From Gemmatimonadota bacterium (lineage in GTDB: Bacteria > Gemmatimonadota > Gemmatimonadetes > Longimicrobiales > Gaopeijiaceae): a stretch of DNA of 64,000 bases. The stretch is from the NCBI GenBank assembly GCA_028874905.1, contig JAPPGZ010000078.1, positions 3,595-67,594 of the forward strand, written 5' to 3'. Every line of letters begins with the position of its first letter. Within the stretch, counting starts at the first letter, position 1. Of the stretch, positions 1 to 64,000 are shown piece after piece. A program made the translations under genes and the position numbers. The notes below the pieces were generated by a model that did not search any database, had not been told where the DNA came from, and worked only from the letters and a program-made list of their open reading frames with translations.

Positions 1-675
1 GTGGCCAGCCATGTGGTGCAGGGCCGCCGCATCACCGAGGGCGCGCTCGCCACCTGGATCCGCCACGAGCTCAAGCGGCGAGGCCTGCCCGACCAGACCG
101 ACTGCATTGTCGCGATCGGTCCCACGGCCGCGGATCCCCACTACGATCCGGGCAAGGTGGGCGAGAGCATCAGCGCCGGCCACCTCCTGCTCATCGACCT
201 GTGGGGTGCGTTCCACGAGGACTCCGTGCCCGCCGACCAGACCTGGATGGGGTTTCTCGGCGCCGAACTCCCGTCTCGCATCGGTGAACTGTGGAACACG
301 GTCAAGGCCGCGCGCGACGGCGTGGTGCGCTCGTTGCGGGAGCGCCACGCCCGGGGCGAGACGATCCGTGGCTTCGAGGCCGACGACGTGGCCCGCAAAG
401 TCATCACCGATGCCGGCTACGGGGAGTACTTCATCCACCGCACCGGCCATTCGATCGACCGCGACATCCACGGACGCGGTCCCAACCTCGACAATCTCGA
501 GACGCGGGACGACCGCGTGCTGGTTCCCGGGGTGGGGTTTTCGGTCGAGCCCGGCATCTACATCGCGGGAGACGTGGGGCTGCGCACCGAGATCAACGTC
601 CACATGGGTCCGAACGGGCCGGAGGTCACGGTCGACAGGCCCCAGCAGGACGTCTTCCTGCTCCTGGACGGCTGA
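1..675 (+). CDS. M24 family metallopeptidase (Xaa-Pro peptidase-like), C-terminal part; 5' end lies outside the window
   Basis: Motifs HRTGHSIDRDIHG, GFSVEPGIY and LRTEINVH are typical of the pita-bread M24 fold. The ORF is open to the window edge. Confidence 0.8.
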   Translation: MASHVVQGRRITEGALATWIRHELKRRGLPDQTDCIVAIGPTAADPHYDPGKVGESISAGHLLLIDLWGAFHEDSVPADQTWMGFLGAELPSRIGELWNTVKAARDGVVRSLRERHARGETIRGFEADDVARKVITDAGYGEYFIHRTGHSIDRDIHGRGPNLDNLETRDDRVLVPGVGFSVEPGIYIAGDVGLRTEINVHMGPNGPEVTVDRPQQDVFLLLDG

Positions 676-702
676 TCGCCAGCCCAACCGGAGCAGGGCC
701 GC

Positions 703-3012
703 GTGGCTGACGTGACGCCGGAGGGACGGCAGTCGCTGATCAAGGTCGCGCTACCGGTTCCGGTGCGCCGCACGTTCACTTACAGCGTCACTGGCGAGGC
801 ACCTCCCGTCGGGGCTCGCGTGGTGGTGCCGTTCAGAAGAGGAACCCGGGTTGGCTGGGTGCTGGGACCCGGAGCCGAGGTGCCGCGGGTGCGGGCGGTG
901 CGTTCGGTGCTCGACACCGAGCCCGTGGTTGGCGACGAGTTGCTGGGACTCGCCCGGTGGATGTCCGACTATTACGTGGCGCCGGTGGGCATCGTGCTCA
1001 AGGCCATGTTGCCGGCCCGCATGGCAAGCGCGACCGGAAAGCGTCCGCTTCCACGGATGCGCTCAGTCGTCACCGTTACCCGGTCGATAGGAACCCTCGA
1101 CGAGCTCGAAGACACCTTCGGGCGGGCAGTGCGCCAGCGGGAGGCCTACGAACGGCTCCAGGAGGCCGGAGGAAGACGGACGCTGGCCGCCCTGGCCGAG
1201 AGCGGCTTCAGCCGGAGCGTGATTAGAGGTTTGGAGGCCAGGGGACTCGCGCGCGTGACCCGGGAGGCGGTCCTTCGCGACCCGTTTGGCGACCAGCCGG
1301 CCGGGGATGGGCCGACGCTGGTGCCGACTACGGCGCAGCGCGGGGTTCTGGCGCGAATGTACGCCGCACTTGGTGACGGCGGGGGCACGTTTCTCCTCCA
1401 CGGAGTCACAAGTTCGGGGAAGACGCTCGTCTACATCGAGCTTATCCGGCGCGTGCTCGAGCGCGGTGGCGGCGCCCTCATGCTGGTGCCCGAAATCGCG
1501 CTGACGCCCCAGACCGTATCGCGTTTTCGAGGAGCGTTTGGAGACCTTGTCGCGGTGCTGCACTCCGGCCTCTCGGACGGGGAGCGCTACGACGCGTGGA
1601 ACCAACTCCGGTCGGGGGACAGGCGGATCGCCATCGGCCCCAGATCGGCGGTGTTCGCGCCTGTCGCGGATGTCGGCGCCATCGTGGTGGACGAGGAGCA
1701 CGACAGCAGCTACAAGCAATCGGAGTCGCCCCGCTATCATGCCCGCGACGTGGCGGTCGTGCGCGCGGCAAGGAATGGGGCCCTTTGCGTGCTGGGGTCG
1801 GCCACCCCGTCGCTGGAGAGCTGGCTGAACGCGCGTTCCGGGAAGTATGCGCTGCTGGAGCTTCCGGATCGCGTTGGTGGGGGTGTGCTTCCCGACGTCC
1901 GCGTCGTGGATCTCCGGTCGCGTCCCGTGCCGGGGGGGAAGGCGGAGCGGGGCGCCGTCGCCGCTGGACGGGGTGTCGGCACCGCGGAGACGGAATCGCA
2001 CGCACGGCCGGTCGACCCACCTCCCCGAACCCTTTCCCCCAGGCTCACCGATGCGCTGCGTCGGCGACTTGAACGGCGAGAGCAAACGATCCTGCTGCTC
2101 AACCGGCGGGGCTACGCCGCTTTCGCCCTCTGCGAGGCATGCGGCGCCGTTGCCGAGTGCTTCCAATGTTCCGTCTCGATGACCCTCCATCGCGGTCGGG
2201 GCCTCATGATCTGCCACCACTGCGGCCACACCGAGGCGCCGAGGCGGGACTGTGCCCATTGCGGATCCCGGGACCTGTCGTTCGGCGGCCTCGGCACCGA
2301 ACAGGTGGAGCGCATCCTGCTGCAGTGCTTCCCAGGCGCACGCGTGGCGCGGATGGACGTGGACACGACACGCGGCAAATGGTCCCACCGGGACATCCTG
2401 GACCGGGTTCGCGCCGGAAAGGTGGATATCCTGCTGGGCACGCAGATGATCGCCAAGGGACTGGATTTTCCACGTGTTACGCTCGTGGGCGTGATCAACG
2501 CCGACATCGGGTTGCACCTGCCCGACTTCCGCAGTTGCGAGCGGACGTTTCAGCTCCTCGCACAGGTGGCCGGTCGCGCGGGCCGGGCGCGTCTGCCCGG
2601 CGAGGTGATCGTGCAAACGTATGTGCCGGAACACTATGTGATCCGGGCCGCGGTCGCCCACGATTATCGGGGGTTTGCGGATCGCGAACTGGCGGCGCGA
2701 CGCGACCCCGCGTTTCCGCCCCGCGTCCGCATGGCCAGGATCCTGCTGAGCAGCCCGGTTCAGAAGGACGCTCTGGCGTCTGCCGAACGCCTCGGGGACT
2801 GGTTGCGCGCGCGCCGGGGAGCGTGGCCGGATGTCCTTGGACCGGCGCCGGCGCCCATTGAGAAGCTGCATGGGCGCTTCAGGTGGCACGTGCTGTTGCG
2901 GGGAGGGGTTTCCGCGGTGGGACGGGCGCTTCACGCAGTCGCTGAAGATTTTCGACCCGGGGGCAGCGACGTCAGGATCTCGCTCGACCGCGACCCACAA
3001 CAACTGATGTGA
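703..3012 (+). CDS. priA: Primosomal protein N' (PriA replication restart helicase)
   Basis: Walker A GVTSSGKT and DEEHDSSYKQ (DExH). Cys-rich zinc region CEACGAVAECFQCSVSMTLH...CHHCGH...CAHCGS. C-terminal helicase motifs ILLGTQMIAKGLDFP. Non-ATG (GTG) start in the track. Confidence 0.9.
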   Translation: MADVTPEGRQSLIKVALPVPVRRTFTYSVTGEAPPVGARVVVPFRRGTRVGWVLGPGAEVPRVRAVRSVLDTEPVVGDELLGLARWMSDYYVAPVGIVLKAMLPARMASATGKRPLPRMRSVVTVTRSIGTLDELEDTFGRAVRQREAYERLQEAGGRRTLAALAESGFSRSVIRGLEARGLARVTREAVLRDPFGDQPAGDGPTLVPTTAQRGVLARMYAALGDGGGTFLLHGVTSSGKTLVYIELIRRVLERGGGALMLVPEIALTPQTVSRFRGAFGDLVAVLHSGLSDGERYDAWNQLRSGDRRIAIGPRSAVFAPVADVGAIVVDEEHDSSYKQSESPRYHARDVAVVRAARNGALCVLGSATPSLESWLNARSGKYALLELPDRVGGGVLPDVRVVDLRSRPVPGGKAERGAVAAGRGVGTAETESHARPVDPPPRTLSPRLTDALRRRLERREQTILLLNRRGYAAFALCEACGAVAECFQCSVSMTLHRGRGLMICHHCGHTEAPRRDCAHCGSRDLSFGGLGTEQVERILLQCFPGARVARMDVDTTRGKWSHRDILDRVRAGKVDILLGTQMIAKGLDFPRVTLVGVINADIGLHLPDFRSCERTFQLLAQVAGRAGRARLPGEVIVQTYVPEHYVIRAAVAHDYRGFADRELAARRDPAFPPRVRMARILLSSPVQKDALASAERLGDWLRARRGAWPDVLGPAPAPIEKLHGRFRWHVLLRGGVSAVGRALHAVAEDFRPGGSDVRISLDRDPQQLM

Positions 3013-3090
3013 CCCGGCGCGGCTTCCGCCGCCGCCCGACGATGCGTTATCGTGTTGTGGCCGGGGCGGATCACCCCGGCGTCTGGCGGA

Positions 3091-3684
3091 ATGAACAACC
3101 AAGCAGGAGGCTGCGGGGTGAGTTGCCTGGCTCTCAACGCATCGTACGAGCCGTTGATGATCGTCCCCGCCCGACGGGCGATCCGGCTGGTGCTGGACGA
3201 GAAGGCCGAGGTTCTCGAAGAGGACTCCCGCCGGGCATTTCGCTCCGTCCGGTCGCGGCATCCCTTCCCGCTCGTCATTCGGCTGGTGCGCTATGTGCAC
3301 GTGCCCAAGCGGTTCCGCCGCCAGGTCACCAACACGTTCCTGTTCGCCCGTGACGAATACACTTGCCAGTACTGTCAGCGTCACAAGCGGGAGTTGCGGG
3401 TTCGCGAGTTCCTGACCCGCGACCATGTGCTTCCGCTTTCACGGGGCGGGGGCAACTCCTGGGACAACGTCGTCACCTCGTGCTCCACCTGCAATCACCG
3501 AAAGGGCAACCGCTTGCCGCAGGAGGTCGGATTGAAGCTGCCGCGGCGCCCGATGGAGCCCAACCATGTGCAGCTCGTATGGGCCGTGCGGCGGGTGACG
3601 CCCATACAGGCGAAGTACATCCGGATGTTCTTCGGTGACGACGCCGTGCCCCTTGTGCGGGGGTCCGCGGGCCCGAGTCACTGA
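3091..3684 (+). CDS. HNH endonuclease family protein
   Basis: CQYC...RDHVLPLSRGGGNSWDNVVTSCSTCNHRKGN is a classical HNH/zinc motif. Start placed at the internal MNNQ; 3052 is an alternative. Confidence 0.75.
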   Translation: MNNQAGGCGVSCLALNASYEPLMIVPARRAIRLVLDEKAEVLEEDSRRAFRSVRSRHPFPLVIRLVRYVHVPKRFRRQVTNTFLFARDEYTCQYCQRHKRELRVREFLTRDHVLPLSRGGGNSWDNVVTSCSTCNHRKGNRLPQEVGLKLPRRPMEPNHVQLVWAVRRVTPIQAKYIRMFFGDDAVPLVRGSAGPSH

Positions 3685-4214
3685 TGGATCGATCCGACGA
3701 CACGAGGCGGGAGCCACCCGGGCAGCCGGAACCCCCCACCTCGGTGCGCGAAGTCATGAGTCAGCCGCGCAGATACCGGCCGTCCCGGGGCCGGAAGCGC
3801 GCCTCCCCCGGCAAGCCGGCTCCGGCCAGGGTGCAGCCCCCGCTGCAGACCGCCCGCGAGGCCGCCGAGGGCGTGTCCGATTCGCGTCTTTGGCGAGAGG
3901 TCGAGGTCGAAAAGGAGAAGTGGACCGTGCGCGTGACCGGGACGGCCAGCGTAGGCACGGGAATCGATGCCGGGCCGCACCTGCTGCACTTGGCGTTCAA
4001 GGCGCCCGCCGGCCGGCCGAATCCCTCGCGCACCCTGTACGTATTGGCCAGAGGAATCGATGAGATTCCCGAAGAGGAGTTGGCAGGGCTGGTTGCCGAC
4101 GCGCAGTTGGGGCCTGATGAAGCGTCCAGGCCGGGGAAGCGGCGAGGGCGCAAGGGATCGCGGACGCGTTCGTTTCGTCGCGGGCGCCCCGGCGCGAGAT
4201 CGACAGGGTCGTGA
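3684..4214 (+). CDS. Hypothetical protein
   Basis: ORF abuts the upstream stop. The central part (WTVRVTGTASVGTG..LLHLAF..LYVLARGIDEIPEEEL) looks structured and both ends are basic low-complexity. No motif recognised. Confidence 0.35.
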   Translation: MDRSDDTRREPPGQPEPPTSVREVMSQPRRYRPSRGRKRASPGKPAPARVQPPLQTAREAAEGVSDSRLWREVEVEKEKWTVRVTGTASVGTGIDAGPHLLHLAFKAPAGRPNPSRTLYVLARGIDEIPEEELAGLVADAQLGPDEASRPGKRRGRKGSRTRSFRRGRPGARSTGS

Positions 4215-4319
4215 CGGCTCGACCACGTTAACAACTGCCCCGGCGGGGCTGTCCATCCATCGACCACCAGGCGGAACTGCTTCAACGGGGAGGCCGATAC
4301 AGGTGTCTAATCCCAAGGA

Positions 4320-4877
4320 ATGAGGGAACGGTCCGACGCCGAGTTGGTGATCCGGGCGCGCAGCGGACACACCGAGTCGTTTGGGGAACTGGTCCGGCGG
4401 TATCAGCAGCCGGCGTTCTCCATCGCCCTGAGCGTCATTGGCAGACACCAGGATGCGGAGGACGCTGTTCAGGAGTCGTTCATGGTGGCGTTGCAACGGC
4501 TGGAAGACTGTCGGAATCCGGATCGGTTTGCGGGCTGGTTTCTGACGATTGTCCGAAACCGCTCGCGCAACCTGATCCGACGAGAGAGTCTACGTAGTGG
4601 AGATCCGATTCCGGCGAGTGCCAGCAACGCGGGACCGAATCCCGAAAAGGCGGCGAGCCTGGCGGAACTGCGCGAGAGTCTCCAGGAGGCGTTGAAAAAA
4701 CTAAGCGAAGTTCAGCGGGAGATCGTTCTTCTGCACGATCTTGAGGGTTGGAAGCATTCCGAAATCGCCGACAGGCTTGGAATGCCTTCCGGGACCGTCA
4801 GATCGCATTTGCACTTCGCCAGAAAGGCATTGCGCGTTGAATTGTCCGGTTGGCGGGACCACGTAACAGCGAGTTGA
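4320..4877 (+). CDS. ECF-type RNA polymerase sigma-70 family factor
   Basis: Region 2 (FGELVRRYQQPAFSIALSVIGRHQDAEDAVQESF) and region 4 HTH (REIVLLHDLEGWKHSEIADRLGMPSGTVRSHLHFARKAL). Confidence 0.9.
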   Translation: MRERSDAELVIRARSGHTESFGELVRRYQQPAFSIALSVIGRHQDAEDAVQESFMVALQRLEDCRNPDRFAGWFLTIVRNRSRNLIRRESLRSGDPIPASASNAGPNPEKAASLAELRESLQEALKKLSEVQREIVLLHDLEGWKHSEIADRLGMPSGTVRSHLHFARKALRVELSGWRDHVTAS

Positions 4878-4884
4878 GGTCGGT

Positions 4885-5271
4885 ATGGAAAACGAAAAAC
4901 GCATCGGGTTGCTGCGGGTCCTGGACCCGGCGCACGAGTGCCCCGGTTACTGGGAGCGGTTCCGGGCGGAGATCATGGAGCGGGCCGCGTTCGAACTCGC
5001 GCGGCGGCGTGATCTGGCGCGCGAATCCGTCGAGCTCGTGCTTTCGGGGTGGTCGCGCAGCCTCATTCCCGCTGCGCTGGCCGCCGCAGTCATCGCCGCG
5101 ATCATGGTAGGCAGCGAAGCGGTCCGCGACCCCGGTCCGGACGCGTCTCTCGTTCTCGAGGATGTGCTGGCGAGCGATTTCAGCGATGAGGTGCTGGAGA
5201 CCGCCATCACGGGCGAAGCACATGCGAGCCCGGTGGCCTTCATGGCCTTCGTGGAAGGGAACCGTCCGTGA
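4885..5271 (+). CDS. Putative membrane-anchored anti-sigma factor
   Basis: Lies immediately downstream of the ECF sigma gene. Single hydrophobic helix LIPAALAAAVIAAIMVG. No conserved motif. Confidence 0.4.
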   Translation: MENEKRIGLLRVLDPAHECPGYWERFRAEIMERAAFELARRRDLARESVELVLSGWSRSLIPAALAAAVIAAIMVGSEAVRDPGPDASLVLEDVLASDFSDEVLETAITGEAHASPVAFMAFVEGNRP

Positions 5272-5750
5272 TGGCCCGGCTGAAACGGGCACGGGTCGTG
5301 TCGGGCACCCTCCTGGTCGTGGTCGCGGCGGCCGGGTTCCTCGGTGGCCTGGCGTGGCAGGCAGGCCGCACGGACTCCGGACCGTCGGAACAAAGAGAGT
5401 CGAGGGACGATCGGGGCCGCGAAGAAAGGCGCCTGGTCATTGACGAGGTCGGCCTTACGCCGGCCAAACGCGCCGAGGTGGAAGAGATCATACAGCACTT
5501 TACGGTCCGCATGCGGGCTCTGGACGAGGAGTTTCGGGCGGCGTACCAACCGATTCGGGAGGCGTACGAGCCGCGTCGGAGAGATTTGTTCCGTGCCACC
5601 CGGGACTCCATCAAGGCCATTCTGCTGCCGGAGGAGCGGGCGCTCTACGACTCGCTCCTGGTGATCAGGTTCGGCGACCGCGACCGCGATCGCGATTCGT
5701 CCGCCGAGGAGCGGCGGGACGAGAGGCCGGAAAGAAACGGAGACTGTTGA
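5268..5750 (+). CDS. Periplasmic Spy/CpxP-like (heavy-metal-sensor type) protein
   Basis: Signal/anchor helix, then helical LTPAKRAEVEEIIQHF...LLPEERALYDSLL repeats typical of the CpxP/Spy/ZraP family. 4-nt overlap with the upstream ORF. Confidence 0.5.
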   Translation: MMARLKRARVVSGTLLVVVAAAGFLGGLAWQAGRTDSGPSEQRESRDDRGREERRLVIDEVGLTPAKRAEVEEIIQHFTVRMRALDEEFRAAYQPIREAYEPRRRDLFRATRDSIKAILLPEERALYDSLLVIRFGDRDRDRDSSAEERRDERPERNGDC

Positions 5751-5754
5751 TATT

Positions 5755-7062
5755 GTGAAACACACGCTTGGAATATTGCTGGCCGGTCTGGTGATCGTGC
5801 TGCCGGCTGCCGCGCCCGACCCGGCTCTTGCCCAGGACACCGGCCAGGAGATGACGATGGACGAGGCGCTGGAAATGGCGCTCATCCACAGTCCGCAGCT
5901 GGCTCAGAGTCAGGCCACCCTGAGCAACGCCGGCGGTTCGCGCCGGCGTGCGTGGGGGTCCTTTCTGCCGAACGTCAGCGTCGGGTCGGGCGCGTCGGTG
6001 CAGAGCCTCGACCGCTTCGATCCCACAACCCAGCGTGTCGTGACCGGGAGCAACGACTCCTATAACGCCTCGCTCAGCGCGAACTACCAGATCTTCCAGG
6101 GCGGGCGCAAGTTCCACGAACTGGGGCGTACCGAATCGAGCATCATGGAGGCCGAAGCCCGGCTTCAGGACCAGCGCTTTGCGGTGATTCTGCAAACGCG
6201 GACGCTGTTCATGAACGCGTTGCGCCAATTCGAGCTGGTCGCCGTTGCAGAGGCGAGCGTCGAGCGAGCCGAAGAGAGTCTTGCGATCAGTCGGGCGCGC
6301 ATGCTGGCGGGGACAGCCACGCGGTCCGACACTCTGCGCACCAGGCTGGAACTCGCCAACGCGCTCCAGGCGGTGTTGCAGGCGCGCAACCAGCTGCGGG
6401 TCGCGCGCTTCTCTCTGGGTCGCCAGGTGGGAGCGCCCGGACCGGTGGCGCCGGTCCTTCCCGAGGATCTCGATCCGGCGCCGCTGTTGCTCAGTGAGCA
6501 GGAGATCATCGCACTGGCCGAGTCGGTGTCGCCGGCCGTGCGTGCGGCCGAGGCGGCGTCGGCGGTTGCACGGTCCGCGGTCGGCAACGCCCGGAGCTCG
6601 TACCTGCCTTCGCTCTCGGTCTCGTCAGGGTACACGTGGGCCAACCAGGACCCCACCTTCAACGGTGGCAACACGAGCTGGAACTTCCGCCTCTCGGGCA
6701 GCTACCAGCTTTTCGACGGCTTCCAGCGCGAGCAGAACGTCAGCCAGGCGTCCGAGAGCAGGCGGGTAGCCCGGCTGTCCGAGGACGACGCGCGCAGGGG
6801 CGTGCGGCAAAGCATTGATTCCGCCCTGCGGACGCTGGAGACGCAGGAGCAGGCCATCCTGATCGCGCAGGACGCGGTTGTCGTGGCCGAAGAGGATTTG
6901 AGGCTCATTCGCGCGCGCTACGGCGTGCAGGAGGCCGCGATTCTCGATGTGATCACCAGCCAGGTGGCGCTGGATCAGGCCGAGGCGAACCTGGTGACGG
7001 CGAGGTATGACTATGCGCTTGCAAAAGCGGAACTCGAATCGATTGTAGGGAGGGATTTGTGA
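5755..7062 (+). CDS. TolC family outer membrane efflux protein
   Basis: Signal peptide and two repeated halves with the usual TolC coiled-coil/beta pattern (..[11 protein letters not shown]..; [17 protein letters not shown]). Confidence 0.85.
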
Positions 7063-7808
7063 TGATGAACGGGCATGGTGAGAGCGGATACGGGAATGGC
7101 GCCGGGGCGAACGGCGAAATCATCCGCACGCAGGGGCTGCGCAAGTACTATGTGCTCGGAGCCGAGACCGTGCGGGCGGTGCGGGGCGTGGATCTACAGG
7201 TCAGCCGGGGCGAATTCGTGGCGATCATGGGTCCGTCGGGAAGCGGGAAGTCCACCTTCATGAACCTGATCGGTTGCCTGGATACGCCGACCGCCGGCCA
7301 ATACTGGCTTAACGGACGGGAGGTGTCGGAGCTGACGGACGACCAGCTGGCACGCGTCCGCAATCGCGACATCGGCTTCGTCTTCCAGACCTTCAACCTT
7401 CTTCCACGGGCCACGTCGCTGCACAATGTGGAACTTCCGCTCATCTACGCCGGAGTACCGGCCAGGGAGCGGCGGAAACGGGCCGAGGAGAAGCTCGAAC
7501 GCGTGGGTCTGGGCGACCGGATGCATCACAAGCCGCCCGAACTCTCGGGAGGGCAACGGCAGCGTGTGGCCATCGCGCGGGCTCTCGTCAACGATCCCGC
7601 GCTGCTTCTGGCCGACGAGCCGACCGGAAACCTGGACTCGCAGACGTCCCGCGAGATCGTTCAGATCCTCGTGGAGCTGAACAGGGCGGGCCAGACGATT
7701 CTGCTGGTGACACACGAATCCGACATCGCCGGGGCGGCGTCACGCCAGATTCATCTGACCGATGGACTGGTGGACCGCGATTTTTTCAACGAAGGGATGA
7801 TGAATTGA
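7059..7808 (+). CDS. ABC transporter ATP-binding protein (MacB/LolD type)
   Basis: Walker [10 protein letters not shown], signature [15 protein letters not shown], Walker [13 protein letters not shown]. 4-nt overlaps with both neighbours. Confidence 0.9.
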
Positions 7809-9451
7809 TGCGACCGCAAGTTTCAGGCGTGATTGCCGCAACCTTCCTGGCCGGGCTGGCCCTTGCCGGGTGCGAAGCCGCCCCCGAGGAAGAGGCCGTC
7901 AGCGTTCAGACCGCCCCGGCCGAGGTCCGCGACCTTCGGATCACCGCCGAGGCGACGGGTGAACTGGAGCCGGTCCTGAAGGTCGAAGTGAAGTCCAAGG
8001 CGTCGGGCGAAATCCTCGAGCTCCATGTCGACTCGGGTGATGAAGTCGAGCCGGGAACCCTTCTGGCCCAGGTCGACCCGCGCGACGTCAACAACGCCTA
8101 CGAGCAGGCCGAGGCGGACCTGGCGGTGGCGCAGGAGCGCATGAACATCGCCCAGCGTCAGCTCGAACGCAGCGACACTTTGCTGAAGGTCGAGGTGATC
8201 ACGGCGCAGGAGTACGAGAGCAAGCAGCTGGAATACGCCAATGCCCAGTCGGCGCTGGTGCGGGCGACCACGAATCTGGAGCTGGCTACGCTGCGCCGTA
8301 CCGACGTGACCATCAGGGCACCGATGGCCGGGACGATCCTGGAGAAGCTTGTCGAAGCCGGACAGGTGATTCAGTCCGCCACCCAGAACGTGTCGGGCGG
8401 CACGACGCTCTTCATGATGGCCAACCTCGATGACATGCGCGTGCGCACGCTGGTCGACGAGACCGACATGGGCCAGCTGACGTCGGGGATGATGGCCACC
8501 GTACGGGTCGAGGCCTTCCCGGACCGCACGTTTCAGGGTGAAATCGAGAAGATCGAGCCCCAGGCCGTGGTCAACCAGAACGTGACCATGTTCCCTGTAA
8601 TCGTGCTGCTCGACAATCGCGCCGGCCTTCTGAAGCCGGGCATGAACGCCGAGGTGGAAGTCCTGGTCGATGAGCGATTGCAGACCCTCACGGTGCCCAA
8701 CAGCGCCGTGGTACAGCCCTACGAGGTCGCGCCCGCGGCCGAGGTGCTGGGTCTTGATCCGCAAACCGTCTCGGTCGACAACGCTGCCTGGGGAGAGTTG
8801 ATGGCCCAGGCGGCGGCCCGGTCCGGGGTCGAGATGGACATGGGGGGGCGCGGGGGTTTGGGACGCAGTCGCATGGGTGGCGAATCCGGGGCCAGCGAAA
8901 TGGCCAGCATTCGCGAGAGGATCCAGTCCGGTGAGATCACGCCGGATTCGGCCCGCGTGCTCGCGACCGCCATGCGCGAGGGCTGGCGTACGGGCGGGGC
9001 GGGGGGCCAGGAAGCAGCCGGTATGGACGGAAACGCCGACGCCGATGCTCCGCAGGAGGACGCGCCAGCGGCCGCCGACGGTGACGACAATGCCGGCGCA
9101 GTGGAGGTCGCACAACGAGGCCGCGGCGCGGGGCCTGGCGGAGGTCGGGAGCGCGCCCAGGGCGCGGGCATGGGCGGCAACCGGGCGTTCGGCATGGGGA
9201 TGATGGGAGCCATGGGCGGGAGCATGGGGGATCCCGACTTCCGTCCCGCCGTCGTGTTCGTGATGGACGAACTCGGCAACATCGCCCCGCGGCCCGTGGT
9301 CATGGGGATCGGCGATTACGACTACGCCGAAATCCTGGCAGGGCTGGAAGCGGGCGAGGAGATCGCCCTGATCGGCGCCGCCCAGCTCCAGGCGCAACAA
9401 CAGGAGCGCATGGACCGCATGCGCGGTCGCATGCGTCCCTTTGGGGGATAG
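7805..9451 (+). CDS. Efflux periplasmic adaptor (HlyD/MacA family) with a long Gly/Met/Ala-rich insertion
   Basis: Lipoprotein-like N-terminus (LAGC), barrel-sandwich and coiled-coil segments ([18 protein letters not shown]). C-terminal region carries [21 protein letters not shown] low complexity. Confidence 0.85.
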
Positions 9452-9461
9452 GAGCTAACGG

Positions 9462-10676
9462 ATGTTCGTCATCAAGGAAACGATCGTCGTCGCGCTCGCC
9501 TCGATCCGTGCCAACGCGCTGCGCTCCGGACTGACCACGCTGGGTATCGTGATCGGGACCGCCGCGGTGATCACCATGGTCGCACTGGGCGAGGGCGCGC
9601 AGCGGCAGGTCCAGGAACAGATCGAGAACATGGGGACGAACATCCTCACGGTGCGGCCCGGCCAGGGGTTCTTCCGGGGGGTGGCGAGCGGGAATCGCCG
9701 GCTCGAGGAGGACGACGCCGTCGCGCTGCGCGACCAGGTGGGCGACCAGTACCAGATCGCGCCCGAAATCGAGTCCCGCCTGCAGGTTTCCTACCTGCGC
9801 TGGAATTCGTCGAACTCGGTCGTGGGTACCTGGCCCTCGTTCTTCCCGCTGCACAGCCATGAAATCGCGTACGGCCGCTTCTTCGACGAGGGCGAAGTGC
9901 AGGGCCGGCGGCGCGTCGCGGTCCTGGGCGCGAACGTCCCGGAGGATCTGGGGACCCCGCCGGGGCTCCTGGTGGGCCGCACGATTCAGATCAAGGGCAT
10001 CCGCTTCGAGGTGGTGGGCGTTCTCGAAGAGAAGGGCGGGGCGATGTGGATGCAGCCGGACGACCAGATCTACATTCCCCTTTCCACCGCCATGTACCGC
10101 GTTATGGGCGGGCGCGACCGACTGCGTTCGATCTACGTTGCGGCCCCGTCGCCGGAAGAGCTGGATCCCGCGTGGGCGGATATCGACCGGGTGATCCGCC
10201 GCGAGCACCGAATCCTCCCCACCGAAGAAGCGGATTTCAGCATCCAGCAGTCGTCCGAATTCCTCGAGACCTTCAACGAGACCACCCGCACGTTCACCAT
10301 GCTGCTGGCAGGAATCGCGGGCGTGAGTCTGTTGGTCGGCGGGATCGGGATCATGAACATCATGCTCGTGAGCGTCACGGAGCGAACCCGGGAGATCGGG
10401 GTGCGGAAGTCGCTCGGTGCCACGCGCAAGACGATTCTCTTCCAGTTTCTGATCGAGGCGCTTGTGCTGTGCATCCTCGGTGGCATGCTTGGCGTGGCGA
10501 GCGGAATGGGGGGAGCCAGACTGATCTCGCAGCTATTCGGGGCCGAGACGGCCGTGGCGCCCGAGGCCGTTGCGGTGGCTCTGGGATTCTCCGCGTTGAT
10601 CGGCCTCTTTTTCGGGATCTGGCCGGCGCGGCGCGCTTCGATACTCGATCCCATAGACGCTCTGCGGTACGAGTAG
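9462..10676 (+). CDS. ABC transporter permease, FtsX/MacB-like
   Basis: N-terminal TM, large periplasmic domain, and C-terminal FtsX-type bundle (LLVGGIGIMNIMLVSVTERTREIGVRKSLGA). Confidence 0.9.
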   Translation: MFVIKETIVVALASIRANALRSGLTTLGIVIGTAAVITMVALGEGAQRQVQEQIENMGTNILTVRPGQGFFRGVASGNRRLEEDDAVALRDQVGDQYQIAPEIESRLQVSYLRWNSSNSVVGTWPSFFPLHSHEIAYGRFFDEGEVQGRRRVAVLGANVPEDLGTPPGLLVGRTIQIKGIRFEVVGVLEEKGGAMWMQPDDQIYIPLSTAMYRVMGGRDRLRSIYVAAPSPEELDPAWADIDRVIRREHRILPTEEADFSIQQSSEFLETFNETTRTFTMLLAGIAGVSLLVGGIGIMNIMLVSVTERTREIGVRKSLGATRKTILFQFLIEALVLCILGGMLGVASGMGGARLISQLFGAETAVAPEAVAVALGFSALIGLFFGIWPARRASILDPIDALRYE

Positions 10677-10716
10677 GCGGCGTCCGCAGCCGCAACCGCT
10701 TGCCGGCCCGCGCCGA

Positions 10717-10740
10717 CTGATAGCAATCTGCTATCAGTTT
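10717..10740. terminator. Hairpin between convergent genes (possible intrinsic terminator)
   Basis: Perfect 9-bp stem CTGATAGCA-atc-TGCTATCAG followed by TTTG on the + strand. Sits between the permease stop and the PDZ gene stop. The T-run is short. Confidence 0.45.
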
Positions 10741-10741
10741 G

Positions 10742-11728
10742 CTAGCGCGGGTAGGCGATCTTCAGGCGGTCTCCCTGACGGACGATCGTAAGCTCAACCG
10801 GATAATCAGCTTGCGTCAACAGGACGCGGAGTTCCATCACCGTGCCTGCCGACTCGCTGCTCACGGCCGTGATGACATCGCCCGCCCGCAGGCCGGCACC
10901 GGCGGCAGGACTGAACCCCATCACTTCCGTGACCAGCACGCCCGAGCCGACCCCGAAGTACTGTTCCAGGTCACCGGTCAGGTCGCGAACGAATGCGCCG
11001 CCGAGGACCACCGGCGTGCTGAGGATGAACGGAGCAAGCAGGTGTGGCCTTGCGGACCCCACCACTTCGACCCGCCGAGCGCCGGGTCCCCCACCGCCAG
11101 CCGCGTCCAGGGGCTGCATGGGATCCCGGAGACGCTGCTCGGCTTCACCAGCCTCCAATCCCGCCCTCGCCTCGCTGATCATCGCTCGGGTGGCTTCCCA
11201 TAGCCGCTGCTCGGCAGAGAGCACGCCGTCGGCGACGTCTCCCCAGTCGATCACCACCTGGAACAGGGAATCGATGTGCCGGCTCATCCGTGCCTGAGCG
11301 TCGAAGAAGCGTTCCATGGCGATCACCGGTTGCAGCGTCGAGGGCCGGGTCCCGGCGACGATTGCCAGGTCGTGTTCGTCGCCGCCGCGCTGCACCGTGA
11401 CATGAAGGGTCTGGCCGGCCCCGAGGGTACTCACGGCGTTGGTCCACGCCTGCCACGTCGGGAGACGGTTGCCGTTGACCGCCACGAGCCGGTCTCCCGG
11501 AATGAGACCGACCAGGTCGGCCGGGCCGGACCGATACACGTCGGCAATCACGATCTCGAAGACGGCGCTGTCCGCGGTTGGCATCACGGTCACGGCAGCG
11601 TCCAGGCGAATGCCCAGCCAGCCGCCCTCTTCAGACACCCTGACCGAGTCCTGCGCCGCCACCGCTGTGGCCAGACCGGCGAACAGCGCGCCGAAAACCA
11701 GGGGGAAGCCGTATCTCATCACACTCAA
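10742..11728 (-). CDS. PDZ domain-containing periplasmic protein
   Basis: Signal peptide and two PDZ-like segments (GLIPGDRLVAVNGNRL; AGLRAGDVITAVSS). Confidence 0.7.
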   Translation of the reverse strand: MSVMRYGFPLVFGALFAGLATAVAAQDSVRVSEEGGWLGIRLDAAVTVMPTADSAVFEIVIADVYRSGPADLVGLIPGDRLVAVNGNRLPTWQAWTNAVSTLGAGQTLHVTVQRGGDEHDLAIVAGTRPSTLQPVIAMERFFDAQARMSRHIDSLFQVVIDWGDVADGVLSAEQRLWEATRAMISEARAGLEAGEAEQRLRDPMQPLDAAGGGGPGARRVEVVGSARPHLLAPFILSTPVVLGGAFVRDLTGDLEQYFGVGSGVLVTEVMGFSPAAGAGLRAGDVITAVSSESAGTVMELRVLLTQADYPVELTIVRQGDRLKIAYPR

Positions 11729-12387
11729 TGCCAGTTCGCCTGGCTGATCTGGCGAAGGGTTTGCTGTCTCTCAGCCAGCGTGCTCACCACCAGTCCGTTG
11801 AAGAACTGGTCCGCCGGCGATTCCTCCACCGCAGCCCTGCTCGCGGCGAGAAGCGCGTCTATGGCAGCGAGCTTCACGGCCGGGTCCGCCGGCAATTCCC
11901 GCTCGCTCTGGGCGCCCAGCAGGCGGCGGAACTCGGCAAACGCGGCCGTCCACTCCTGCTCGGCTTCCTGCACGGCGAGAACGGCCTCTTCGAGGGACGC
12001 GAAGGACGCCACTTCCGTTTCCGCGGCGTCCGAGCCCGCCGCGAGGCCATCCGGCGCGGCTGCGGGAGCTCCGCCCGCCGCCCAGCCGAACGCGGTCCCG
12101 CCGGTAAACAGCACCAGCCCGGCGGCGATCCGCGTCCACTTCCGCCAGAACGCGGGGTCCCTGCGCGCGCCACGGACGAGGCCCTCCGCCACCAGCTTTT
12201 CTTCGAGCTCCGGCCAGCTGTCCGGGGGCGGCAGCACGGCGGGCAGATCCCTCAGCGATCGCTTCTGGGCCCGCAACGCTTCCAACTCGCGCCGCAGGCC
12301 GGGGTCGGCATCAAGGATCGCTCTTTCTTCGGATGTCGGCCGCTCGTCGACCAGCCGAGCCAACTGTTCGAGACTCAAACGCTCCAT
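11725..12387 (-). CDS. Putative anti-sigma factor
   Basis: Overlaps the ECF sigma gene stop. N-terminal cytoplasmic helix, one TM (IAAGLVLFTGGTAFGWAAG), periplasmic helical tail. Confidence 0.5.
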   Translation of the reverse strand: MERLSLEQLARLVDERPTSEERAILDADPGLRRELEALRAQKRSLRDLPAVLPPPDSWPELEEKLVAEGLVRGARRDPAFWRKWTRIAAGLVLFTGGTAFGWAAGGAPAAAPDGLAAGSDAAETEVASFASLEEAVLAVQEAEQEWTAAFAEFRRLLGAQSERELPADPAVKLAAIDALLAASRAAVEESPADQFFNGLVVSTLAERQQTLRQISQANWH

Positions 12388-13007
12388 GCTTCCACTTCCT
12401 TGGGCTGTGATTCAAAACCTCTCAGCATGCGCCTCATCTTTGCCCGCGCCTTGAACAACTGTGACTTCGAAGTGCCCGATGTCACCCCCAGGGCGGTACC
12501 GATTTCCTCGTGTGTATAGCCTTCCACGTCGTGCAGAATCAATACCTTTCTCATCCCCTCGGGAAGTTTGTCCAACGCCTGTTCCAGCTTCCGCTCCAGA
12601 AGGACATCGCCGACCTTCGGACCCACGGCGACGACCTCGGGCAGCGGCATTTCACGCATCCGCCTCGTCTTGGCCTTTCTGACCGCCTGCAGTGCGGTGT
12701 TTACCGCGATCCGGTGGAGCCAGGTCGAAAAACGGGCTTCACCGCGGAAGGAGGGAAGGGCGCGCAGGGCTCGAATCCATGTCTCCTGGGCGTAATCGTG
12801 CGCCAGGTCGTCGTCACCCGCGATGCGCCGCACGACCGCATACACCCGGGGGGAATACCGGTCGTAGAGCGCCCTGACGGCCTGTCCGTCTCCTTCGCAC
12901 GCTTGGCGTATCAGCTGGGCTTCGATGTGTTCGGATCCAGGTGAAGATGGGCGTGCCGTACTGTCTGTCGAGGATTGAGATGCATATACGCAAGATAAGG
13001 GTTGCAC
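12375..13007 (-). CDS. ECF-type RNA polymerase sigma factor
   Basis: Region 2 (YDRYSPRVYAVVRRIAGDDDLAHDYAQETWIRA) and region 4 (RKVLILHDVEGYTHEEIGTALGVTSGTSKSQLFKARAKM). Confidence 0.85.
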   Translation of the reverse strand: MQPLSCVYASQSSTDSTARPSSPGSEHIEAQLIRQACEGDGQAVRALYDRYSPRVYAVVRRIAGDDDLAHDYAQETWIRALRALPSFRGEARFSTWLHRIAVNTALQAVRKAKTRRMREMPLPEVVAVGPKVGDVLLERKLEQALDKLPEGMRKVLILHDVEGYTHEEIGTALGVTSGTSKSQLFKARAKMRRMLRGFESQPKEVEAWSV

Positions 13008-13109
13008 CCGTCAAAGGTTCCACACGGGTGCCCTGGATGCCAGCTTTACCCCTGTCTTGCCGCGGCCACCGGGCCTGCGGACGCCGACCCCCCACTCCCC
13101 GACGACACG

Positions 13110-14300
13110 ATGAACGATTCCATCCCCGCGCCTGCCGGTGCCACGCACCTGGAGTGCACCGCCACCGGCGCCACCTTCGATTCCGAGGTCCTGCAGGGTC
13201 TTTCGCCTGCAGGCAGGCCGTTTTTCGCCCGCTACGACCTCGACGCGATCCGCGAGCGCTTCACCCCCGCAGCGGTCGCTGGGCGAGCGCCTATGCTCTG
13301 GCGGTATGAAGAGGTGCTGCCCGTGCGGGATCGTGCCTGCCAGGTCAGCCTCGGGGAAGGGTTCACGCCGCTGCTGGAGTCGGCGCGCTTCGCTGCGCGG
13401 GTGGGCGTGCGCCGTCTGTGGATCAAGGACGAGGGACAGAATCCGACCGGCTCGTTCAAGGACCGGGGACTGTGCATGGCGGTCTCGCGTGCGCTCGAAC
13501 TGGGGGCGCGGGAGCTTGCGATTCCGTCGGCGGGCAATGCGGCGGGGTCGGCCGCGGCTTACGGAGCGGCCGCGGGACTGCCGGTTCACGTCGTCGTGCC
13601 CGTGGACACGCCGGCCCCCATCCTGGCCGAGATCCGCGCGCTCGGGGCGGACCTGGAACTCCTGGACGGCCTGATCAGCGACTGCGGCAGGGTCGTGCGC
13701 CAGCGTTGCGACGAGGACGGGTGGTGGGACCTGTCCACCCTGAAGGAGCCGTACCGCGTCGAAGGCAAGAAGACGATGGGATACGAGCTGTTCGAGCAGC
13801 TGGGCGGACGGCTCCCGGACGCGATCGTCTACCCGACAGGCGGCGGCACCGGCCTGATCGGCATGTGGAAGGCCTTCGCCGAGATGGAGGCTCTTGGATG
13901 GATCGGTGCCGAGAGGCCGCGGATGTTCACCGTGCAGGCGACCGGCTGCGCCCCGATGGTGCGGGCTTGGGAAGAGGGGACGAAGCACGCCGGGCTGTGG
14001 GAGGACGCCACCACGTTTGCGGCGGGGCTGAGGGTTCCGGGGGCCGTGGGCGACTTCCTCATCCTTCGTGCGCTGCGGGAATCGGGGGGTGGGGCGGTGG
14101 CGGTCACCGACCATGCCATGGCGGAGTGGGTCGAGGCCATGGGAGCCGCGACGGGGATTTTTGGAGCGCCGGAGGGCGGGGCGACGGCGGCCGCGGTGCC
14201 GCGGCTGCTTGAGATGGGACTGATCCGCGACAGCGATGAGGTGGTGCTCTTCAACACGGGCAGCGGGCTCAAGTACGTGGGGATGGAGCCGGTGGATTGA
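13110..14300 (+). CDS. thrC: Threonine synthase
   Basis: PLP-lysine motif NPTGSFKDRG. Fold-type II PLP pattern (IPSAGNAAGSAAAYGA; PTGGGTGLIGMWKAF). Start placed at the ATG at 13110; the track ORF opens at 13002. Confidence 0.8.
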   Translation: MNDSIPAPAGATHLECTATGATFDSEVLQGLSPAGRPFFARYDLDAIRERFTPAAVAGRAPMLWRYEEVLPVRDRACQVSLGEGFTPLLESARFAARVGVRRLWIKDEGQNPTGSFKDRGLCMAVSRALELGARELAIPSAGNAAGSAAAYGAAAGLPVHVVVPVDTPAPILAEIRALGADLELLDGLISDCGRVVRQRCDEDGWWDLSTLKEPYRVEGKKTMGYELFEQLGGRLPDAIVYPTGGGTGLIGMWKAFAEMEALGWIGAERPRMFTVQATGCAPMVRAWEEGTKHAGLWEDATTFAAGLRVPGAVGDFLILRALRESGGGAVAVTDHAMAEWVEAMGAATGIFGAPEGGATAAAVPRLLEMGLIRDSDEVVLFNTGSGLKYVGMEPVD

Positions 14301-14357
14301 CCGGATTTCGAGCGGCCGGACCTCGGGTGGCCGGGCGTCGCATGGCCGGGCTGAGGG

Positions 14358-14915
14358 TCAGTTGGAGTCCCGCCAGCGATAGCTGAATTCCGGCAGCGGG
14401 ACCAGGCTTGTGCGAAGCGGGGGCGCTTGCTCTGCACCGGCGGGCCGCTTGACCGCCAGCGCGCGGTTCAGATGGATGGTGAAGGCGGCGTTGTGCCGGG
14501 ATCCGAAGTCCCATCCCACACCCACGGGCAGCCGCGCGACCAGGCCGGCTCCGGTGCCGTCTTCTTCCCGCGCGACGATTCCCCACAGGCCGAAGCCCAG
14601 AAACGGCTCCAAGGAGCGGGACCCCAGGTACTGCTTGGCCGTCACCGACACGCTGAGGGCCCGGAGCCGCCAGGTGCCAGCCTGGACCTCCAGACCCCGG
14701 TTGCCCCAGCGGTATTCCCCCACCAGTGCCGCCATGCTCGCGCCGAACACGGACACGCCGAATCGGTACTGGGCGGAGAGCGGGGCGGCTGCGACGACAA
14801 TCAGGAGGCAGGATAGCGACAGCGCGGGGAGAAACGCCGGGAGGATTCGCCGTCGCGGGCCATCGGCACCCCGTCGGATCGGCCGGTTGCGAAGGGAGGG
14901 GGACGGTGGGATCAT
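14358..14915 (-). CDS. Small outer-membrane beta-barrel-like hypothetical protein
   Basis: Start moved to ATG 14915, giving a signal peptide (LSLSCLLIVVAAAPLSAQ) followed by alternating beta-strand pattern. The upstream 131 codons look like high-GC read-through. Confidence 0.4.
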   Translation of the reverse strand: MIPPSPSLRNRPIRRGADGPRRRILPAFLPALSLSCLLIVVAAAPLSAQYRFGVSVFGASMAALVGEYRWGNRGLEVQAGTWRLRALSVSVTAKQYLGSRSLEPFLGFGLWGIVAREEDGTGAGLVARLPVGVGWDFGSRHNAAFTIHLNRALAVKRPAGAEQAPPLRTSLVPLPEFSYRWRDSN

Positions 14916-14965
14916 GGTGGGCGAGTATAACGTGGCCGATTCCGGGCTTCCAGGTTGGTGCATCG

Positions 14966-15907
14966 ATGACGTCTCCCACGCGTGGGCCATTGCGCCGCGA
15001 CGGATGGCAGACCCTGTCGGCATTGCTGGTGGGCCTGTCTGCGGCTTGTCCTGGTGCGGACGACGGCGGTGTGCCGGCACCTCTGCTCCCGGAGCCCGCC
15101 TTGACGCGCTATGCGCCCGATTCGTTGCGCGTCGTGCCTCTGAGCGCGGGCGTCCACTATCGCTACCTCTGGTCGCCGTCCGGGCCGTGGGCGATCCACC
15201 TGGTCTCCGCCGACCTTGACCGATGTCAGCTGGACTTGAGGGTGATTCCAGCGCTGGCCGCGGACGGAGCCACCCGGATTCGGAAGGCCGTCTCGGACAT
15301 GCGGCCATCGGGCGATGCAGATGTACAGGTGCTTGCCGGCGTCAACGGGGACTTCTTTGCCGCGGACGGGACTCCGGTGGGACCTGAAGTCACGCGTTCG
15401 ACCTGGCGCGTCTCGGAACGGCCCGCGCTTGCGTGGGGACGGGACCGGTTGCTTCGGATCGGGCCGAGCGACGCGGAGGTGGACACTGTCGGCGCGGCCC
15501 CACAGGTCATCGGGGGCTTTCCCGAGCTTCTGGACGGCGGAACCCCGGTGGGGGACCTGGGGATTGCCGAACGTCCCTCCTTCGCGGCCGCGCGACACCC
15601 GCGAACCGCGGCCGGTCTGGACGTTCAGAGCGGGTTGCTGTGGCTCGTTGTCGTCGACGGGCGGCAGATGCCGTATTCCGACGGGATGTCCCTTCCGGAA
15701 CTGACCGAACTCTTCCTGGCCCTGGGAGTGGACGAAGCGTTGAACCTCGATGGTGGCGGCTCGTCCGCGATGTCCGCGGGCGGACGAATCGTCAGCCGGC
15801 CATCGGATTCGGACGGAGAGCGCGCGGTAGCGAACAGCCTGTGGCTCGTGCTCGACGAGGCCGGGTGTCAGCGCTCCCGATCCCAGGCGAGCGAAAGCCC
15901 CAGGTAG
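14966..15907 (+). CDS. Phosphodiester glycosidase (NAGPA-domain) family protein
   Basis: Lipoprotein-like N-terminus after ATG 14966. GVNGDFF and NLDGGGSS motifs are characteristic of the family. Confidence 0.6.
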   Translation: MTSPTRGPLRRDGWQTLSALLVGLSAACPGADDGGVPAPLLPEPALTRYAPDSLRVVPLSAGVHYRYLWSPSGPWAIHLVSADLDRCQLDLRVIPALAADGATRIRKAVSDMRPSGDADVQVLAGVNGDFFAADGTPVGPEVTRSTWRVSERPALAWGRDRLLRIGPSDAEVDTVGAAPQVIGGFPELLDGGTPVGDLGIAERPSFAAARHPRTAAGLDVQSGLLWLVVVDGRQMPYSDGMSLPELTELFLALGVDEALNLDGGGSSAMSAGGRIVSRPSDSDGERAVANSLWLVLDEAGCQRSRSQASESPR

Positions 15908-17997
15908 CCGCCCCGGTCGGGTCCGGGCTCGAAAAACCGTCCTCCAAAGGCGTTGACGACCACCGACGACGCGTAGCGGACGTTCGTGAGGTTCGTGACG
16001 GCCGCAAAGGGCGACACTCGGACATTCCCCGCCCGGATTCCGGAAGCGCCGGCGCGCAGTTCGACCAGCGTGTAGCCCTCGGCGCTGGCATCGTTGGCAT
16101 CGTTCGCCGGCACCTCGCCGCGCCTCTCGACGCGCAGTTCGCCGAACCACGGCCCGCCGCCCGCCCGCAGACTGGCCTCAAGGCGGTGGGGCGCGATACC
16201 GGGAACGCGGTTGCCGTCGAAGTTGTTGTCCCCTACGGAAAACTCGGTGAACCGGGCGCTGACGTAGCCGTAGGCGATGCGCGTGGTCAGTACCGGCGAC
16301 AGCACGGCCCGCGCCGACGCCTCGAAACCGCGCACGGTGGACCTGCCCGCGTTGCGGTAGAAGCGCCGTCCAGGCGCGGCCGGGACTTCGAACGGCACCA
16401 GCTGGTTGGACAGGCTCGACGCGAAGGCGGTGAGGTCGTACGCGGAGCGACTGCCCAGCACGCCGCGGATTCCTCCTTCGGTCGTCCATCCGCTCTGAGG
16501 CTCCAGGCCGGGGTTGAAGCCGCCGGCGCGTGTGGGCTGATTGGCAAGTTCGGTCGTGGTCGGCGTCTCGAAGGAACGGGCGAGCGAGGCGAACAGGCCG
16601 TGGTCTCCCAGATCGATGTGCAGGCCCAGCGACGGATTCAGCCCGCTCATCGTCCGCGAGCCCGAGTCGTCGGGGTCATCCGCAGTGACCAGGCGGTCGT
16701 CGGCCGTGAAATTCAAATGGTCGAATCGCACCGCCCCCATGACGCTCAGCCGTGCCGCCACAGGCACCTGGAGCTGCCCGAAAAGGGCCGCCGCGCGAAC
16801 CCGCTCATCCTGATCGAGAACCCGGCCGCCGCGTTCGCCCCCGTCGTTGGCGAAGTTCCGGCGATCGTCACTCTGCAGTTCGCTCTCCAGTCCGAAGTCG
16901 AGCCGGCCCCGACCCGTCCCGGTGCTCCACTCCCGCGCCATGGCAAGGCGTACGCCCCCGCCACTTCGGTTCAGATCGAGCACGCGCGTGGGAATGGGGT
17001 TGTCCAGTTCGCGTCTCACGCCGTAGGCCGAGAACGCGCCCTCCAGGCTCCCGACGCCACCCGTCCAGCTGACGCCGGCCTGGCCCTGGCGAACGGCCTT
17101 TCTGGTTCGGCGGGCCACGTTGAACCCCCACGCCTGGTTGCTCCCCTCGTCGAAGAGGTTCGCCGGGAGGGAGCCCGCGTTGAGCGCGTCCAGATCAAGG
17201 CCGTTCACCTGCACGGCCAGCGTGCCGCCGCCGACCGCAGTGGTGAAGCCGGCATTGAGGGTGGTGCGGTCCGCCTGGCTGTACGGGTCTTCACCGGATT
17301 CCGAGACGTTGTTGCGAAAGCCGTCGAAGCTGGTCCGAGCCACGCTTGCGCGGAAGCCGACGGCCCCTGACGTACCCGATCCGGTCGCCTGTATCCTCAG
17401 CAGCCCGTCCGAGCCCCTCACGAAGGTGGCTTCCTGCCGGTAGCTTCCCGCGTACGGATCCGCGCTGCGAAACAGGAGGACCCCGCCCGCGCCGTTCCCG
17501 TACAGCGCCGCCGCCGGGCCGCGCAGCGCCTCCACGCGGCCGAGAGATCCGATGTCGAGGTGATCGAGGGTGCTCTGGCCGTCCGGAAGCGTTGCGGGAA
17601 TCCCGTCCACCAGGATCTTGATCCCGCGCACGCCGAACTGCGAGCGCGCGCCGAACCCGCGGATCGAGATGCGTTCGCCGACCGCTGCGTTGTAGCGGTT
17701 CTGCACCCGCACGCCGGGGAGCGCGTGCAGCGCTTCCTCGATAGACAGGCCGGAGTTGCCCTGCGCCAGATCGCGACCGGCGATGATCGAAGCCGAGAAG
17801 GGCAGCCTGTCGAGTCGCACCGGGGACCGCAGCACCGAGACGACAATGGGCGAGAGTTCGACGGTGTCCGCCGCTTCGGTCTGGGCCGCGGCCGGCAGCG
17901 GGACATGGAGCGTTGCCGTGCCGAGTATCACAGTCGCCAGAGCCTGCCGGTGCACTCGGGGCACACGGGGACGGATTCGAGAGGTTGGTGTGGTCAC
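15868..17997 (-). CDS. TonB-dependent receptor
   Basis: Signal peptide, plug domain (VRVQNRYNAAVGERISIRGFG...GIKILVDGIPAT), and a long beta-barrel with a repetitive strand pattern. Confidence 0.9.
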   Translation of the reverse strand: MTTPTSRIRPRVPRVHRQALATVILGTATLHVPLPAAAQTEAADTVELSPIVVSVLRSPVRLDRLPFSASIIAGRDLAQGNSGLSIEEALHALPGVRVQNRYNAAVGERISIRGFGARSQFGVRGIKILVDGIPATLPDGQSTLDHLDIGSLGRVEALRGPAAALYGNGAGGVLLFRSADPYAGSYRQEATFVRGSDGLLRIQATGSGTSGAVGFRASVARTSFDGFRNNVSESGEDPYSQADRTTLNAGFTTAVGGGTLAVQVNGLDLDALNAGSLPANLFDEGSNQAWGFNVARRTRKAVRQGQAGVSWTGGVGSLEGAFSAYGVRRELDNPIPTRVLDLNRSGGGVRLAMAREWSTGTGRGRLDFGLESELQSDDRRNFANDGGERGGRVLDQDERVRAAALFGQLQVPVAARLSVMGAVRFDHLNFTADDRLVTADDPDDSGSRTMSGLNPSLGLHIDLGDHGLFASLARSFETPTTTELANQPTRAGGFNPGLEPQSGWTTEGGIRGVLGSRSAYDLTAFASSLSNQLVPFEVPAAPGRRFYRNAGRSTVRGFEASARAVLSPVLTTRIAYGYVSARFTEFSVGDNNFDGNRVPGIAPHRLEASLRAGGGPWFGELRVERRGEVPANDANDASAEGYTLVELRAGASGIRAGNVRVSPFAAVTNLTNVRYASSVVVNAFGGRFFEPGPDRGGYLGLSLAWDRER

Positions 17998-18083
17998 GCT
18001 GATCGACAGTTGGTCAAGGGAGCCTGAGGAATCCGGCCGCCGGCAAACGGGCGAGTCGGAACACTTCGCGGGGAAGCTACCGT

Positions 18084-19946
18084 TCAGGGCTGCTTCGATT
18101 CAACCCGCAAGTTGAGGGTGGCGTACCGTTGCTGGGCGGGAATCAGGACCTCTTCTTCCCTCGAGGCGATGAACTCGGACGGCGTATAGGCGACTTCCAG
18201 CGCGTCGGGATTGAGTTGCTCACCGGGGTCGAGAACCGCTACGCGAAGGCTGGTATCCACAGGCACCCAGCATGCGCGGTAGTACCCCAGGGCGTCGGTG
18301 GTGACCGCCGTTCCGGCCCGCCCCGCCCGCAACCGCCTGTCGACGACGGACCCCTCCTGGAAGGCGGAGATGTCGTATTCCCGGAACAGGACACGCACGG
18401 TCGCGCCGGAAACGGGGTCGCCGGCGTCGTTTGTGACACGACCAACCAGGATGGCGTGGCTCCGCAGCACCCGTCCACCCGGCATGGTGGTCGCTTCGTC
18501 CGGTGGCTCGACATCGTCGCAGAGCCGGTCCAGAACCCGGCCGATCCGCGGGGCCGCGAAGTTCACCTGTGCCGGAGTCTCCGCGCCGTCGACCACCTCC
18601 ACATCCCAGGGCTCGGGCAGGTAGGAGAACCGCGACAGGTAGCGGTGTGTGAAGTTGACCGAGTAGATGCCGGGCTCCAGCCGGGTGAATTCGAAGCGGC
18701 CCTCGCGATCGGTCCTGGTTTCGATCGTCGTGCCCTCAATGAAGACGACGGCCCCGGGGAGTCCGGCGCGCAGGCTGTCGAACACCACTCCCGCGATGCG
18801 GCCGCCCAGGTCCGCCTCCATGACCGTTCCTTCGTTGCCGTGGACCTTCAGGACATCGCCGCCCTGCTCGGTAATCCCGTCGAGTACGGTCACGACCCTG
18901 CTGTCGAACGGACTGACCTCGACCCTGCCGCGGGGCATGCGGATCCTCCACGAACTCACGATCCAGGTGCCGTTGGGCAGCGCCTCGAACTCCACCATTC
19001 CCCCCGGGTTCGCACGCTCGAGACCGGGGGGGAGGTCAAGGTTCTGATAGTAGTAGTCGAGGCGGCGCAGCTCCGAGTTCTCGGCGTCGAGCCACAGCGT
19101 TCCCCGAATCTCCTCGATTCTGCGGCCGGGAACCGGTTCGAACTCCAGGCCGATCAACCCCTCCTCGCTGCCGTCCGTCTTGAGGCGGAAGCAGTGGGTG
19201 TCGAGGAACGGGTCGGAGAGAAGTACGCCTGCATCGGGGGCCCAGTACACGGACTCGTTGGGGGTGATTCTCGCAAATCCCTCCGCAATCAGGGAGTCCG
19301 CCGGAAGGGAGACGAACGGGTATTGGCGGTACGCGCGCTCGAAGTTGCGGTCTTCCGAGACCACGTGCCGGCCCTCCGGCCCCAGCTGCCGAAGGATCCC
19401 CATCATCTCGTAGCGATAGTACCCCCGCTCCTGCGTAAACGCCGCGGCGTCCAGCGCCTTGCGCGCCTCGTCCCACACCCGGGTGACCGCGAGGCCCTCC
19501 TCGGGGCGGACCCGGCACCGCCGATCGGCCTCGGCCTCGATACCCGCGAGCGAGACCGCCGCCACCGCCGAAGCCAGCCGGATGGTGACCGTATCGCCGG
19601 CTGCAAGGTCGAAGTAGTCCGAGTAGGTGGTCGCGTACCCGATCCGGTCGGCCCTCAGCCGATATCTGCCGGTAGCGGTCGTACTCACCTCGAACAGCCC
19701 GGAGTCGCGCGTCAGCACCCGGGAGATCTGATTGTTGTTGCGGTCGAGCAGGCTGATCATCGCGCCGCCCACGGCCGCGTCGTCGGCAGAGTCCACGAGC
19801 CGGCCTCGGACCACCTGTCCGGCGACCGGTGCGACCGTGCCCGCGACAGTGGCACCGAGCAGCAGGACAGCGAAGCCGGGACGACAGACCATCGGACGAC
19901 GAACCATCGGAAAAAGCGGGCGCGGCACGGGGGCATTCTCCAGCAT
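18084..19946 (-). CDS. Carboxypeptidase-regulatory-like domain protein (secreted)
   Basis: Three CarboxypepD_reg-like segments (VRGRLVDSADDAAVGGAMISLLD; GVVFDS..GAVVFIEGT..TDREGRFEF; GRVTNDAGDPVSGATVRVL). Start moved to the internal MLEN. Confidence 0.5.
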   Translation of the reverse strand: MLENAPVPRPLFPMVRRPMVCRPGFAVLLLGATVAGTVAPVAGQVVRGRLVDSADDAAVGGAMISLLDRNNNQISRVLTRDSGLFEVSTTATGRYRLRADRIGYATTYSDYFDLAAGDTVTIRLASAVAAVSLAGIEAEADRRCRVRPEEGLAVTRVWDEARKALDAAAFTQERGYYRYEMMGILRQLGPEGRHVVSEDRNFERAYRQYPFVSLPADSLIAEGFARITPNESVYWAPDAGVLLSDPFLDTHCFRLKTDGSEEGLIGLEFEPVPGRRIEEIRGTLWLDAENSELRRLDYYYQNLDLPPGLERANPGGMVEFEALPNGTWIVSSWRIRMPRGRVEVSPFDSRVVTVLDGITEQGGDVLKVHGNEGTVMEADLGGRIAGVVFDSLRAGLPGAVVFIEGTTIETRTDREGRFEFTRLEPGIYSVNFTHRYLSRFSYLPEPWDVEVVDGAETPAQVNFAAPRIGRVLDRLCDDVEPPDEATTMPGGRVLRSHAILVGRVTNDAGDPVSGATVRVLFREYDISAFQEGSVVDRRLRAGRAGTAVTTDALGYYRACWVPVDTSLRVAVLDPGEQLNPDALEVAYTPSEFIASREEEVLIPAQQRYATLNLRVESKQP

Positions 19947-20070
19947 TGGTGCTTTGCTACAAGGTAATACGTCGGATCGCCCACGGCATGACACAAGCCG
20001 CCCTTGAGCCCAGTCCCGGTCGCGGCTTACCTTGGCCTGCCAACGTTCCGTAGCAGGATGGGAGTCAGCC

Positions 20071-22263
20071 ATGGCACCTTACAGCTGTCGTTCCGGCCTC
20101 AGCGCTATCGCCGCCGTGGTCGTGGCCGCCCTCTGGGGGGTCGCCGACCTGGCGGGACAGACACGCGGGTACACGCCCGATGACTACTACCGCCTGGCCG
20201 TGGTGGGCGACGTTGCGGTCTCGCCCGACGGCGCGCACGTGGCGTTTACCGTGACCACCGTTGTAGAGGATGAGAACCGGCGCCACCGCGAGATCTGGGT
20301 CCAGCCGCTGTCCGGCGGCCGCCCGGACGGCGACGCCTTTGCCGTCACCAGCCCCAACGAGGAGTCGAGCGGCCCGCGCTGGTCGCCCGACGGCTCGCTC
20401 CTGTCCTTCTCTTCCTCGCGCGGAGACGATCCCAACCCGATCTGGTTCGTACGCGTCCGGGGCCCGGGAGGCGAAGCCTTCCACATCGAGGGCGTCGAGG
20501 GGCCGCCCGTATGGTCCCCCGATGGCGCGTCCATCGCCTACGTGAAGGCCCCCGACCCGGAGTCGGGCGACCCGGAAGACCAGGTACAAAACGGGGCAGC
20601 CGGCCGCGAGGGCTGGATTGCCCCCGACGCGGTCTCCCGGACTCTGGACTCCGACCGCTTCGACGGCCGCGTCATTACCTCGATCCGTTACAAGCGCGAC
20701 GGCCTCCTCGACTTCCAGCCGCACTACCTGACGCGCGAGAAGCGGCAGCTCATGGTGGTCGACTCGAACGGCGGCACGCCCGCCCAGCTCACGCAAGTCT
20801 CCTTCGACGTCGGCGGCCCGGTCTGGTCCGAGGACGGCCGGGTCATCTTCTTCACCGGCGACGAACGCCAGGACGACGAACTCGACAGCGAGAACACCGG
20901 CGACATCTGGGCCGTGGACGTGAGCGTGGGCACCGTCCGGCGTCTAACCTCCAACCCGGGAACCGAGAGTGCGCCGGCGATCTCGCCCGACGGCCGCCGC
21001 GTGGCCTTTCTGTCGACCCCCGCCCGCGGGAGCCAGACGGACCTGCTGGTCGCCGAAATCGGCCCCGATGGACACTTCCGCGGCGAGCCCGCCAACCTGA
21101 CCGCCGACTGGGATCGTCGCCCCGGCGCCCCCATGTGGTCGGCCGACGGCGCCAACGTTCTCTTCTCTGCCGGAATCGCCGGGGACAGCCACCTCTTCCG
21201 GGCTTCCGCCGCCGCAACGGCCGCCGCAGCCGCACCCCCAGCCGCGGGCCGCGTCCAGCAGGTCACCCGCGGCGCCCGCCGGCTGTCCTCCTTCTCCTTC
21301 TCCGATGCGGGCGACGTCATGGCCTTCACGGCAACCGACGCGGTCACACCGACCGAACTCTACGTCGGCCCCGGAGATGGCTCCAGCGAGCAGAAGGTCA
21401 CGCGCTTCAACGACGGCTGGCTCTCGGACGTGTCGCTGATGCCCGCCGAGGAACTGACCTGGACCGCCGAGGACGGCACCGTGATCCAGGGCTGGATGGT
21501 CCGCCCCGTCAACTTCCGCGAGGGCGGCTCCTTCCCCATGGTGCTCAAGATCCACGGCGGACCGCATTCAGCCTACGGGAACACATTCTTCCCGACCTTC
21601 CACGTGCTGTCGGCGGCAGGATTCTTCGTCCTCTACACCAACCCGCGCGGATCGTCCGGATACGGGCACGACTTCCAGTACGCGACGCGCGGCGAGTGGG
21701 GCATCGTGGACCGCGAGGACTACCTGGCCGGGGTCGAGACGGCGCTCGCCGAATACCCCGAGATCGACGCCAACCGGCTCGGCGTTTCGGGCGGAAGCTA
21801 CGGCGGCTTCATGACGAACTGGCTCACCGCGACCACCGAACGCTTCCACGCCGCCGTCACCTCGCGTTCGATCACCAACTGGGAGAGCTGGTGGGGCACC
21901 TCCGACGCGCAGGGCCTGACCGAGTACGAGTTCTACGGCCCGCCATGGGAGCAGCGCGACCTCTACCGCCGCCTGTCGCCCATCTCGTACGTGGAGAACG
22001 TCACCGCACCGACGCTGATCATCCACAGCGAGCAGGACTACCGCACCCCGATCGGCGACGGCGAGCAATGGTTCATGTCGCTCAGGAAGCTGGGTGTGCC
22101 CGCGGAACTGGTCCGCTACCCCCGGTCGTCCCACGGCCTCTCGCGAACCGGCGAGCCCTGGCTGCTCGTGGACCGCCTGGAACGCATCCGGAGCTGGTTC
22201 GAGCACTTCCTCATCCAGAACCCGCCCCTGAGACGCGCCGGAGCGGAGTCCGGACGCCGTTGA
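20071..22263 (+). CDS. S9 family serine peptidase (prolyl oligopeptidase/acylaminoacyl-peptidase type)
   Basis: N-terminal beta-propeller repeats (SPDG..VAF; WSPDGS). C-terminal hydrolase with nucleophile elbow GGSYGGFM, plus Asp and His regions. Confidence 0.9.
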   Translation: MAPYSCRSGLSAIAAVVVAALWGVADLAGQTRGYTPDDYYRLAVVGDVAVSPDGAHVAFTVTTVVEDENRRHREIWVQPLSGGRPDGDAFAVTSPNEESSGPRWSPDGSLLSFSSSRGDDPNPIWFVRVRGPGGEAFHIEGVEGPPVWSPDGASIAYVKAPDPESGDPEDQVQNGAAGREGWIAPDAVSRTLDSDRFDGRVITSIRYKRDGLLDFQPHYLTREKRQLMVVDSNGGTPAQLTQVSFDVGGPVWSEDGRVIFFTGDERQDDELDSENTGDIWAVDVSVGTVRRLTSNPGTESAPAISPDGRRVAFLSTPARGSQTDLLVAEIGPDGHFRGEPANLTADWDRRPGAPMWSADGANVLFSAGIAGDSHLFRASAAATAAAAAPPAAGRVQQVTRGARRLSSFSFSDAGDVMAFTATDAVTPTELYVGPGDGSSEQKVTRFNDGWLSDVSLMPAEELTWTAEDGTVIQGWMVRPVNFREGGSFPMVLKIHGGPHSAYGNTFFPTFHVLSAAGFFVLYTNPRGSSGYGHDFQYATRGEWGIVDREDYLAGVETALAEYPEIDANRLGVSGGSYGGFMTNWLTATTERFHAAVTSRSITNWESWWGTSDAQGLTEYEFYGPPWEQRDLYRRLSPISYVENVTAPTLIIHSEQDYRTPIGDGEQWFMSLRKLGVPAELVRYPRSSHGLSRTGEPWLLVDRLERIRSWFEHFLIQNPPLRRAGAESGRR

Positions 22264-23648
22264 CCGACCTTCCGCCACTACCATACCCCGAGCGCCGCAA
22301 GACCGCGCTCTCACGCATGGCGGATGGATCCATGCTCTTGCCCGCTTCCGCATTGAGGTACAAGAGCGGCGATTCTGAGTACCGCTACCGCCCCGACTCG
22401 GAGATGCTCTATCTCACGGGGTGGGAGGAATGGGGCAGCATCGCCGTGCTGAGAGGACACGCCGCAAAGGACCGCTTCGTGCTCTTCGTGCCTGCGCGGG
22501 ACGCCGAACGGGAGCGATGGACGGGCCCCCGTCTGGACCCGGGAGAGGTGAAGGCCCGCTTCGGCGCGGACGCGGTCTTCCCCATGAAGGACTTCCGGGA
22601 GCGCGGACCGGCGCTGCTGGCCGATGGAGACCGGATCCACTACCGCCTGGGCGCGTCCGCGATGTGCGACGAGGTGGTGCGCGAGGCTCTGCGCGCCGGG
22701 CGGGCGCGGCGGGCGAGGAAGGGTGCGGGCGCACACATGGTGGTCGATCCGGGGGCGGTCCTGGACGCGATGCGGGTGCGGAAGGACGCAGCCGAAATTG
22801 CGCGGCTGCGGGAGGCCGCGCGGATCTCGGTGGCCGCGTTTCGCGAGGCGCTCGCGCGTGTGCGGCCCGGGGCGGGGGAGTGGGAGGTGGAGGCCGCGCT
22901 GGAGGCGGGATTCCGCAGCCGGGGCGCGGGCGGGCCGGCCTTCGCGACGATCGTGGCCGCGGGGGCGAACGCGTGCACGCTGCACTATTCCGCCAACCGC
23001 GCCCGCATCGGGGGCGGCGACCTGGTGCTGATGGACGCGGGCGCCGAGTTCGACTACTACGCCGCCGACATCACGCGCACCGTGCCCGCGTCGGGGCGGC
23101 TGGAGGGGGCGCGGCGGGAAGCGTACGAGGTCGTGCGGGGAGCGCACCGCGCGGCGGTGGCGGCGTGTCGGCCGGGTGGGACCCTGGAGGACGTGCACGA
23201 GGCGGCCAGCCGCGCGATCGCGGTGGGGCTGGTGGGGATGGGGGTGGTGGAGGGGACGGCCGACGAGGTGCTGGAAGGTGGCGCGCACCGGGCGTTTTTC
23301 CCGCACAAGACGTCGCACTGGCTCGGGCTGGATACGCATGATGCGGGGCCGTATCGGCAGGCGCACGGCGCCGGTCGGGCCGGGCCGGGCGTGGGCGGTC
23401 CGAGCGCGGGCGGCACCGGCGTCCCCGTCGCGGACGTCCCGATCGAACTCGAGCCCGGCATGGTGTTCACCGTCGAACCCGGGCTGTACTTCCCGCCCGG
23501 CAGTTGCGACCGGGTGCCCGAGCTGGAAGGGATCGGCATCCGCATCGAAGACGATGTGCTGATCGGCGAGGACGGGGCCGAGGTGCTGACGGGTGAGCTG
23601 CCCGTGGCCCTCGAGGAGCTGGCGCCGCTGGTCGGGACGGCGTCGTGA
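22260..23648 (+). CDS. pepP: Xaa-Pro aminopeptidase (aminopeptidase P, M24B)
   Basis: N-terminal AMP_N (YRYRPDSEMLYLTG) and catalytic motifs DAGAEFDYYAADITRT, HKTSHWLGLDTHD, VFTVEPGLY, GIRIEDDVLI. TTG at 22260 overlaps the upstream stop; ATG 22317 is an alternative. Only the last third of the 1045-aa track ORF is used. Confidence 0.85.
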   Translation: MTDLPPLPYPERRKTALSRMADGSMLLPASALRYKSGDSEYRYRPDSEMLYLTGWEEWGSIAVLRGHAAKDRFVLFVPARDAERERWTGPRLDPGEVKARFGADAVFPMKDFRERGPALLADGDRIHYRLGASAMCDEVVREALRAGRARRARKGAGAHMVVDPGAVLDAMRVRKDAAEIARLREAARISVAAFREALARVRPGAGEWEVEAALEAGFRSRGAGGPAFATIVAAGANACTLHYSANRARIGGGDLVLMDAGAEFDYYAADITRTVPASGRLEGARREAYEVVRGAHRAAVAACRPGGTLEDVHEAASRAIAVGLVGMGVVEGTADEVLEGGAHRAFFPHKTSHWLGLDTHDAGPYRQAHGAGRAGPGVGGPSAGGTGVPVADVPIELEPGMVFTVEPGLYFPPGSCDRVPELEGIGIRIEDDVLIGEDGAEVLTGELPVALEELAPLVGTAS

Positions 23649-24595
23649 AGTCGCCGGCCCAGCCGCCCGCTTCGCCGCCGGCCGACGGCGCCCCTAGCCC
23701 GCTGCTTCAGCGCCTCGCTCAGCCAGACCCCCTGCTCGCGGTCGAGCTGCGCCCGCCCCGGCTCGGCATGGGCACCACGCGCAGCATGAGCGTCTGGATC
23801 GACATGCACCACGCGGTCCAGCGCCTCGCGCGGCAGGACACCTTCATCCTTCTCACTGACGATGCCGCGGGAGACCACGAAGAGGAGAGCCTGGGGCACC
23901 TGGCCGCGAACCTGGGCGGGAGCGCCGACCTGGGCGCGGTGGTGCCCTTTCTGACCTGCAAGCATCCGCTCGAGTACTGCCGGATGTTCGCGCGGCGGGC
24001 TTCGGGGCTGGGGGTGGCGGCGGTGGCGGTGGTCGGGGGGGACCATGCCGTCGGTCCCGAGCGATGCGTGCCGCACGGGAAGGATCTCCGCCGCATCCTG
24101 CGCGCCGATCAGCCCGGTCTGCCGCTCGGCGGGTGGGCGAACCCGCACCGGGATCCCGTCCGGCAGGCGCGCTTCGTCGCCGCCAAAGACTACACCGCCG
24201 ACTTCGTCCTCACCCAGATTGTGTCGCACCACTCCCTGGGCTGCGTCGAGCGCTTCCGGTCGGAGTTGGCACGGCTCGGCGTCGATCTGCCGGTCGTCTA
24301 CGGGGTCTTCCACTACCACAGCGCGAACGCGCGGACGCTGGACTACCTGGGGCGGTACTTTCCGGTGCCGGCGCGCGAGATCACGCGCGAGTTCGAGGGC
24401 GGGGCCACGGCCGAGGAGATCTGTCTGCGTTCAGTCCGCGGTCTGCGCGCGATCGGCGCCGACAAGGTGTACGTGAGCAACCTGCGGAGCCGGGATGTGG
24501 CGAGGCGGCTGGAGGGGATTGGGCAGGGGATGGGGGTAGGGGGCTCGTTGGGACGGAGTGTCAACTACGGTTTACAGGATGGAAACTCCGGTTGA
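23645..24595 (+). CDS. Methylenetetrahydrofolate reductase-like protein
   Basis: TIM-barrel MTHFR-like pattern (LAVELRPP...; VVGGD...; DFVLTQIVSHHS resembling the ITQ motif). Moderate similarity judged by eye only. Confidence 0.45.
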   Translation: MKSPAQPPASPPADGAPSPLLQRLAQPDPLLAVELRPPRLGMGTTRSMSVWIDMHHAVQRLARQDTFILLTDDAAGDHEEESLGHLAANLGGSADLGAVVPFLTCKHPLEYCRMFARRASGLGVAAVAVVGGDHAVGPERCVPHGKDLRRILRADQPGLPLGGWANPHRDPVRQARFVAAKDYTADFVLTQIVSHHSLGCVERFRSELARLGVDLPVVYGVFHYHSANARTLDYLGRYFPVPAREITREFEGGATAEEICLRSVRGLRAIGADKVYVSNLRSRDVARRLEGIGQGMGVGGSLGRSVNYGLQDGNSG

Positions 24596-24623
24596 CATGA
24601 CTAAGGGACTTAGTCAACTTCGC

Positions 24624-25634
24624 TCAGCTCTCCCGAGCCCACTCGATCAGTTCGTCGGCAGTCTCGCACTCGAACACCCTGGCGGCGATCGCCGCGACGC
24701 GATCCGAATCGGAAACCCCGGCGAGAACCGGGGCAAGGTCATCGGTCGCCTCCGGGCCGAACCTGCGAGCCGTCATCCGGAGAACCAGCTCACGTTCGCC
24801 TTCCAGGCGCCCTCGCCTGATGCCCTTCTCCAGGCATTGCTGATCCCGCTCCTTGCCCCATTTCCGCGCTCGCTCGATCAACGTTGTCATCTTTGTCCCC
24901 TCCTCTTCCCAGAGCCTTTCGTTTAGCGCGATGCCCTCCCTGCCGAGCCGCTGCACCAGCACCAGGGCAACCCAGGCCTTGATCAGCTTCGCGAGTTCCC
25001 GGTCGGTCGCGTTCTCCAGCCAGTCCGCCGCCTCAACCAACACCTCCTCGAACCGCTCCAGTGAGCGCGCCTGTTCGAAACTCGCGATCAGCGAGAGCAC
25101 GTTGTCTGATGGCTGTTCGGAGGCACGGATCGACTGCACCTCGATGAGAAGATATCGGTGCTGTGGCAGGTATCCAAGAAGCTCGTCCGGGACAGGTGCG
25201 AACAGGTCGCGGACATCCGTTGCCGCCGTCCACCTTCGCTCACCGTTATAGATGACGACAGGGAGAACGGGAGGGAATACACCGGCGGGGCCGAGATCGT
25301 CCTTGTCGAGTCCCCGCAGAATACGGACGGTGTATTCCATCATTCGCAGCGCCATGCGGCGATCGACGGTAGACTGGAACTCGAGCAGCACGAACAGGTA
25401 GAGCCAGCTGCCCTCGACCGTGAGGGCCTTCCAGAGCATGTCGGCGTGTCGCTGGCCCAGGCGTTCGGTGACGAAACTGGCCGGCAGACGTTCCAGCGTG
25501 GCGAAGTCGAGGTGACGTGAGAGGTCCCTAGCGGCCAAGCGCAGGGTATCTGTTACGGCGCTTTGTCGCGAGAAGAAGCTCTTGTAGGCGGCGTCGTGCC
25601 GTGGCTTCGTGTGCCGGTTCGGCTTGTTCGGCAT
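24624..25634 (-). CDS. Rpn family recombination-promoting nuclease/putative transposase (YhgA-like PD-(D/E)XK) with DUF4351-like tail, copy 1
   Basis: HDAAYKSFF..., core ADMLWKALT..LYLFVLLEFQS, VVIYNGERRW. C-terminal ARRFGPE...AARVFECETADEL tail. Start moved to ATG 25634. Confidence 0.8.
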   Translation of the reverse strand: MPNKPNRHTKPRHDAAYKSFFSRQSAVTDTLRLAARDLSRHLDFATLERLPASFVTERLGQRHADMLWKALTVEGSWLYLFVLLEFQSTVDRRMALRMMEYTVRILRGLDKDDLGPAGVFPPVLPVVIYNGERRWTAATDVRDLFAPVPDELLGYLPQHRYLLIEVQSIRASEQPSDNVLSLIASFEQARSLERFEEVLVEAADWLENATDRELAKLIKAWVALVLVQRLGREGIALNERLWEEEGTKMTTLIERARKWGKERDQQCLEKGIRRGRLEGERELVLRMTARRFGPEATDDLAPVLAGVSDSDRVAAIAARVFECETADELIEWARES

Positions 25635-26066
25635 CGTGCAGGGCTGAAGGGGGGAAGGCGGGGCGGTCGGAATGGTCTGGGGCCGTCGTCTGTGTGCCAA
25701 GTGCGAGGTCACCGAAAAGAGTCGCGCCGACCACCGGGCGCGCGAATGGCTGGATGGGCTGACGACCGAGGATCTGCCGGGCGGTCCAGCCCGACGTCGA
25801 GTGCCGACCTCAGGGCGTCAGTCAAGCTGAAGCGCCAGTACCAGTCCTAGCCCGTTCTCGACGTGTCCCGAAACGACCGAGACAGACTCGGGCACTCAAC
25901 TGCGCGATTCGCGCAGATCCCTTGAAACTCGGATGCCTTGGCGAGTCGTAGTCCATGTCAACGGACCGCGAACGAATAGCCTCTGTGATCGAGCGGTCCA
26001 CGACCGTATCGCGATCCGGGCCCCCTTAGGCGGCCACCAGCAAACTCCCCAATCGAAGGGGCAACA

Positions 26067-27107
26067 ATGGCGAACCTGCGATCATTCCTATGGATGGCGA
26101 TTCTCGTCGCTGGAACACCGGCACATGGCGTCGGCCAAGTACTTGAAGGACAGGCGGGGCCTGTCGAGTTCATCGGGCTGGAGCGTTGGGATGCACAGGA
26201 ACTCCTGGAGGCCATCCGGCGGCTCGCTCCTGACAAACCGCTAGCCGCCTGCGCGGTCACCATGAAAAGTGAGCTCGGCTTCGCCGATGCCGCTGTCTTC
26301 GGCCACTTCGACGCTGATTCCCCGGAACTCATCATGTCTGGAGATGCCGAACTCTACACGGTCATCGTCGGCGTAGAAGACAGTGTGCGGGTCAGGTTCC
26401 GAACAGCCGGAAGCGAGACAATCAATCTGCCGGCGCCTTGGGAGGCTCTAAAGTCCGTGACGGAGGAGGACTTTGGGACACTGGCCCTGGCTACGGAGAT
26501 GTTCCACTCTCGGCACGATCGTGAGGGTATACGGAAACGCCTTGAGCCTTACGGCATCGACGCGACGGCATTCGATCCCACTTGGGCGATGATCGAGGTC
26601 TTGGATGGTGACGAGGATCATCTCCTCGCTCGTGAAGTTCTCTCCAGGGACCTGTCATGGTCCTCCCGGGCCACGGCAGCAAGTGTCCTCGCCAACTTCA
26701 GCGGACACGACACTGCGTGGCACGACCTGATGGCGACTTTGACCGATCCCGATGGACGTGTTCAGAGTGCGGCCGAAGCCGTGCTCAGGGGGTTCGTGCA
26801 GGCCGATAGAGCCCGTCCGATCCGTTGGGAACCGGCCGAGGAACCTCTTGCGGCGTTGCTCGACGGTACAAACCTCTTCGCTTCCCCGACGGTTATGAAG
26901 GTCTTGGCCACGACACAGATCGAGCAGGAATTCGGTCGGCGCCTTCTTAAAGAAGCGCCGGACCTTCTGCTGGCGTACGTTGGCGCTAAGCACGAGGAAA
27001 CGCGAGAACCTGCGGTTGATCTCTTGAAGATCGTGAGCGGTGAGGACTTCGGAGCGGATCCCCATGCCTGGTCAGAATGGCTGAACGCTCCGCCGGATGA
27101 CTCCTGA
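26067..27107 (+). CDS. Secreted hypothetical protein with HEAT-like repeats
   Basis: Signal peptide MANLRSFLWMAILVAGTPAHG. C-terminal helical repeats such as DPDGRVQSAAEAVLRGF. Confidence 0.5.
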   Translation: MANLRSFLWMAILVAGTPAHGVGQVLEGQAGPVEFIGLERWDAQELLEAIRRLAPDKPLAACAVTMKSELGFADAAVFGHFDADSPELIMSGDAELYTVIVGVEDSVRVRFRTAGSETINLPAPWEALKSVTEEDFGTLALATEMFHSRHDREGIRKRLEPYGIDATAFDPTWAMIEVLDGDEDHLLAREVLSRDLSWSSRATAASVLANFSGHDTAWHDLMATLTDPDGRVQSAAEAVLRGFVQADRARPIRWEPAEEPLAALLDGTNLFASPTVMKVLATTQIEQEFGRRLLKEAPDLLLAYVGAKHEETREPAVDLLKIVSGEDFGADPHAWSEWLNAPPDDS

Positions 27108-27251
27108 GTGGCCGGATCGAACATTCGTTGGACTTCGGGCACCCTGGACACGCGTTCGAGAGGGGCAAGTCAACTCCGGTAGACACGCGTGGCGCGCCCC
27201 TCGCGCATGCCAATGACGCGCTCGAGGTGGGAGCCCGCCCAGGCGGTCAGG

Positions 27252-27836
27252 CTAATGCGCAATCCGGTAGGTGATGCCCGCGGTCAGCGACGATTCGAAG
27301 ATGCCCTCACTTCGGTCCAGCCAGTCCCAGGAGCCCCACTCCCGCAGGTCGAAACCGTAGCGGTAGTCGACAGTCATGCCGACGCGCCGGGACGCCTGGA
27401 TCGCCACGCCGATGCCGGCGACGAGCGGTACCTCGGATCTTGCTACCGGGCTGGAGCACCCCTCTGCCGTTCCTTGCGTGCGGCTCTCGCGGCGGCACCA
27501 GACCTCCACTCCATAGGAAGGCCCGAGCACGGCCCGCAGATCAACGCTGTCGTCCAGCGGGAACCGTACCTGGCCGAGCAACGACATGCCGACGAATTCA
27601 CAGAAAACCTTCCAGCACGACCACGAGCGTCCTCGTTTCGTGTATCCGGCGCCCAGCTGGATGCCGAATCGGTCCCCAAGGGGGGTATGGGCGGTGGCTC
27701 CTACCGTCATGTGCATTTCGTTATCGGACGTGTCGGGCCAGTATGGCCCTCCGTGGAGCCCGACTTCGGTGATCGGCGGCTGCACCATGAAGCCGAGCAC
27801 GGCTGTCACGATGAAGGGCAGGAAGTGCTCGAACAT
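27252..27836 (-). CDS. Hypothetical outer-membrane beta-barrel-like protein
   Basis: N-terminal hydrophobic helix, alternating strand pattern, C-terminal ..AGITYRIAH. Confidence 0.35.
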   Translation of the reverse strand: MFEHFLPFIVTAVLGFMVQPPITEVGLHGGPYWPDTSDNEMHMTVGATAHTPLGDRFGIQLGAGYTKRGRSWSCWKVFCEFVGMSLLGQVRFPLDDSVDLRAVLGPSYGVEVWCRRESRTQGTAEGCSSPVARSEVPLVAGIGVAIQASRRVGMTVDYRYGFDLREWGSWDWLDRSEGIFESSLTAGITYRIAH

Positions 27837-27908
27837 GGGTGCCTCCTTTTTGCCGCGGGGGCCGGGGCAAGGGCCCCAGCCCCCAGGACGTTCTCCCAGG
27901 CTGTCCCT

Positions 27909-28538
27909 TCAGATCGGGAAGTTCAGCGGCATCAGCGATTCCGACATGTCGATCTTCACCTCGTGGCCGCACACCGACCCGCGGAAGAAGCCCGTTGCCG
28001 GATTGTCCGGATCGGGAAAAACATTTGCCGTCGCCTCTACCGAGCCGTCGATCCGACAGCGACCTGAGCGCAGGTTCAGTTGCCAGCCGAGGGCACCGAT
28101 GATCGAGCCCTGGATCCTGACGACCTCCGTGAACTCGGGCGTCGCGGTCTCGACGTGCAGGTGGGAGCGGAGGTCCGGATCGCCGTCCACCAGGAACGTG
28201 TAGCCCTGGTACTTCATCCGGCACGCGGTCGGCACGATCGTGAGGCTTATGTCCGCCCCTTCATCGTCGGCTTCTGCCTGAAACTCATCGATGGTTTCTA
28301 TCACTTCCACCTGTCCCCCCTGCGGACACTGGATCATGACACTGCCGGGATGGATGGGGTTGGCTTCGTCGTTGAGCGACAGCCGGGTGATTCCGCGGAA
28401 TAGTGACACGGCCTCGTCCTGCGTGAGCTCCCGGGCGGGCTCATCCGGGGGCCGATAGCCTGGTGCGATCGGGTCCTCGCCACAGGCCGCGGCAAGGGCG
28501 AACGCAAGGACGATTGCGGGCATGGTGCGTGCGGACAT
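27909..28538 (-). CDS. Hypothetical lipoprotein
   Basis: Lipobox LAFALAAAC-G after a signal peptide. No further motif recognised. Confidence 0.5.
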   Translation of the reverse strand: MSARTMPAIVLAFALAAACGEDPIAPGYRPPDEPARELTQDEAVSLFRGITRLSLNDEANPIHPGSVMIQCPQGGQVEVIETIDEFQAEADDEGADISLTIVPTACRMKYQGYTFLVDGDPDLRSHLHVETATPEFTEVVRIQGSIIGALGWQLNLRSGRCRIDGSVEATANVFPDPDNPATGFFRGSVCGHEVKIDMSESLMPLNFPI

Positions 28539-28754
28539 GGTGTGCCTCCTTCTTTCTCGGGCCGAATCCTCGGCGGCCGGCCCTCCTCAGTCGGCCGAGA
28601 CCGGCGGGTTCCGATCCGGGCACACCTAGCATCGACAACGATTGTCCCGTCAATAAGCGGGAAAGCCCTGCAATTCATGAGGGAACCTACCCACGCCTGG
28701 GGGTCGTTTCCCTTATCTGAGAGCGGGGTGGACCGACGAACCCATCGCGTGCTT

Positions 28755-29099
28755 CTAAAGCGCCAGCACCAGTCTCAGCCCGCTCTCGACGCGCCCCATG
28801 AGTCTCCGGGAGACCTGTCCGGCCCGGTCGGTGAGGTAGTCTTCGTCAATCGTCAGCAGCTGGGTGACATTCGCAACCGAGTCCCTGGGGAGGCCGGTGC
28901 TTGCCGCCTGAAGGAGCACGTTGCCCGGAGCGTCGAGGAGCGGCGTATTCGACGAAAGGGCCACGCCAATTACGGTTCTGAGCCTGCTTCGGTTGAATGC
29001 GTCTGCCTGGACGATGAGGACGGGGCGCCGAAAGCCGGGTTCGGATTCGCGCGGCTCGTCCAGGTCCGCCCACCATACTTCCCGGCGTGCGACTACCAA
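28755..29099 (-). CDS. mazF: Type II toxin, PemK/MazF family
   Basis: REVWWADLDEPRESEPGFRRPVLIVQADAFN...VIGVALSSN is the classical MazF/PemK N-terminal signature. Overlaps the antitoxin stop by 7 nt. Confidence 0.85.
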   Translation of the reverse strand: MVVARREVWWADLDEPRESEPGFRRPVLIVQADAFNRSRLRTVIGVALSSNTPLLDAPGNVLLQAASTGLPRDSVANVTQLLTIDEDYLTDRAGQVSRRLMGRVESGLRLVLAL

Positions 29100-29326
29100 T
29101 CTTCGGCTACCGAGCGAGCCTGTGCGCGGCGCATGTCTGGATCGATCCCGCTGGGCGAATCGGCATAGACGGAATTCAGCCTTGCGGTAACGTCGGCGTC
29201 GCGGTGCTTCGCTACGTACTCCGCGACGGCGGTCGCGTAGAGTGCGCTTCGCGAGACCTTCAATCGCTTCGCAAGGGAATCAGCCGAGGCGAACACCGCG
29301 TCGGGAAGTGAAATGGTGGTTTTCAT
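29093..29326 (-). CDS. Ribbon-helix-helix (CopG/MazE-like) antitoxin
   Basis: MKTTISLPDAVFASADSLAKRLKVSRSALYATAVAEYV is an RHH fold signature. Located upstream of the toxin and overlapping it. Confidence 0.8.
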   Translation of the reverse strand: MKTTISLPDAVFASADSLAKRLKVSRSALYATAVAEYVAKHRDADVTARLNSVYADSPSGIDPDMRRAQARSVAEDW

Positions 29327-29350
29327 ACTGTAGTCATACTATGGTATGAC
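29323..29350. promoter_or_regulatory. Probable antitoxin operator
   Basis: TCATACT occurs twice (29323-29329, 29334-29340). Perfect inverted repeat GTCATAC-tatg-GTATGAC (29333-29350) begins 7 nt upstream of the antitoxin start codon. Confidence 0.5.
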
Positions 29351-29456
29351 ATCGGAGTCAAGTGGGGAGGTTGGCTTGCCGCCGCCGCAGGAACCGAAGC
29401 CCCGTCGTCGTGCGTCGAGGCCGTCGCTTGACGCCACCGGTTCCGCCGTTATATTG

Positions 29457-29472
29457 GTAACCATATGGTTAC
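29457..29472. promoter_or_regulatory. Perfect 16-bp palindrome overlapping the arsR start codon (probable ArsR/SmtB operator)
   Basis: GTAACCATATGGTTAC. The central ATG is the ORF start at 29465. Confidence 0.5.
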
Positions 29473-29845
29473 GTTTTCTTCTCGACTGGATGCGACCTTT
29501 CACGCGCTGGCCGACCCCACGCGCCGGGCGATCCTTGCGCGGCTCGCCGATGGAGAGGCCACGGTCGGTGAACTGGCGGCGCCGTTCGACATCTCGCGTC
29601 CGGCGATTTCCAAACACCTGCGTGTGCTTGAGCGCGCGGGCCTCGTGGATCGGACTCGGGAAGGGCGCACGACCCGTTGTGAACTCGACGCCCGTCCGAT
29701 GAGTGAGGCCGCGGACTGGGTGGGGACTTACCGGACGTTCTGGGAGGTCCAGCTCGCTGCCCTTGCGCGCCTTTTCGAGCCGGAAGCGGCCCCGGGCGCC
29801 GCCCGGAGGGTCAGATGCAGCACCCCGAATGGAGATACCGAATGA
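29465..29845 (+). CDS. ArsR/SmtB family transcriptional regulator
   Basis: HALADPTRRAILARLADGEATVGELAAPFDISRPAISKHLRVLERAGLV is the canonical winged-HTH signature. Confidence 0.9.
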   Translation: MVTFSSRLDATFHALADPTRRAILARLADGEATVGELAAPFDISRPAISKHLRVLERAGLVDRTREGRTTRCELDARPMSEAADWVGTYRTFWEVQLAALARLFEPEAAPGAARRVRCSTPNGDTE

Positions 29846-30294
29846 CGAGCGACCCCGAAGGAACCCTGCGAGTCTCGAGAGTGATTCCGGCTGACCCGGA
29901 GGCGGTGTTCCGCGCCTGGACCCACCCGGATCTGATCCCGCGATGGCACGGCCCGCCCGGCGGGAGGATACTCGACGTGCAACTCGATCTCGTGGAGGGC
30001 GGAGCGTTCAGCCTGCGCATGGAGGGGGCAGACGGAAGACTCTACCATGTATTCGGAGTGTACCAGGAGGTCACAGCCCCGCGACGGCTGGTCTACACCT
30101 GGGACGTGGAAGGCGCGGACGACTGGGTGGGCGAGACCCTGGTGACAGTCGAATTCCTGCGCGAAGGTGAGTCGACGCGGGTGGTCATCACCCACGAGGG
30201 ATTCCCCACGGCCAGGGATACCGAAGGCCCTCGCGGCGGCTGGATCGGTTGCCTGGATCAGCTGGAAGGCGTGTTCGCCTACGGCTCCCGGTAG
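29842..30294 (+). CDS. SRPBCC (Aha1/activator of Hsp90 ATPase-like) domain protein
   Basis: VSRVIPADPEAVFRAWTHPDLIPRWHGP... is the usual ArsR-linked SRPBCC pattern. ATG 29842 overlaps the arsR stop by 4 nt. Confidence 0.8.
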   Translation: MTSDPEGTLRVSRVIPADPEAVFRAWTHPDLIPRWHGPPGGRILDVQLDLVEGGAFSLRMEGADGRLYHVFGVYQEVTAPRRLVYTWDVEGADDWVGETLVTVEFLREGESTRVVITHEGFPTARDTEGPRGGWIGCLDQLEGVFAYGSR

Positions 30295-30560
30295 AAGTCG
30301 ATCCTGCAGCGCAACGGGCCCTCAAGGGCGACCCTGTGAGGCAGGCCCGGCCGGATCGTGACGCGGTTCGGTGCCGAGATCAACTGCTCATCGCCGGTCT
30401 CGAGGTTCACGAATCGCAGGCTGCCCTCAAGCACGTGCACCACTGCCCAGTGTCCGGACGCGAGGGTGTGCTCGGTCTGGAGGGCGTCCGGTATCGTGTC
30501 CTGTGTGAAGACTGGGGACGTTCCGCCTGGTAGGAGTCCGTCGAGTAGGTGGTTGGTCAT
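30279..30560 (-). CDS. DUF1971 (TehB C-terminal-like) domain protein
   Basis: FTQDTIPDALQTEHTLASGHWAVVHVLEGSLRF pattern. About 93 aa, as is typical for the family. Confidence 0.65.
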   Translation of the reverse strand: MTNHLLDGLLPGGTSPVFTQDTIPDALQTEHTLASGHWAVVHVLEGSLRFVNLETGDEQLISAPNRVTIRPGLPHRVALEGPLRCRIDFYREP

Positions 30561-30609
30561 GGCGGGTGGGAAACCCCGGTTGACACGACCAATGGGTTAG
30601 TCAACTCGC

Positions 30610-31719
30610 TCAGCTCTTCCGAGCACTCTCCAGCAGTTCCGCACCCGTCTCGCATTCGATGATCCGCTCGCCGATGCGGGCGATGCGCTCCGGATCGGCG
30701 ATTCCGTCCAGCAACTGCAAGAGACGCTCGGCCGTCTCCGGCCCGAACTTGAGCCTCGCCTGCCGGCAGACCATTGTGGCACGGCCTTCGGTGCGGCCCT
30801 CCGCGCGCCCCTCCATACGCGCACGCTTCCTTCTCTCGCGGTATTGCTCCTTCAGTTCCTCCACCCCCGCATAAATCATCTCCGCCTCCTTCAGCGACTT
30901 CACCTCTCCCAGCACCTCTTCTTCGATCCCCCACGACTCGGCCGCTCCCAGCACCCATTCCCGGAACGCCTCGCGCAGTCTCGCGTGCTCTGCTCCGGGA
31001 TATCGCTCCAGCACCCGCTGAACGACGTGCGACACGTTGTCGGGCGAGGGGTCCAACTCCAGGCTCGCAATCCATGACACCACGTTCGCCTTTGGTAGAG
31101 GTTGGCGCGCCCGCTCGCGCAGGTCAAGGACCTCGTGGCGCAGCCTCGGTTGGCGCTTGACGAGCCACCCGCGCACTGGCTCGATCAGCTCGGTGATGTC
31201 CTGTGCAGCTGTCCAGCGGGACCGACCGTTGTAGATGGTCACCGCGAGTGTGGGCGGCAGCCGCCCGCCGGGGGCCAGCTCTCGCCGATCCGGCCCGGTT
31301 GCGGTCATGGCGTGGTAAGCGGCTACGACGTAGTGGTGGACGCGCACCGCCATGTACCGGTTGACGGCCGATTGGAACTCGATCGCGAGGAGCAGATGTC
31401 GGTGGCTTCCCCGGAAGCGGATCTTCCAGATGAGATCGGCTTGGGAGCGGACTAGCCCGGCCTTGATCTGTTCGGTCGCAAGGATTTCGACCCGCTTGAA
31501 ATCGAGTTCGTCGGCCAGGGCGGCATCGAGGAAGTGCCGGATCAGCTGGTCGACGGCCAAGGGGATGGAGAACAGCAGCTTGTAGGACTGGTCGTGTCTT
31601 CGGAACACCGCGTCCTCATAGTCGGGGAGGCCGTGGGGGGTCGGCGGTCTCGGATCCGCCGTGGAGCCGGGTGGAATGCCCCGCCGATAAGGCTCGCACC
31701 AGACCTGGGGCGGTTCCAT
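30610..31719 (-). CDS. Rpn family recombination-promoting nuclease/putative transposase, copy 2
   Basis: HDQSYKLLF, ADLIWKIRF..HLLLAIEFQS, VTIYNGRSRW. C-terminal ARLKFGPE...GERIIECETGAEL tail. Confidence 0.8.
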   Translation of the reverse strand: MEPPQVWCEPYRRGIPPGSTADPRPPTPHGLPDYEDAVFRRHDQSYKLLFSIPLAVDQLIRHFLDAALADELDFKRVEILATEQIKAGLVRSQADLIWKIRFRGSHRHLLLAIEFQSAVNRYMAVRVHHYVVAAYHAMTATGPDRRELAPGGRLPPTLAVTIYNGRSRWTAAQDITELIEPVRGWLVKRQPRLRHEVLDLRERARQPLPKANVVSWIASLELDPSPDNVSHVVQRVLERYPGAEHARLREAFREWVLGAAESWGIEEEVLGEVKSLKEAEMIYAGVEELKEQYRERRKRARMEGRAEGRTEGRATMVCRQARLKFGPETAERLLQLLDGIADPERIARIGERIIECETGAELLESARKS

Positions 31720-31743
31720 AGTGATTTGGGACCAGGGAGCTAG

Positions 31744-32597
31744 TCACCCCCCAATCACCCCCAACATCTCCTCATGAATCAGCCGCCAGTCCCGACCCAG
31801 ATCGACCGTCCGGGCCTGAATCCGGAATCCCTCGAGCCACACCTCGGCCCTCAGCGCCTCCTCGCCCACCTGCGGATACAGCAGGATCCCTCGTGCTTCG
31901 CCCCGTCCGGCCGGTTGGCCTGGCGGTTCCGCAGGTACGCGAGCAGTTGGTAGAGGTTGCCCGAGTGCAGCTTGCCGGTGCCGGAGCCGCGTCCGCGGGC
32001 GAGCGCGTCCAGGTAGAACTTCGTGTCCAGGATGATGCGGCGCTCTGGTGATTCGAGGATGACGTCCGCTTCCATGACGGGGATCCGTGCGCGATTGGCG
32101 GCGTCCGTGGCGTCGGCGCCCGTCCAGGCGATCCGGCGGCGGCCTCCCGGATTGACCACGTAGACTCGCTGCTCGCGCTCGTAGAATCCCGTGACGAAGT
32201 CCTCGAAGAGCCTCCACATGGTGGCCTTGTCGCGGCGGAAGTCGCGGAAGGCGGTGTGGCCGGTCTTCTCGTCGACCATCGCGCTCCGGTGGAGGAGCCA
32301 GCACACCGAGAGCAGGTGATGGTAGACCCGGCGCTGGCCTCCGAGCTGGACCTGGCCGAAGGTGTTCCTCTTCAGCCGGACGCGCGACACGCCGTCGAGC
32401 CTCCGGTACGCGGAGCGCACCTCGCCGCGGATGGACCTGTCCAGCGGGATCCGGGGGCTCAGCAGGCTGCGGAGCGATGTGCGCAGGATGCGGTTGGGCA
32501 GGATGTCCACCGACAGCTCCTCGAAATCGCACGCGGCCCGGGCCCGCGACCGCAGCGCCCGTTTCGCCGTCTCGCTGACCGCCAGCTGCTAGTCCCG
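31744..32597 (-). pseudogene. mcrC: mcrC relic: 5'-truncated and frameshifted
   Basis: Two overlapping frames together align with residues ~80-369 of the intact McrC at 34972-36081 (ILPNRIL..; MEADVILESPERRIILDTKFY; NLYQLLAYL; then, in another frame, ILLYPQVGE..VDLGRDWRLIHEEMLGVIGG). Frame switch near 31897. An upstream stop at ~32598 removes the N-terminus. Confidence 0.75.
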
Positions 32598-32731
32598 GTC
32601 GGACTCCTGCTCTAGTTTGCGAGGCTGTAGTCAGTGTGGTGGGGTGGAAGAGGAACTTTATGACTTAGTCAGGACCGTGTATCCACCCACGGGCACGGCA
32701 CCTTAGCCGCAAAATCACAGAAGCGAAACAA

Positions 32732-34975
32732 ATGCCCAAACCATCACCCGGCCACCCCGTACTCCGCGCAGCCCGACTCTGGCGCGATCGCTGCCTTCTG
32801 GACGGCGGATCCGTATTCACCGAGAAGTCGCTCTGGACGTCGGACAATGTCGACTACCTGGTGCGCGACTACGCAGAGAATCTGGATTACGGCGAGGGCG
32901 GTTTCTTCCAGAAGCTGAAGAACCAATTGGCCGGGTCGCCCGCCAGCGCCAAGCAATTGGCGGCGGAGATGTTCTGGGTGATGTACCTGTTCTGCACTCG
33001 AGCGTCGATGCAGCCGGGGACCAAACGCCGGCAGATTCGCCAGGTCTGGGAGTGGTCGCGTGACCCACTTCCCGATGCCCCGTTTGAGCTCGATGTGGCA
33101 CTCCAGGACGGCGTCGGCAATCCCGGCACGGCCTTCAACACGCATCGGTGGAGGGAATTCCTCTTCTTCATCCTCGCGATGAGGGCGTGGACGGCGTTGT
33201 CGAAGCCGCAACGCGAAGCCCTGCTTTCGGATCCATGGAATCTCGCGGAGTGGCTGAAGGAACAGGACGAGACCCGCACCCGCCAGCTGCGGCACATGCT
33301 GTTGTATCTTCTCTTCCCCGATCACTTCGAGCCGTACGCAACGGCGTCTCAGAAGAGGATCATCCTGCGCGAGTTCACGAAGGAGTTCGGGGAAGATCCG
33401 AACCAGTTCGACTACAACGACAGAATCACCGTCGATCGGCAGCTGCTTGTCGTCCGCGAGACGCTCAAAGAAAAGGGTGCCTCGGAGGACTTCGATTTCC
33501 ACGACCCACCCTATCTGAAGGTCTGGCGGCCAGGTTCGGAAGAAGGGGACGGTGAAGCCGATCTGCCGTCTCAGGAAGAGGCCGCAAAATGGTACCAGGA
33601 GAAGTTCGGGAAGGCTCGCGTGTGGGCGTTCGCGGCGGGTGCCGGCGCGCGATACTGGGATGAGTTTCGGGAGAAGGGGATCATCGCGATCGGATGGGAC
33701 CAACTAGGAGATCTCCGTGAGTTCGACAATAGGGCAGGCATCCACGAAGAACTCCGTGACATCCTCGACAAGCCGAATCCGCTCAATGACTCGCTCGCAT
33801 GCTATCAGTTCGCCCACGAGATGCGGCGCGGGGACTATGTGCTCGTCAAGCAGGGGCGCACGTTGTTGTTGGGCTACGGGGTAATCGAATCCGACTACGA
33901 GTTTGACGAGAGCCGTCCCGAATTCCGACATACACGGGGCGTTAAGTGGGACAAGGTGGGTCGTTGGCGGTTTTCGAAGGAGCGTGCCATGACCACCAAG
34001 ACCCTCACCGACTTCAGTTACAGCAAGCAGTGGCTTCATTTCGCCTTCCAACTCATGGAGGAAGGGGCGGACCCACTCCCGCCTCCTCAACCGCCCGACC
34101 AACCGTACACTCGCAAGGAAGCCCTGAAGGATCTCTTCCTTTCCGAAGCTGATTTCGACCACATCATCGAGGCCCTCGAACGCAAGAAGAACGTCGTCCT
34201 CGAGGGCCCTCCCGGGGTGGGGAAGACCTTCATCGCCAAGCGACTGGCCTACCGGGTCATTGGATACAAGGCTCCCGAGAGGGTGCGGATGATCCAGTTC
34301 CACCAGAGCTACGCGTACGAGGATTTCATCCAGGGGTACAGGCCGACGGACGATGGCGGATTCGAGCTGCGCGACGGAGTGTTCCATACGTTCTGCCGGG
34401 AGGCTGCGGCGAATCCCAAAGACCGGTACGTTTTCATCATCGACGAGGTCAACCGCGGGAATCTCAGCAAGATCTTCGGTGAGCTGATGATGCTCATCGA
34501 GGCCGACAAGCGGGGTGCCGAATACGCCGTCCCGCTTACGTATTCTCCTAGCGCCGACCCATTCCACGTTCCCCCGAACCTCTATCTCCTCGGGATGATG
34601 AACACGGCCGACCGGTCATTGGCGATGGTGGACTACGCGCTACGGCGCCGGTTCGCGTTCACCCGCCTGCTACCTGCCTTCGCGACCGATCAATTCAGCG
34701 ATTTCCTCCACAAGCATGAAGTGGACGAGGATCTGGTCAACAAGATTGTCGACCGGCTGTCGGCGCTGAACGAGCGAATCCGCGCCGACCGCAAGAACCT
34801 CGGGCCGGGCTTCGAGATCGGACACAGCTTCTTCTGCCCGGGCGACGACGACGAGGGACTCGATGATTCCTGGTACGAAGCGATCGTCCGGCGGGAGATT
34901 GAGCCCCTGCTACGGGAATACTGGTTCGACCGCCCCGAGCACGTTGAGGAGCAAATCCGAGTGCTGCTGGCGTGA
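32732..34975 (+). CDS. mcrB: McrB-family AAA+ GTPase with ~480-aa N-terminal extension
   Basis: Walker A GPPGVGKTF, Walker B FIIDEVNRGN, McrB signature MMNTADRS and ALRRRF. N-terminal region holds an unassigned ~290-aa domain plus a PUA-like-looking segment (IIAIGWDQLGDL...GDYVLVKQGRTLLLGYGVIESDYEF...HTRGVKW). Confidence 0.9.
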   Translation: MPKPSPGHPVLRAARLWRDRCLLDGGSVFTEKSLWTSDNVDYLVRDYAENLDYGEGGFFQKLKNQLAGSPASAKQLAAEMFWVMYLFCTRASMQPGTKRRQIRQVWEWSRDPLPDAPFELDVALQDGVGNPGTAFNTHRWREFLFFILAMRAWTALSKPQREALLSDPWNLAEWLKEQDETRTRQLRHMLLYLLFPDHFEPYATASQKRIILREFTKEFGEDPNQFDYNDRITVDRQLLVVRETLKEKGASEDFDFHDPPYLKVWRPGSEEGDGEADLPSQEEAAKWYQEKFGKARVWAFAAGAGARYWDEFREKGIIAIGWDQLGDLREFDNRAGIHEELRDILDKPNPLNDSLACYQFAHEMRRGDYVLVKQGRTLLLGYGVIESDYEFDESRPEFRHTRGVKWDKVGRWRFSKERAMTTKTLTDFSYSKQWLHFAFQLMEEGADPLPPPQPPDQPYTRKEALKDLFLSEADFDHIIEALERKKNVVLEGPPGVGKTFIAKRLAYRVIGYKAPERVRMIQFHQSYAYEDFIQGYRPTDDGGFELRDGVFHTFCREAAANPKDRYVFIIDEVNRGNLSKIFGELMMLIEADKRGAEYAVPLTYSPSADPFHVPPNLYLLGMMNTADRSLAMVDYALRRRFAFTRLLPAFATDQFSDFLHKHEVDEDLVNKIVDRLSALNERIRADRKNLGPGFEIGHSFFCPGDDDEGLDDSWYEAIVRREIEPLLREYWFDRPEHVEEQIRVLLA

Positions 34976-36081
34976 AGATCCCGGTCCGCAACATCTACTA
35001 TCTCCTCTGTTACGCGTGGGACCATGTGAGGGAAGGGGAAACGGTCGATGTCGGATCCGAGCAGTTCGGGGGGCTGGTCGACCTGTTCGCCAAGGTGCTG
35101 AACGATGGCGTGTCGCGGCTTGTTTCGCGCGGCCTCGATCGCGACTACCTCGTCGTCCACGAGGACGTCAGGGGGCTCAAGGGGAAGCTCGATTTCGCGA
35201 CCACGATCAAAAGGAACCTGCTCCTCAACGGCAAGACCCACTGCGCCTTCGACGAATTGAGCTATGATGTGCCGCAGAACCAGATCCTGAAGGCGACGCT
35301 ACGCGGCCTGGCTATGGTCGCCGCCGTCGACCCGGCCCTGCGACGGCATACCGAGCGCCTGTACCGAAAGCTGGACGCGGTCTCCGATGTCCCTCTGACC
35401 ACGAGTCTGTTCCGCACCGTCCGGGTCCACCGGAACAATCGGTTCTACAGCTTCCTCCTGCACCTTTGCCGCGTCATCCACGAGAATCTCCTGGTGAATC
35501 AGGAGGAGGGGACGGCTGAGTTCAACGACTTCCGTGAGGATGAGCACCAGATGGGGCTGCTCTTTGAGCAGTTCGTGAGGACCTTCTGTGAGCGCGAGAC
35601 CGACTACAAGGTGAGCGCGCCGAAGATCGACTGGTTCGGCGCGGAAGCTAGCGAGACCGATCTGCGGCACCTGCCCCGGATGCAGACGGACATCGTGCTG
35701 CGGTCGCCAACGCGTGCGATCATCCTGGACACCAAGTTCTACAAGAATCCGCTGGACAGGAGATGGGAGGGGGAGCGGGTGAACGCGGGGAACCTCTACC
35801 AGATCTTCTCGTACGTGACGAACTGGACGGCGAGGGCAGAGGCGGGCGAGCCCGAACCGGAGGGGTGGCTACTGTATGCGGCGGTGGATGGTAGGTTCGA
35901 CTATCGGTTCGAGCTGATGGGGAAGCCGGTGCGAGTGTGCTCGGTGGATCTGGGACAGGAGTGGAGAGGGATTGAGGAGGAGCTGAAGGGGTTGGTGGGG
36001 GGTCCGGCCGTGAGCACAGCCACACGGAGTGTAATGTCTACACAACAAAGGGTGACGTTTCGGGCGACGCCAACGAGATGA
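34972..36081 (+). CDS. mcrC: McrC (PD-(D/E)xK nuclease subunit of McrBC)
   Basis: N-terminal NIYYLLCYAW and nuclease core MQTDIVLRSPTRAIILDTKFYK..NLYQIFSY. 4-nt overlap with mcrB. Confidence 0.9.
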   Translation: MKIPVRNIYYLLCYAWDHVREGETVDVGSEQFGGLVDLFAKVLNDGVSRLVSRGLDRDYLVVHEDVRGLKGKLDFATTIKRNLLLNGKTHCAFDELSYDVPQNQILKATLRGLAMVAAVDPALRRHTERLYRKLDAVSDVPLTTSLFRTVRVHRNNRFYSFLLHLCRVIHENLLVNQEEGTAEFNDFREDEHQMGLLFEQFVRTFCERETDYKVSAPKIDWFGAEASETDLRHLPRMQTDIVLRSPTRAIILDTKFYKNPLDRRWEGERVNAGNLYQIFSYVTNWTARAEAGEPEPEGWLLYAAVDGRFDYRFELMGKPVRVCSVDLGQEWRGIEEELKGLVGGPAVSTATRSVMSTQQRVTFRATPTR

Positions 36082-37130
36082 GGAGACAGAATGGGATGAA
36101 GATGTTCATAGTCTTGGATTCCAACATGTGGATATCGCAGGTCGGACTTCAATCCCAAAACGGAGCCGCCGTTCGACACTTTGTCAAGCGACGTAAAGCT
36201 ATCATGGTAATACCGGAAGTAGTGGAACTTGAAGTCAGGTACGTGCTCACTGAACAAATGCTCGGCAAGAGAAAAGCAGTTGAGACCAACTACCGGCAGC
36301 TATTGCCAATAATGGGAAGTCTGCGAACTCTCGATTTACCCTCTGAAGATGACATCCGCGACGCAGTTGCTGCTCGTATCCTTAATCTCGATGTTCCGAC
36401 CCGTCGGGTGTCCCTTAACCTCGACGTGTCCCGGGCGTCGATGCTGAAAGTCATAGAGAAGCATTCGCCTTCCAAATCCAAGGAACAGTTCCGAGATGGC
36501 GTTATATGGGGTCATTGCTTGGACCTACTAGATGAGGGGAACGTGTATCTCATAACGAAGGATAAAGACTTCTACGAGAGGCGAAACTACAACGAGGGCT
36601 TGGCATCCGAATTGGTTGATGAAATGAGGGCACGCGGTACTAGGGGAGAGGTGAAGCTGCTCCGGGACCTGACTGACCTGCTACAGGAGATCCGCGTCAC
36701 GGTCAATCTAGACGATGGTGAGATCTTTCAGGTCGTCCGGGATGGACAAGGCGAGACGATAGATGAATTGCTGGTTGCGCACGGCTTTGGCTTGGTGGGT
36801 GAGGTCCGAGGTGAGGTGCAGTACTTCGCGACGGAAAAGGCTAGTGAGATCTACTTCAGGTTCCAGTTTTCACATCCTTGTGAGGACGTCATCGGGGCTG
36901 GTCGTCGCGCTGGGGTATTGAACCTCAAGGGATTCGGATTCCTCGATTTGGATACCAAGATGGCGATTGAGGTGAGCTTGTCAAACCTGCTGTTGGACTA
37001 TCCTGATTGGGTTGCCGATGGATCGTCGAGGGGTGCCGTGTTCTTGTCGGCGCATGTCAACGCACCGCTGGTTCACGAGATTCGGCTGCCGCTCTCCACC
37101 GCGAAAGGTAAGGAGGACGAGCCGCAGTGA
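36078..37130 (+). CDS. PIN-like (DUF4935-type) domain protein
   Basis: FIVLDSNMW, PEVVELEV, FRDGVIW and LITKDKDF give the D-E-D-D acidic pattern of a PIN-like fold. ATGA overlap with the mcrC stop; in-frame ATGs at 36096/36102 follow an AGGAG. Visibly lower GC than mcrBC. Confidence 0.55.
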   Translation: MRRQNGMKMFIVLDSNMWISQVGLQSQNGAAVRHFVKRRKAIMVIPEVVELEVRYVLTEQMLGKRKAVETNYRQLLPIMGSLRTLDLPSEDDIRDAVAARILNLDVPTRRVSLNLDVSRASMLKVIEKHSPSKSKEQFRDGVIWGHCLDLLDEGNVYLITKDKDFYERRNYNEGLASELVDEMRARGTRGEVKLLRDLTDLLQEIRVTVNLDDGEIFQVVRDGQGETIDELLVAHGFGLVGEVRGEVQYFATEKASEIYFRFQFSHPCEDVIGAGRRAGVLNLKGFGFLDLDTKMAIEVSLSNLLLDYPDWVADGSSRGAVFLSAHVNAPLVHEIRLPLSTAKGKEDEPQ

Positions 37131-37182
37131 GAGGGACGAAGCCGACTTGCGAATCGCTGAACGAAGTGTACAAGTACGGCAA

Positions 37183-37452
37183 TCACCTGACACCCGGCCT
37201 CGCAGAGGTCAGTGCTACGCGGCGCCTTACCTGCTTTTTGGCCGAGGGCTTCCAAGCGCGCGGCTTCCGCGGTGTTCCGGTGTTGAAGGCCTTGTAGGGT
37301 GTCCGCCCTGGCATCCCGCGGCGGCGGTGAGGCCGACGGGTGTTGTGGGTCTCAATACAGCCGCCCAAGTCGGTCCGCACCTTCTCGGCGGTGGGTGCGT
37401 GCCACCGTAGACGTAGTGGCATTCTCGTACACGGGTATCCCTTGCCCAACAC
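37183..37452 (-). mobile_element. Relic of an IS481/IS3-type DDE transposase (C-terminal ~60 codons only)
   Basis: ...DLGGCIETHNTRRPHRRRGMPGRTPYKAF resembles the conserved YN..RPH..L.G.TP tail of integrase-core transposases. No catalytic core or terminal repeats present. Confidence 0.45.
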
Positions 37453-37480
37453 CGCTCAACCTGCTATCTTCTGGGAACGC

Positions 37481-37501
37481 AATGTGACATTCTGTCACAT
37501 T
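37481..37501. promoter_or_regulatory. Perfect 9-3-9 inverted repeat upstream of dcm (candidate operator for the methyltransferase HTH)
   Basis: AATGTGACA-ttc-TGTCACATT ends 39 nt upstream of the ATG at 37541. Confidence 0.55.
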
Positions 37502-37540
37502 GCCGACAGGGCTGCGGAAGATGAGGAAAGGACGGGCGAC

Positions 37541-38821
37541 ATGATCACTCTCAAGCCGGCTGAGGTGCGCTCCTACAGAGAGCACTTGGATCTTACTCAG
37601 GAGGAACTCGCGAGTCGGTTGGGGCGCACTCGCCGCACCGTCATTCGCTGGGAAAGTGGTGAGACGACGCCCTCCACGGCAACGGCAATGGTCCTTCAGC
37701 AACTCGTCCGAGAATCGGGTCTTGGTGAACTCAATGGCTACCGGCCCGGCCATTTCACCTTCATCGACCTCTTTGCCGGGATCGGCGGCATGCGGTTGGG
37801 CTTCGAGCGTCGCGGTGGCCGATGCGTCTATACCTCCGAGTGGGACCGTTTCTCCCGGCAGACCTATCGGGCGAACTTCCCGCCAGAGGAGCAGATTGCG
37901 GGCGACATCCGGGAGGTCCGTACCACCGACGTCCCACAACATGACCTGCTCCTTGCGGGGTTCCCGTGCCAGCCGTTCTCGCTGGCCGGTGTCTCCAAGA
38001 AGAACTCACTTGGTCGGCCGCACGGATTCGCGGACGAGACGCAGGGGACACTCTTCTTCGACATCGCCCGCATCCTGCGGGATCACGAACCCGCGGCGTT
38101 CCTCCTGGAGAACGTGAAGCACCTCCAGAACCACGATCGCGGCCGGACCATGCACGTGATCCTCCGGACGCTGGAAGAGGAGCTCGGATACCACGTCACC
38201 ACGCGGGTGATCGACGCCCGTTCGTTCTTGCCCCAGCATCGGCAGCGTGTCTTTATCGCCGGATTCCGGGAGGACACGGACTTCGATTTGAAGGATCTCG
38301 ATCTGCCGGATCCGACAAAGGGTCCCCGGCTCGATTCGGTGCTTCACCCCGAGGATGGCTCCGAGGAAGCCGAGTCGCCCTACACCACGGGGGAGTCGGC
38401 AGTTGTCTCGGCGAAGTACACGCTCAGCGACCACCTCTGGTCGTATCTCCAGGAATACGCCCGAAAGCACCGGGAGCGGGGGAACGGATTCGGATTCGGC
38501 CTGGTCGGTCGGGAAGACACGGCCCGCACTCTGTCCGCTCGATACTACAAGGACGGGTCCGAGATCCTCATTCGTCAGGACGGGGCCAATCCCCGACGAC
38601 TGACGCCACGGGAATGCGCCCGGCTGATGGGGTTTGACGCTCCTGGCCAGAGCCTGTTCGAGATTCCGGTATCCGACACCCAGGCGTACAAGCAGTTCGG
38701 GAATGCAGTGGCTGTTCCGGTGGTCGATGCCATTGCGCGTGCGATGGCCCCGCATGTAGCATCGAGGGCGTCGAACCAGGACCAACTCAGTCTGTTCCCA
38801 GTCTCAGGGCGGTTTGATTGA
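37541..38821 (+). CDS. dcm: DNA (cytosine-5)-methyltransferase with N-terminal XRE-type HTH
   Basis: HTH LTQEELASRLGRTRRTVIRWESGE. C5-MTase motifs I FIDLFAGIGGMRLGF, IV GFPCQPFS, VI ENVKHL, VIII QHRQRVFIAGF, X QFGNAVAVPV. Confidence 0.95.
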   Translation: MITLKPAEVRSYREHLDLTQEELASRLGRTRRTVIRWESGETTPSTATAMVLQQLVRESGLGELNGYRPGHFTFIDLFAGIGGMRLGFERRGGRCVYTSEWDRFSRQTYRANFPPEEQIAGDIREVRTTDVPQHDLLLAGFPCQPFSLAGVSKKNSLGRPHGFADETQGTLFFDIARILRDHEPAAFLLENVKHLQNHDRGRTMHVILRTLEEELGYHVTTRVIDARSFLPQHRQRVFIAGFREDTDFDLKDLDLPDPTKGPRLDSVLHPEDGSEEAESPYTTGESAVVSAKYTLSDHLWSYLQEYARKHRERGNGFGFGLVGREDTARTLSARYYKDGSEILIRQDGANPRRLTPRECARLMGFDAPGQSLFEIPVSDTQAYKQFGNAVAVPVVDAIARAMAPHVASRASNQDQLSLFPVSGRFD

Positions 38822-39240
38822 CCGATATCGTCGATTCCCGGACCCGCAGCGCCATGATGGCGGCGATCCGGGGGAAAGACACGAAGCCGGAGGTCATTGT
38901 ACGCCGGTTTCTGCATCGCTCGGGCTTCCGGTTTCGACTGCACCGCCGTGACCTTCCGGGACGGCCGGACATCGTGCTCCCGAAATACCGCACCGTCGTC
39001 GAAGTCAGAGGGTGCTTCTGGCACCGACATGAAGGTTGCCCGTTCGCCTACATGCCGAAGTCGAATCGCAAGTTCTGGGAGTCGAAGCTGAACGGGAACC
39101 GGGAGAGAGATCAGCGGAATCTCAGGGAGCTGGCCAAGCTCGGCTGGCGCGCCATCGAGGTCTGGGAGTGCGAGTTGGGGGACGATGGGGTTCTTGAACG
39201 GCTGCCGGGTATGATCCGGGATCGGGTCTCCGGGGACTGA
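38818..39240 (+). CDS. vsr: Very-short-patch repair endonuclease
   Basis: RSAMMAAIRGKDTKPEVIVRRFLHRSGFRFRLHRRDLPGRPDIVLPKYRTVVEVRGCFWHRHEGC is the Vsr signature. TTG start overlaps the dcm stop by 4 nt. Confidence 0.9.
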   Translation: MTDIVDSRTRSAMMAAIRGKDTKPEVIVRRFLHRSGFRFRLHRRDLPGRPDIVLPKYRTVVEVRGCFWHRHEGCPFAYMPKSNRKFWESKLNGNRERDQRNLRELAKLGWRAIEVWECELGDDGVLERLPGMIRDRVSGD

Positions 39241-39256
39241 CAATGGATTCCGGCCC

Positions 39257-39892
39257 ATGAGCGTACGCGTCTTCATGAAACGGCTGGCGGAGGTCGAGAT
39301 CAATCCGCGGCTTTCGAACCAGCACGAGTTCAACGCTGGTGTGCTTCGACGGGAACTGGGGTTCGAAGCTGACCCTACTCGAGGCCATGTGGAATTCCTG
39401 TTCTACAAGACGGATGGCGGCGAGCCGGTTGTCGTGCGGGAGAACTACACGCTGTACGACGCGCGGCGGGACAACCCCAAACGCACCGAGTGGCGGATGT
39501 ACTACACCAACCTTGGTGTGGCGGCGCACGCCCGTGTTGATGACCTCATGCTTCTCTTCCGACCGGATTCGAGTAGCACCCACCTCATAGCCGTGATCGC
39601 ACGCAAGGGCACTGCGGTTGAGCGCGCGTTAGCCAAGCAACTCGCCGGACGCGAACCAGAGGAACTTGGTAAGAGGCTCTTCGTGGATTCGAGGAACGTC
39701 GACGCCGATACCTGTCGCATGCTTCTGCGATCCCTCGAAGGTTCTGTTTCGCCAGCCGAAGTCACGGCTGCCGCAGTTCGGTCGCATCCGCTCTTCCGGC
39801 AATCGTTCGCCTATGGTGTCATGCCGAACACGAACGAGATGGCAGGCGCGGCCCAGAAGATCATCACCGACCTTGGCGTAACGTCAGTCTGA
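39257..39892 (+). CDS. EcoRII-like restriction endonuclease, N-terminal (effector DNA-binding) part; separate ORF
   Basis: Position downstream of dcm-vsr, size, and a KRL(A/S)..N..(L)SNQHE start resembling the EcoRII-N KRLSANDTG..HQ segment. Ends 19 nt before the C-terminal ORF, in another frame. Confidence 0.5.
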   Translation: MSVRVFMKRLAEVEINPRLSNQHEFNAGVLRRELGFEADPTRGHVEFLFYKTDGGEPVVVRENYTLYDARRDNPKRTEWRMYYTNLGVAAHARVDDLMLLFRPDSSSTHLIAVIARKGTAVERALAKQLAGREPEELGKRLFVDSRNVDADTCRMLLRSLEGSVSPAEVTAAAVRSHPLFRQSFAYGVMPNTNEMAGAAQKIITDLGVTSV

Positions 39893-39911
39893 GCCCGACG
39901 AGTTCATACAA

Positions 39912-40472
39912 ATGGCGCTCGAAGCCGAGACGGAGCTGTTCATGTCCATCGAAAGCAGAATGGGCGATCGGGCGCTCGAAGAGGCCGTCAAGGAGGGTCG
40001 CTACGATTTCCACAAGGTGATGCAGATCTGTACGAGCTTCTCCCAACGGCGGAGGAGTCGCCGCGGCCAAAGCCTTGAGAATCACTTCCGTTTTCTTCTC
40101 GAGGAGCTCAGAATCCCTCACAGCTATCAGTGCACCACCGAGCGAGGGCGGAAGCCGGATTTCGTCTTCCCAAGTTGCGAACACTATCACAACCCCGGGT
40201 TCCCGGCCAGCCACCTGCGAATGGTCGGTTGCAAGACGCTGGTACGGGAGCGGCACACGCAATGGCTGGGAGAGGCGCTTCGGATTCCGCTCAAGTATGC
40301 CCTCTGTGTGGACCCTGGACTCTCGGATCGGTTGGTGGCGAGGTACAGAAAGCGATTGAGGTTCTTTCTGCCCCGGAGACTCCTAGATGCCACCTATGCC
40401 GATAGAGAAATCGGGGGACTACTCGGTTCGATTGATGACCTACTCGATGAGCTTCGTTTGCTAGCCCCATGA
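39912..40472 (+). CDS. EcoRII-like restriction endonuclease, C-terminal catalytic part; separate ORF
   Basis: GRKPDFVFPSCEHYHNPGFPASHLRMVGCKTLVRERHTQ matches my recollection of the EcoRII-C core (KPDF.FPS...Y.dp.FP...L.mLg.KTtcKdRWRQ), but with substitutions in the KDRWRQ stretch. Confidence 0.65.
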   Translation: MALEAETELFMSIESRMGDRALEEAVKEGRYDFHKVMQICTSFSQRRRSRRGQSLENHFRFLLEELRIPHSYQCTTERGRKPDFVFPSCEHYHNPGFPASHLRMVGCKTLVRERHTQWLGEALRIPLKYALCVDPGLSDRLVARYRKRLRFFLPRRLLDATYADREIGGLLGSIDDLLDELRLLAP

Positions 40473-40622
40473 ATTCCTCTTGCTGCCCACAGAACCCACC
40501 GAGAAACGAGCCGGGTGTGATGTGCTTCGTTGCCGACGAAGGAGATTGGTTTGCTAGTTGGCTATTTGCCCTTCTGGCAATGTCGAGATGCAGAATCAAG
40601 CTCTTCGACCGAGGAGGATTAC

Positions 40623-41729
40623 GTGCGTAGACAGACTAGTGAGTGGAGTGTGCGTATGCTGTCGGATTTCAGGAGCCGGATCAACGTTGACGCTGAGTAT
40701 CAGCGGGGAGCCGTTTGGTCCCGAGGGCAGCAGGCCCTTCTCATCGATTCGATTATTCGTGGCTTCGATATCCCCAAGATATTCTTACGCAAGCTGCCTG
40801 AAGGAGGCAAACACCTCTTTGACGTGATCGACGGTAAGCAGCGGCTGACTGCCATATGGGCCTTTGTCTCGGACGAATTCACCTTATTGCGGAATACTGA
40901 GCCGTTTCCCGAGCTTGGTGACCTCAGCGGTCAGCGATGGTCTGATCTCTCTGATATGGCGAGAGATCGCTTGCAGTTTACGAACATTACCATATCAAAG
41001 ATCGAAGACGCAACTGACGACGAAATCCGCGAGCTCTTCTTGAGACTGCAACGAGGCGAACCATTGAACGCGGCTGAGAGGCGCCACGCAATGTCGGGGC
41101 CACTGCGAGATTTTGTGGCCGACCATCTCGCCAGTCATGGACTGTGGGAACTCACACGGCTGCGGGCCGTGAGATTCGGCAAGGACGAGCACTCCGCCAT
41201 TCTCCTAGCCCTCGTCTGCCACGCCGGGCCAACGGGCCTTAGGGGTGCCGACCTCCATCGCCTTTATGAGATGGATCATTTCGATCCCACCGGGAACGAT
41301 GCGAAGCGGACGCTAAGGCTATTGGACGCCCTCCGAGATGTTGCGAGCGTGCAGCCAGGAGCGATAAGAACGCGATGGGGTCTTGTCGACCTCGCTCTGG
41401 TGCTGCTAAGGCTAGGCGATGAGGAGATTCCTGTGCCGCCCGACAAGTTGATGGAGTTCTTCTTGGCGTTTGAGAGAGAGCGCCGAGACGTTGCAGAGAT
41501 ATTGGCAGATTTGCAAACAAGACTGGTGGAGCCTACGGAGGCAGAGAGGGGGATTTCGGAAGAGGAAGACGACGTCAGGGAACAGATAACTCCAGAAATG
41601 CTGACCTACCATCTTGCTTTTGCCCGCGAGGGGGCCAGCAAAGAGAACGTGGCCAAACGGGCTAACACGATGTATGCTAGACTTAGGGCGTTTCTTGAGT
41701 TTACCGAGCTAGGCGGTCAGCGGAGATGA
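40623..41729 (+). CDS. DUF262 (ParB-like NTPase, GmrSD/SspE N-terminal type) protein without a nuclease domain
   Basis: YQRGAVWSRGQQALLIDSIIRGFDIPKIFL and VIDGKQRLTAIWAF. No DUF1524/HNH His-motifs in the C-terminal helical half. GTG 40623 is preceded by GAGGAGG; ATG 40656 is an alternative. Confidence 0.8.
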   Translation: MRRQTSEWSVRMLSDFRSRINVDAEYQRGAVWSRGQQALLIDSIIRGFDIPKIFLRKLPEGGKHLFDVIDGKQRLTAIWAFVSDEFTLLRNTEPFPELGDLSGQRWSDLSDMARDRLQFTNITISKIEDATDDEIRELFLRLQRGEPLNAAERRHAMSGPLRDFVADHLASHGLWELTRLRAVRFGKDEHSAILLALVCHAGPTGLRGADLHRLYEMDHFDPTGNDAKRTLRLLDALRDVASVQPGAIRTRWGLVDLALVLLRLGDEEIPVPPDKLMEFFLAFERERRDVAEILADLQTRLVEPTEAERGISEEEDDVREQITPEMLTYHLAFAREGASKENVAKRANTMYARLRAFLEFTELGGQRR

Positions 41730-42460
41730 AGTGGTCGGAGCTTATCTGGGGGCGTCCAGCAGCGGTCATCGCATCGGTGGGTTTGGCCCTCGCCGCGTTC
41801 TGGGAGGCCTCGATCTGGGTCGTACTGTGTTCTGTGTTCATCGTGGTGCATGCGTTCGTAGGCTGGGTGCGGGAACGGGGAGTCGTCTGGAGGCTGGGTG
41901 CAAACTACCGAGACGTGTTGCGTAGAGTATTGCACTTGCTCTCCGATCTTGGGAATCTCTCGGCAAATGGGTATGATCTCTGGATGATCGAGGTGTACCT
42001 GCCGAAGTACGTCTGGGTCGGAATGGCTGCCAATTGGCGACCTGGCCTGCAGAGGGCATTAGTACGAGAGTTGTCGGTGTCGGTTGGCGGCGCTTCAGAG
42101 CCGCCCCACAAATTTGCATTGACGCATCAGTTGTTTGGAAGGTGCTTCCGACGGGGGAGGTCGGAGCTTTGGTGGGATCGATCTCTCACGGATTCGTCAT
42201 TGAATGGAGTCAATAGCCCAGCGGAACTAGACGAGAAGACGTATACGGAACTAGAGCGGACGTTTGGGGTGGTCAGCGTTCACCCCATCGTGGACGCCGT
42301 TGGCAAGGATTGCGAAGGCCTGATAGTTATCCATGTGGGGCGGGACAGTGAGGCAGCAACGAAGGTGCTTGGTGCCCTCACGCAGCAAGAAGGGAGGCGT
42401 AGAATACTCGGGGCATGCAACGACATTCACAGCTACATCAAAAGAAGAGAGTTGCTCTAG
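41726..42460 (+). CDS. Two-TM membrane protein with soluble C-terminal domain (unknown family)
   Basis: ATGA overlap with the DUF262 gene. TM helices AAVIASVGLALAAFWEA and IWVVLCSVFIVVHAFVGWV. C-terminus (VVSVHPIVDAVGKDCEGLIVIHVG) is faintly GAF-like. Confidence 0.5.
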   Translation: MKWSELIWGRPAAVIASVGLALAAFWEASIWVVLCSVFIVVHAFVGWVRERGVVWRLGANYRDVLRRVLHLLSDLGNLSANGYDLWMIEVYLPKYVWVGMAANWRPGLQRALVRELSVSVGGASEPPHKFALTHQLFGRCFRRGRSELWWDRSLTDSSLNGVNSPAELDEKTYTELERTFGVVSVHPIVDAVGKDCEGLIVIHVGRDSEAATKVLGALTQQEGRRRILGACNDIHSYIKRRELL

Positions 42461-44874
42461 TCTTCTAGGGCGGTGATAAGCTGTTCCATTTCGAACGTCA
42501 GCAGGAATTCCGCGTAGTGGTTGCTCAACAAATCCTTGATGTAGTCCGCTACCGGGACATCGGTGGAGTCACGTTGTAGTTGGTACTTTCGATTCTGCGT
42601 GATAGCGTACAGGAACAAGGTGTGAAAGTACACAGCTGACATGTATCGCTTCTCGGCGACGGTGATCGCCTCTTGGCTCTTCAGGCCGGAACGATGATTG
42701 AGCCACACTCTGCTATCCATATTGACATAGATTACGGTCAACATGTCTCCATCAATCGCAGGGTGAACGATGGTAGCGTGATCCATGTCAACGCCTTGGT
42801 TCTCCAATTCCTGCCACGTCAGGTCTCCTACGGTGTTGTGCCTATAGATGCGGACAAGCTTTGGGAGGCCCAGTTGCGGGTCCAATTCCTTGTGGCCCTG
42901 ACGGGCAGGTCTTTTCCGTCGTTCAGGATCGACAATCTTGACGAGAATGTTCTCTTGGAATCCACCTTCGGGACCAGTCAGCGTCGCCGATATGGTTATG
43001 GCGTCTCCCACCTGGACATCGTTCGTTGGGTTCAAGCCGAGGCGTATCGTTCCTCGATTCGGGCTCGACTTGATGAGATTGAACAGTTGGTCGACACGAT
43101 TCGGCAGCGGACGACGCTCACCTTCTCCGCCGGAAACATCGTATTGGAGCAGACCGACCGACAGCTCGCCAAGATCACTGATGCGATCGAAGTACTGATT
43201 CTCAACATCGGTCGAGAACTTGATGGTGCGTTGGCTTCCGAACGGAAGTTGGACCATCGGCATGCCATTGGCGCGGTCTGACAACTCAGCCCGGAAGAAC
43301 GAGGGAAACCGCTGAGGACTGAACGGCGGTGGTTCCCGCTTCTTCGAAGCAGGCTTCTTGGGACGTGTCGTCTTCCGGTTACCCTTGCCTGATCCCTTGA
43401 GCTTCAGGGTGTGGTCGAAAAGCCGCATCAACTCGTTACGGAACGGAAGGTTAGTCGTGAGGTTGCGGAGAAGATCGTCGGCGCCAGTATCGTCAACTGA
43501 TATCTTTGCCTTCCTCTCCTTGTAGATCTCCTTTAATCGCCCGTCTCTCAAGAGCTTGCCTAGGCGCTTTCGGAGCTCCCGTGACTCCCGTCCGTCCTTT
43601 AGCCGGTCCCGTGATGCCATGAACAACTCTTGGCGAAAACCGATGTCGAGATCCGTGCAATCCACATGGACCAAGACGTAGTCCTTGAGGAGTTGAAACT
43701 TGAGAGTTCGAGAAACGAACTCAGACGTATAGTGGCCGTGTACTTGTCCGTTAACCGAGAAGATCACGGTCATGTTGTTCTTGAAGAACTCTCGGCGAAT
43801 CGTTCTCTTCGTGTCCTTTGCGTTGCGATCACCGACACGAGGCCGAAATACATACGTCGTGACCTTAGCGGAGCCGATCTCACTGTCGCTGAGCGACTGC
43901 GAGAACGAATCTTCCACGTACCTACTCGAGTCTTCCTCAAGCCTGCGTTTTAGGCCATAGATGTCACGTTGAAGGTTCCTGTCGTCAGGGTAACGAGATG
44001 GCTGGTCGATAGTGAAGAACGGAAGAGCGGGATTGAAGAGATACTCATTGAGGCTCTGGTTCAAGTCCCTAGAGATGACGGAGCGTGAACCGCTCGGGAG
44101 GTCATATGAGTAGAGCTTGATGATCGTGCCGGTGGTAAAACGGCGATTGCGTAGCCCGAGATCCAAGTCCTGAATCGAGAAGGAAGGGACACATCCATTA
44201 GGAGCGAAATACTCGTACCAAGTATTCCGCTTTGTCGTCTTTTCGAGCTCCGTGAGGGGATGCCGCCGGAGCAGAGTAAAACCGAGATTCCCGGAACCGT
44301 CCCATCTTCGGGAGCCAATGAGTTGGTAACGCTGCTGACCGCAGAAAGCGATCGCGCCCGCTCCGCCCATGTTGTATTTGCCCTGCACGAAATGAATCTC
44401 GTTTTTGTTGCCTCGAAGCAGTGAGAGGAAAGTGTCACTGAAGTCGTGTGGATGTTGCCCTTCCCCGTCGTCGTAGATCAGGAGCGAGGTCTCGAACCTT
44501 GGTCCATCTGCGATGATCTGAATGCTCTCGGCCTGTTTGCTCCGGAAGCTTCGTAGGTCCCAGTCTCCGGAATCAGGGAAAAACCGCGCGACGGCGTCGT
44601 CCACGGAGCGAGGCGCCTCACTAGACCGTGGATCGATACCGTCCTGAAGGCAGCGCCGTGTCAGAATCGCGTCGATTGAGTTTATGACCTTCTCAACTAG
44701 AGCCGGGATTGGCGAAGCCTGCTGGTTCTCAACTACGCCGAAGTTACTCTCGATCTCACCGTAAGGTCGCCAGTTGGCCGGGTCGTGGAAGGTGGAGTAG
44801 CGCTCGATGACGGCAGAGACGCCGGTCTCAGTGTCAGCGCGAAACAACTCCCAGAAAAGTGATTCGGACTCCAC
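42457..44874 (-). CDS. GHKL (Bergerat-fold) ATPase-like large protein, 805 aa
   Basis: N-box EKVINSIDA, G1 YDDGEGQ, G2 GKYNMGGAGAIAF within the first ~180 aa. Basic low-complexity linker (KGSGKGNRKTTRPKKPASKKR). The remaining ~600 aa are unassigned. GTG start; lower GC than the neighbours. Confidence 0.6.
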   Translation of the reverse strand: MESESLFWELFRADTETGVSAVIERYSTFHDPANWRPYGEIESNFGVVENQQASPIPALVEKVINSIDAILTRRCLQDGIDPRSSEAPRSVDDAVARFFPDSGDWDLRSFRSKQAESIQIIADGPRFETSLLIYDDGEGQHPHDFSDTFLSLLRGNKNEIHFVQGKYNMGGAGAIAFCGQQRYQLIGSRRWDGSGNLGFTLLRRHPLTELEKTTKRNTWYEYFAPNGCVPSFSIQDLDLGLRNRRFTTGTIIKLYSYDLPSGSRSVISRDLNQSLNEYLFNPALPFFTIDQPSRYPDDRNLQRDIYGLKRRLEEDSSRYVEDSFSQSLSDSEIGSAKVTTYVFRPRVGDRNAKDTKRTIRREFFKNNMTVIFSVNGQVHGHYTSEFVSRTLKFQLLKDYVLVHVDCTDLDIGFRQELFMASRDRLKDGRESRELRKRLGKLLRDGRLKEIYKERKAKISVDDTGADDLLRNLTTNLPFRNELMRLFDHTLKLKGSGKGNRKTTRPKKPASKKREPPPFSPQRFPSFFRAELSDRANGMPMVQLPFGSQRTIKFSTDVENQYFDRISDLGELSVGLLQYDVSGGEGERRPLPNRVDQLFNLIKSSPNRGTIRLGLNPTNDVQVGDAITISATLTGPEGGFQENILVKIVDPERRKRPARQGHKELDPQLGLPKLVRIYRHNTVGDLTWQELENQGVDMDHATIVHPAIDGDMLTVIYVNMDSRVWLNHRSGLKSQEAITVAEKRYMSAVYFHTLFLYAITQNRKYQLQRDSTDVPVADYIKDLLSNHYAEFLLTFEMEQLITALED

Positions 44875-45030
44875 TTCGATACGGCCTAATGGGTGACAGG
44901 AAGAGTGGCTAGAGGCGGCGAGCGGTGATTCACGGGCCTAAATGGGGTCGGAACGCTAAAGTGTCTCACTGACTCGCAACCAAGGTCGAGCAGGGGTGCT
45001 GGCACAATGTTGCGAAAGTGCTGGTGCGAC

Positions 45031-45879
45031 TCATAGAGCACACACTGCGCAGGGCACTGTGTCGTCTTCGTCGTCCAAGGCATCCCCCAAGACTTCGACA
45101 AGCGGCAAATCCCGCCGGTTCTTCGCTGCCGCATGCATCGCGTCCCGATGGCGGGTGAGGATTTCGCCTTTACGAGATCGCAATTCCGTCAGAGTCTCCC
45201 CCCCAGACCAAGTGTACTGGCGACCGCGCATCGCTCGGTCCCGGAAGTCGGCATCACCGGCCACCCCGGCGTCCTGGAGCACCTTCTGCTCGATCGCCAC
45301 GGCCCGCTCGAACAGTTCCGGGTGACGCTCAGCGAGCCCAATCCATTCGGCCTTACGCTGATAGAAGCAGAAATAGCACCCCGATCGCGTCCTCCATTCG
45401 TAATACTTGGGAAGCCCAATCCCAGCGTCCTCCAAAATCCGCATGACCCCCTCGCGGTCGACGCCGTCCTCGATAAAGGGGAACCGGGACTGTATGTTCG
45501 ACTTGGTAGAGATGTACCCCTTGCGGTTCGACTCGTCGGCGCGGATTGCGACGTAGGAGATCGCCGGGGCGTCGCCGATCCACTCCTCGATGGGCTTGAT
45601 CTTCATGTTCTTCGTGCACCACCGCATCTGTGGGGATGGCAGCGTGCCGCGAAACACCTCGAACCAGTGGTCGAACCCGCGAGTCGCGTTGAGGTGGGTG
45701 ATGGGTTTGCCGAGTATGACCTGAAGCCGGGTCAAGTACTCGTAGGTCTCGGGGAGCTCGGCCCCGGTGTCACAAAAGAAGTACTCCATCGCGGGCACGG
45801 TATGCCTGAGGTACACGGCAAGGGCACTTGAATCCTTGCCTCCAGAGATACCGCAGATGTGCCGAGTGGCGTCAGGCAT
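45031..45879 (-). CDS. sspD: PAPS-reductase-like PP-loop ATP pyrophosphatase (SspD-like)
   Basis: PP-loop ISGGKDSSAL and FCDTGAELPETYEYL. ATG 45879 gives an ATGCCTGA overlap with the upstream gene stop. Confidence 0.75.
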   Translation of the reverse strand: MPDATRHICGISGGKDSSALAVYLRHTVPAMEYFFCDTGAELPETYEYLTRLQVILGKPITHLNATRGFDHWFEVFRGTLPSPQMRWCTKNMKIKPIEEWIGDAPAISYVAIRADESNRKGYISTKSNIQSRFPFIEDGVDREGVMRILEDAGIGLPKYYEWRTRSGCYFCFYQRKAEWIGLAERHPELFERAVAIEQKVLQDAGVAGDADFRDRAMRGRQYTWSGGETLTELRSRKGEILTRHRDAMHAAAKNRRDLPLVEVLGDALDDEDDTVPCAVCAL

Positions 45880-48800
45880 TCCGGACAATGTTTGTGGTGA
45901 GATGGACCGCGGCATCGTCATCCGCCACTTCCTCGGAGGGGAGAAGCCGCTCGGCGATGACCGCAAGGAGCGCCGAGAGCCCTCTCTTCTCCGACCCCAC
46001 TGTAGCTACTAACTGGCCCATGGCCCTGTCAAGGACATCGATGACCATTTGCTGATCGCGATCGTCGACGCCGACAAGCGCAACGTGCTCTCTGCCGTCG
46101 GGACGAGTGAGCGTCACGCGGAAGGGTTTGAACGGCCCTCCACCATCAGCACTCTGGTTGGCGTGGAGGGCCACGAGCCTTAGGAACGCCTCCACCCGGC
46201 GACCCAGCACGTGCCGAAACCGGGCGCGATCCCGATCGGTCCATTCAGACGGTGCTTTCTCGGCAACCACAGTCGCGATCGTGTCGACCCAGTCGGCGTC
46301 GGCACTCAGGGTGTCGTTGGCGAGCGAGAGAACGAAAGCCCGAACCTCAGGATCGAGAACCTCGTCCTCGAGGGACTTGGCGAAACCGGTAATCGCCTTG
46401 CGGGATGTCTCACCGCTCGCGTGCAGTAGATCTTGGAATAGCTGCTCAAGCAGCCTGTCCGCACAGCCGACGAGCTCGTCCACAGCGTCAACGAGCCGGG
46501 CGGCGTAGGTGCCGGCCGCCGGGTAGCTGGACGCGGACGGCGGGACAGCGGGCATCGTGAGCGCATGCGGCAAGCTCTCGAACAGGAGTTCGTCTGGCTC
46601 CACGGCGGTGAAAAGAGCCTCTTTAGCCCTGACCGTCGCTTCGCTCAAGCTGTCCGTTCTGCGTGTGAAGTTGTCCAAACGCTGAACGCGAGCAACCAAT
46701 TGGCCGACAACGCCCAGAACGTTGGCGACCCGGACCCGGCCGAGTCTTGGCCTCACACCCATTCGCTCGGCGATGGCCTCTACGACCTGGAGGCGTGCGC
46801 CGGTCGTATTGGCAAAGTGCTTGACCTCGAAGTGTCCCGGGTTCCGGACCATTCGCTCAGACAGCTCCGGCGTGAGCACCGGAATGAACGTCCCGTGCTC
46901 GTAGATGGCGACGTCCTCGTCTCGAACCAGCAGTGCCGCAGTCACGAATACCGGTAGGACGCCGCGCTTCATGCCCACAGGGGGAGACAGCAGGCAGGCG
47001 TAGATGTCCCGAAGATTGACTCGACGCCGGGTCGCCCGGCGGAACTCTTCCTCTACCACTCTCCACGCCTCTTGGAGCGTTTGGTCGGTCGGCGGGCCGA
47101 AGATCCAACTGGACTCCTGCGGCTCGAACCTGTGAAGTCCGGTTCTCGCGAGGAAAGCCCGGTACATCGCGACATCCGGGCCGTGGCCCGCCAAGCCCAA
47201 TTGCCCAGTGTCGCCCCTCTCTATCATGCCTTCCAGAAGCATGCGGCGCGCCTTCGCTCCCTGTGAGGTCACGGTCGTGCGATTGAGGACTTCGTTGCCC
47301 ACAGACGGGGTGGACCCGTAAGCGATGTCACACGCGTTGGAAATGGGCGCGCTTCCGCGTCCGCTCTTCAGGTCGCGACCCCCCGAGGCGTCCACTAATT
47401 TCCACCGGCAACGACCGGTCCCAAACGCCTCCACGATCGCGCGGTCAACGTGCATCTGGGCTTGGGCGAATCTCTCGCTGACTTCCTGTCGTGCTACCCA
47501 GTCCTCTTCGACCGTCGGATGCTCCATTACGGACTTCACAGCCACTAGTTCACGCGCGGCCTCGTCCAACGCCGTCAGGTCTTCCGCTAATCCTGCCACT
47601 ACGGGCTTAGATGCCTTGGATGACTTCGCCAGGTGTGGCAGCCCACCTGGACCGACCACGAACAGAGCCTCGCCATCGTAGTCGGAAAATGCGTCGAGCG
47701 GTTCGACGGTTTCTCCACCGGCCACGTACCTTCGGGCAAAAACCCTCAGCACGTCGTGTTTGGCACTGTGCCTCGCGGCCACCATGGGGTTGGCCGTGTC
47801 GGTGTCCGACAGTATTTCGGCGAGCGAGCGGTCTTGCGTTTCCCTCCGAGCCCTGGAAAGGAGCTGATGGATATCGACATCGGTGCCCTGCCAGATGCGG
47901 TACTCGTCGGAGAAATCGCGATAGGTAACCACGCCGGCGGCTTCCAACTTCGGGAGAAGGTCGCTGGCATCAGGCTCCAACTCGCCTAGTAGCCGCTTCG
48001 ATGCCCGAAGCACGCCGGTTGTTGAGACGAGGTTGAGGATGGCGATGGCTTTGGCCAGGCGCCGCTGAGCCCCGGTGAGGTTGGGGGCATCGCGCAGACG
48101 CGTTGCGATCTCTGTCCAGCGGCCTTGGTCGACCGGAACGCCCGCCATTGTGCCGTTGGCCACGAAGTAGTCGTAGATGCCGGCCAGTCCCAAGGACGGA
48201 AGCTGGCCCTTTGGTGGTAGCGGGGTCGCGTTCAGGTACGAGGCCGCGCTGGCTGGGTCGGCGCTCGTCAGGAACGAGAACAGCGTTCGTTCGTGCTGCC
48301 CATATCGGTTACACAACTCTGGCAGGACGGCCGCTGCCAGGGGATGAAGTGGATAGCAGGACGCTACGACATCAGGGTCACTCGTTTCCGAGATGCCTAG
48401 TGTGCGCATCGTAGCGGACTGCCGATCGGCCCACTCGTCGATACGATCGCGGACTCCACCGTCTGTCTGAAACACGGTTCCGATAAGCGCCCGGGTCTGG
48501 CTTGCTGATTCGACGTAGGCCATGGACTCGAAGCGCCCCTGCACCTTTGCCCACTCCCGGCGTTGCGGTCCTTCCGTGTGCGACAGATAGTCTTCGAAGG
48601 AAAGGTGCTGCAACGTCATCAGGAAGATGGGGAGGCCTGAGCCTTGCCCGGCTTCGGCGAGTTGCTGAAGCAGATAGGGGTCCCCTTCGCTGCTGTCGGC
48701 GATCGCTTCTAGGTTCTTTCCGAATTCGTCGATCACCAGGAAAAAGGGCCCGTCACTAGCCAGGCACTTCGCAACCTCTATCAGCGCGGCTGGCGAGGGG

Positions 48801-49333
48801 CCAGTACGGCGGGGATCGTCGCTAGCCGCGTCACTGAGTGCCGTCTTGAGCGCGTCCGCGGCTGGGAAGCGGCGACGGGAGGGAATCCGGCCGAAAGCCG
48901 CCAACACGGCACTGTGGAGTCCCTTAAGTACAGTGAGATTCAATGGTTCACGCGATGCAGTCACCAAGCCCCGATGGAATCCGGTTTCCTGCGTTCCGTG
49001 ATTGTCGTGAGCCATCCACACGGAATCTGCCATGTCCGGGTCTGCCGCTTCCACGAGCCCGACTGCTGCATCCCGCGTTGCCCCGTCGGGCCCGAGTAGT
49101 CCGTCCAACAGCAGGGCTAGTGACGACTTGCCCGAGCCGTACGGGCCGGTAAGGGACCAAGCCCCTCCCGCCTGATGGGTTGCGGCCACGGTGAGAATCC
49201 GATCAACGGCTTCGAGCGCTCGCGCTGTAACGACATAGCCCTCGAGAGGTTGAGACTGGCGGGAATCTCGCTCGAGATTCGCGGACCGTGCGAAGCGTGG
49301 CAGGATTCGAACATGATCGCCGAGTGTCGGCAT
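45872..49333 (-). CDS. sspC: Large P-loop ATPase (SspC-like)
   Basis: Walker A GPYGSGKSSLAL and Walker B-like FFLVIDEFGKNLE. Size of 1153 aa. Position between the DUF4007 and PAPS-reductase-like genes. Confidence 0.7.
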   Translation of the reverse strand: MPTLGDHVRILPRFARSANLERDSRQSQPLEGYVVTARALEAVDRILTVAATHQAGGAWSLTGPYGSGKSSLALLLDGLLGPDGATRDAAVGLVEAADPDMADSVWMAHDNHGTQETGFHRGLVTASREPLNLTVLKGLHSAVLAAFGRIPSRRRFPAADALKTALSDAASDDPRRTGPSPAALIEVAKCLASDGPFFLVIDEFGKNLEAIADSSEGDPYLLQQLAEAGQGSGLPIFLMTLQHLSFEDYLSHTEGPQRREWAKVQGRFESMAYVESASQTRALIGTVFQTDGGVRDRIDEWADRQSATMRTLGISETSDPDVVASCYPLHPLAAAVLPELCNRYGQHERTLFSFLTSADPASAASYLNATPLPPKGQLPSLGLAGIYDYFVANGTMAGVPVDQGRWTEIATRLRDAPNLTGAQRRLAKAIAILNLVSTTGVLRASKRLLGELEPDASDLLPKLEAAGVVTYRDFSDEYRIWQGTDVDIHQLLSRARRETQDRSLAEILSDTDTANPMVAARHSAKHDVLRVFARRYVAGGETVEPLDAFSDYDGEALFVVGPGGLPHLAKSSKASKPVVAGLAEDLTALDEAARELVAVKSVMEHPTVEEDWVARQEVSERFAQAQMHVDRAIVEAFGTGRCRWKLVDASGGRDLKSGRGSAPISNACDIAYGSTPSVGNEVLNRTTVTSQGAKARRMLLEGMIERGDTGQLGLAGHGPDVAMYRAFLARTGLHRFEPQESSWIFGPPTDQTLQEAWRVVEEEFRRATRRRVNLRDIYACLLSPPVGMKRGVLPVFVTAALLVRDEDVAIYEHGTFIPVLTPELSERMVRNPGHFEVKHFANTTGARLQVVEAIAERMGVRPRLGRVRVANVLGVVGQLVARVQRLDNFTRRTDSLSEATVRAKEALFTAVEPDELLFESLPHALTMPAVPPSASSYPAAGTYAARLVDAVDELVGCADRLLEQLFQDLLHASGETSRKAITGFAKSLEDEVLDPEVRAFVLSLANDTLSADADWVDTIATVVAEKAPSEWTDRDRARFRHVLGRRVEAFLRLVALHANQSADGGGPFKPFRVTLTRPDGREHVALVGVDDRDQQMVIDVLDRAMGQLVATVGSEKRGLSALLAVIAERLLPSEEVADDDAAVHLTTNIVRNA

Positions 49334-50325
49334 TACGAGTCTCCGGCCGCCGCGAGGGCTAGTTGGCTCGGTTGCTTGCGTTCGGACGCGCTAGCACCTG
49401 GCACGCCGTAGTAGTCATCGAGGATTCGCCGCCCTAGCCCTTCGCGCTCGTCGGCCCAAGCGAGTTGGACACCCCCGGTCGCGGTGACCAGATCCAGTCC
49501 GGGGGTCCGTTCCACGGTGGCCTCAAGGCCCGTAAGCATCTCGGACTCGCTTAGCACGAATGCTCTACCAGGAGAGCCCGGCGCCAAGGCCAGTCGGCTC
49601 AGGGCGACCGTGTTGCCGCCTATGCCGATGCGAGTGAGGTAGTCCAAGGCCGAATACGCAAGCACTTCTGAGGGCAAGGTGATCTTTGTTCCCACCGTGA
49701 ACCGGTACCGCCCCAAACCGGGCGACCGGCCGATCAGGTTCAGTTCACGGAGCGGACAGTCGAGAATGTCGTCGATCGGGACGCGACCCCGCTGTTCGCG
49801 GGGCGCGTACGTGCGGAGCAACGCGCCAACGTCCTTCTTGATTGATGAGGTGTGTGGCTTTCGCCACTCGGCGGCCAGGTCGAGCTGCGTGTCGACCGCG
49901 GCCTGCAGATCGTCCTCCGTAAACTCCACAGCGTGGAATTCATTGAAGGCGAGCCACCAGATCGGCACGTGACTTGGTGGAGCCAGGAGCAACCAGTGGA
50001 GTAACCAGAGGGTGCCCGGGTCCTCCATGTATTGGTCCCATCCACCATCACCGAACAACGCGTCACCCAACGGCGTCGTCACCAGCTCCGGGGATCTTGG
50101 GGTGGGAGAGTCGGGATCCTCTGCAATCAGCTTGGCGGCTAGCCCCCAGAAGCGAATCGCCCGAACCATGTTCTTTCCCACCCCGATCCGAACTGGTGCG
50201 TCGTCGCCGAAGAAGGCACGTGGGTTGGAGGCCACTTGGGCGTACGCCTTCCGGAACCAACCGTAGCGAGGGTGGAAGGTCTCGTGTCTGGCGAACATCG
50301 GGACCGCAGCATCGACCAGTCTCAT
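49333..50325 (-). CDS. sspB: DUF4007 family protein (SspB-like)
   Basis: N-terminal ARHETFHPRYGWFRKAY...VGKNMVRAIRFWGLAAKLI is the DUF4007 signature. TAATG junction with the next gene. Confidence 0.8.
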   Translation of the reverse strand: MRLVDAAVPMFARHETFHPRYGWFRKAYAQVASNPRAFFGDDAPVRIGVGKNMVRAIRFWGLAAKLIAEDPDSPTPRSPELVTTPLGDALFGDGGWDQYMEDPGTLWLLHWLLLAPPSHVPIWWLAFNEFHAVEFTEDDLQAAVDTQLDLAAEWRKPHTSSIKKDVGALLRTYAPREQRGRVPIDDILDCPLRELNLIGRSPGLGRYRFTVGTKITLPSEVLAYSALDYLTRIGIGGNTVALSRLALAPGSPGRAFVLSESEMLTGLEATVERTPGLDLVTATGGVQLAWADEREGLGRRILDDYYGVPGASASERKQPSQLALAAAGDS

Positions 50326-51582
50326 CTAATCGAGCCCCGACAGACTGCGAACGCGCGTGACGGCCTCTGCTGTTCGGTCCAGTGCCACTTCGATGTCCTG
50401 TTCGGTCGTGAAGCGTCCGAAGCTAAATCGGACGCACTCGAACGCTGCCTCTCGGGACAGGCCCATGGCCAACAGAACGTCCGACGGCTCGATCGACCCC
50501 GAACTGCATGCGCTGCCCGTTGATGCGGCGACCGGATCCATGTTGGCCACTACGGCGTCCGCGTCAGCACCGTGGAAACGCAGATTGGCTGTATTAGGAA
50601 GGCGGCAATTCACATCTCCGATTTCGCTGACATAAGGCAATCTTGCCTTCAGGGCTTGGGTGAAACGATCACAGAGTCGTCCCACCCTTCGGGATTCCGG
50701 TACGCGTTCTTGGCGGGCAAGATCCGCTGCCACGCCGAGTCCGACGATCCCCGCGACATTTAGCGACCCAGACCGCAGGCCCCGTTCATGGCCCCCGCCG
50801 TGGATCTGCGGGCGCAGCTGGCGGAGAGCCCGGCGGCTGCCGACCAACGCTCCCACTCCACCAGGCCCACAGATCTTGTGGCCGCTTAGCGAGATGAGGT
50901 CGATACCCAACTCTTCCATCTCCAGGGGCATTCGCCCCACGAACTGCGTGACGTCCGAGTGGAGCAGGGCACCGGTCTCGCGAACGATCTCGGAGATCTC
51001 GCTGAGCGGGTTCATCACCCCGGTCTCGGCGTTGGCCGCGATCACCGACACCAACAGGACATCTGGTCCAAGCGATGACTCAAGTGCGGCCAAGTCGATG
51101 AAACCGCCTTCGGTGATCGGAACGATATTTAGGCGAACCAGACCCCGCTCTGCGAGCCACTTTGCGGTGCGCGATACCGACGCATGTTCGGCGGCTGACA
51201 CCAGCATCCTGTCTCGGCCCGCCGGCGCACCTTCCAACGCCCCTCGTAGAGCGAGGTTGTTGGCTTCCGTCGCGCTCGCGGTGAAGACGACGCCGTTTGG
51301 AGAGCCGCCAACCAAGGTCGCGACCTGCTCGCGTGCGTCGTCAACGAGTACCGCCTGACGCCGCCCAAAAGCATGAGTCGATGACGCATTCCCTGATCGT
51401 TTGGTGAGAATCGGGACCATGACATCAGCGACCCGCGGGTCGAGAGGTGCTGACCCGTTGTAGTCGAGGTAGATCTCTCGTTCGATGTCTCGCCCTGGCG
51501 ATTCATGCCGCCCCGTCCGTGGCACCGACACTTCGTCTAGCAACGTTGATACTTCGGACTCAATTCGGGTTACGTTCGGCAT
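50326..51582 (-). CDS. sspA: Cysteine desulfurase (class V aminotransferase; SspA/IscS-like)
   Basis: PLP-lysine SGHKICGPGGVGAL and active-site Cys loop ASTGSACSSG. TAGATG junction with the DUF4007 gene. Confidence 0.9.
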   Translation of the reverse strand: MPNVTRIESEVSTLLDEVSVPRTGRHESPGRDIEREIYLDYNGSAPLDPRVADVMVPILTKRSGNASSTHAFGRRQAVLVDDAREQVATLVGGSPNGVVFTASATEANNLALRGALEGAPAGRDRMLVSAAEHASVSRTAKWLAERGLVRLNIVPITEGGFIDLAALESSLGPDVLLVSVIAANAETGVMNPLSEISEIVRETGALLHSDVTQFVGRMPLEMEELGIDLISLSGHKICGPGGVGALVGSRRALRQLRPQIHGGGHERGLRSGSLNVAGIVGLGVAADLARQERVPESRRVGRLCDRFTQALKARLPYVSEIGDVNCRLPNTANLRFHGADADAVVANMDPVAASTGSACSSGSIEPSDVLLAMGLSREAAFECVRFSFGRFTTEQDIEVALDRTAEAVTRVRSLSGLD

Positions 51583-51655
51583 TATGCCCTATAGAATGGT
51601 GAAATACGGTCCCGTTTGGAAGGGGGGCGGTCCGTCGCCGACACCGAGGTTCCTG

Positions 51656-52543
51656 TCACCTCCCCTGAGCGCACACGATCGCTTTGACGACATTGGCGAG
51701 TTCCGGATCGTCGGCAGGACCGAGGCCAGGGGTCGCTTGGTAAGTTGCAATCTGTTGGAAGACGTGCCGGAGTTGTTGAGATCGCGCTAGAGGTGATCCG
51801 GGGTCCCCGGCAAAATGCCTAGCGAGAGCGAGGAAGAGAGCACTGCGGACATCGTTGGGGACGTTCAGCGGCCCGAACACGGAAAGGCCATCTTTGTCGA
51901 TCAAGCGGGAGATCAGATCTTCCCAAACCGATTTTCCCCTTGTCCGGAAAAGGGAACGGACGCGGTCCGCAACCTCGCTAGTGGCTTCCTCCACCATGCG
52001 CTCTCGCCACCAAGCTCGCGCGAACATGCAATCGACGTAGACGCTGCGGTGGCCCCGGGCTGGCGGAAGCCCGCCCAAACGCCGCAATGCTGTGCGAACG
52101 CAACGGTCGATCGCCAGTGGGGCATCATCAGCGAGGGCTTGATCGATGGCGGATGCACCTGGCAGGGGGTTGGTCGCGGCGAGGTGTGTTGAGTCGATTG
52201 TGCCTGCCCGAACATGGCAAGTGGTCACGTAGCCCCAGAATCCCGAGCAACTAGCCACTTCGGGAGGAACCTCTCCCCATCGCCGATAGAGACTCAATTC
52301 GAGGTTCGGTGGCAACGAACGGAAGTCTCTCTCTGATATCGGATCCTCCCACAGCGGCACCTCTCGGATGCCGTCGACTGGGAGTTCCGACATGTAGTTG
52401 ACAAGCGTGCGCCCGTCTCGGACAGCTTCGAGAAACTCCTTTTGGCGCCGGTCGCCCTTAGCCTCGATGAGCGCCTTCAATCTTCGGCGGTAGGGCTTCT
52501 CACAAAACCGTCTGTAGGGGACTGGCCCGTCGTCCAATTCCAT
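51656..52543 (-). CDS. Hypothetical protein, first gene of the ssp-like transcription unit
   Basis: Same strand, 73 nt upstream of the desulfurase gene. No motif recognised. ATG 52543 is preferred over the TTG at 52642. Confidence 0.45.
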   Translation of the reverse strand: MELDDGPVPYRRFCEKPYRRRLKALIEAKGDRRQKEFLEAVRDGRTLVNYMSELPVDGIREVPLWEDPISERDFRSLPPNLELSLYRRWGEVPPEVASCSGFWGYVTTCHVRAGTIDSTHLAATNPLPGASAIDQALADDAPLAIDRCVRTALRRLGGLPPARGHRSVYVDCMFARAWWRERMVEEATSEVADRVRSLFRTRGKSVWEDLISRLIDKDGLSVFGPLNVPNDVRSALFLALARHFAGDPGSPLARSQQLRHVFQQIATYQATPGLGPADDPELANVVKAIVCAQGR

Positions 52544-52800
52544 CGGAGCACCTCTCGTCCTCGGCGGTTCCGCCAGGATATTGCAGTCCGCGGTTCCCCG
52601 GGAAAGTCTAACGCAGAAGTCAATCAATCCAACAGATGTCAACCTTACTTGTCATTATGTCAATCAAAGTTGACACACGCGGCCGCTCACCAGCTCATCC
52701 GGGAGTGGAAGGAGGTGCCCGACGAAGCCGTGTTCCGGGTCGTTCGGGTGGTGCGGGACGGGGATTGGTAAGTCACTGAACAGAGGAGCAATCGCAGCCA

Positions 52801-53166
52801 ATGATCACGCTTGAGAACAACCGGATGACATTCCGGTTCCGCGAAGTCCGTCCGGACGCCGAGTGCAGCATCGAGTTCCAGCGCACCTTGCGGATTCCGG
52901 ACGATGACCGGTCCTACCCGCTTCCTCCGGGACTCGGCCGCTTTCCCCTCCGCCATGTCGACGACTTCGCGAACCGCCTCTCCGGGAAGACCCTGAACCG
53001 GGGTGGCGTGGTGATGCCCATGCATCAGGCCGAAGCCATGTGGCTGAACTTCGATTCCGGGTATTCGGCGTACCCCTGCGCGGTGAAGGTGTGCGCGGTC
53101 AGCGGCGAGCCCTGGTCCGACCGCCTCGACCCCGATCCGCAGAACTACCTGGTGATCCCCGACTAG
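52801..53166 (+). pseudogene. Conserved hypothetical gene, N-terminal part, ending at an in-frame TAG
   Basis: FQRTLRIPDDDRSYPLPPGLGRFPL...PMHQAEAMWLNF... Same reading frame as 53215-53709. Confidence 0.55.
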
Positions 53167-53214
53167 CCGTGCCTGGATGGGTACTGCGGTGGCCTGCAGA
53201 TATCCGCCTGCCCC

Positions 53215-53709
53215 ATGAAACGCGAAGTGTACGAGAAGCTGCCCGGGCCCACACGCTTGTCTGCCAGCGATGTGGGCGACATTTGCTACAGCCCGTCTCC
53301 CGCCCCTTACCGCGAAATGAGCCTGGCCCCCGGTGCCCAGATGGAGCAGGAGATCTACGACGACGAGTACGGCGTGGACGCGTGGTACGAGCAGCACACG
53401 AGCCGCTGCTTCGTGACCATCGCCAACTCGATGCAGTGGCTGGCGATCACCGGTGAGCACCCGCCCACGACCCCGCCGACGGCGCGTCAGTACACCGACG
53501 CCGGCCTACCCTGGTTCGACTACTACGATGGGGACCGGAAGGCGATCGCTGGCTCGGAGTCGCTGGCCGGGCTGAAGAGTGTGGCCGAAACCGGGCTGGA
53601 GCAGGGGGAGTCACCGCTGGCGGAGAACGACCCGGTTGATGTGCCCGAGGTCCTGCGGTTTACACCGGACGGACAGCGCGTCGTCCGTGAGTTTTCGGGT
53701 CGGGGTTGA
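53215..53709 (+). pseudogene. Conserved hypothetical gene, C-terminal part (continuation of 52801-53166)
   Basis: Same frame. Only one stop (TAG 53164-53166) separates LVIPD from PCLDGYCGG..MKREVYEKL. Confidence 0.55.
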
Positions 53710-53721
53710 AGTCGCGAGACG

Positions 53722-54621
53722 TCAATCCCCCCGCAGGCGCGCCAGGAAGTCCTCGGGCTTATCGCTGTCGAGGATCGCGGCCGCCCAGGCGATCCGGTCC
53801 CCGCCAGGGTCTTCGTCGAGCAACTGTTGCACTTCCTGTACGGTCCGCTGTCCGAACTTCCGTGCGATCAGCTGAGTCAGCACCGCCACCTGCCCCTCCT
53901 GCCTGATCTCGTCCAGGCTGCGCTGGAACTCGGTAACCACCGTGCCCATCGTCCTCGCCTCCTCCAATTGTCGGGTGGGAAACCCCTTCGAACGTAACAT
54001 CGCCTTGACCGACCGGGCCATGAACCGGTTGAAGTCACTGTCGTCGCAGGCTTCGACCAGTGGTCCAAGGACCGCAAGCACCGACCGCATCTGTCCGGCC
54101 GTCGTGACCCCCGAAAGCGCCAGCACGGCCTGTGGCAGGTCCTGCGGGTCTGTCGGCCGGGCCTCTCGAGGCAGCCGGCTCACCACCGTATAGCCGTCTG
54201 GAGCCGAGTGCCGGAACAGGTCGCTCAGCCGCGTCGCCGCGTGCCAGCGGCGGTCTCCGTGGTGCAGCACGAGCGCCACTGCAGCGACCTCCCGTTCCCC
54301 GCGCCCGAGCTCCTTGTCGCTTTGGAACAGGCTCTGGACTGCGAGACAACCGTAGATGGTCGTCCGGAGAGCCATGTGCCGCTCCGGTCGGCCCTGGAAT
54401 TCGAGCAGGAGTACCAAGTCCGTCGTGCCGTCCGTCGTACGGACCCGCCAGGCAGTGTCGGGATGGCGCCGCCGAAGCTTCTCGTCAATCAGTTCCGTGG
54501 GTAGCGGGTGCAGTGTCCGGTAGTCGACGCTGTCGGCCCACTCCGAGACATGTCGGCGGATAAGGAGTTCGATCATCCACGGGTCGGAGAAGAACCTTTT
54601 GAATGCGGCGTCGTCCGCCAA
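53722..54621 (-). CDS. Rpn family recombination-promoting nuclease/putative transposase, copy 3
   Basis: AAFKRFF, PDTAWRVRT..DLVLLLEFQG, LVLHHGDRRW. C-terminal ARKFGQRT...AAAILDSDKPEDF tail. Confidence 0.75.
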   Translation of the reverse strand: MADDAAFKRFFSDPWMIELLIRRHVSEWADSVDYRTLHPLPTELIDEKLRRRHPDTAWRVRTTDGTTDLVLLLEFQGRPERHMALRTTIYGCLAVQSLFQSDKELGRGEREVAAVALVLHHGDRRWHAATRLSDLFRHSAPDGYTVVSRLPREARPTDPQDLPQAVLALSGVTTAGQMRSVLAVLGPLVEACDDSDFNRFMARSVKAMLRSKGFPTRQLEEARTMGTVVTEFQRSLDEIRQEGQVAVLTQLIARKFGQRTVQEVQQLLDEDPGGDRIAWAAAILDSDKPEDFLARLRGD

Positions 54622-54919
54622 CGAAACGGCCTTTGGTCGAGATCACATGGCCCCGCAGGGCACGGAGCCATCATCCTCGCAAAACAGACAGGGCGTTGGC
54701 ATGGCTGGATGGGCCTTTCGCGAGCCCACCGGGCAGCGCCGTGGCCGCGTCATCAACGCCGCCATCCATCTTCTCCGCTCGCAGTTTCTCCCCATCTGTG
54801 CTCGATCCTTGCAGCTACCCACACGGCAGACACTCGCCTCCCATAATCCACTCGCTTGTGCCCGCCACCACCCGCCCGACAACCTCCACCCCGACCCCGT
54901 CCCCCACCAGGAGCCCCTC

Positions 54920-55603
54920 ATGCCCCCCACCTCCCCATTCTCCGAACGAACCGAACGCGCCGTCATCGCCGTGATCTGCCTCGACCTCGTCCTCCAGGCT
55001 GCCGAGACCGTCGACGCCATGGCCGGCGCTGCGACCTTCTTCTTTTTCGCCGGCGTCGCCGTCTGGCTCCTCTACACTGTCGAGTGGTGCATCCGCATCC
55101 GCCACGCCGAGGACTGGAAGAAGTACGCGTTCAGCTTCATGGGCGTCGTGGACTTCCTGGCGGCCCTGCCGCTGTGGGCGTTCACGGGATTCGATCTGAA
55201 GGCGCTTCGGGCCTTTCGGCTGTTTCGCCTCTTTGTCTCGACGGCGAAGCTTGCCACCCGGACCAGCGCCGTGGTCAAGCTCGCGCGCGCGTTCCGGTTC
55301 GCCATGGACGAGGCGGGTGCGCTGTTCGCGGGCACGTGCATCGTCGTGGTCACGGCCGGGTTCGGCATGTACCACCTCGAGCGCGACGTGCAGCCGGAGG
55401 TCTTCGCCACGGTGTACGACGGCCTGTGGTGGGCGGTGGTCACCCTGACGACGGTCGGGTACGGCGACATCCAGCCCGTGACGGCCGGCGGGAGGATCCT
55501 GGCCACGGTGGCGATGTTCGCCGGGATCGGGGTGATCGGGGCGGCGTGCGGGATCATGGCGGATGCACTGCGGGAGGCCAGTGTCGGGGAGGGGGCGGTG
55601 TAG
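54920..55603 (+). CDS. Potassium channel / ion transport family protein
   Basis: Selectivity filter TTVGYGD. S4-like FRLFRLFVSTAKLATRTSAVVKLARAFRF. TM helices. ATG 54920 chosen; the upstream part of the track ORF is non-membrane and looks like read-through. Confidence 0.85.
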   Translation: MPPTSPFSERTERAVIAVICLDLVLQAAETVDAMAGAATFFFFAGVAVWLLYTVEWCIRIRHAEDWKKYAFSFMGVVDFLAALPLWAFTGFDLKALRAFRLFRLFVSTAKLATRTSAVVKLARAFRFAMDEAGALFAGTCIVVVTAGFGMYHLERDVQPEVFATVYDGLWWAVVTLTTVGYGDIQPVTAGGRILATVAMFAGIGVIGAACGIMADALREASVGEGAV

Positions 55604-55644
55604 GGGGGGGGTGGGGCCCCGGGAAACTCCTGTGCTCGCGTGAT

Positions 55645-56832
55645 TCACTCTCCCGCCCGTGGCCAATCGGGCATCGCACGGAACATGTACTGATCGAACA
55701 TGGGGACGGTGAACGCGGTGTCGCCATACGAAGGGCTCCAGATCATACCCTTTCGGATCAGACCGGTCCGAAGGGGTCCGGCAGAGGTGACCGCGATCCC
55801 CAGCTTTGCCGCTACTTCTCCTGAACGGTGCGGACCGGGGCCCAGTTCAGCCATGGCTCTCAGGTAATCCTGCTCCCTTGGCGTGAGGCGGTCGAAGCGG
55901 ACGCGGAAGAAGCTTGCATCCAAGGCAGCAGTAGCCTTCCCGCTGGCCGACACCACATCCTGCCGGGTCACGGGCGACCTGGGCGCGACGTTCCAGGAGT
56001 GCGCCCCCCATTCCTGGAGAAAGTAGGGATAGCCTTCGGTTCGTCTGGCGATCTCCGAGAGGGCGTCGTCGTCGATTTCGGCACCGGCATCCTCGATCGG
56101 AACTCGAACAGCGCGCCTTGTGGCGTTCTCATCAAGGGGGCCGACACCGGGGAAATCGAAGAGGCGCTCCGAATAGCTCTTGGCTTCTCCCGACAGCGCC
56201 GCGAGCTGCGGCAAGCCCGCTCCGAACATCAGCAAGGGGAGTGCCTTCTGGCTGATTCGGTGCAGTGCGACAATGAGCGCGCGCAAATCCTCGTCGTTCA
56301 GGTACTGTACCTCATCGATCAGGATGGCTGCGGGCTGGTCCGCAGCCCTTGCGGCTTCTCCAATTGCCACCAGGAGGTCGGTGAGATCGGTCTCCAGGTC
56401 TCCGGACGCAGCCAGGCCCGGCTCGGGCTTCACACCCACTTCGAACTCCGCGTACGACACCTTGAAGGCGCTGGCGAAGTTCCGAAGGGCACCAAGTGCG
56501 TGATTCCCCAAAACCCGCGCCTTTTCCTTCCCGCTGATTCGATAGAGGATTCTGCGGAGCCTGGGAACCAGCAGTCCGGCAAGGCGGCGCTCTTCTGGTG
56601 CCTCGATGATGGCGGTCAGGTACCCCAGTGATTCAGCCAGTTCTCCGATCCTGGCCAGAAGGACGGTCTTCCCCACGCCTCGGAGGCCGAGAAGCATAAT
56701 GCTCTTTGCATGCCGCCCAATCTGAACGCGCTGTAAGGCAATGCTCGCCGTCTCGAGCAACTCGTCGCGACCGGCCAAGGCTGGTGGCCGCGACCCCGCA
56801 CCCGGTGCGAACGGGTTGACAACAGGATCCAT
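55645..56832 (-). CDS. AAA+ (ORC/Arch_ATPase-like) ATP-binding protein with C-terminal wHTH, copy 1
   Basis: FAGRDELL, Walker A GLRGVGKTVLL, Walker B AILIDEVQYL. C-terminal LTPREQDYLRAMAELG wHTH-like segment. Confidence 0.8.
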   Translation of the reverse strand: MDPVVNPFAPGAGSRPPALAGRDELLETASIALQRVQIGRHAKSIMLLGLRGVGKTVLLARIGELAESLGYLTAIIEAPEERRLAGLLVPRLRRILYRISGKEKARVLGNHALGALRNFASAFKVSYAEFEVGVKPEPGLAASGDLETDLTDLLVAIGEAARAADQPAAILIDEVQYLNDEDLRALIVALHRISQKALPLLMFGAGLPQLAALSGEAKSYSERLFDFPGVGPLDENATRRAVRVPIEDAGAEIDDDALSEIARRTEGYPYFLQEWGAHSWNVAPRSPVTRQDVVSASGKATAALDASFFRVRFDRLTPREQDYLRAMAELGPGPHRSGEVAAKLGIAVTSAGPLRTGLIRKGMIWSPSYGDTAFTVPMFDQYMFRAMPDWPRAGE

Positions 56833-56943
56833 CGAATCCCTTTAGAGAAAGTTAGGGTAAATTATAGATCAATGCAGCCATAACCATATCTAACTGTACT
56901 TAGCTCTGTCAAATCCAATTGGTTACCAACCGACCGCCTTCCC

Positions 56944-57090
56944 GGAACGGCGACATCCCAGCCCGTGACGGCCGGCGGGAGGACCCTGGCCACGGTGGCG
57001 ATGTTCGCCGGGATCGGGGTGATCGGGGCGGCGTGCGGGATCATGGCGGATGCGCTGCGGGAGGCGAGTGTCGGGGAGGGGGCAGCGTAG
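56944..57090 (+). repeat. Duplicated 3' end of the K+ channel gene (direct repeat of 55458-55603)
   Basis: By-eye alignment runs from the GYGD codons to the TAG stop, with five substitutions and one extra C. Homology ends exactly at the stop codon in both copies. Confidence 0.85.
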
Positions 57091-57121
57091 GCTGCGCTGA
57101 TTGGGCTACAGACCGTCGACC

Positions 57122-59542
<2,421 letters not shown>

Positions 59543-59650
59543 AGTTTATCGCTTTCCGGCCACTTTTGTCGCGTTATCCGGACTGAACTAGCCTCGGGCC
59601 CGGCCGACACGGGTGTACGACGGGGTGTGTGGCGGAGCGTACGGCGGCCG

Positions 59651-62584
59651 CTACCAGCCGGGGGGCAGCCAGGCGTCGAACCCGAACGAGCGAATGGTGG
59701 CTTCCGCGGATTGGGACAGCGGGTACTCCCAATGCCGGAAGAAACCGGCCAGGTCGCGTTGCAGGACGGCGCTGATTCGGATCGCGAATCCGTCGAGCGC
59801 GCCGCCGTACGTGGAGCGCGGCCAGGCCGGGTCGTAGTAGCTGTGGAAGACGCTCTTCATCGGGTCCCAGCCGAACTCGGCGATAATCTGGCGGTACATG
59901 CTCAGCCGTTGAAAAAAGTCCGCCGTGGGCCAGCGAAGGTTGGCCAGCGCGGCATGGTCCACCGAATTCGTGGCGCTGTGGTGGTTGTTCTTCATGGTGT
60001 AGTCGCCACCGCCGAAGATGTAGTAGTTCAGCGTGTACATCGTGAACAGATTGACGGCGACCTCACCGATCTCCGCGTACGTATCTCCGCGCCAGGCACT
60101 GCCCCAGTCCTCGGTCTGCCACTGGTGACCCAACTCGTGGCCGAAGAGCCACCAGTCCGCGCCGTCCGAGGTGGGATCTTCCGGCAGTTTCGCGATCCGC
60201 CTCCGGCCCTCCGCCGTCCCCGGCAACAATGCCCAGGCTTCCGGTTCGAGCGCATAGTTGATCGTGAGCCAGCCCGCATTGGCGAGGCCGTAGCCGACCT
60301 GGGGATCGAAGGTCCAGGTGCTCTCGTACGCGCGTACCGGTCCCCCGGCGAGCTCCGCGTGATGTTGCAGGAACCCATCCCAGAACGCCGAGACTTCTCC
60401 CGGATCGGTGATGCTGCGCGCGCCCTCGGCCGAGATCACGAGCCGGATGCCGCCCGTCTTCTGGATGATGGCCTGCGGGGCTCCGGCGCCCAGGGTCGCG
60501 AACCAATCGGCCCCGTTCGACTTGCCGGCCGTGTACACGGCCATGGGGATCGCCCCTTCGACGGTCACGGGTATCGTCCCCCGGTGGGACTCGGGCACGA
60601 CGAGGGCAAGGGCGCCGCCAAACGCATTGGTGACCGCGGTCTTCGCGGCCTTGACCCTGAAGGTGCGGAGCAAAGCCGGCGGCCGGCGCCACACGGTGTG
60701 CGCCGGGATCCGCCGCAGGTCGTCGTGGTCCTGGCCCACCGTGATCGACAGGTCGCCGGTTGCGTGCGACGGGGGAACCGAAATGGTGACGAGACCGCTT
60801 GGCGGCGCGTAGAACTCCAGCGGGAAGTGACGTTCGCGCCGATGGGCGTCGGCTGGGAACTCGTCCCCGGTGGCGTCCACGACGACTGACCCGCGCTCAC
60901 GGCTGGCACCGGGGGCGGGAAGACCCGGGAAGGCCGTTGCCCAGGGGTGCGGTCGCGGCCACTCGTGAGGACCCAGACTGCCGGCGATTTCGGCCGATAG
61001 TCTCGCCTCCTCCGCGTTGGCGGAGACGGGCAGCGGAGGCGCCTCCGTCACCAGGCGAACGAGGGCCGAGTCCAGTTCCTCGGTACGACCGAGTTCAAGC
61101 GCCGTACTGAACAGATGCGGCAGAAGCGCCATCCGGGCCGCGTCGATACGTTCTCCGAGGAGGTACGCGCCCCAGACGACACTGGGAGTCAGCGCGCTCA
61201 GATCAATCCTTGTGGAAGCGGATCGGATCGCCTCGATGCTGTCCTCGTTCCATCCGATGCCCGTGCCATCGAGGAGCGCGTTCCCCGTGAACGCACCGTG
61301 CCTCCGTTCGATCCACGCGCGCCAATGGAGGGCGGAGCCGGCGATGACCAGTCCGCCGCCGCGCTCGACGAATGCCCGAAGGGGCGCCACGGACTCCGGG
61401 AGCAGGTGCGGCGTGCCCCATTCGTTGACCTGAACCACGGCGACATCCGCACCGTCCAGCGCACTTGCACTCCAGTCACGTGCAGCGAGTCCCGCCCTGC
61501 TGCCCACGACATCCACGCGCTCCAGGCCTTGCGCCGCGAGCGCATCCGCGATGCGTTGATTGTCCGCGAGAACCCGAAGCGGTGCCGGGCGAAAGCCGCC
61601 GGTCCAGCGAACCGCGTTGGCCAACAGGCGATCGGCATGCTCGTGCCCCACGAGGGTGGCCCGGTCGTCCGATCCGAGGAAATCCTGACCCGAGAAGGCA
61701 ACCACGCGACCGGAACCCAGTCTTGAACCGGCCACGATGAGCGAGAGACCCATGTCGCCCTCATCGGCGATCACGGGGAACGCGTTGGGGTTGAGGCCCA
61801 GTCGCAGTGTGCCGACAGTCGTGGTCGAGCCTTCCGTTCCGCCCACGGTGGTGTTTGCGAACGGGCGTTCCGGCAAACCTGTGGTCAGCACGGCGTGGTG
61901 ATCCACGGGACTGTCCGAAAGCACCGCCGCCGAGGATGAGGCCTGCCACGCTCCTGAAGCGGCATTGACCGTCGCCGCGCCGACACTGGCCGCCCGCACG
62001 AGCCCTGCCGAGTCCACGGTCGCCACCGTCGGGTCGCTCGACGACCACTCGAACTCCACACCCGGCACTGCGTTATCCCTCGCGTCCAGAGCCGTCGCTT
62101 CCAGCCGCACGGTGTCTCCGACCTCCAGGATTACCGTCTCGGGTGCCACGCGCACCGCCGAAACCGCCTGTTCCACGGAGATTCCCGCGCTGCCGGACGC
62201 CGATCCCGCACTCGCCGTGATCGTGGCCGTCCCGTTGCTCGCGGCCGTCACTAGCCCGGGCGCATCCACCGCCGCCACCGACGGGTTGCTACTGGCCCAG
62301 GCAACGGTCGCGCCGGACATGGTTCGCCCGTTCTGATCGCGCACCTCCGCGCTCAGCTGGACGGTTTCGCCGAGTGCGGTCAACTCGGTGCTGGCCGGGG
62401 TTACCGTGACCGTTGTGGGACGGGCGGGATCGGGCGGTGGGGTGGGGCCGATAGGGTCGTCGCCCCCGCATCCGATGAGCAGGGCCGCGATCAGGCTCAG
62501 CGTGGAGACGCCCAGCGTGGAAAGGCCTGGCCAGCGCTTGCTCGAGACGTTGGAAAAGGACGGATTTGGAGCCTGGGGGCGCAT
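59651..62584 (-). CDS. Lipoprotein with Big_2 repeats and C-terminal M60-like (enhancin/TCAF-type) zinc peptidase domain
   Basis: Lipobox LLIGC-G. Three Big_2-like repeats (VTVTPAS..LSAEVRDQNG..WASSNPSVAAVD..TATITA). HEXXH in WWLFGHELGHQWQ. Confidence 0.7.
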   Translation of the reverse strand: MRPQAPNPSFSNVSSKRWPGLSTLGVSTLSLIAALLIGCGGDDPIGPTPPPDPARPTTVTVTPASTELTALGETVQLSAEVRDQNGRTMSGATVAWASSNPSVAAVDAPGLVTAASNGTATITASAGSASGSAGISVEQAVSAVRVAPETVILEVGDTVRLEATALDARDNAVPGVEFEWSSSDPTVATVDSAGLVRAASVGAATVNAASGAWQASSSAAVLSDSPVDHHAVLTTGLPERPFANTTVGGTEGSTTTVGTLRLGLNPNAFPVIADEGDMGLSLIVAGSRLGSGRVVAFSGQDFLGSDDRATLVGHEHADRLLANAVRWTGGFRPAPLRVLADNQRIADALAAQGLERVDVVGSRAGLAARDWSASALDGADVAVVQVNEWGTPHLLPESVAPLRAFVERGGGLVIAGSALHWRAWIERRHGAFTGNALLDGTGIGWNEDSIEAIRSASTRIDLSALTPSVVWGAYLLGERIDAARMALLPHLFSTALELGRTEELDSALVRLVTEAPPLPVSANAEEARLSAEIAGSLGPHEWPRPHPWATAFPGLPAPGASRERGSVVVDATGDEFPADAHRRERHFPLEFYAPPSGLVTISVPPSHATGDLSITVGQDHDDLRRIPAHTVWRRPPALLRTFRVKAAKTAVTNAFGGALALVVPESHRGTIPVTVEGAIPMAVYTAGKSNGADWFATLGAGAPQAIIQKTGGIRLVISAEGARSITDPGEVSAFWDGFLQHHAELAGGPVRAYESTWTFDPQVGYGLANAGWLTINYALEPEAWALLPGTAEGRRRIAKLPEDPTSDGADWWLFGHELGHQWQTEDWGSAWRGDTYAEIGEVAVNLFTMYTLNYYIFGGGDYTMKNNHHSATNSVDHAALANLRWPTADFFQRLSMYRQIIAEFGWDPMKSVFHSYYDPAWPRSTYGGALDGFAIRISAVLQRDLAGFFRHWEYPLSQSAEATIRSFGFDAWLPPGW

Positions 62585-62770
62585 GCCCCCAATTGTGCCG
62601 CCCGAAATCCGATCCTTGGGCGAAGAATCGCCCTATTTCGGCGAGGATTTGGCGATTACTCCTGCGGACTGGCGCGGGCTCGGGTAGGCGAGCCCGTTAG
62701 GTGTCCCCCGAGGATCCTACGCCTTACTCCGGCCGGAGCGCGCGTCGTCAGTGAGTATTCGGCTGGGACA

Positions 62771-63958
62771 TCAATCTCCCGCAGGGTGCCAGTCAGGCAT
62801 CGCGCGGAACAGATACTGGTCGAACATGGGGACTGTGAAGGCCGTGTCGCCATGCGAAGGGCTCCAGATCATGCCTTTTCGGATCAAACCGGTCCTAAGG
62901 GGTCCGGCCGAGGTGACCGCGACTCCCAGCTTTGCAGCCACTGCCCCGGAGCGGTGTGGGCCAGGGCCGAGTTCAGCCATCGCCCTCAGGTAGTCCTGCT
63001 CTCTCGGTGTGAGACGATCGAAACGGACGCGGAAGAAGCTCGCGTCAAGGGCCTTGATGGCTCGGCTGCTGGCCGAGAGCACATCCTGCAGGTCCACGGG
63101 TGAGCTCGGTGCGACATCCCACGAGTGCGCCCCCCATTCCTGGAGAAAGTAGGGATAACCTTCGGTCCGTTCGGCGATCTCCGCGAGAGCGTCATCGGTG
63201 ATTTCCGCCCCAGCATCCTCGATTGGAACTCGAACGGCGTCGTTTATCGCGTTCTTATCCAGCGGGCCAATACCGGGGAAACCGAAGAGGCGCTCTGAAT
63301 AGCTCTTGGCCTCTCCCGATAGCGCCGCGAGCTGGGGCAATCCCGCTCCGAACATGAGCAAGGGCAGCGCCTTCTGGCTGATTCGGTGCAGTGCGACAAT
63401 GAGCGCGCGCAAGTCTTCATCGTTCAGGTACTGTACCTCATCGATCAGAAGGGTGGCAGGCTGGTCTGCGGCTCTTGCGGCTTCTCCGATTGCGACCAGG
63501 AGGTCAGTGAGATCGGTTTCCAGATCTCCGGACGCAGCCAGGCCGGGCTCTGGCGTCACTCCCACTTCGAAATCCGCGTAGGACACCTTGAAGGCGCTGG
63601 CGAAGTTGCGAAGAGCACCGAGCGCATGGTTCCCGACGACTCGGGCTTTCTCTCTCCCGCTGATTCGATATAGGATTCTGCGGAGCTTGGGAACGAGCAG
63701 TCCAGCGAGGCGGCGTTCCTCTGGCGCCTCAATCACGGCGGTCAGGTATCCCAATGATTCAGCGAGTTCATCGATCCGGGTCAAAAGGACGGTCTTCCCC
63801 ACGCCTCGTAGGCCGAGAAGCATCATGCTCTTCGCGTGACGTCCGGCCCGAACGCGCCGCAGGGCAATGCTCACCGTTGCGAGCAGAACGTCACGGCCCG
63901 CCAGGGCCGGAGGCCGCGATCCCGCGCCTGGTGCGAACGGATTGGCAACAGGATCCAT
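62771..63958 (-). CDS. AAA+ (ORC/Arch_ATPase-like) ATP-binding protein, copy 2
   Basis: Collinear with 55645-56832; roughly nine residues in ten are identical by eye. Same Walker motifs and the same AT-rich TTTAGAGAAAGTTAGGG leader upstream. Confidence 0.8.
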   Translation of the reverse strand: MDPVANPFAPGAGSRPPALAGRDVLLATVSIALRRVRAGRHAKSMMLLGLRGVGKTVLLTRIDELAESLGYLTAVIEAPEERRLAGLLVPKLRRILYRISGREKARVVGNHALGALRNFASAFKVSYADFEVGVTPEPGLAASGDLETDLTDLLVAIGEAARAADQPATLLIDEVQYLNDEDLRALIVALHRISQKALPLLMFGAGLPQLAALSGEAKSYSERLFGFPGIGPLDKNAINDAVRVPIEDAGAEITDDALAEIAERTEGYPYFLQEWGAHSWDVAPSSPVDLQDVLSASSRAIKALDASFFRVRFDRLTPREQDYLRAMAELGPGPHRSGAVAAKLGVAVTSAGPLRTGLIRKGMIWSPSHGDTAFTVPMFDQYLFRAMPDWHPAGD

Positions 63959-64000
63959 CGAGTCCTTCCGATTTAGAGAAAGTTAGGGATAGTTATGGGC

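Follow-up and report, generated by a model that had tools for sequence, protein, structure and literature searches.

A pair of neighbouring genes on the forward strand of the window (the whole stretch of 64,000 nucleotides that was analysed) probably serves the sspBCD phage-defence system, which acts through DNA phosphorothioation (PT), as a new accessory module. The first gene encodes a DUF262 protein without a nuclease, and the second a membrane protein with two predicted transmembrane (TM) helices and a GAF-like domain (2TM-GAF; Table 1). The pair recurs as a strictly conserved, cassette-like partner of sspBCD across several phyla. A known restriction partner is lacking from 83.9% of sspBCD loci (PMC8092258), and no published description of a DUF262, GAF or TM partner of Ssp was found. 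The reading tentatively preferred here, at somewhat under even chances and by analogy with SspE, takes the DUF262 protein for a PT-sensing NTP switch of the SspE type, held by a membrane-bound GAF partner from which the output comes.

Table 1. Positions of the gene pair, the adjoining GHKL gene and the ssp operon in the window.
Feature	Position	Strand	Basis
Shine-Dalgarno sequence GAGGAGG	40611..40617	+	5 nt 5' of the DUF262 GTG start; read from sequence
DUF262 (ParB-like NTPase) domain plus all-helical C-terminal domain, 368 aa, without nuclease	40623..41729	+	Pfam, PADLOC, AF2
ATGA stop/start overlap of the DUF262 and 2TM-GAF genes	41726..41729	+	DUF262 stop TGA overlaps ATG
244-aa membrane protein: N-terminal two-helix TM hairpin, long stalk helix, cytoplasmic GAF-like domain (predicted)	41726..42460	+	AF2, Foldseek, hydrophobicity
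805-aa weakly GHKL-like protein	42457..44874	-	Directly 3' of sspD; HATPase_c_3 E=0.004
sspD (PAPS-reductase/DndC-like)	45031..45966	-	Longest ORF; NCBIfam PAPS-reductase-type matches
sspC	45872..49333	-	PADLOC SspC, E=0, 1020 bits
sspB (DUF4007)	49333..50325	-	PADLOC SspB 2.2e-97; Pfam DUF4007 3.5e-79
sspA (cysteine desulfurase)	50326..51582	-	PADLOC SspA 1.3e-122; Pfam Aminotran_5

The DUF262 gene starts with a GTG at 40623, from which the N-termini of homologues line up. The sole Pfam match of its product is GmrSD_N/DUF262 (4.8e-18, residues 22-154), and the hallmark YQRG..W and DGKQRLT motifs described in an earlier note on this DNA are present as EYQRGAVW (residues 25-32) and DGKQRLT (residues 70-76); the QR..W, DGKQR, and ELF..LQ.G.PL motifs are invariant among 32 members of the clade. 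The same note described the C-terminal half as helical and free of DUF1524/HNH, and named a nuclease domain there as one of two observations that would overturn its interpretation. Both Pfam and AF2 agree with the description: no DUF1524 or HNH match was obtained from Pfam at E up to 0.01, and the AF2 model (pLDDT 86) contains only helices at residues 160-366, with no beta-beta-alpha element. The best PADLOC match is NsnA (1.5e-27), covering the DUF262 domain only (residues 17-170), while at E up to 0.01 neither the PADLOC SspE model nor the DndB models of Pfam (PF14072) and NCBIfam (DndB) match the protein. The best Foldseek matches of the model are BrxU/GmrSD (1.3e-5) and SspE (1.2e-2), followed by ParB CTPases. 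The combination of intact, invariant NTPase motifs with nearest structures that are sensors of modified DNA (BrxU/GmrSD and SspE) supports a sensor function; conversely, the identity of the DUF262 proteins across phyla (52-77%) is unusually high for a defence sensor and counts against the preferred reading.

The ATGA at the junction of the two genes, which the earlier note had pointed out, implies that their translation is coupled. That note also assigned two N-terminal TM helices to the 244-aa product, and its hydrophobicity does peak twice, around residues 12-26 and again around 32-46, five K/R coming immediately after the second peak; two peaks and a positive-inside pattern are conserved in all 18 2TM-GAF proteins compared. 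The soluble tail, earlier called faintly GAF-like, gains support from an AF2 model of the whole protein (pLDDT 88.9, pTM 0.82), for which Foldseek gives 26 PDB matches at E up to 1e-3, every one of them a GAF or IclR ligand-binding domain, and so are nearly all of the top 50 (best E about 1e-4; TM-scores to GAF/IclR folds 0.3-0.57, up to 0.57 when target-normalised). That the likeness to GAF is one of predicted structure and not of sequence weighs against the preferred reading: none of 40 family members matches a Pfam GAF family at E up to 1, and the family sequences give no consistent match in Pfam, PADLOC, NCBIfam, PDB sequences, or PHROG. The viral Foldseek neighbours are annotated as GAF, and some are TM+GAF proteins annotated as class III or T holins; together with the conserved hairpin and its cytoplasmic K/R, they support the proposed membrane output, even though no pore-forming or other output feature is visible in the protein. 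Four residues conserved in the family (W86, Y91, R114, and W149) could line a small-molecule pocket. A word-indexed search returned only three proteins, as if the 2TM protein were an orphan, an impression dispelled by scans of loci and an exhaustive profile (HMM) search, which revealed 63 representatives of a closed family, nearly all either about 240 aa long or fragments of such proteins. The HMM and structure searches that the earlier note had recommended for both ORFs have thus returned a GmrSD_N domain without a nuclease and a GAF-like fold, the GAF fold being defined by an antiparallel central sheet with helices on its flanks and at both termini.

Metagenome contigs were scanned with an alignment of the DUF262 protein. 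The clade of this protein (over 50% identity, several phyla) comprises 17 loci besides the window. The 2TM-GAF gene lies directly 3' of the DUF262 gene in all 17, with gaps of -20 to +11 nt as measured from the longest-ORF start, compared with 0/95 loci carrying more distant DUF262 genes. Whether this clade is always followed by the 2TM gene had been posed as a check in the earlier note; it is, at 11 nt or less, and this recurrence in related loci means that the pairing is not due to chance. The second observation that would have overturned the earlier interpretation, a downstream ORF not conserved beside DUF262 homologues, is thereby also contradicted. Groups carrying the pair include Gammaproteobacteria, Latescibacterota and Acidobacteria, and nearly all instances to date come from metagenome-assembled genomes. 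An apparent fusion of DUF262 and 2TM (P0129) was considered as a Rosetta-stone link and set aside, as the contig carrying it has 2x coverage and the gene is also interrupted at the 5' end, so that an assembly error may lie behind it. At one of the distant loci (L051), a DUF262-only gene is overlapped by a gene for a SIR2 effector, demonstrating that DUF262 sensors do pair with separately encoded effectors.

The link to Ssp is far stronger than the proximity to the ssp operon mentioned in the earlier note would suggest. At all 14 informative loci (at least 5 kb of sequence; 14 of the 17 clade loci, the window being additional), sspB, sspC, or sspD occurs within 10 kb of the pair, versus 0/41 loci with distant DUF262 genes (Fisher p=2e-13), and L127 is one further ssp-linked locus. 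Pair and ssp genes occur in at least five gene orders, with several orientations represented, across several phyla; in seven loci, sspABCD, DUF262, 2TM-GAF, an SF2 helicase, a GHKL ATPase, and a PLD-like gene follow one another on one strand with tight spacing. The ssp assignment in the window is accompanied by 77-84% identity of its sspD to the gene in the sspD position of L003, L005, and L009, and 282-aa homologues suggest that the true sspD start lies near 45879. Scans for promoters and terminators around the pair gave counts no higher than in shuffled sequence. The distribution of the pair bears on the view that its two genes form an independent defence or toxin-antitoxin-like module, which would only be a co-resident of ssp in defence islands and functionally unconnected with PT. 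The region of the window is a low-GC defence island containing McrBC, a Dcm/Vsr/EcoRII-C system, and Ssp, and Menshen (PMC12065111) is an example of a system independent of Ssp that has a DUF262-only sensor; both points agree with such a view. However, the immediate adjacency of ssp at every informative clade locus, and at none of the distant ones, and the placement of the pair between sspD and further same-strand genes in seven loci make it highly improbable.

The pair does not follow the modification genes in its evolution. Pairwise identities of DUF262 and 2TM-GAF proteins correlate closely (r=0.85), whereas those of DUF262 correlate with SspC at 0.22 and with SspD at 0.01; the two genes co-evolve yet are uncoupled from the SspBCD phylogeny (r about 0-0.2), and therefore move as a cassette. 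A comparison of L005 with L010 gives 65-89% identity for the pair and the helicase/GHKL/PLD trio but 28% for SspC, which indicates that the pair travels with the restriction side of the system and not with the modification operon. Such joint movement of five genes between ssp lineages, along with the tight same-strand arrangement of the seven loci, would also be expected if the pair were a sensor or adaptor that licenses or localises neighbouring nucleases, with 2TM-GAF as a membrane anchor or regulator that does not kill the cell. In keeping with this alternative, PbeA-like PLD-helicase genes lie beside the pair in L043/L044 and L085, and the 805-aa GHKL gene abuts it in the window and L002. 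Nevertheless, no one cassette is common to all loci, L006, L008, and L009 have no recognisable nuclease cassette in the locus sequence examined, and the GHKL805 family is found with ssp where the pair is absent, so that an adaptor of this kind is considered doubtful. The composition of the neighbourhoods also qualifies the proposal of the earlier note that the nuclease has been replaced by a membrane partner: the DUF262 protein is without a nuclease, as that proposal requires, but replacement is too simple a description since most loci adjoin nuclease-bearing cassettes, and a membrane effector is accordingly not required for defence.

In the window, the GHKL gene is convergent with the pair, as noted earlier, and the stop codons of the GHKL and 2TM-GAF genes overlap. 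Its family counts over 2,600 homologues, each some 810 aa long and none of them named, and no match to the GHKL protein was found among PDB sequences. The family adjoins sspBCD in L123, L125, and L126, where the pair is absent, and is an ssp-linked family in its own right, independent of the pair. The gene was considered as an obligate third component and rejected, being missing from all other loci of the pair except the close relative L002 and occurring with ssp without the pair. As a separate observation, several further uncharacterised ssp-linked modules were encountered, namely the 810-aa GHKL family, the helicase-GHKL-PLD trio, and a 160-aa protein with a DndB-like protein.

In the closest relatives of the window (82-84% nucleotide identity), the slot just after the GHKL gene is filled not by the pair but by the 160-aa gene and a DndB-family (PF14072) gene; neighbour genes in L125 and L124 match PF14072. 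That this slot can hold a DndB-family gene counts against the preferred reading and in favour of its main rival, in which the DUF262 protein would play the part of DndB in Ssp, as an NTP-modulated, DNA-binding limiter of ssp expression or PT density, and the membrane GAF protein would be a signal input that sequesters or releases it on a small-molecule or redox cue. The role of GAF domains as typical small-molecule sensors, the high conservation of the DUF262 protein and the coexistence of the pair with complete nuclease cassettes all fit a regulator. The ParB-like plus helical, nuclease-less architecture is also that of DndB and NsnA (PMC12065111). Against these points, the DUF262 protein has no sequence match to the Pfam and NCBIfam DndB models, the pair lies 3' of sspD or convergently to it, away from the operon head, and its lack of co-evolution with SspBCD and its movement with restriction cassettes between divergent ssp lineages are unexpected for a repressor of one ssp promoter. 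Its position and the absent co-evolution also speak, without being decisive, against autoregulatory binding at the promoter of the modification operon. A DndB-like regulator is regarded as rather unlikely.

Under the preferred reading of a PT-sensing switch with a membrane partner, SspABCD would place PT marks on the host DNA, and the DUF262 protein, as a nuclease-less SspE-like sensor, would read the PT/DNA state through its ParB-type NTP switch and helical DNA-binding domain. The sensing of PT is proposed here by analogy with SspE. The sensor would be made 1:1 with the 2TM protein and held on the cytoplasmic GAF-like domain of the latter; this physical binding, like any action on the membrane, is inferred. 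Infection would alter the nucleotide or DNA state of the sensor, releasing or re-organising the GAF protein, whose TM hairpins might then act on the membrane (depolarisation or growth arrest) in the manner of effectors that combine TM helices with a ligand-binding domain and of T-type holins. Where present, the PLD, helicase, or GHKL cassettes would add restriction at the DNA level.

It is fairly unlikely that the pair represents a third kind of Ssp partner beside SspE and SspFGH, in which PT sensing by a ParB-like NTP switch is wired to a membrane GAF protein and not to a nuclease; no earlier PT-based system would then have had an output at the membrane or through abortive infection. On this reading, the GAF domain might even sense a nucleotide state that the DUF262 enzyme generates. 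In the pair, the DUF262 sensor of SspE appears separated from its nuclease and coupled to a new family of membrane proteins, which makes it possible to test what the true role of the ParB-like component is in PT systems (DndB, SspE) and whether PT status can signal to a non-nuclease.

Comparison with known systems places the pair near several of them. The N-terminal TM helices and globular domain of 2TM-GAF resemble CBASS Cap15, Pycsar PycTM, and type III CRISPR Cam1, which combine N-terminal TM helices with a globular regulatory domain, and the T4-type holin T shares this architecture. However, neither these effectors nor holin T have sequence homology to 2TM-GAF, the globular domain of holin T is periplasmic while that of 2TM-GAF is predicted to be cytoplasmic, and no signalling-nucleotide synthase is encoded near the pair. 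NsnA of Menshen (NsnABC) has the same DUF262 plus helical, 'ParBDB'-type architecture and is a sensor with a separately encoded effector (PMC12065111), but neither the NsnB ABC-ATPase (AAA_15/DUF3696) nor the NsnC inPIN-nuclease is present among the neighbouring genes examined. DndB is similar in its ParB-type and helical domains, length (about 370 aa), absence of a nuclease, and linkage to a PT operon; it differs in that the DUF262 gene of the window follows sspD instead of heading the operon, shows no co-evolution with the genes for modification, and has an obligate membrane partner. The closest resemblance in structure is to BrxU and SspE, and, with GmrSD, these share an N-terminal DUF262 ParB-like NTPase (QR..W, DGxQR and FxxxN-type motifs) followed by a helical middle domain, the part of SspE responsible for PT sensing and GTP hydrolysis (PMC9646914, PMC13251355). 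The window gene further resembles that of SspE in adjoining sspBCD. It departs from SspE and GmrSD in its lack of DUF1524/HNH and in being half the length of SspE, and genes of its clade come, without exception, with a coupled 2TM-GAF gene, a companion that SspE does not have.

The DUF262 gene of the window encodes a nuclease-less protein with an intact nucleotide switch, and it is translationally coupled to the gene of an obligate, co-evolving membrane partner with a GAF-like domain (2TM-GAF). The sequence facts from which the earlier note started (the motifs, the ATGA overlap, and the 244-aa ORF) are all correct. The longest possible DUF262 ORF would begin at TTG 40530; the alignment of homologues begins at the GTG (consensus MRKETSEWSIRML...). 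The sole Pfam match of the protein is GmrSD_N/DUF262 (4.8e-18, residues 22-154), with EYQRGAVW at residues 25-32 and DGKQRLT at residues 70-76. It has no NCBIfam match and no significant PDB sequence match, and its best PADLOC match is Menshen NsnA (1.5e-27, DUF262 part only), followed by PD-T4-2_A. The structure model made from 32 clade members (pLDDT 86) consists of an alpha/beta ParB-like domain to approximately residue 145 and of helices only from residue 160 to 366, and therefore contains no beta-beta-alpha-metal nuclease element. The claim in the earlier note that this DUF262 protein lacks a nuclease is thus upheld by the all-helical C-terminal part, as well as by Pfam, which finds neither DUF1524 nor HNH. 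The closest PDB structures to the model are the GmrSD-family enzyme BrxU (1.3e-5) and SspE (1.2e-2), with the CTPase domains of ParB, Noc, and KorB, and sulfiredoxin, as further neighbors. Given that the NTPase motifs are invariant across the clade (Q27, R28, W32; D70-G71-K72-Q73-R74; E137-L138-F139...Q143-G145), an active nucleotide switch is likely. The model fits the 'ParB-DUF262 + ParBDB' architecture, which has been described in NsnA and DndB and which makes up the N-terminal two-thirds of both GmrSD and SspE (PMC12065111).

The 244-aa protein matches nothing in Pfam, PADLOC, NCBIfam, or PDB sequences. Its model, made from 40 family members (pLDDT 88.9, pTM 0.82), shows a short helix (residues 10-23) and a long helix (residues 29-78), followed by an alpha/beta domain with GAF-type strand/helix order. 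GAF domains and the homologous IclR ligand-binding domains account for all 26 PDB structural matches at E ≤1e-3 and for almost the whole top 50 (E about 1e-4, TM-score normalized to target up to 0.57). Since none of the 40 family members matches a GAF sequence model, even at E up to 1, the GAF assignment is a purely structural one, drawn from the predicted fold. Two hydrophobic peaks (approximately residues 12-26 and 32-46) are kept in all 18 proteins examined, separated by a short, poorly charged loop and usually followed by 4-7 K/R after the second peak, a pattern that predicts an N-in/C-in hairpin, with which the GAF-like domain would face the cytoplasm. In a comparison with predicted structures of viral proteins, the neighbors are TM+GAF proteins (E 1e-5 to 1e-3, TM-score 0.3-0.46), several with a class III or T holin annotation, which is a lead rather than proof of hole formation.

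Coordinates of the pair, its surroundings in the window, and features of compared loci from other genomes and metagenomes
Locus	Feature	Coordinates	Strand	Remarks
Window	Transposase_31/YhgA-like gene	24624-25712	-	
Window	Transposase_31/YhgA-like gene	30610-31719	-	
Window	McrB-like AAA_5 GTPase, McrC, then PIN_12 protein	32732-37130	+	747, 369, and 350 aa; stops/starts overlap
Window	HTH-fused Dcm C5-methylase, Vsr, 211-aa ORF, short EcoRII-C-like nuclease	37340-40472	+	methylase 493 aa, nuclease 186 aa
Window	Vsr	38818-39240	+	7e-29
Window	Ribosome-binding site GAGGAGG	40611-40617	+	5 nt before GTG 40623
Window	DUF262 ORF	40623-41729	+	GTG to TGA, 368 aa
Window	Shared ATGA	41726-41729	+	DUF262 stop, ATG of 244-aa ORF
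Window	2TM-GAF ORF	41726-42460	+	244 aa
Window	Convergent 2TM-GAF and GHKL stop codons	42457-42460		share 4 nt
Window	GHKL-like gene	42457-44874	-	805 aa
Window	sspABCD	45031-51582	-	
Window	Transposase_31/YhgA-like gene	53722-54621	-	
L002	Several IS elements (DDE_Tnp_1, ISL3, IS21)	1-12160		interrupt DUF262 gene and surroundings of 2TM gene
L003	Helicase/GHKL/PLD trio	7801-12257		also in L004, L005, L010, L040, L041, L042
L051	DUF262-only gene overlapped by SIR2_2/ThsA-like gene	370-2767		
L124	'160 aa + DndB-like' pair	12055-13841		
L125	'160 aa + DndB-like' pair	12741-14484		
L126	DndB-like gene of the same pair	13234-14484		
L127	Apparent DUF262 + 2TM-GAF fusion	5051-7344		adjoins sspD and sspA

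A word-indexed search returned only three homologues of the 2TM protein, a misleading result, as DUF262-anchored loci and a profile search reveal a larger family. Every locus fetched from contigs by the DUF262 protein (one genome per species) has a 2TM homologue directly 3' (E 1e-26 to 1e-55), and eight full-length homologues at 56-61% identity come from Gammaproteobacteria, Latescibacterota, Acidobacteria, Azotimanducaceae, and others. The exhaustive profile search, covering 1.8 billion representatives, yields a closed family of 63 clusters, nearly all of them proteins of approximately 240 aa or pieces of these; a single extra match is a spurious repeat protein. With the locus set enlarged by three more genomes and a metagenome scan, the 2TM gene is present in 17 of 17 loci whose DUF262 protein falls in the clade (E<1e-100 to that of the window), at a spacing of -20 to +11 nt, and in none of 95 loci whose DUF262 gene is more distant, so that the pairing which the earlier note had proposed to follow across genomes holds throughout the clade. 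An IS integrase follows a related DUF262 gene in L046/L047, where the locus is probably disrupted. The in-frame fusion at L127 (P0129, 579 aa) may be an assembly error because its contig is labelled 2x coverage.

The pair is strictly linked to sspBCD and shows cassette-like mobility. All-against-all BLAST of the loci always places sspB/C/D beside it, in five arrangements among the other loci: (i) sspA-B-C-D, DUF262, and 2TM-GAF on one strand (L003, L004, L005, L009, L010, L040, L041, L042); (ii) sspD-C-B converging with the pair (L008); (iii) sspB-C after the pair (L006); (iv) the pair followed first by sspA, which is encoded on the other strand, and next by sspBCD with a PbeA-like PLD-helicase (L043/L044); and (v) sspCD, PbeA (3e-181), PbeC, two more genes, and then the pair (L085). 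The window represents a sixth, in which sspA-B-C-D and the GHKL-like gene, on the - strand, are convergent with the pair and the stop codons overlap, and L127 is an additional ssp-linked locus. Counting near-duplicates (L003/L004 and L043/L044), so that loci are not all independent, ssp genes occur in 14/14 clade loci spanning 5 kb or more versus 0/41 distant DUF262 loci spanning 10 kb or more (Fisher p=2e-13); that the pair is an unrelated island neighbor of ssp appears highly improbable.

Pairwise protein identities over 11 loci are correlated between DUF262 and 2TM-GAF (r=0.85) and mutually among SspB, SspC, and SspD (r=0.95-0.97), with DUF262 nearly uncorrelated with SspC (r=0.22) and SspD (r=0.01). 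Seven of the arrangement (i) loci (all but L009) continue with an SF2 helicase (ResIII/Helicase_C, ~535 aa), a GHKL ATPase (HATPase_c_3, MzaB-like, ~646 aa), and a PLD-like protein (ZacB/DrmC-like, ~302 aa), a trio that resembles a MORC-type restriction cassette. This trio moves with the pair among divergent ssp lineages, and we regard it as unlikely that the pair is a sensor or anchor subunit for the adjoining PLD, helicase, and GHKL cassettes. Between L005 and L010, identity is 77% for DUF262, 65% for 2TM-GAF, 87% for the helicase, 89% for GHKL, and 77% for PLD, versus only 28% for SspC, so the pair (here a five-gene unit) has passed between Ssp lineages that are deeply divergent. The same behavior is seen in SspE and SspFGH (PMC8092258), and it assigns the pair to the part of the system concerned with sensing or restriction, not to the modification operon.

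Neither intergenic space nor a terminator-like site separates the 2TM-GAF and GHKL genes in the window. The 805-aa protein, only weakly GHKL-like, has >2,600 homologues of ~810 aa, all unnamed and about 58-60% identical in many lineages; among named sources, a Gemmatimonadota MAG comes closest (85% identity), and the family lies directly after sspD in several genomes. Since it stands beside ssp with other slot contents, both in Rhodocaloribacter litoris (L123: sspBCD, IS, GHKL813, second GHKL of 589 aa) and in the close relatives L125/L126 (sspABCD, GHKL809, 160-aa gene, DndB-family gene), the GHKL805 gene is an independent ssp-linked module, not an obligate partner of the pair, and the family may be an uncharacterized Ssp partner in its own right. 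L125/L126 share 82-84% DNA identity with the window from sspA through the GHKL stop, and synteny ends exactly there (position 42457); the slot of the pair is filled by a second conserved pair, '160 aa + DndB-like' (DndB-like gene, PF14072 with a DGQHR motif; 160-aa protein, no Pfam match), which recurs in L124. L002, a relative ~84% identical in DNA, retains the pair in an IS-disrupted form, and since the GHKL gene remains intact, the pair is decaying in that lineage. The filling of the same slot by a DndB-like gene would suit a regulator of the DndB kind that takes its signal from the membrane, as would the architecture of the pair, its high conservation, and its coexistence with full nuclease cassettes, but the pair does not co-evolve with SspBCD, lies 3', and matches no DndB model; this rival reading is considered rather improbable. 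L051 has a distant DUF262-only gene (29% identity) that a SIR2 gene (ThsA-like, 3e-31) overlaps and that is convergent with a GHKL805-like fragment. The geometry is that of the window with a different effector, and it demonstrates that DUF262 proteins without a nuclease are in fact found paired with effectors encoded by a gene of their own.

The surrounding defense island has a GC content of 0.54-0.62 between 32 and 52 kb (minimum 0.526, in the PIN_12 gene), compared with ~0.67 in the flanks. Together, the Dcm, Vsr, 211-aa, and EcoRII-C genes have the appearance of a type II restriction-modification system that includes very-short-patch repair; its enzyme may be split, with the 211-aa ORF as the N-terminal part. 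The three Transposase_31/YhgA-like genes bracket and interrupt the island, and such a gene likewise adjoins ssp in L125.

The genomic pattern of the pair is clean and directly testable, and the mechanism that we infer, based on domain content, the obligate partner, ssp linkage, and mobility, is one in which the DUF262 protein would read PT and DNA state like the N-terminal part of SspE (PMC9646914, PMC13251355) and bind the GAF-like domain of its membrane partner, which would be the output or a regulator of the module. An SspE-like sensor with a membrane-partner output is favored only tentatively; within this reading, actual membrane damage or abortive infection, as proposed in the earlier note, is rather improbable. 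Regarding novelty, none of the Pfam, NCBIfam, PADLOC, or PHROGs models was found to cover the 2TM-GAF family, the members examined are not named in any source, and no description of a DUF262, GAF, or TM partner of Ssp was found in the papers searched. The system is classified as Ssp PT-based defense with a new accessory pair. The DUF262 systems in the Menshen survey are GmrSD, PD-T4-2, Dazbog, SspE, and Menshen, although 'not limited to' these (PMC12065111). In the Aravind-lab reappraisal of PT systems, SspE is regarded as the equivalent of DndB, and the ParB-type component is given no settled role (PMC10853773); with the pair, this component is present in a third form.

Follow-up and report, generated by a model that had tools for sequence, protein, structure and literature searches.

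We have found that the 805-aa protein encoded directly downstream of an sspABCD operon in a Gemmatimonadota bacterium belongs to a distinct and unnamed family, combining a GHKL ATPase domain with a transducer, that is likely an undescribed accessory of Ssp systems, which provide epigenetic immunity through DNA phosphorothioation (PT). The count of loci was restricted to the 56 genomic loci with at least 8 kb on both flanks, and in 53 of them, over at least 12 phyla, sspB/C/D were located at 10 kb or less from the GHKL gene. The first-pass annotation of the window (the whole stretch of 64,000 nt analyzed here) had proposed a novel defence effector attached to an Ssp module, and the co-occurrence survey agrees with the attachment, homologues overwhelmingly adjoining sspBCD. 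No other system recurred near the GHKL gene as Ssp does.

The gene (Table 1) is an intact ORF, its product is 100% identical to a protein of a Gemmatimonadota MAG, and the GTG start is plausible since homologues align from residue 1. As had been described, it follows sspD directly and in the same orientation, at 156 nt from the sspD stop (45031), and no terminator-like site was found in this gap. The sspABCD operon located 5' of it is complete, with SspA, B, C and D all full-length by PADLOC. The patch of lower GC is also real, with 54.3% in the GHKL gene vs. 61–63% in the ssp genes and 66–67% in the flanks of the window. On the other side there is a convergent two-gene module, and the stops of its 244-aa protein gene and of the GHKL gene overlap tail-to-tail in the palindrome CTAG. 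The DUF262 cluster represented in the window (c8) also adjoins the GHKL gene elsewhere, paired with a kinase or SIR2. The window as a whole forms a dense island of defence genes (McrBC, PIN, Dcm-Vsr-EcoRII-like and DUF262).

Table 1. Features of the sspABCD-GHKL locus, in positions of the window; residues are those of the 805-aa protein.
Feature	Position	Strand	Basis
sspA (cysteine desulfurase)	50326..51582	-	PADLOC SspA E 1.3e-122; Pfam Aminotran_5
sspB (DUF4007)	49333..50325	-	Pfam DUF4007 E 3.5e-79; PADLOC SspB E 2.2e-97
sspC (BrxC-like ATPase, 1153 aa)	45872..49333	-	PADLOC SspC 1020 bits, E 0, model 2-1101 of 1104
sspD (PAPS-reductase-like)	45031..45966	-	PADLOC SspD E 6.8e-107, full model length; Pfam PAPS_reduct
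805-aa GHKL-family ATPase gene	42457..44874	-	GTG start, TAG stop; ORF and translation
Acidic N-terminal helical extension, residues 1-54	44713..44874	-	AF2 helices 3-30, pLDDT 84-89; net charge -7
Predicted Bergerat-fold (GHKL) ATP-binding domain, residues 55-262	44089..44712	-	Motifs I-IV; Foldseek; sub-threshold Pfam
Predicted transducer (S5 domain 2-like), residues 263-410	43645..44088	-	Foldseek, ~440 columns vs. ParE fragment
Basic helical arm, residues 411-485	43420..43644	-	AF2 helices; net charge +7, family median +4
Predicted disordered Lys/Arg/Pro-rich linker (KKPASKKR), residues 486-525	43300..43419	-	Net charge +10, family median +5
Predicted Ig-like beta-sandwich, residues 526-650	42925..43299	-	C-terminal model pLDDT 80; Foldseek Ig-like E ~7e-5
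Loop and acidic alpha/beta C-terminal domain, residues 651-805	42460..42924	-	pLDDT 80-92; net charge -7
Convergent two-gene module	40530..42460	+	DUF262/GmrSD_N gene and 2-TM protein gene
DUF262/GmrSD_N protein gene	40530-41729	+	Pfam GmrSD_N E 6e-18; PADLOC NsnA-like E 8e-28
244-aa protein gene, two N-terminal hydrophobic helices	41726-42460	+	

The Bergerat motifs were located where they had been reported, EKVINSIDA at residues 61–69, YDDGEGQ at 134–140 and GKYNMGGAGAIAF at 165–177, and motifs I–IV follow each other in order (E61-N65-D68-A69, D135-G137-G139, G165-G173 and T248-G249-T250). Among 76 full-length homologues, E61, K62, N65, D68, A69, D135, G137, G139 and Q140 were invariant (76/76), and so were G165, N168, G170, G171, G173 and G249; judged from the alignment, this conservation is far beyond chance. 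Pfam detected nothing in the 805-aa protein except HATPase_c_3 (PF13589) under its threshold (17.6 bits, E 0.004; gathering cutoff 25). The same sub-threshold match appeared in 22 of 23 family members at E ≤0.01 (best E 3.9e-5), and one of 120 database relatives had a precomputed PF13589 call. The full-length AF2 model was moderate (pLDDT 67), with a disordered ATP lid. Foldseek aligned it with the ParE/GyrB 43-kDa ATPase fragment (E 7e-8) and with Hsp90 (E 2.8e-7) over ~440 columns, with probabilities of 0.94–1.0 for the N-domains of ParE, Hsp90 and Grp94, and the structure matches in BFVD were phage type II topoisomerase ATPases. These matches support the expected GHKL fold. The aligned ParE fragment (394 aa) comprises the GHKL domain and the transducer, the latter directly after the former, so that the match to it and to Hsp90 points to the presence of both domains, and the S5-type transducer that had been looked for is supported by structure comparison. 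By its motifs and modelled fold, the 805-aa protein is thus predicted to be a genuine member of the gyrase/MutL/Hsp90 class of ATPases.

Residues 1–54 are possibly a strap resembling the N-terminal arm of GyrB, and W35, G39 and N44 are kept there even in relatives with 25–47% identity. In the transducer NGQ375-377 is invariant and K365 nearly invariant (72/76). By their conservation, K365 together with R422, R424 and K426, invariant in the 76 homologues and part of the FMASRDRLK motif of the basic arm, are the candidate basic residues contacting the gamma-phosphate. The KKPASKKR-type basic linker of the first-pass annotation is borne out as a predicted disordered segment, the pLDDT being below 50 across residues 459–520. 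The Ig-like sandwich opens with a conserved TDVExQYFDR motif (D556 and R564 invariant in the 76 homologues), and the sequence core common to distant relatives stops near residue 570. The C-terminal domain (family median charge −10) is conserved in the close clade and not in distant relatives, and appears from the alignments to be specific to the Ssp-linked clade. Residues 520–805 were also modelled on their own with AF2 (pLDDT 80), and comparison of this model with Foldseek gave neither a nuclease nor a reader domain, nor any PDB fold match beyond generic Ig-like ones. Regular expressions detected no Walker A, MutL DQHA or PD-(D/E)xK motifs in the 805-aa protein, and no PT-binding domain (SBD, DUF262) or other reader was found in it. 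Of the defence effector proposed at the start, the Ssp-linked GHKL protein stands, but the C-terminal 280 aa yielded no effector or reader domain.

The family comprises at least 2694 homologues of ~810 aa (2134 clusters at 50% identity), all labelled "hypothetical," and its median pairwise identity is 54% vs. 24.5% for SspC. As anticipated, the 805-aa protein corresponds to no defence protein that already has a name: searches of PADLOC and NCBIfam returned nothing for it, and a PDB profile search yielded no match at E up to 1. Nothing on GHKL or MORC proteins with Ssp or PT, and no name for the family, was found in the accessible literature (subscription-only papers lay outside the search), and neither GHKL nor MORC is mentioned in the papers that treat the comparative genomics of Dnd and BREX/Ssp in detail. 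Only five relatives appeared among 2.9 million viral contigs, four of them distant, making a phage origin of the gene unlikely. The distant relatives (24–36% identity) of plasmids and viral contigs are found apart from ssp, as would suit a module able to act autonomously; one of them, stand-alone, adjoins a phage terminase.

All three plasmids with a close homologue have the GHKL gene beside sspBCD, and in a Hymenobacter plasmid a GHKL-SIR2-DUF262-sspD-sspC-sspB unit is bracketed by two integrase genes. The gene is an optional accessory, since only 3 of 68 SspC-bearing plasmids (~4%) carry it, a frequency similar to those of SspE and SspFGH, each present in ~7% of loci (PMC8092258). Ssp loci devoid of the GHKL gene have other partner sets. 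The three full-flank loci that have no ssp nearby keep the motifs intact all the same, and in three Chloroflexota loci the GHKL gene is found in a metabolic neighbourhood. Copies that can be regarded as "orphan" are those of L015, L067 and L073.

The reading that we prefer, at a probability of roughly 0.45, is that of an ATP-gated DNA clamp acting on the restriction side as an optional accessory of SspABCD PT systems. By analogy with GyrB/ParE, MutL, Hsp90 and MORC, the protein would be dimeric, with N-terminal domains that shut on ATP binding, ATP hydrolysis would be coupled by the transducer to more distal regions, and DNA might be kept within the clamp, or up against it, by the basic helical arm and the Lys/Arg linker. 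Arm and linker are basic throughout the family, suggesting a conserved DNA-binding potential. On the restriction (mark-reading) side the protein would survey DNA in an ATP-dependent manner, and the presence or absence of the PT marks written by SspABCD would guide interference with invading DNA. This could take place by DNA entrapment or by licensing of nickases or nucleases from the same cassette (the candidates being SspB and SspE-like, DndB-like or DUF262 modules), in the way that MutL licenses MutH. There are precedents of GHKL proteins in restriction-like systems, the paraMORCs (PMC2292703) and the GHKL-Shedu protein VcSduA (PMC12137116). Against the clamp speak the negative search for nuclease, PT-binding or other reader domains, the acidic C-terminal domain, unlike a DNA reader, the other candidate effector module of ~90% of loci, the intact motifs of the three full-flank loci with no ssp nearby, the moderate full-length model, and the very high conservation, which seems out of the ordinary for a protein confronting phages directly. 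We regard as a long shot the bolder idea of a nuclease-free executive arm of PT immunity, a MORC/MutL-like ATP-gated clamp loading on DNA, to which PT means self, and which would topologically entrap or compact unmarked DNA of invaders or license the SspB nickase on it; if true, prokaryotes would have a form of immunity in which an epigenetic mark guides GHKL clamping, a mechanistic parallel to MORC silencing in eukaryotes.

The comparison of GHKL and Ssp proteins across loci gave evidence of exchange. GHKL copies with 89% identity were found beside Ssp cores that are 28% (SspC), 49% (SspD) and 35% (SspB) identical, SspC identity was 35% or less in 6 of the 26 pairs with GHKL identity of at least 75%, and the gene has been exchanged between cores sharing only 24–28% SspC identity. 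Distances of GHKL and SspC correlate at 0.68 vs. 0.91–0.96 among SspB, C, and D. This exchange between unrelated cores, together with the rarity on SspC plasmids, leads us to discard a core Ssp subunit. The effector genes are also variable: a swappable module was directly adjacent in ~57 of 63 (~90%) loci having both Ssp and GHKL, being either DUF262 plus a kinase, SIR2 or TM protein, DndB-like plus a small protein, a paraMORC histidine-kinase-like protein plus partner, or SspE-like. That near-identical GHKL proteins accompany divergent SspBCD and varied modules suggests action via the PT mark instead of co-adapted contacts; SspFGH has been shown experimentally to work with foreign SspBCD (PMC8092258). 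The stand-alone partner of the first-pass annotation needs correcting: the GHKL protein is rarely the only one, and the window itself has the DUF262 and 2-TM pair. With another module in ~90% of loci, the GHKL protein is not the lone effector and need not restrict anything itself. The comparison shows Ssp islands to be modular, with a conserved sspBCD(+GHKL) backbone over which two-gene effector cassettes are swapped fast, a picture that helps to annotate "orphan" Ssp systems.

The same modules could mean that the protein is a generic transducer or hub coupling Ssp/PT status to whichever polymorphic effector is adjacent, with no interference of its own. We consider this unlikely, although a conserved part combined with variable effectors is typical of sensors and transducers, L036 and L030 have different modules on an sspBCD+GHKL backbone that is otherwise 94% identical, and the tail-to-tail stop overlap with a module effector gene is found both in the window and in the Hymenobacter plasmid. 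However, modules also appear beside Ssp without GHKL (in five of the six plasmids having the c6 protein, and in Trichormus, where a DndB/helicase/PLD set adjoins Ssp), several sspABCD+GHKL loci have no recognised module (e.g., L019, L029, L008, and L013), and one and the same protein would need to bind partners unrelated to each other. GHKL clades barely follow module type, the nearest GHKL neighbour having the same module in 29 of 54 cases vs. 39% by chance; with the modules that occur without GHKL, this leads us to reject a tie to one effector module.

A role on the modification side, as an ATP-driven remodeller or chaperone of the Hsp90/MutL kind concerned with SspBCD assembly, the SspB nick or PT density, looks quite improbable to us. 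Published SspABCD systems modify DNA with no GHKL protein (PMC8092258), ~95% of SspC-bearing plasmids lack the gene, and its swap between cores of 24–28% SspC identity sits badly with a tightly integrated subunit or a specialised chaperone. The gene has the same orientation as sspABCD, and is probably transcribed together with it, in the window and in L001, L002, L006, L013, and L019, as such a role would favour, but its orientation and distance to ssp vary and other modules are often in between. Also on its side, Hsp90 is one of the best structural matches, with the top query-normalised TM-score, SspB is described as a nickase (PMC12914056), GHKL proteins often pair with DNA-cleaving proteins (PMC2292703), and high conservation suits a housekeeping-like enzymatic role. 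Very improbable is an independent, self-sufficient gene, for defence or otherwise, that merely gathers in the same islands as Ssp, to which the dense island of the window, the distant stand-alone members (one beside the terminase) and the Chloroflexota copies could point, since the co-localisation over at least 12 phyla far exceeds ordinary island co-occurrence, no other system recurs likewise and the Hymenobacter integrases bracket GHKL together with sspBCD.

The DNA clamp that we favour has to be placed among known systems. SspE, the PT-sensing partner of SspABCD, is likewise an optional gene after sspD in a small minority of Ssp loci (~7%, PMC8092258), and the GHKL gene is in the same way combinable with other partners and apparently workable with divergent SspBCD. 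SspE is made of DUF262 and DUF1524 (GmrSD_N and GmrSD_C), whereas the 805-aa protein has neither (Pfam, PADLOC) and shows no sequence or domain similarity to it. It is no replacement for SspE, since both L021 and L077 contain SspE-like genes alongside it. SspFGH, the restriction module of SspBCD with a Walker-A SspF and an FtsK/SpoIIIE-like SspH C-terminus, is additive with SspE (PMC8092258). It is also an alternative Ssp-linked module, but it has three genes instead of one, and the GHKL protein is not a P-loop ATPase, with no Walker A or FtsK-like domain (regular expressions, PADLOC, Pfam).

MORC and paraMORC1-5 are GHKL+S5 ATPases of restriction-modification operons (Iyer, Abhiman and Aravind, 2008, PMC2292703). 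Like them, the family has GHKL plus an S5-type transducer, family-specific C-terminal extensions and a modification-based defence locus with a neighbourhood of restriction-modification type, here sspBCD, and the same general prediction of ATP-driven remodelling of DNA superstructure or complexes would apply. It differs in that the partner is a phosphorothioation module and not methylase/helicase/REase sets, and in having no fused nuclease or TIR. The MORC/paraMORC likeness claimed at the outset holds at the superfamily level, but not at the level of profiles: against the paraMORC-like clusters of the same loci, hhalign gave E 0.058 (c26) and 4.4e-4 with a probability of 34% (c5), while c5 and c26 matched each other at E 2.3e-6. 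A paralogue of these proteins is rejected on these values. MutL, itself a mark-guided matchmaker that licenses a nickase, shares the N-terminal GHKL and transducer, the long flexible linker and the separate C-terminal domain; however, the DQHA(X)2E(X)4E endonuclease motif is missing from the 805-aa protein, which has no PDB sequence match either, and in place of a MutL CTD it ends in an Ig-like sandwich followed by an alpha/beta domain without a match. The GyrB/ParE 43-kDa fragment and Hsp90 are the best structural matches for residues ~1–440, but at 10–12% identity and TM-scores of 0.19–0.37, low partly due to domain orientation, and there is no Toprim, tail or Hsp90 C-terminal dimerisation domain. 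VcSduA (GHKL-Shedu, paraMORC3-type) is a validated phage-defence protein that loses function in ATPase-motif mutants (PMC12137116). As a single-polypeptide GHKL ATPase it is a useful experimental template, although it has its own C-terminal DUF4263 PD-(D/E)xK nuclease, absent here (Pfam, regular expressions), and is not linked to a DNA modification module.

The reading of PT marks is still little understood. As many as 84% of sspBCD loci have no known restriction partner (PMC8092258). A large, strikingly conserved and unannotated family, tied to Ssp across so many phyla, defines a further class of Ssp system. If PT marks are indeed read by the GHKL protein, SspE and SspFGH would be joined by a third solution with no structural relation to them, and a GHKL ATPase would for the first time be tied to DNA-backbone modification. 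The gene offers a tractable single-gene handle, since it is present in cultured carriers, namely Ensifer adhaerens NER9 (pC), Devosia neptuniae, Hymenobacter sp. YIM 151858-1 and Rhodocaloribacter litoris.

The window holds an Ssp DNA phosphorothioation (PT) system with a highly conserved GHKL-transducer accessory, previously undescribed, whose activity we infer by analogy. As the first-pass annotation had noted, the 805-aa GHKL gene lies 156 nt downstream of sspD on the ssp strand, in a patch of lower GC. Its GC content is 54.3%, against 61–63% in the ssp genes and 66–67% in the flanks of the window. There is no terminator-like site in the sspD-GHKL intergenic region, which makes co-transcription with sspABCD plausible from sequence. 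The gene belongs to a lower-GC defence island (~32.7 to 53.5 kb, ending near a YhgA-like transposase) that contains McrBC, a PIN protein, a Dcm-Vsr-EcoRII-like set and a DUF262 pair. This pair and the GHKL gene converge, their stop codons overlapping in the palindrome CTAG, and the 244-aa protein of the pair carries two N-terminal hydrophobic helices. The sspD ORF as listed shares 95 nt with the end of sspC (45872-45966); since the PADLOC SspD model begins only at residue 35 of this ORF, translation probably starts at an internal Met codon instead.

Features of the window, of the GHKL protein and of the related loci (L-numbers; positions are those of the window unless residues or a locus are named)
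Feature	Position	Strand	Description
McrBC-PIN unit	32732-37130	+	McrB-like AAA_5 protein (747 aa), McrC (369 aa), then an overlapping 350-aa PIN_12 protein; a type IV restriction unit extended by a PIN gene
Methylase-Vsr-EcoRII-like set	37340-40472	+	HTH-fused C5 cytosine methylase, Vsr endonuclease, 211-aa protein (no family match), 186-aa protein (EcoRII C-terminal catalytic domain only); probably type II RM, the EcoRII-like enzyme being split
DUF262 pair	40530-42460	+	DUF262/GmrSD_N protein (NsnA-like, 399 aa), translationally coupled 244-aa protein
GHKL gene	42457-44874	-	805 aa, GTG start
SspD	directly upstream of GHKL gene	-	full-length, PADLOC E 6.8e-107
SspC	upstream of sspD	-	full-length, PADLOC 1020 bits
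SspB		-	same strand as GHKL gene; full-length, DUF4007 E 3.5e-79
SspA		-	same strand as GHKL gene; full-length, E 1.3e-122
328-aa ORF	51656-52642	-	directly upstream of sspA, same strand; no match in Pfam, PADLOC or NCBIfam, no counterpart among 80 related loci
Basic helical arm (modelled)	residues 411-485		invariant FMASRDRLK motif
Lys/Arg/Pro linker (predicted disordered)	residues 486-525		net charge +10
Ig-like beta-sandwich (modelled)	residues 526-650		opens with conserved TDVExQYFDR motif
Acidic alpha/beta C-terminal domain (modelled)	after the Ig-like beta-sandwich
Cassette	28-29 loci, e.g. L017:5646-9988		paraMORC-like protein (HATPase_c_3, HEF_HK, HATPase_c) and ~640-aa partner
Cassette	about 12-14 loci, e.g. 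L009:8048-9822		DndB/DGQHR-like protein (~420 aa), preceded by ~173-aa protein with GIY...YIG-like motif
Cassette	11 loci		DUF262/GmrSD_N protein with Ser/Thr kinase, SIR2 or (window) 244-aa two-TM protein
SspE-like proteins	L021, L077		DUF262+DUF1524
Cassette	L038:12720-15452		paraMORC (HATPase_c_3) and Swt1-like HEPN protein
Cassette	L005, L072		paraMORC and ~130-aa protein with GIY...YIG-like motif (protein clusters c26/c27)
Cassette	L023		PLD-helicase and AAA_23

The GHKL identity claimed in that annotation stands. The three motifs are found at residues 61-69, 134-140 and 165-177, and all the residues of motifs I-IV are invariant across 76 full-length homologues. The signal in the sequence itself is weak: by threshold, membership of Pfam HATPase_c_3 failed (17.6 bits, below the threshold of 25); the sub-threshold match recurs in 22 of 23 relatives. 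We obtained an AlphaFold2 model of the full protein (23-sequence alignment, mean pLDDT 67). Over ~440 columns, Foldseek aligned this model with the 43-kDa ATPase fragment of ParE/GyrB at E 7e-8 and with full-length Hsp90 at E 2.8e-7. This span takes in the Bergerat domain and also the S5-like transducer that the annotation had raised, and the BFVD matches of the model are phage type II topoisomerase ATPases. Given the recurrent Pfam match, the invariant motifs and the Foldseek and BFVD matches, an intact GHKL-transducer ATPase can be considered established as far as prediction goes. Residues 520-805, modelled separately with better confidence than in the full-length model (pLDDT 80), gave generic Ig-like structure matches only; the C-terminal nuclease or reader that had been considered was not found there. 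Walker A, the MutL endonuclease motif and PD-(D/E)xK are all absent from the protein, and no match came from PADLOC, from NCBIfam or from a profile search against every PDB sequence. Its closest structural relatives are the GHKL+S5 ATPases. It resembles MutL in having an ATPase, a flexible linker and a separate C-terminal domain, but this last domain is not that of MutL, and MutL membership was rejected on the tests of C-terminal domain and endonuclease motif.

A Gemmatimonadota MAG encodes an identical (100%) hypothetical protein, and matches in the database number at least 2694. The best 120 of them are ~810 aa long, match over the full length at 57–88% identity, and are unnamed or 'hypothetical', in agreement with the earlier view that no named defence protein corresponds to it. 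Searching 1.84 billion representatives exhaustively with a profile retrieved 2134 clusters at E <= 1e-3, and 731 at E <= 1e-30. In the relatives at 25–47% identity the conserved core extends from the N-terminus to about residue 570 and the last 240 residues are not conserved, so the C-terminal domain appears specific to the close, Ssp-linked clade. The proposed likeness to MORC was not upheld. Profile-profile comparison with the paraMORC-like GHKL proteins of the same loci gave weak matches (E 0.058 and 4e-4), against 2e-6 for these proteins among themselves, and paraMORC membership was rejected for this reason; by its profiles this is a distinct GHKL family, outside the described paraMORC families. 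Distant relatives (24–36% identity) are found away from ssp in Pontibacillus, two haloarchaeal plasmids and four viral contigs. On two of the viral contigs (L087:9494-11320 and L088:9989-12241) a 750-aa relative (27% identity) adjoins the phage large terminase and a portal gene, and phages therefore hold relatives of the family.

We have scanned one genome per species, which provided 154 relatives, and retrieved 80 loci with up to 10 kb of flank, in which ssp genes were detected by tblastn with the Ssp proteins of the window. sspB, sspC and sspD are present in nearly all loci with sufficient flank, and where at least 8 kb was available at both sides ssp genes appeared in 53 of 56 (the exceptions being L015, L067 and L073), so that the claimed Ssp linkage looks obligate. 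The hosts include Gemmatimonadota, Alpha- and Gammaproteobacteria, Bacteroidota, Rhodothermota, Acidobacteriota, Latescibacterota, Binatia, Thermodesulfobacteriota, Syntrophales, Poribacteria, Nitrospirota, Chloroflexota and others. In the same way, the three close homologues in the plasmid collection (Hymenobacter, Devosia, Ensifer) all adjoin sspBCD, and in Hymenobacter a GHKL-SIR2-DUF262-sspD-sspC-sspB unit is flanked by two integrase genes, with the same 4-nt tail-to-tail overlap as in the window, here between the GHKL and SIR2 genes. The GHKL gene is present on only 3 of the 68 plasmids with an SspC homologue and is thus an accessory, at a frequency similar to those reported for SspE and SspFGH (7.4% and 7.3%; PMC8092258). 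These two are its closest functional analogues, alike in genomic role and frequency and without homology; the GHKL protein failed the membership tests for both. SspFGH targets DNA that lacks the modification, and SspE senses PT. Ssp loci devoid of the GHKL gene have other partners, e.g., DndB-like, helicase and PLD in Trichormus, or PglZ/BrxL in Thermomicrobium. No GHKL or MORC protein alongside Ssp is mentioned in the comparative-genomics papers on Ssp, Dnd and BREX that we consulted.

Clustering of all the neighbouring ORFs revealed recurrent two-gene cassettes located either between sspD and the GHKL gene (as recurs with the DndB/DGQHR-like one) or directly after it. At least one is present at ~57 of the 63 Ssp+GHKL loci, and the idea of a stand-alone effector was not upheld; the earlier interpretation is partly supported, and the observation itself is confirmed. 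Since some cassettes contain a paraMORC, many loci hold two unrelated GHKL ATPases. HEF_HK genes of this type have been tied to RM systems, with no mention of phosphorothioation (PMC8011034). Neither the ~640-aa partner nor the ~173-aa protein has a Pfam match. At other loci, proteins of the same cluster as the DUF262 protein of the window are paired with a Ser/Thr kinase or a SIR2 protein, and the arrangement resembles a sensor of the SspE type whose non-nuclease effectors can be swapped. With so many cassettes, the GHKL protein might be a generic hub for them, a reading that we find unlikely, if the best of the alternatives. The ~640-aa partner is found on six plasmids, each time near SspC, and five of them lack the GHKL gene, so the cassettes are not dependent on it. 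The paraMORC-like module with this partner, which recurs beside sspBCD whether or not the GHKL gene is present, is carried by plasmids CP115927, CP059321, CP040642, CP000700 and CP101520.

At a median pairwise identity of 54%, the GHKL protein is far better conserved than the proteins around it (SspC 24.5%, SspB 30%, SspD 49%). GHKL distances correlate with the distances of the Ssp proteins (r = 0.62–0.68, Mantel p = 0.001), far less strongly than the latter do with one another (0.87–0.96). Loci L036 and L030 share GHKL, SspB, SspC and SspD proteins at 94–95% identity and differ in their cassettes, whereas L031 and L026 share the GHKL protein at 89% and SspC at only 28% (SspD 49%, SspB 35%). 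SspC identity was 35% or less in 6 of the 26 pairs with GHKL identity of at least 75%, and the reverse case was found too. A cassette is shared by the nearest GHKL relatives in 29 of 54 cases (chance expectation 39%). These comparisons indicate that the gene travels with Ssp, yet moves between unrelated Ssp cores and between cassettes, i.e., is indifferent to both SspBCD lineage and cassette.

The mechanism of GyrB/ParE, MutL, Hsp90 and MORC is established, and DNA entrapment or compaction is the activity proposed for MORCs. By analogy, the GHKL protein could be a dimeric clamp with an N-terminal gate closing on ATP, in which the conserved basic arm and the linker would contact DNA. The SspB and SspC proteins beside nearly the same GHKL protein are barely alignable between loci, and for this reason PT-modified DNA, not a co-adapted protein interface, would be the simplest common denominator. 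Together with the precedent of SspFGH and SspE, shown experimentally to work with foreign SspBCD (PMC8092258), this leads us to place the GHKL protein, tentatively (probability about 0.45), on the mark-reading or restriction side. It might interfere by itself, through entrapment or compaction, or license a nickase or nuclease, candidates being SspB, termed a nickase (PMC12914056), and the SspE-like, DndB-like or DUF262 modules. The protein shows no identifiable PT-binding element, and the acidity of its C-terminal domain argues against this domain being a simple DNA reader. As concepts, the closest precedents are the GHKL-Shedu VcSduA (PMC12137116) and, in RM operons, the paraMORCs (PMC2292703). 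A remodeller or chaperone on the modification side would suit a gene plausibly co-transcribed with sspABCD; facing SspB and SspC partners so divergent, we consider it somewhat less probable than the hub. Mere co-residence with Ssp in islands, to which the defence island of the window could point, is very improbable next to a linkage of 53 in 56 loci. The family is large, lacks annotation, shows an unusually clean genomic association and lends itself to direct tests.

Three loci of Chloroflexota (L067, L073 and L075) contain the GHKL gene with intact catalytic motifs and no ssp within reach; the genes around it form a conserved metabolic set (acyl-CoA ligase, enolase-superfamily, ThDP enzyme, oxidoreductase). 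A contig classified as viral (L085:850-12439) bears a Dam-type methyltransferase and four genes in the same orientation (746, 418, 577 and 334 aa, these four with no Pfam or PADLOC matches), followed by a GIY-like protein, a DndB-like protein and the GHKL gene. There were no ssp genes within 10 kb upstream, and this may be a different modification module with the same accessory.

Follow-up and report, generated by a model that had tools for sequence, protein, structure and literature searches.

The question raised by this locus is which protein puts the phosphorothioate (PT) mark of an SspABCD module to use when neither of the described partners, SspE or SspFGH, is encoded beside it. In a 64,000-nucleotide stretch of a Gemmatimonadota contig (the window), a preliminary description had recognized SspABCD without a canonical partner and had proposed on this basis a restriction arm of possibly undescribed type. 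Both the identity of the module and the absence of such a partner are upheld here. The absence is, however, unremarkable in itself and the majority state, as 83.9% of 2,678 sspBCD modules have neither sspE nor sspFGH (Wang 2021, PMC8092258). Solitary roles have been proposed for sspBCD modules without a known partner (PMC8092258). For the present locus, we find that the restriction arm is probably of an undescribed type, as had been suggested, and that a downstream gene for an 805-aa GHKL ATPase is probably a missing partner through which the mark serves defence.

The minus-strand genes at 45031-51582 almost certainly constitute SspABCD, judging from the domain set, the gene order, the coupled junctions and the model scores, and the profile matches are too strong to have arisen by chance. 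sspA (50326..51582) encodes a PLP-dependent cysteine desulfurase, the sulfur donor (PADLOC SspA, 1.3e-122; Pfam Aminotran_5, 9.8e-68), in which a motif search found both the PLP lysine (SGHK at residue 233) and the catalytic cysteine (GSAC at residue 356). The product of sspB (49333..50325), the DNA-binding/nicking writer subunit, matches DUF4007 (PF13182) over its full length (3.5e-79) and PADLOC SspB at 2.2e-97, and carries HETFHPRYGWFRKAY at residue 14. sspC (45872..49333) encodes a BrxC/ORC-like (BrxC/DUF499-type) P-loop ATPase of 1153 aa, with Walker A GPYGSGKS(S) at residue 63 and VIDEFGKN at residue 200, which aligns to positions 2-1101 of the 1104 in the PADLOC SspC profile (E=0, 1020 bits) and has BrxC as its second-best model (2.8e-98). 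The last gene, sspD (45031..45879), encodes a PAPS-reductase-like PP-loop ATP pyrophosphatase containing SGGKDS (PADLOC SspD, 6.8e-107; Pfam PAPS_reduct, 9.7e-9). A longer ORF exists here (45031-45966), with the SspD profile beginning at its residue 35 and homologues measuring 268-297 aa; the gene in fact begins with the ATG at 45879, for a product of 282 aa. The sspA stop immediately precedes the sspB start (TAGATG), sspB and sspC overlap in TAATG, and the sspC stop and sspD start overlap in ATGCCTGA. The four joined genes, their motifs and all three junctions had been reported just so in the preliminary description.

None of the ORFs from 24 to 64 kb of the window matched a PADLOC model for an SspE, Dnd or Pbe restriction component. 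Matches named SspF, SspG or SspH were likewise not obtained in this interval, although PADLOC v2 may hold no such models, and SspFGH was judged by its published signatures instead. The SspF Walker A was not found in any ssp-flanking ORF, the motif occurring elsewhere only in SspC and in an McrB 10 kb off; no Pfam match to the FtsK-like domain of SspH was seen in the 24-64 kb interval. DndFGH and PbeABCD, the latter made up of an HKD-helicase, a small protein, a CxC ABC ATPase and a DndE cognate, were rejected as well, the ssp operon having neither an AAA_23 gene nor a helicase gene beside it. A nearby DUF262 protein was tried as SspE and rejected: it contains GmrSD_N only, has no DUF1524 and gives no SspE match at E<=0.01, while a true SspE from another of the loci compared below (L043) scores 1.9e-239 against the same PADLOC library and aligns with the DUF262 protein by BLASTP only at the DGxQR motif. 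The flanks thus contain neither SspE nor an SspFGH set, as had been claimed.

The 805-aa protein (42457..44874, minus strand) is a member of the GHKL superfamily (Hsp90/MutL-like) by its Bergerat-fold motifs, consisting of an N box (EKVINSID at residue 61), a G1 box (DDGEG at 135) and a G2-like lid identified by eye (GKYNMGGAG at residues 165-173), whose residues are invariant among 30 homologues. The match to Pfam HATPase_c_3 is weak (E 0.004; 17.6 bits, under the 25-bit cut-off), and a Foldseek search gave TRAP1 at E 3.5e-5 over 474 columns, together with Hsp90 N-terminal domains and Ig-like matches. The layout comprises an N-terminal ATPase with a middle domain, a basic disordered linker, an Ig-like sandwich and a C-terminal alpha/beta-helical domain. 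The full-length predicted structure is weak (pLDDT 62.8), with the middle domain at low confidence, whereas the C-terminal model reaches pLDDT 87.9 and finds mostly Ig-like and beta-sandwich domains in the PDB. Comparison with the sequences of solved structures gave no significant match, there was no MORC-type PADLOC match, and neither a nuclease fold or motif nor a known PT-binding domain was detected with these sequences or with Foldseek. The C-terminal ~230 residues are peculiar to the Ssp-linked clade, and N718 and H751 are among the polar positions that do not vary there. The gene starts 156 nt downstream of sspD on the same strand, as the preliminary description had placed it, and since no terminator-like site lies in the gap, it is probably co-transcribed with sspABCD.

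At least 488 relatives of this protein exist in a collection with one genome per species, and the 80 loci that we compared are the best-scoring of these (48-79% identity, ~20 phyla) and not a random sample. Within 10 kb of the GHKL homologue, sspD is found in 68/80, sspC in 67/80 and sspB in 62/80. Out of the 12 loci lacking ssp genes, 11 are on cut contigs and one alone (L013) has full flanks, so that ssp accompanies GHKL at 68 of the 69 assessable loci. The GHKL gene is co-directional downstream of sspD in 38 loci and convergent in 27, and it is directly adjacent in 11. Its median identity at these loci (52%) is the highest among the components, compared with 48% for SspD, 34% for SspB and 26% for SspC. 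On plasmids, all three records with a member of the clade (48-52% identical) also carry ssp. The GHKL gene is present in only 3 of 84 SspD-bearing plasmid records, which indicates that GHKL-Ssp is a minority subtype, and an Ssp module 83-88% identical to that of the window (L098) has a different, helicase-type downstream partner. More distant relatives lie 2 nt from an N6/N4 methylase (L093) or 3 nt after HsdR (L092), suggesting that the wider family accompanies DNA-modification modules. Taken together, these data make it likely that the GHKL gene is a functional partner of Ssp.

Convergent to the GHKL gene is a pair on the plus strand. The DUF262-only gene (40623..41729; ParB/Srx-type, like the N terminus of SspE) probably starts at the GTG at 40623, after GAGGAGG, and encodes a candidate modification-sensing NTPase of 368-399 aa with DGKQR at residue 101, matching GmrSD_N (6.1e-18) but not GmrSD_C. 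Its best PADLOC match is NsnA (8.2e-28), over positions 46-213 of 385 only. Overlapping it by 4 bp is the gene of a 244-aa protein (41726..42460), the candidate effector, whose stop overlaps the GHKL stop (CTAG at 42457-42460); its hydrophobic segments are confined to the first ~50 residues (~6-50), consistent with two N-terminal TM helices. Among 5.8 billion proteins, this protein has no family assignment and its own family has three members only, all of which follow a DUF262 gene beside Ssp-type genes, although in L091 the Ssp-type neighbour is just an incomplete cysteine desulfurase where the contig ends. In 19-20 of the 80 loci, a DUF262 homologue is placed between the sspD and GHKL genes. 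A ParB/Srx-type gene (DUF262, DndB, SspE or ParB_N) occurs in 45/67 loci and another recurrent cassette in 16/67, so that a recurrent cassette is present in 61/67, frequently inserted between the sspD and GHKL genes with translational coupling, and absent in 6/67. The cassettes adjoining the GHKL gene include canonical SspE, DUF262+SIR2, DUF262+kinase and DndB-like pairs; in L014 the order is sspBCD-DUF262-SIR2-GHKL with genes overlapping or nearly abutting. Canonical SspE co-occurs with the GHKL gene in L018, L043 and L060, so the latter does not merely stand in for SspE. The pair in the window fits this swappable-cassette pattern. The preliminary description had the flanking genes right, including the DUF262-only gene and its 2-TM partner, but left them unexplained; the comparative data now make both the 805-aa gene and this pair likely partner genes.

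A 295-aa DUF6339-like gene upstream of sspA (51656..52543, minus strand), also noted earlier, has homologues with 75-84% identity upstream of sspA in L082, L083 and L098, and others with 40-43% identity that carry PF19866 and lie within clusters of PP-loop and desulfurase genes. This ties it to sulfur-modification clusters; it does not belong to the gene set conserved around the GHKL clade, as its family HMM matched in none of the 80 GHKL loci. The window is otherwise an island densely packed with defence genes (McrBC, a PIN protein, Dcm-Vsr-EcoRII) and transposases, and its McrBC, PIN, Dcm and EcoRII genes recur in 0/80 GHKL loci.

We judge the chances to be evenly balanced that the locus belongs to an Ssp subtype not described so far, a PT-based defence system with GHKL as a conserved partner and plug-in effectors. 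By analogy with the established biochemistry of the family, SspA-B-C-D would add single-strand PT marks to host DNA; the SspA desulfurase supplies sulfur to the PP-loop enzyme SspD, and SspB and SspC locate and open the site. From its Hsp90/MutL layout, the GHKL ATPase may form an ATP-driven dimeric clamp on DNA that would read or relay the modification state, and comparable roles have been proposed for MutL and MORC-type proteins in repair and restriction-modification (R-M) systems. Killing activity would be supplied by the swappable cassette, which in the window would be the DUF262 NTPase, a relative of the SspE N-terminal domain that PT stimulates, and the 2-TM protein, which could act by membrane damage. 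Elsewhere, SspE, DUF262+SIR2, DUF262+kinase or DndB-like pairs would fill the same slot. The identities of all the components and their genomic linkage are established; the specific hub-and-cassette mechanism is tentative, and we hold it to be rather doubtful in its details.

It is also conceivable that the GHKL protein is itself a self-sufficient restriction arm that would attack or immobilize PT-less DNA, through a cryptic C-terminal nuclease or MORC-like compaction, and that the cassettes are separate add-ons sharing the PT mark or an insertion hotspot. Seven loci have sspABCD and GHKL with no recurrent cassette beside them (L007, L011, L016, L021, L027, L041 and L090, the last a close relative with an EcoRII R-M system directly next), and it follows from L090 and the 6/67 loci above that GHKL may need no cassette and that the cassettes may be systems of their own lodged in a hotspot. 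The apparent two-gene unit with a methylase in L093, the close spacing to HsdR in L092 and the clade-specific C-terminal region with its invariant N718 and H751 point in the same direction, as does the additive action of SspE and SspFGH on one SspBCD module (PMC8092258). However, the C-terminal region resembles mostly Ig-like and beta-sandwich domains and shows no nuclease fold or motif, and the great majority of loci (61/67) do hold a cassette, so we regard a self-sufficient GHKL arm as unlikely.

A role on the writer side, with GHKL as an accessory or regulator of where or how often SspABCD modifies, in the manner of DndB and with no defence function, would agree with the probable common transcript, with a conservation as high as that expected of a housekeeping-like partner and with the three loci where GHKL and canonical SspE occur together. 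It is improbable given that SspABCD alone is enough for PT modification in studied systems (PMC8092258), that GHKL is present in just a few percent of Ssp modules, that its relatives accompany methylase and type I R-M genes and not sulfur enzymes, and that in 27 loci it lies outside the ssp operon and convergent to it. Finally, SspABCD could be an orphan that serves epigenetic or redox purposes, and GHKL, the DUF262 gene with its TM partner and the remaining neighbours could be unrelated passengers of the island; we hold this to be highly improbable. The density of this island and the 83.9% of modules without a known partner, with the solitary roles proposed for them, are in its favour, but linkage at 68/69 assessable loci in ~20 phyla, with no other island gene recurring, is not achievable by chance co-location and strongly disfavours it.

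Returning to GHKL as a partner working with cassettes, we put at slightly below even the chance that the 805-aa protein is a widespread fifth Ssp component, at no fewer than 488 loci in ~20 phyla, serving as a PT-reading clamp hub for interchangeable effectors (HNH, SIR2, kinase, GIY-YIG-like or membrane protein). If true, it would account for part of the ~84% of sspBCD modules at present regarded as orphans and would be the first connection of a GHKL ATPase with DNA backbone modification; we found no published description of a GHKL-Ssp subtype in the literature.

Compared with SspABCD-SspE of Vibrio cyclitrophicus FF75 and E. coli 3234/A, as far as that system is presented in PMC8092258 (from Xiong 2020), the writer genes, their order and their motifs are alike. 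SspE is a single protein of ~700-800 aa with an N-terminal DUF262 fused to a C-terminal DUF1524 (HNH); the DUF262 protein of the window shares the DGxQR of its N-terminal NTPase domain but has no DUF1524/HNH half, gives no SspE match and has a 2-TM protein as its companion. That account of the system includes no GHKL ATPase, which is the conserved extra gene of the window. DUF262-only proteins with a separately encoded partner are known from Menshen (NsnA) and GrwAB/TgvAB (PMC12137116), whereas here a 2-TM protein without a family takes that place, and ssp operons enclose the pair as well as its analogues with SIR2 or a kinase. Menshen itself (NsnABC) was rejected as an identity for the pair, as no neighbour matched NsnB or NsnC and the NsnA match is partial. 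SspABCD-SspFGH of Vibrio anguillarum FF-93 likewise joins an Ssp writer to a partner other than SspE that is encoded next to sspD, and the SspFGH module is likewise distributed widely and patchily (PMC8092258). However, SspFGH consists of three genes, all essential, with a Walker A in SspF and an FtsK/SpoIIIE-like C terminus in SspH (PMC8092258), while the partner in the window is a single GHKL-fold gene with no Walker A, no FtsK domain and no PADLOC Ssp restriction match.

MORC/paraMORC proteins (Iyer, Abhiman & Aravind 2008, PMC2292703) and the GHKL-Shedu protein VcSduA (PMC12137116) were described in the company of methylases, helicases and fused nucleases (RE-fold, TIR) and not of PT writers. 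In MORC and paraMORC1-5, GHKL and an S5-fold module are accompanied by motifs or C-terminal domains particular to each family (RE-fold, TIR, HxH) (PMC2292703). The window protein differs in barely matching HATPase_c_3, in having an Ig-like and a novel C-terminal region and in showing no visible nuclease. Its middle domain is modelled at low confidence; the setting of its relatives beside methylase and HsdR genes would suit these families. It shares with MORC/paraMORC and VcSduA the combination of GHKL and middle domain beside DNA-modification genes, and it can be likened to them as laterally mobile proteins with a predicted function in clamping or looping DNA (PMC2292703, PMC12137116).

Taken by itself, the SspABCD part of the locus is an ordinary member of the known Ssp (single-strand phosphorothioate, PT) family. 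The ORF listing and the PADLOC and Pfam family scans bear out the four translationally coupled minus-strand genes claimed in the preliminary description, namely sspA (50326-51582; PADLOC SspA, 1.3e-122; Aminotran_5, 9.8e-68), sspB (49333-50325; PADLOC SspB, 2.2e-97; DUF4007, 3.5e-79), sspC (45872-49333; PADLOC SspC, E=0, 1020 bits, with BrxC second) and sspD (PADLOC SspD, 6.8e-107; PAPS_reduct, 9.7e-9), so that the DUF4007, ATPase and PP-loop proteins all match the SspB, SspC and SspD models. Every motif quoted there is present, as are the junctions TAATG, TAGATG and ATGCCTGA, and the true start of sspD is the ATG at 45879, giving a 282-aa protein in agreement with its homologues and with the ATGCCTGA overlap.

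The claim that the operon has no canonical PT-sensing partner also held. Between 24 and 64 kb, where every sizeable ORF was scanned with PADLOC and Pfam, restriction components of the SspE, Dnd or Pbe kind were not detected, no match was named SspF, SspG or SspH, and no FtsK-like domain of the SspH type was present. All ssp-flanking ORFs lack the Walker A motif described in SspF, the Walker A proteins of the region being SspC and McrB only. The DUF262 protein of the window was ruled out as an SspE, having GmrSD_N only and no SspE score, while the same PADLOC library scored the genuine SspE of another locus (L043) at 1.9e-239. The absence itself stands, but it is not an unusual feature, since Wang et al. 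(2021) reported that 2,211 of 2,678 sspBCD modules (83.9%) are without both sspE and sspFGH (PMC8092258). The two options they gave for such partnerless modules are that these are truly solitary or that they have undiscovered partners (PMC8092258).

The 805-aa GHKL (Hsp90/MutL-like) ATPase encoded downstream of sspD (42457-44874, minus strand) is a widely distributed and highly conserved candidate for a conserved Ssp partner. A one-genome-per-species scan returned at least 488 relatives, and among the best 80 of these (48-79% identity), for which the genomic context was read, tblastn located sspD within 10 kb of the GHKL gene at 68 loci, sspC at 67 and sspB at 62. Eleven of the 12 ssp-negative loci are on truncated contigs, and L013 alone has full flanks without ssp. 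The phyla among the best 80 loci include Gemmatimonadota, Pseudomonadota, Bacteroidota, Poribacteria, Acidobacteriota, Planctomycetota, Verrucomicrobiota, Nitrospirota, Myxococcota, CPR and Actinomycetota, and the GHKL gene is co-directional and downstream of sspD at 38 loci, convergent at 27 and directly adjacent at 11. With a median identity of 52%, compared to 48% for SspD, 34% for SspB and 26% for SspC, it encodes the most conserved component. All three plasmid records with a member of the GHKL clade (Ensifer, Devosia, Hymenobacter) also have ssp, versus 84 plasmid records with SspD relatives in total, and GHKL-bearing Ssp is therefore a minority subtype. Among cultured bacteria, candidate carriers are Ensifer adhaerens NER9 (pC), Hymenobacter sp. 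YIM 151858-1, Ponticaulis profundi and Dyadobacter sp. 32. Judged from record titles alone, many carriers are sponge-associated lineages (Poribacteria, Spongiihabitans, Poriferihabitaceae and Porisulfidus; loci L018, L021, L027, L032, L042, L043, L049-L051, L053, L059, L060, L068, L072-L074 and L077).

The GHKL protein is identical to OXN18_10310 and has a canonical GHKL N box (EKVINSID), a G1 box (DDGEG) and a lid rich in glycine, all three invariant in 30 homologues. Its family numbers at least 2,694 members (1,795 clusters at 50% identity), none of which carries a functional name, those named being "hypothetical protein." Scanned with PADLOC, Pfam and NCBIfam, the 805-aa protein matched nothing except a sub-threshold HATPase_c_3, the 295/328-aa, 244-aa and 257-aa proteins matched nothing, and the GHKL alignment profile had no match at E<=1 among all PDB sequences. 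The full-length AlphaFold model is poor (pLDDT 62.8) and still matches TRAP1/Hsp90 by Foldseek (474 columns, E 3.5e-5). Residues ~490-520 form a disordered, K/R-rich linker, and residues 520-805, modelled separately (pLDDT 87.9), form an Ig-like sandwich and then an alpha/beta-helical domain, with mainly Ig-like and beta-sandwich matches and no nuclease or sulfur-binding fold in Foldseek. This C-terminal part is clade specific because many distant members share only residues 1-573. Relatives at 29-39% identity are without ssp linkage, and some of them stand alone, in Pontibacillus and in haloarchaea. Scanning metagenomes with a relative of 39% identity gave only two loci, used for context and too few for statistics. 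In L092:6729-12500 a type I HsdR gene precedes the relative by 3 nt, a YgjP-like peptidase follows, and the GHKL copy appears to be frameshifted (360 + 527 aa). In L093:8794-12316 the relative starts 2 nt downstream of an N6/N4 DNA methylase gene, with a Shedu SduA_C gene near. Taken together, members of the GHKL family are therefore found with DNA-modification modules.

When all ORFs of the best 80 GHKL loci were clustered and representatives were scanned against family libraries, recurrent cassettes were found between sspD and the GHKL gene or beside them. They consist of a ~173-aa protein with a DndB-family protein (about 24 loci), DUF262 with a Ser/Thr kinase or SIR2_2 protein (about 20), a dual-HATPase "HEF_HK-like" protein with a 630-aa partner (8), a second pair with a DndB-like protein (6), a three-gene set without family matches (5) and canonical SspE (3), in addition to MORC-like (MzaB-like) proteins and a ParB_N set. 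L014 is an example of such an operon, in the order sspB-C-D-DUF262-SIR2-GHKL, whose genes overlap or nearly abut. The HEF_HK-like cassette (L005:12542-16863, L081:6333-10708 and six other loci) encodes a protein of ~800 aa with HATPase_c_3 and a C-terminal HATPase_c, named "sensor histidine kinase" by PGAP, and the partner of ~630 aa. In the window, the plus-strand DUF262 (40623-41729) and 2-TM (41726-42460, 244 aa) genes share 4 bp, and the stop codon of the pair overlaps that of the GHKL gene within CTAG. The 2-TM protein has only three relatives among 5.8 billion proteins, each encoded after a DUF262 gene and adjoining Ssp-type genes (L089, L091), the Ssp evidence at L091 being a partial cysteine desulfurase at the contig end and nothing more. 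The pair fits the cassette slot of Ssp-GHKL loci.

Ssp modules 76-88% identical to that of the window occur in several different arrangements. In L084 and L085, sspABCD-GHKL is followed by a DndB gene; in L090, it is followed directly by EcoRII-Vsr-Dcm with no cassette; and in L089, IS elements separate the GHKL gene from the DUF262 and TM pair. In a Gemmatimonadetes MAG (L098:5268-15197), the 295-aa gene and sspABCD are 83-88% identical to those of the window, and sspD is followed by a 702-aa protein (37% identical to a 658-aa Sigma70_r4-like protein of L095) and a DEAD/ResIII helicase in place of the GHKL gene. Such varied arrangements around one writer are the behavior expected of alternative restriction partners.

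The analysis shows the identities of the parts and their linkage. Beyond this, we infer a scheme in which SspABCD would mark self DNA, a GHKL dimer would clamp DNA in an ATP-driven manner and read or relay its PT status, and a ParB/Srx-type NTPase and its effector would carry out defence. The NTPase in the window would be the DUF262 protein, akin to the PT-stimulated N-domain of SspE, and the effector would be the 2-TM protein, with SIR2, kinase or HNH proteins in this role elsewhere. Among 67 loci, 45 have a ParB/Srx-type gene, 16 have another recurrent cassette and 6 have none. These last loci and the methylase-GHKL pairs favor the main rival explanation, in which the GHKL protein would be a restriction arm sufficient in itself, with the cassettes as add-ons independent of it. 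It is less likely that the protein is an accessory of the writer or that the GHKL and ssp genes are co-located by chance; the other genes of the window's island (McrBC, PIN, Dcm and EcoRII) do not recur in the best 80 GHKL loci.

The 295-aa DUF6339-like gene upstream of sspA (51656-52543, minus strand) was rejected as the core missing partner, as its family HMM matches 0 of the 80 GHKL loci. Its family recurs in other sulfur-modification clusters. One conserved cluster has the same layout in three metagenomic genomes (L095:3629-18587, L096 and L097). It opens with a PP-loop protein of 445-449 aa that has the motif SGGRSS, followed by a cysteine desulfurase sharing 43% identity with SspA and by a 661-667-aa protein bearing the GHKL motifs ELIQNALDA and DNGVG. 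Next come a 290-aa protein, a DUF6339 protein that is 42% identical to the product of the 295-aa gene in the window, and then a Pbe/CxC-ABC-like set of helicase, 73-aa protein and AAA_23 ATPase, with a DndB or ScoMcrA-type SBD-HNH gene near. The 661-667-aa protein was rejected as a homologue of the 805-aa protein (hhalign probability 0.3%), making it an analogy at most, and the cluster may represent another sulfur-modification system in which a GHKL protein, here one unrelated by hhalign, takes part.

The same island holds a Dcm (HTH and C5 methylase), Vsr and EcoRII module (37340-40472), whose EcoRII is divided between two ORFs (39257-39892 and 39912-40472); the homologue in L090 (75-82% identical) is a single 402-aa gene, and EcoRII in the window is probably a pseudogene, unless a sequencing error accounts for the split. 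Three overlapping genes at 32732-37130, encoding a McrB-like AAA_5 GTPase (747 aa; N-terminal region matching PADLOC candidate PDC-S02), McrC and a PIN_12 protein, are a separate type IV-like module. Between ~24 and ~54 kb, G+C is 0.54-0.63, down from ~0.69, and the island is flanked by three YhgA-like (Transposase_31) genes (24624-25712, 30610-31719 and 53722-54621) and two AAA_16 ATPase genes (55645-56832 and 62771-63958; 395 aa each, with near-identical family-scan profiles). The order AAA_16-Transposase_31-295-aa-sspA is the same in L082, and these repeats may mark a mobile unit. Of two overlapping >800-aa ORFs on opposite strands at 57101-59542, the minus-strand one encodes a hybrid kinase (GAF-PAS-HisKA-HATPase_c-receiver-Trans_reg_C), and the plus-strand one, without domains, is a high-G+C shadow.

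In conclusion, the locus and its relatives offer a concrete candidate partner for Ssp modules, most of which are without a known restriction partner, together with a set of interchangeable effector cassettes that have a ParB/Srx-type sensor in common. The 805-aa protein has no name in PADLOC v2, NCBIfam or Pfam, and no GHKL, MORC or HATPase partner of Ssp is described in the literature searched, which covered the comparative-genomic reappraisals of Dnd, Ssp and BREX from 2024 and 2026; most subscription papers lie outside this search, and a prior description is possible. If confirmed, the Ssp-GHKL system would be a new subtype for defence-system catalogues, would illustrate one self-mark common to swappable effectors and would carry the MORC/MutL theme, in which GHKL ATPases work with epigenetic marks, beyond base methylation to sulfur in the backbone. 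The ~800-aa dual-HATPase cassette protein resembles the HEF_HK/Response_reg_2 elements associated with R-M systems (PMC8011034), and the DNA-modification company kept by the GHKL family matches the picture of MORC and paraMORC proteins given by Iyer et al. (2008; PMC2292703).
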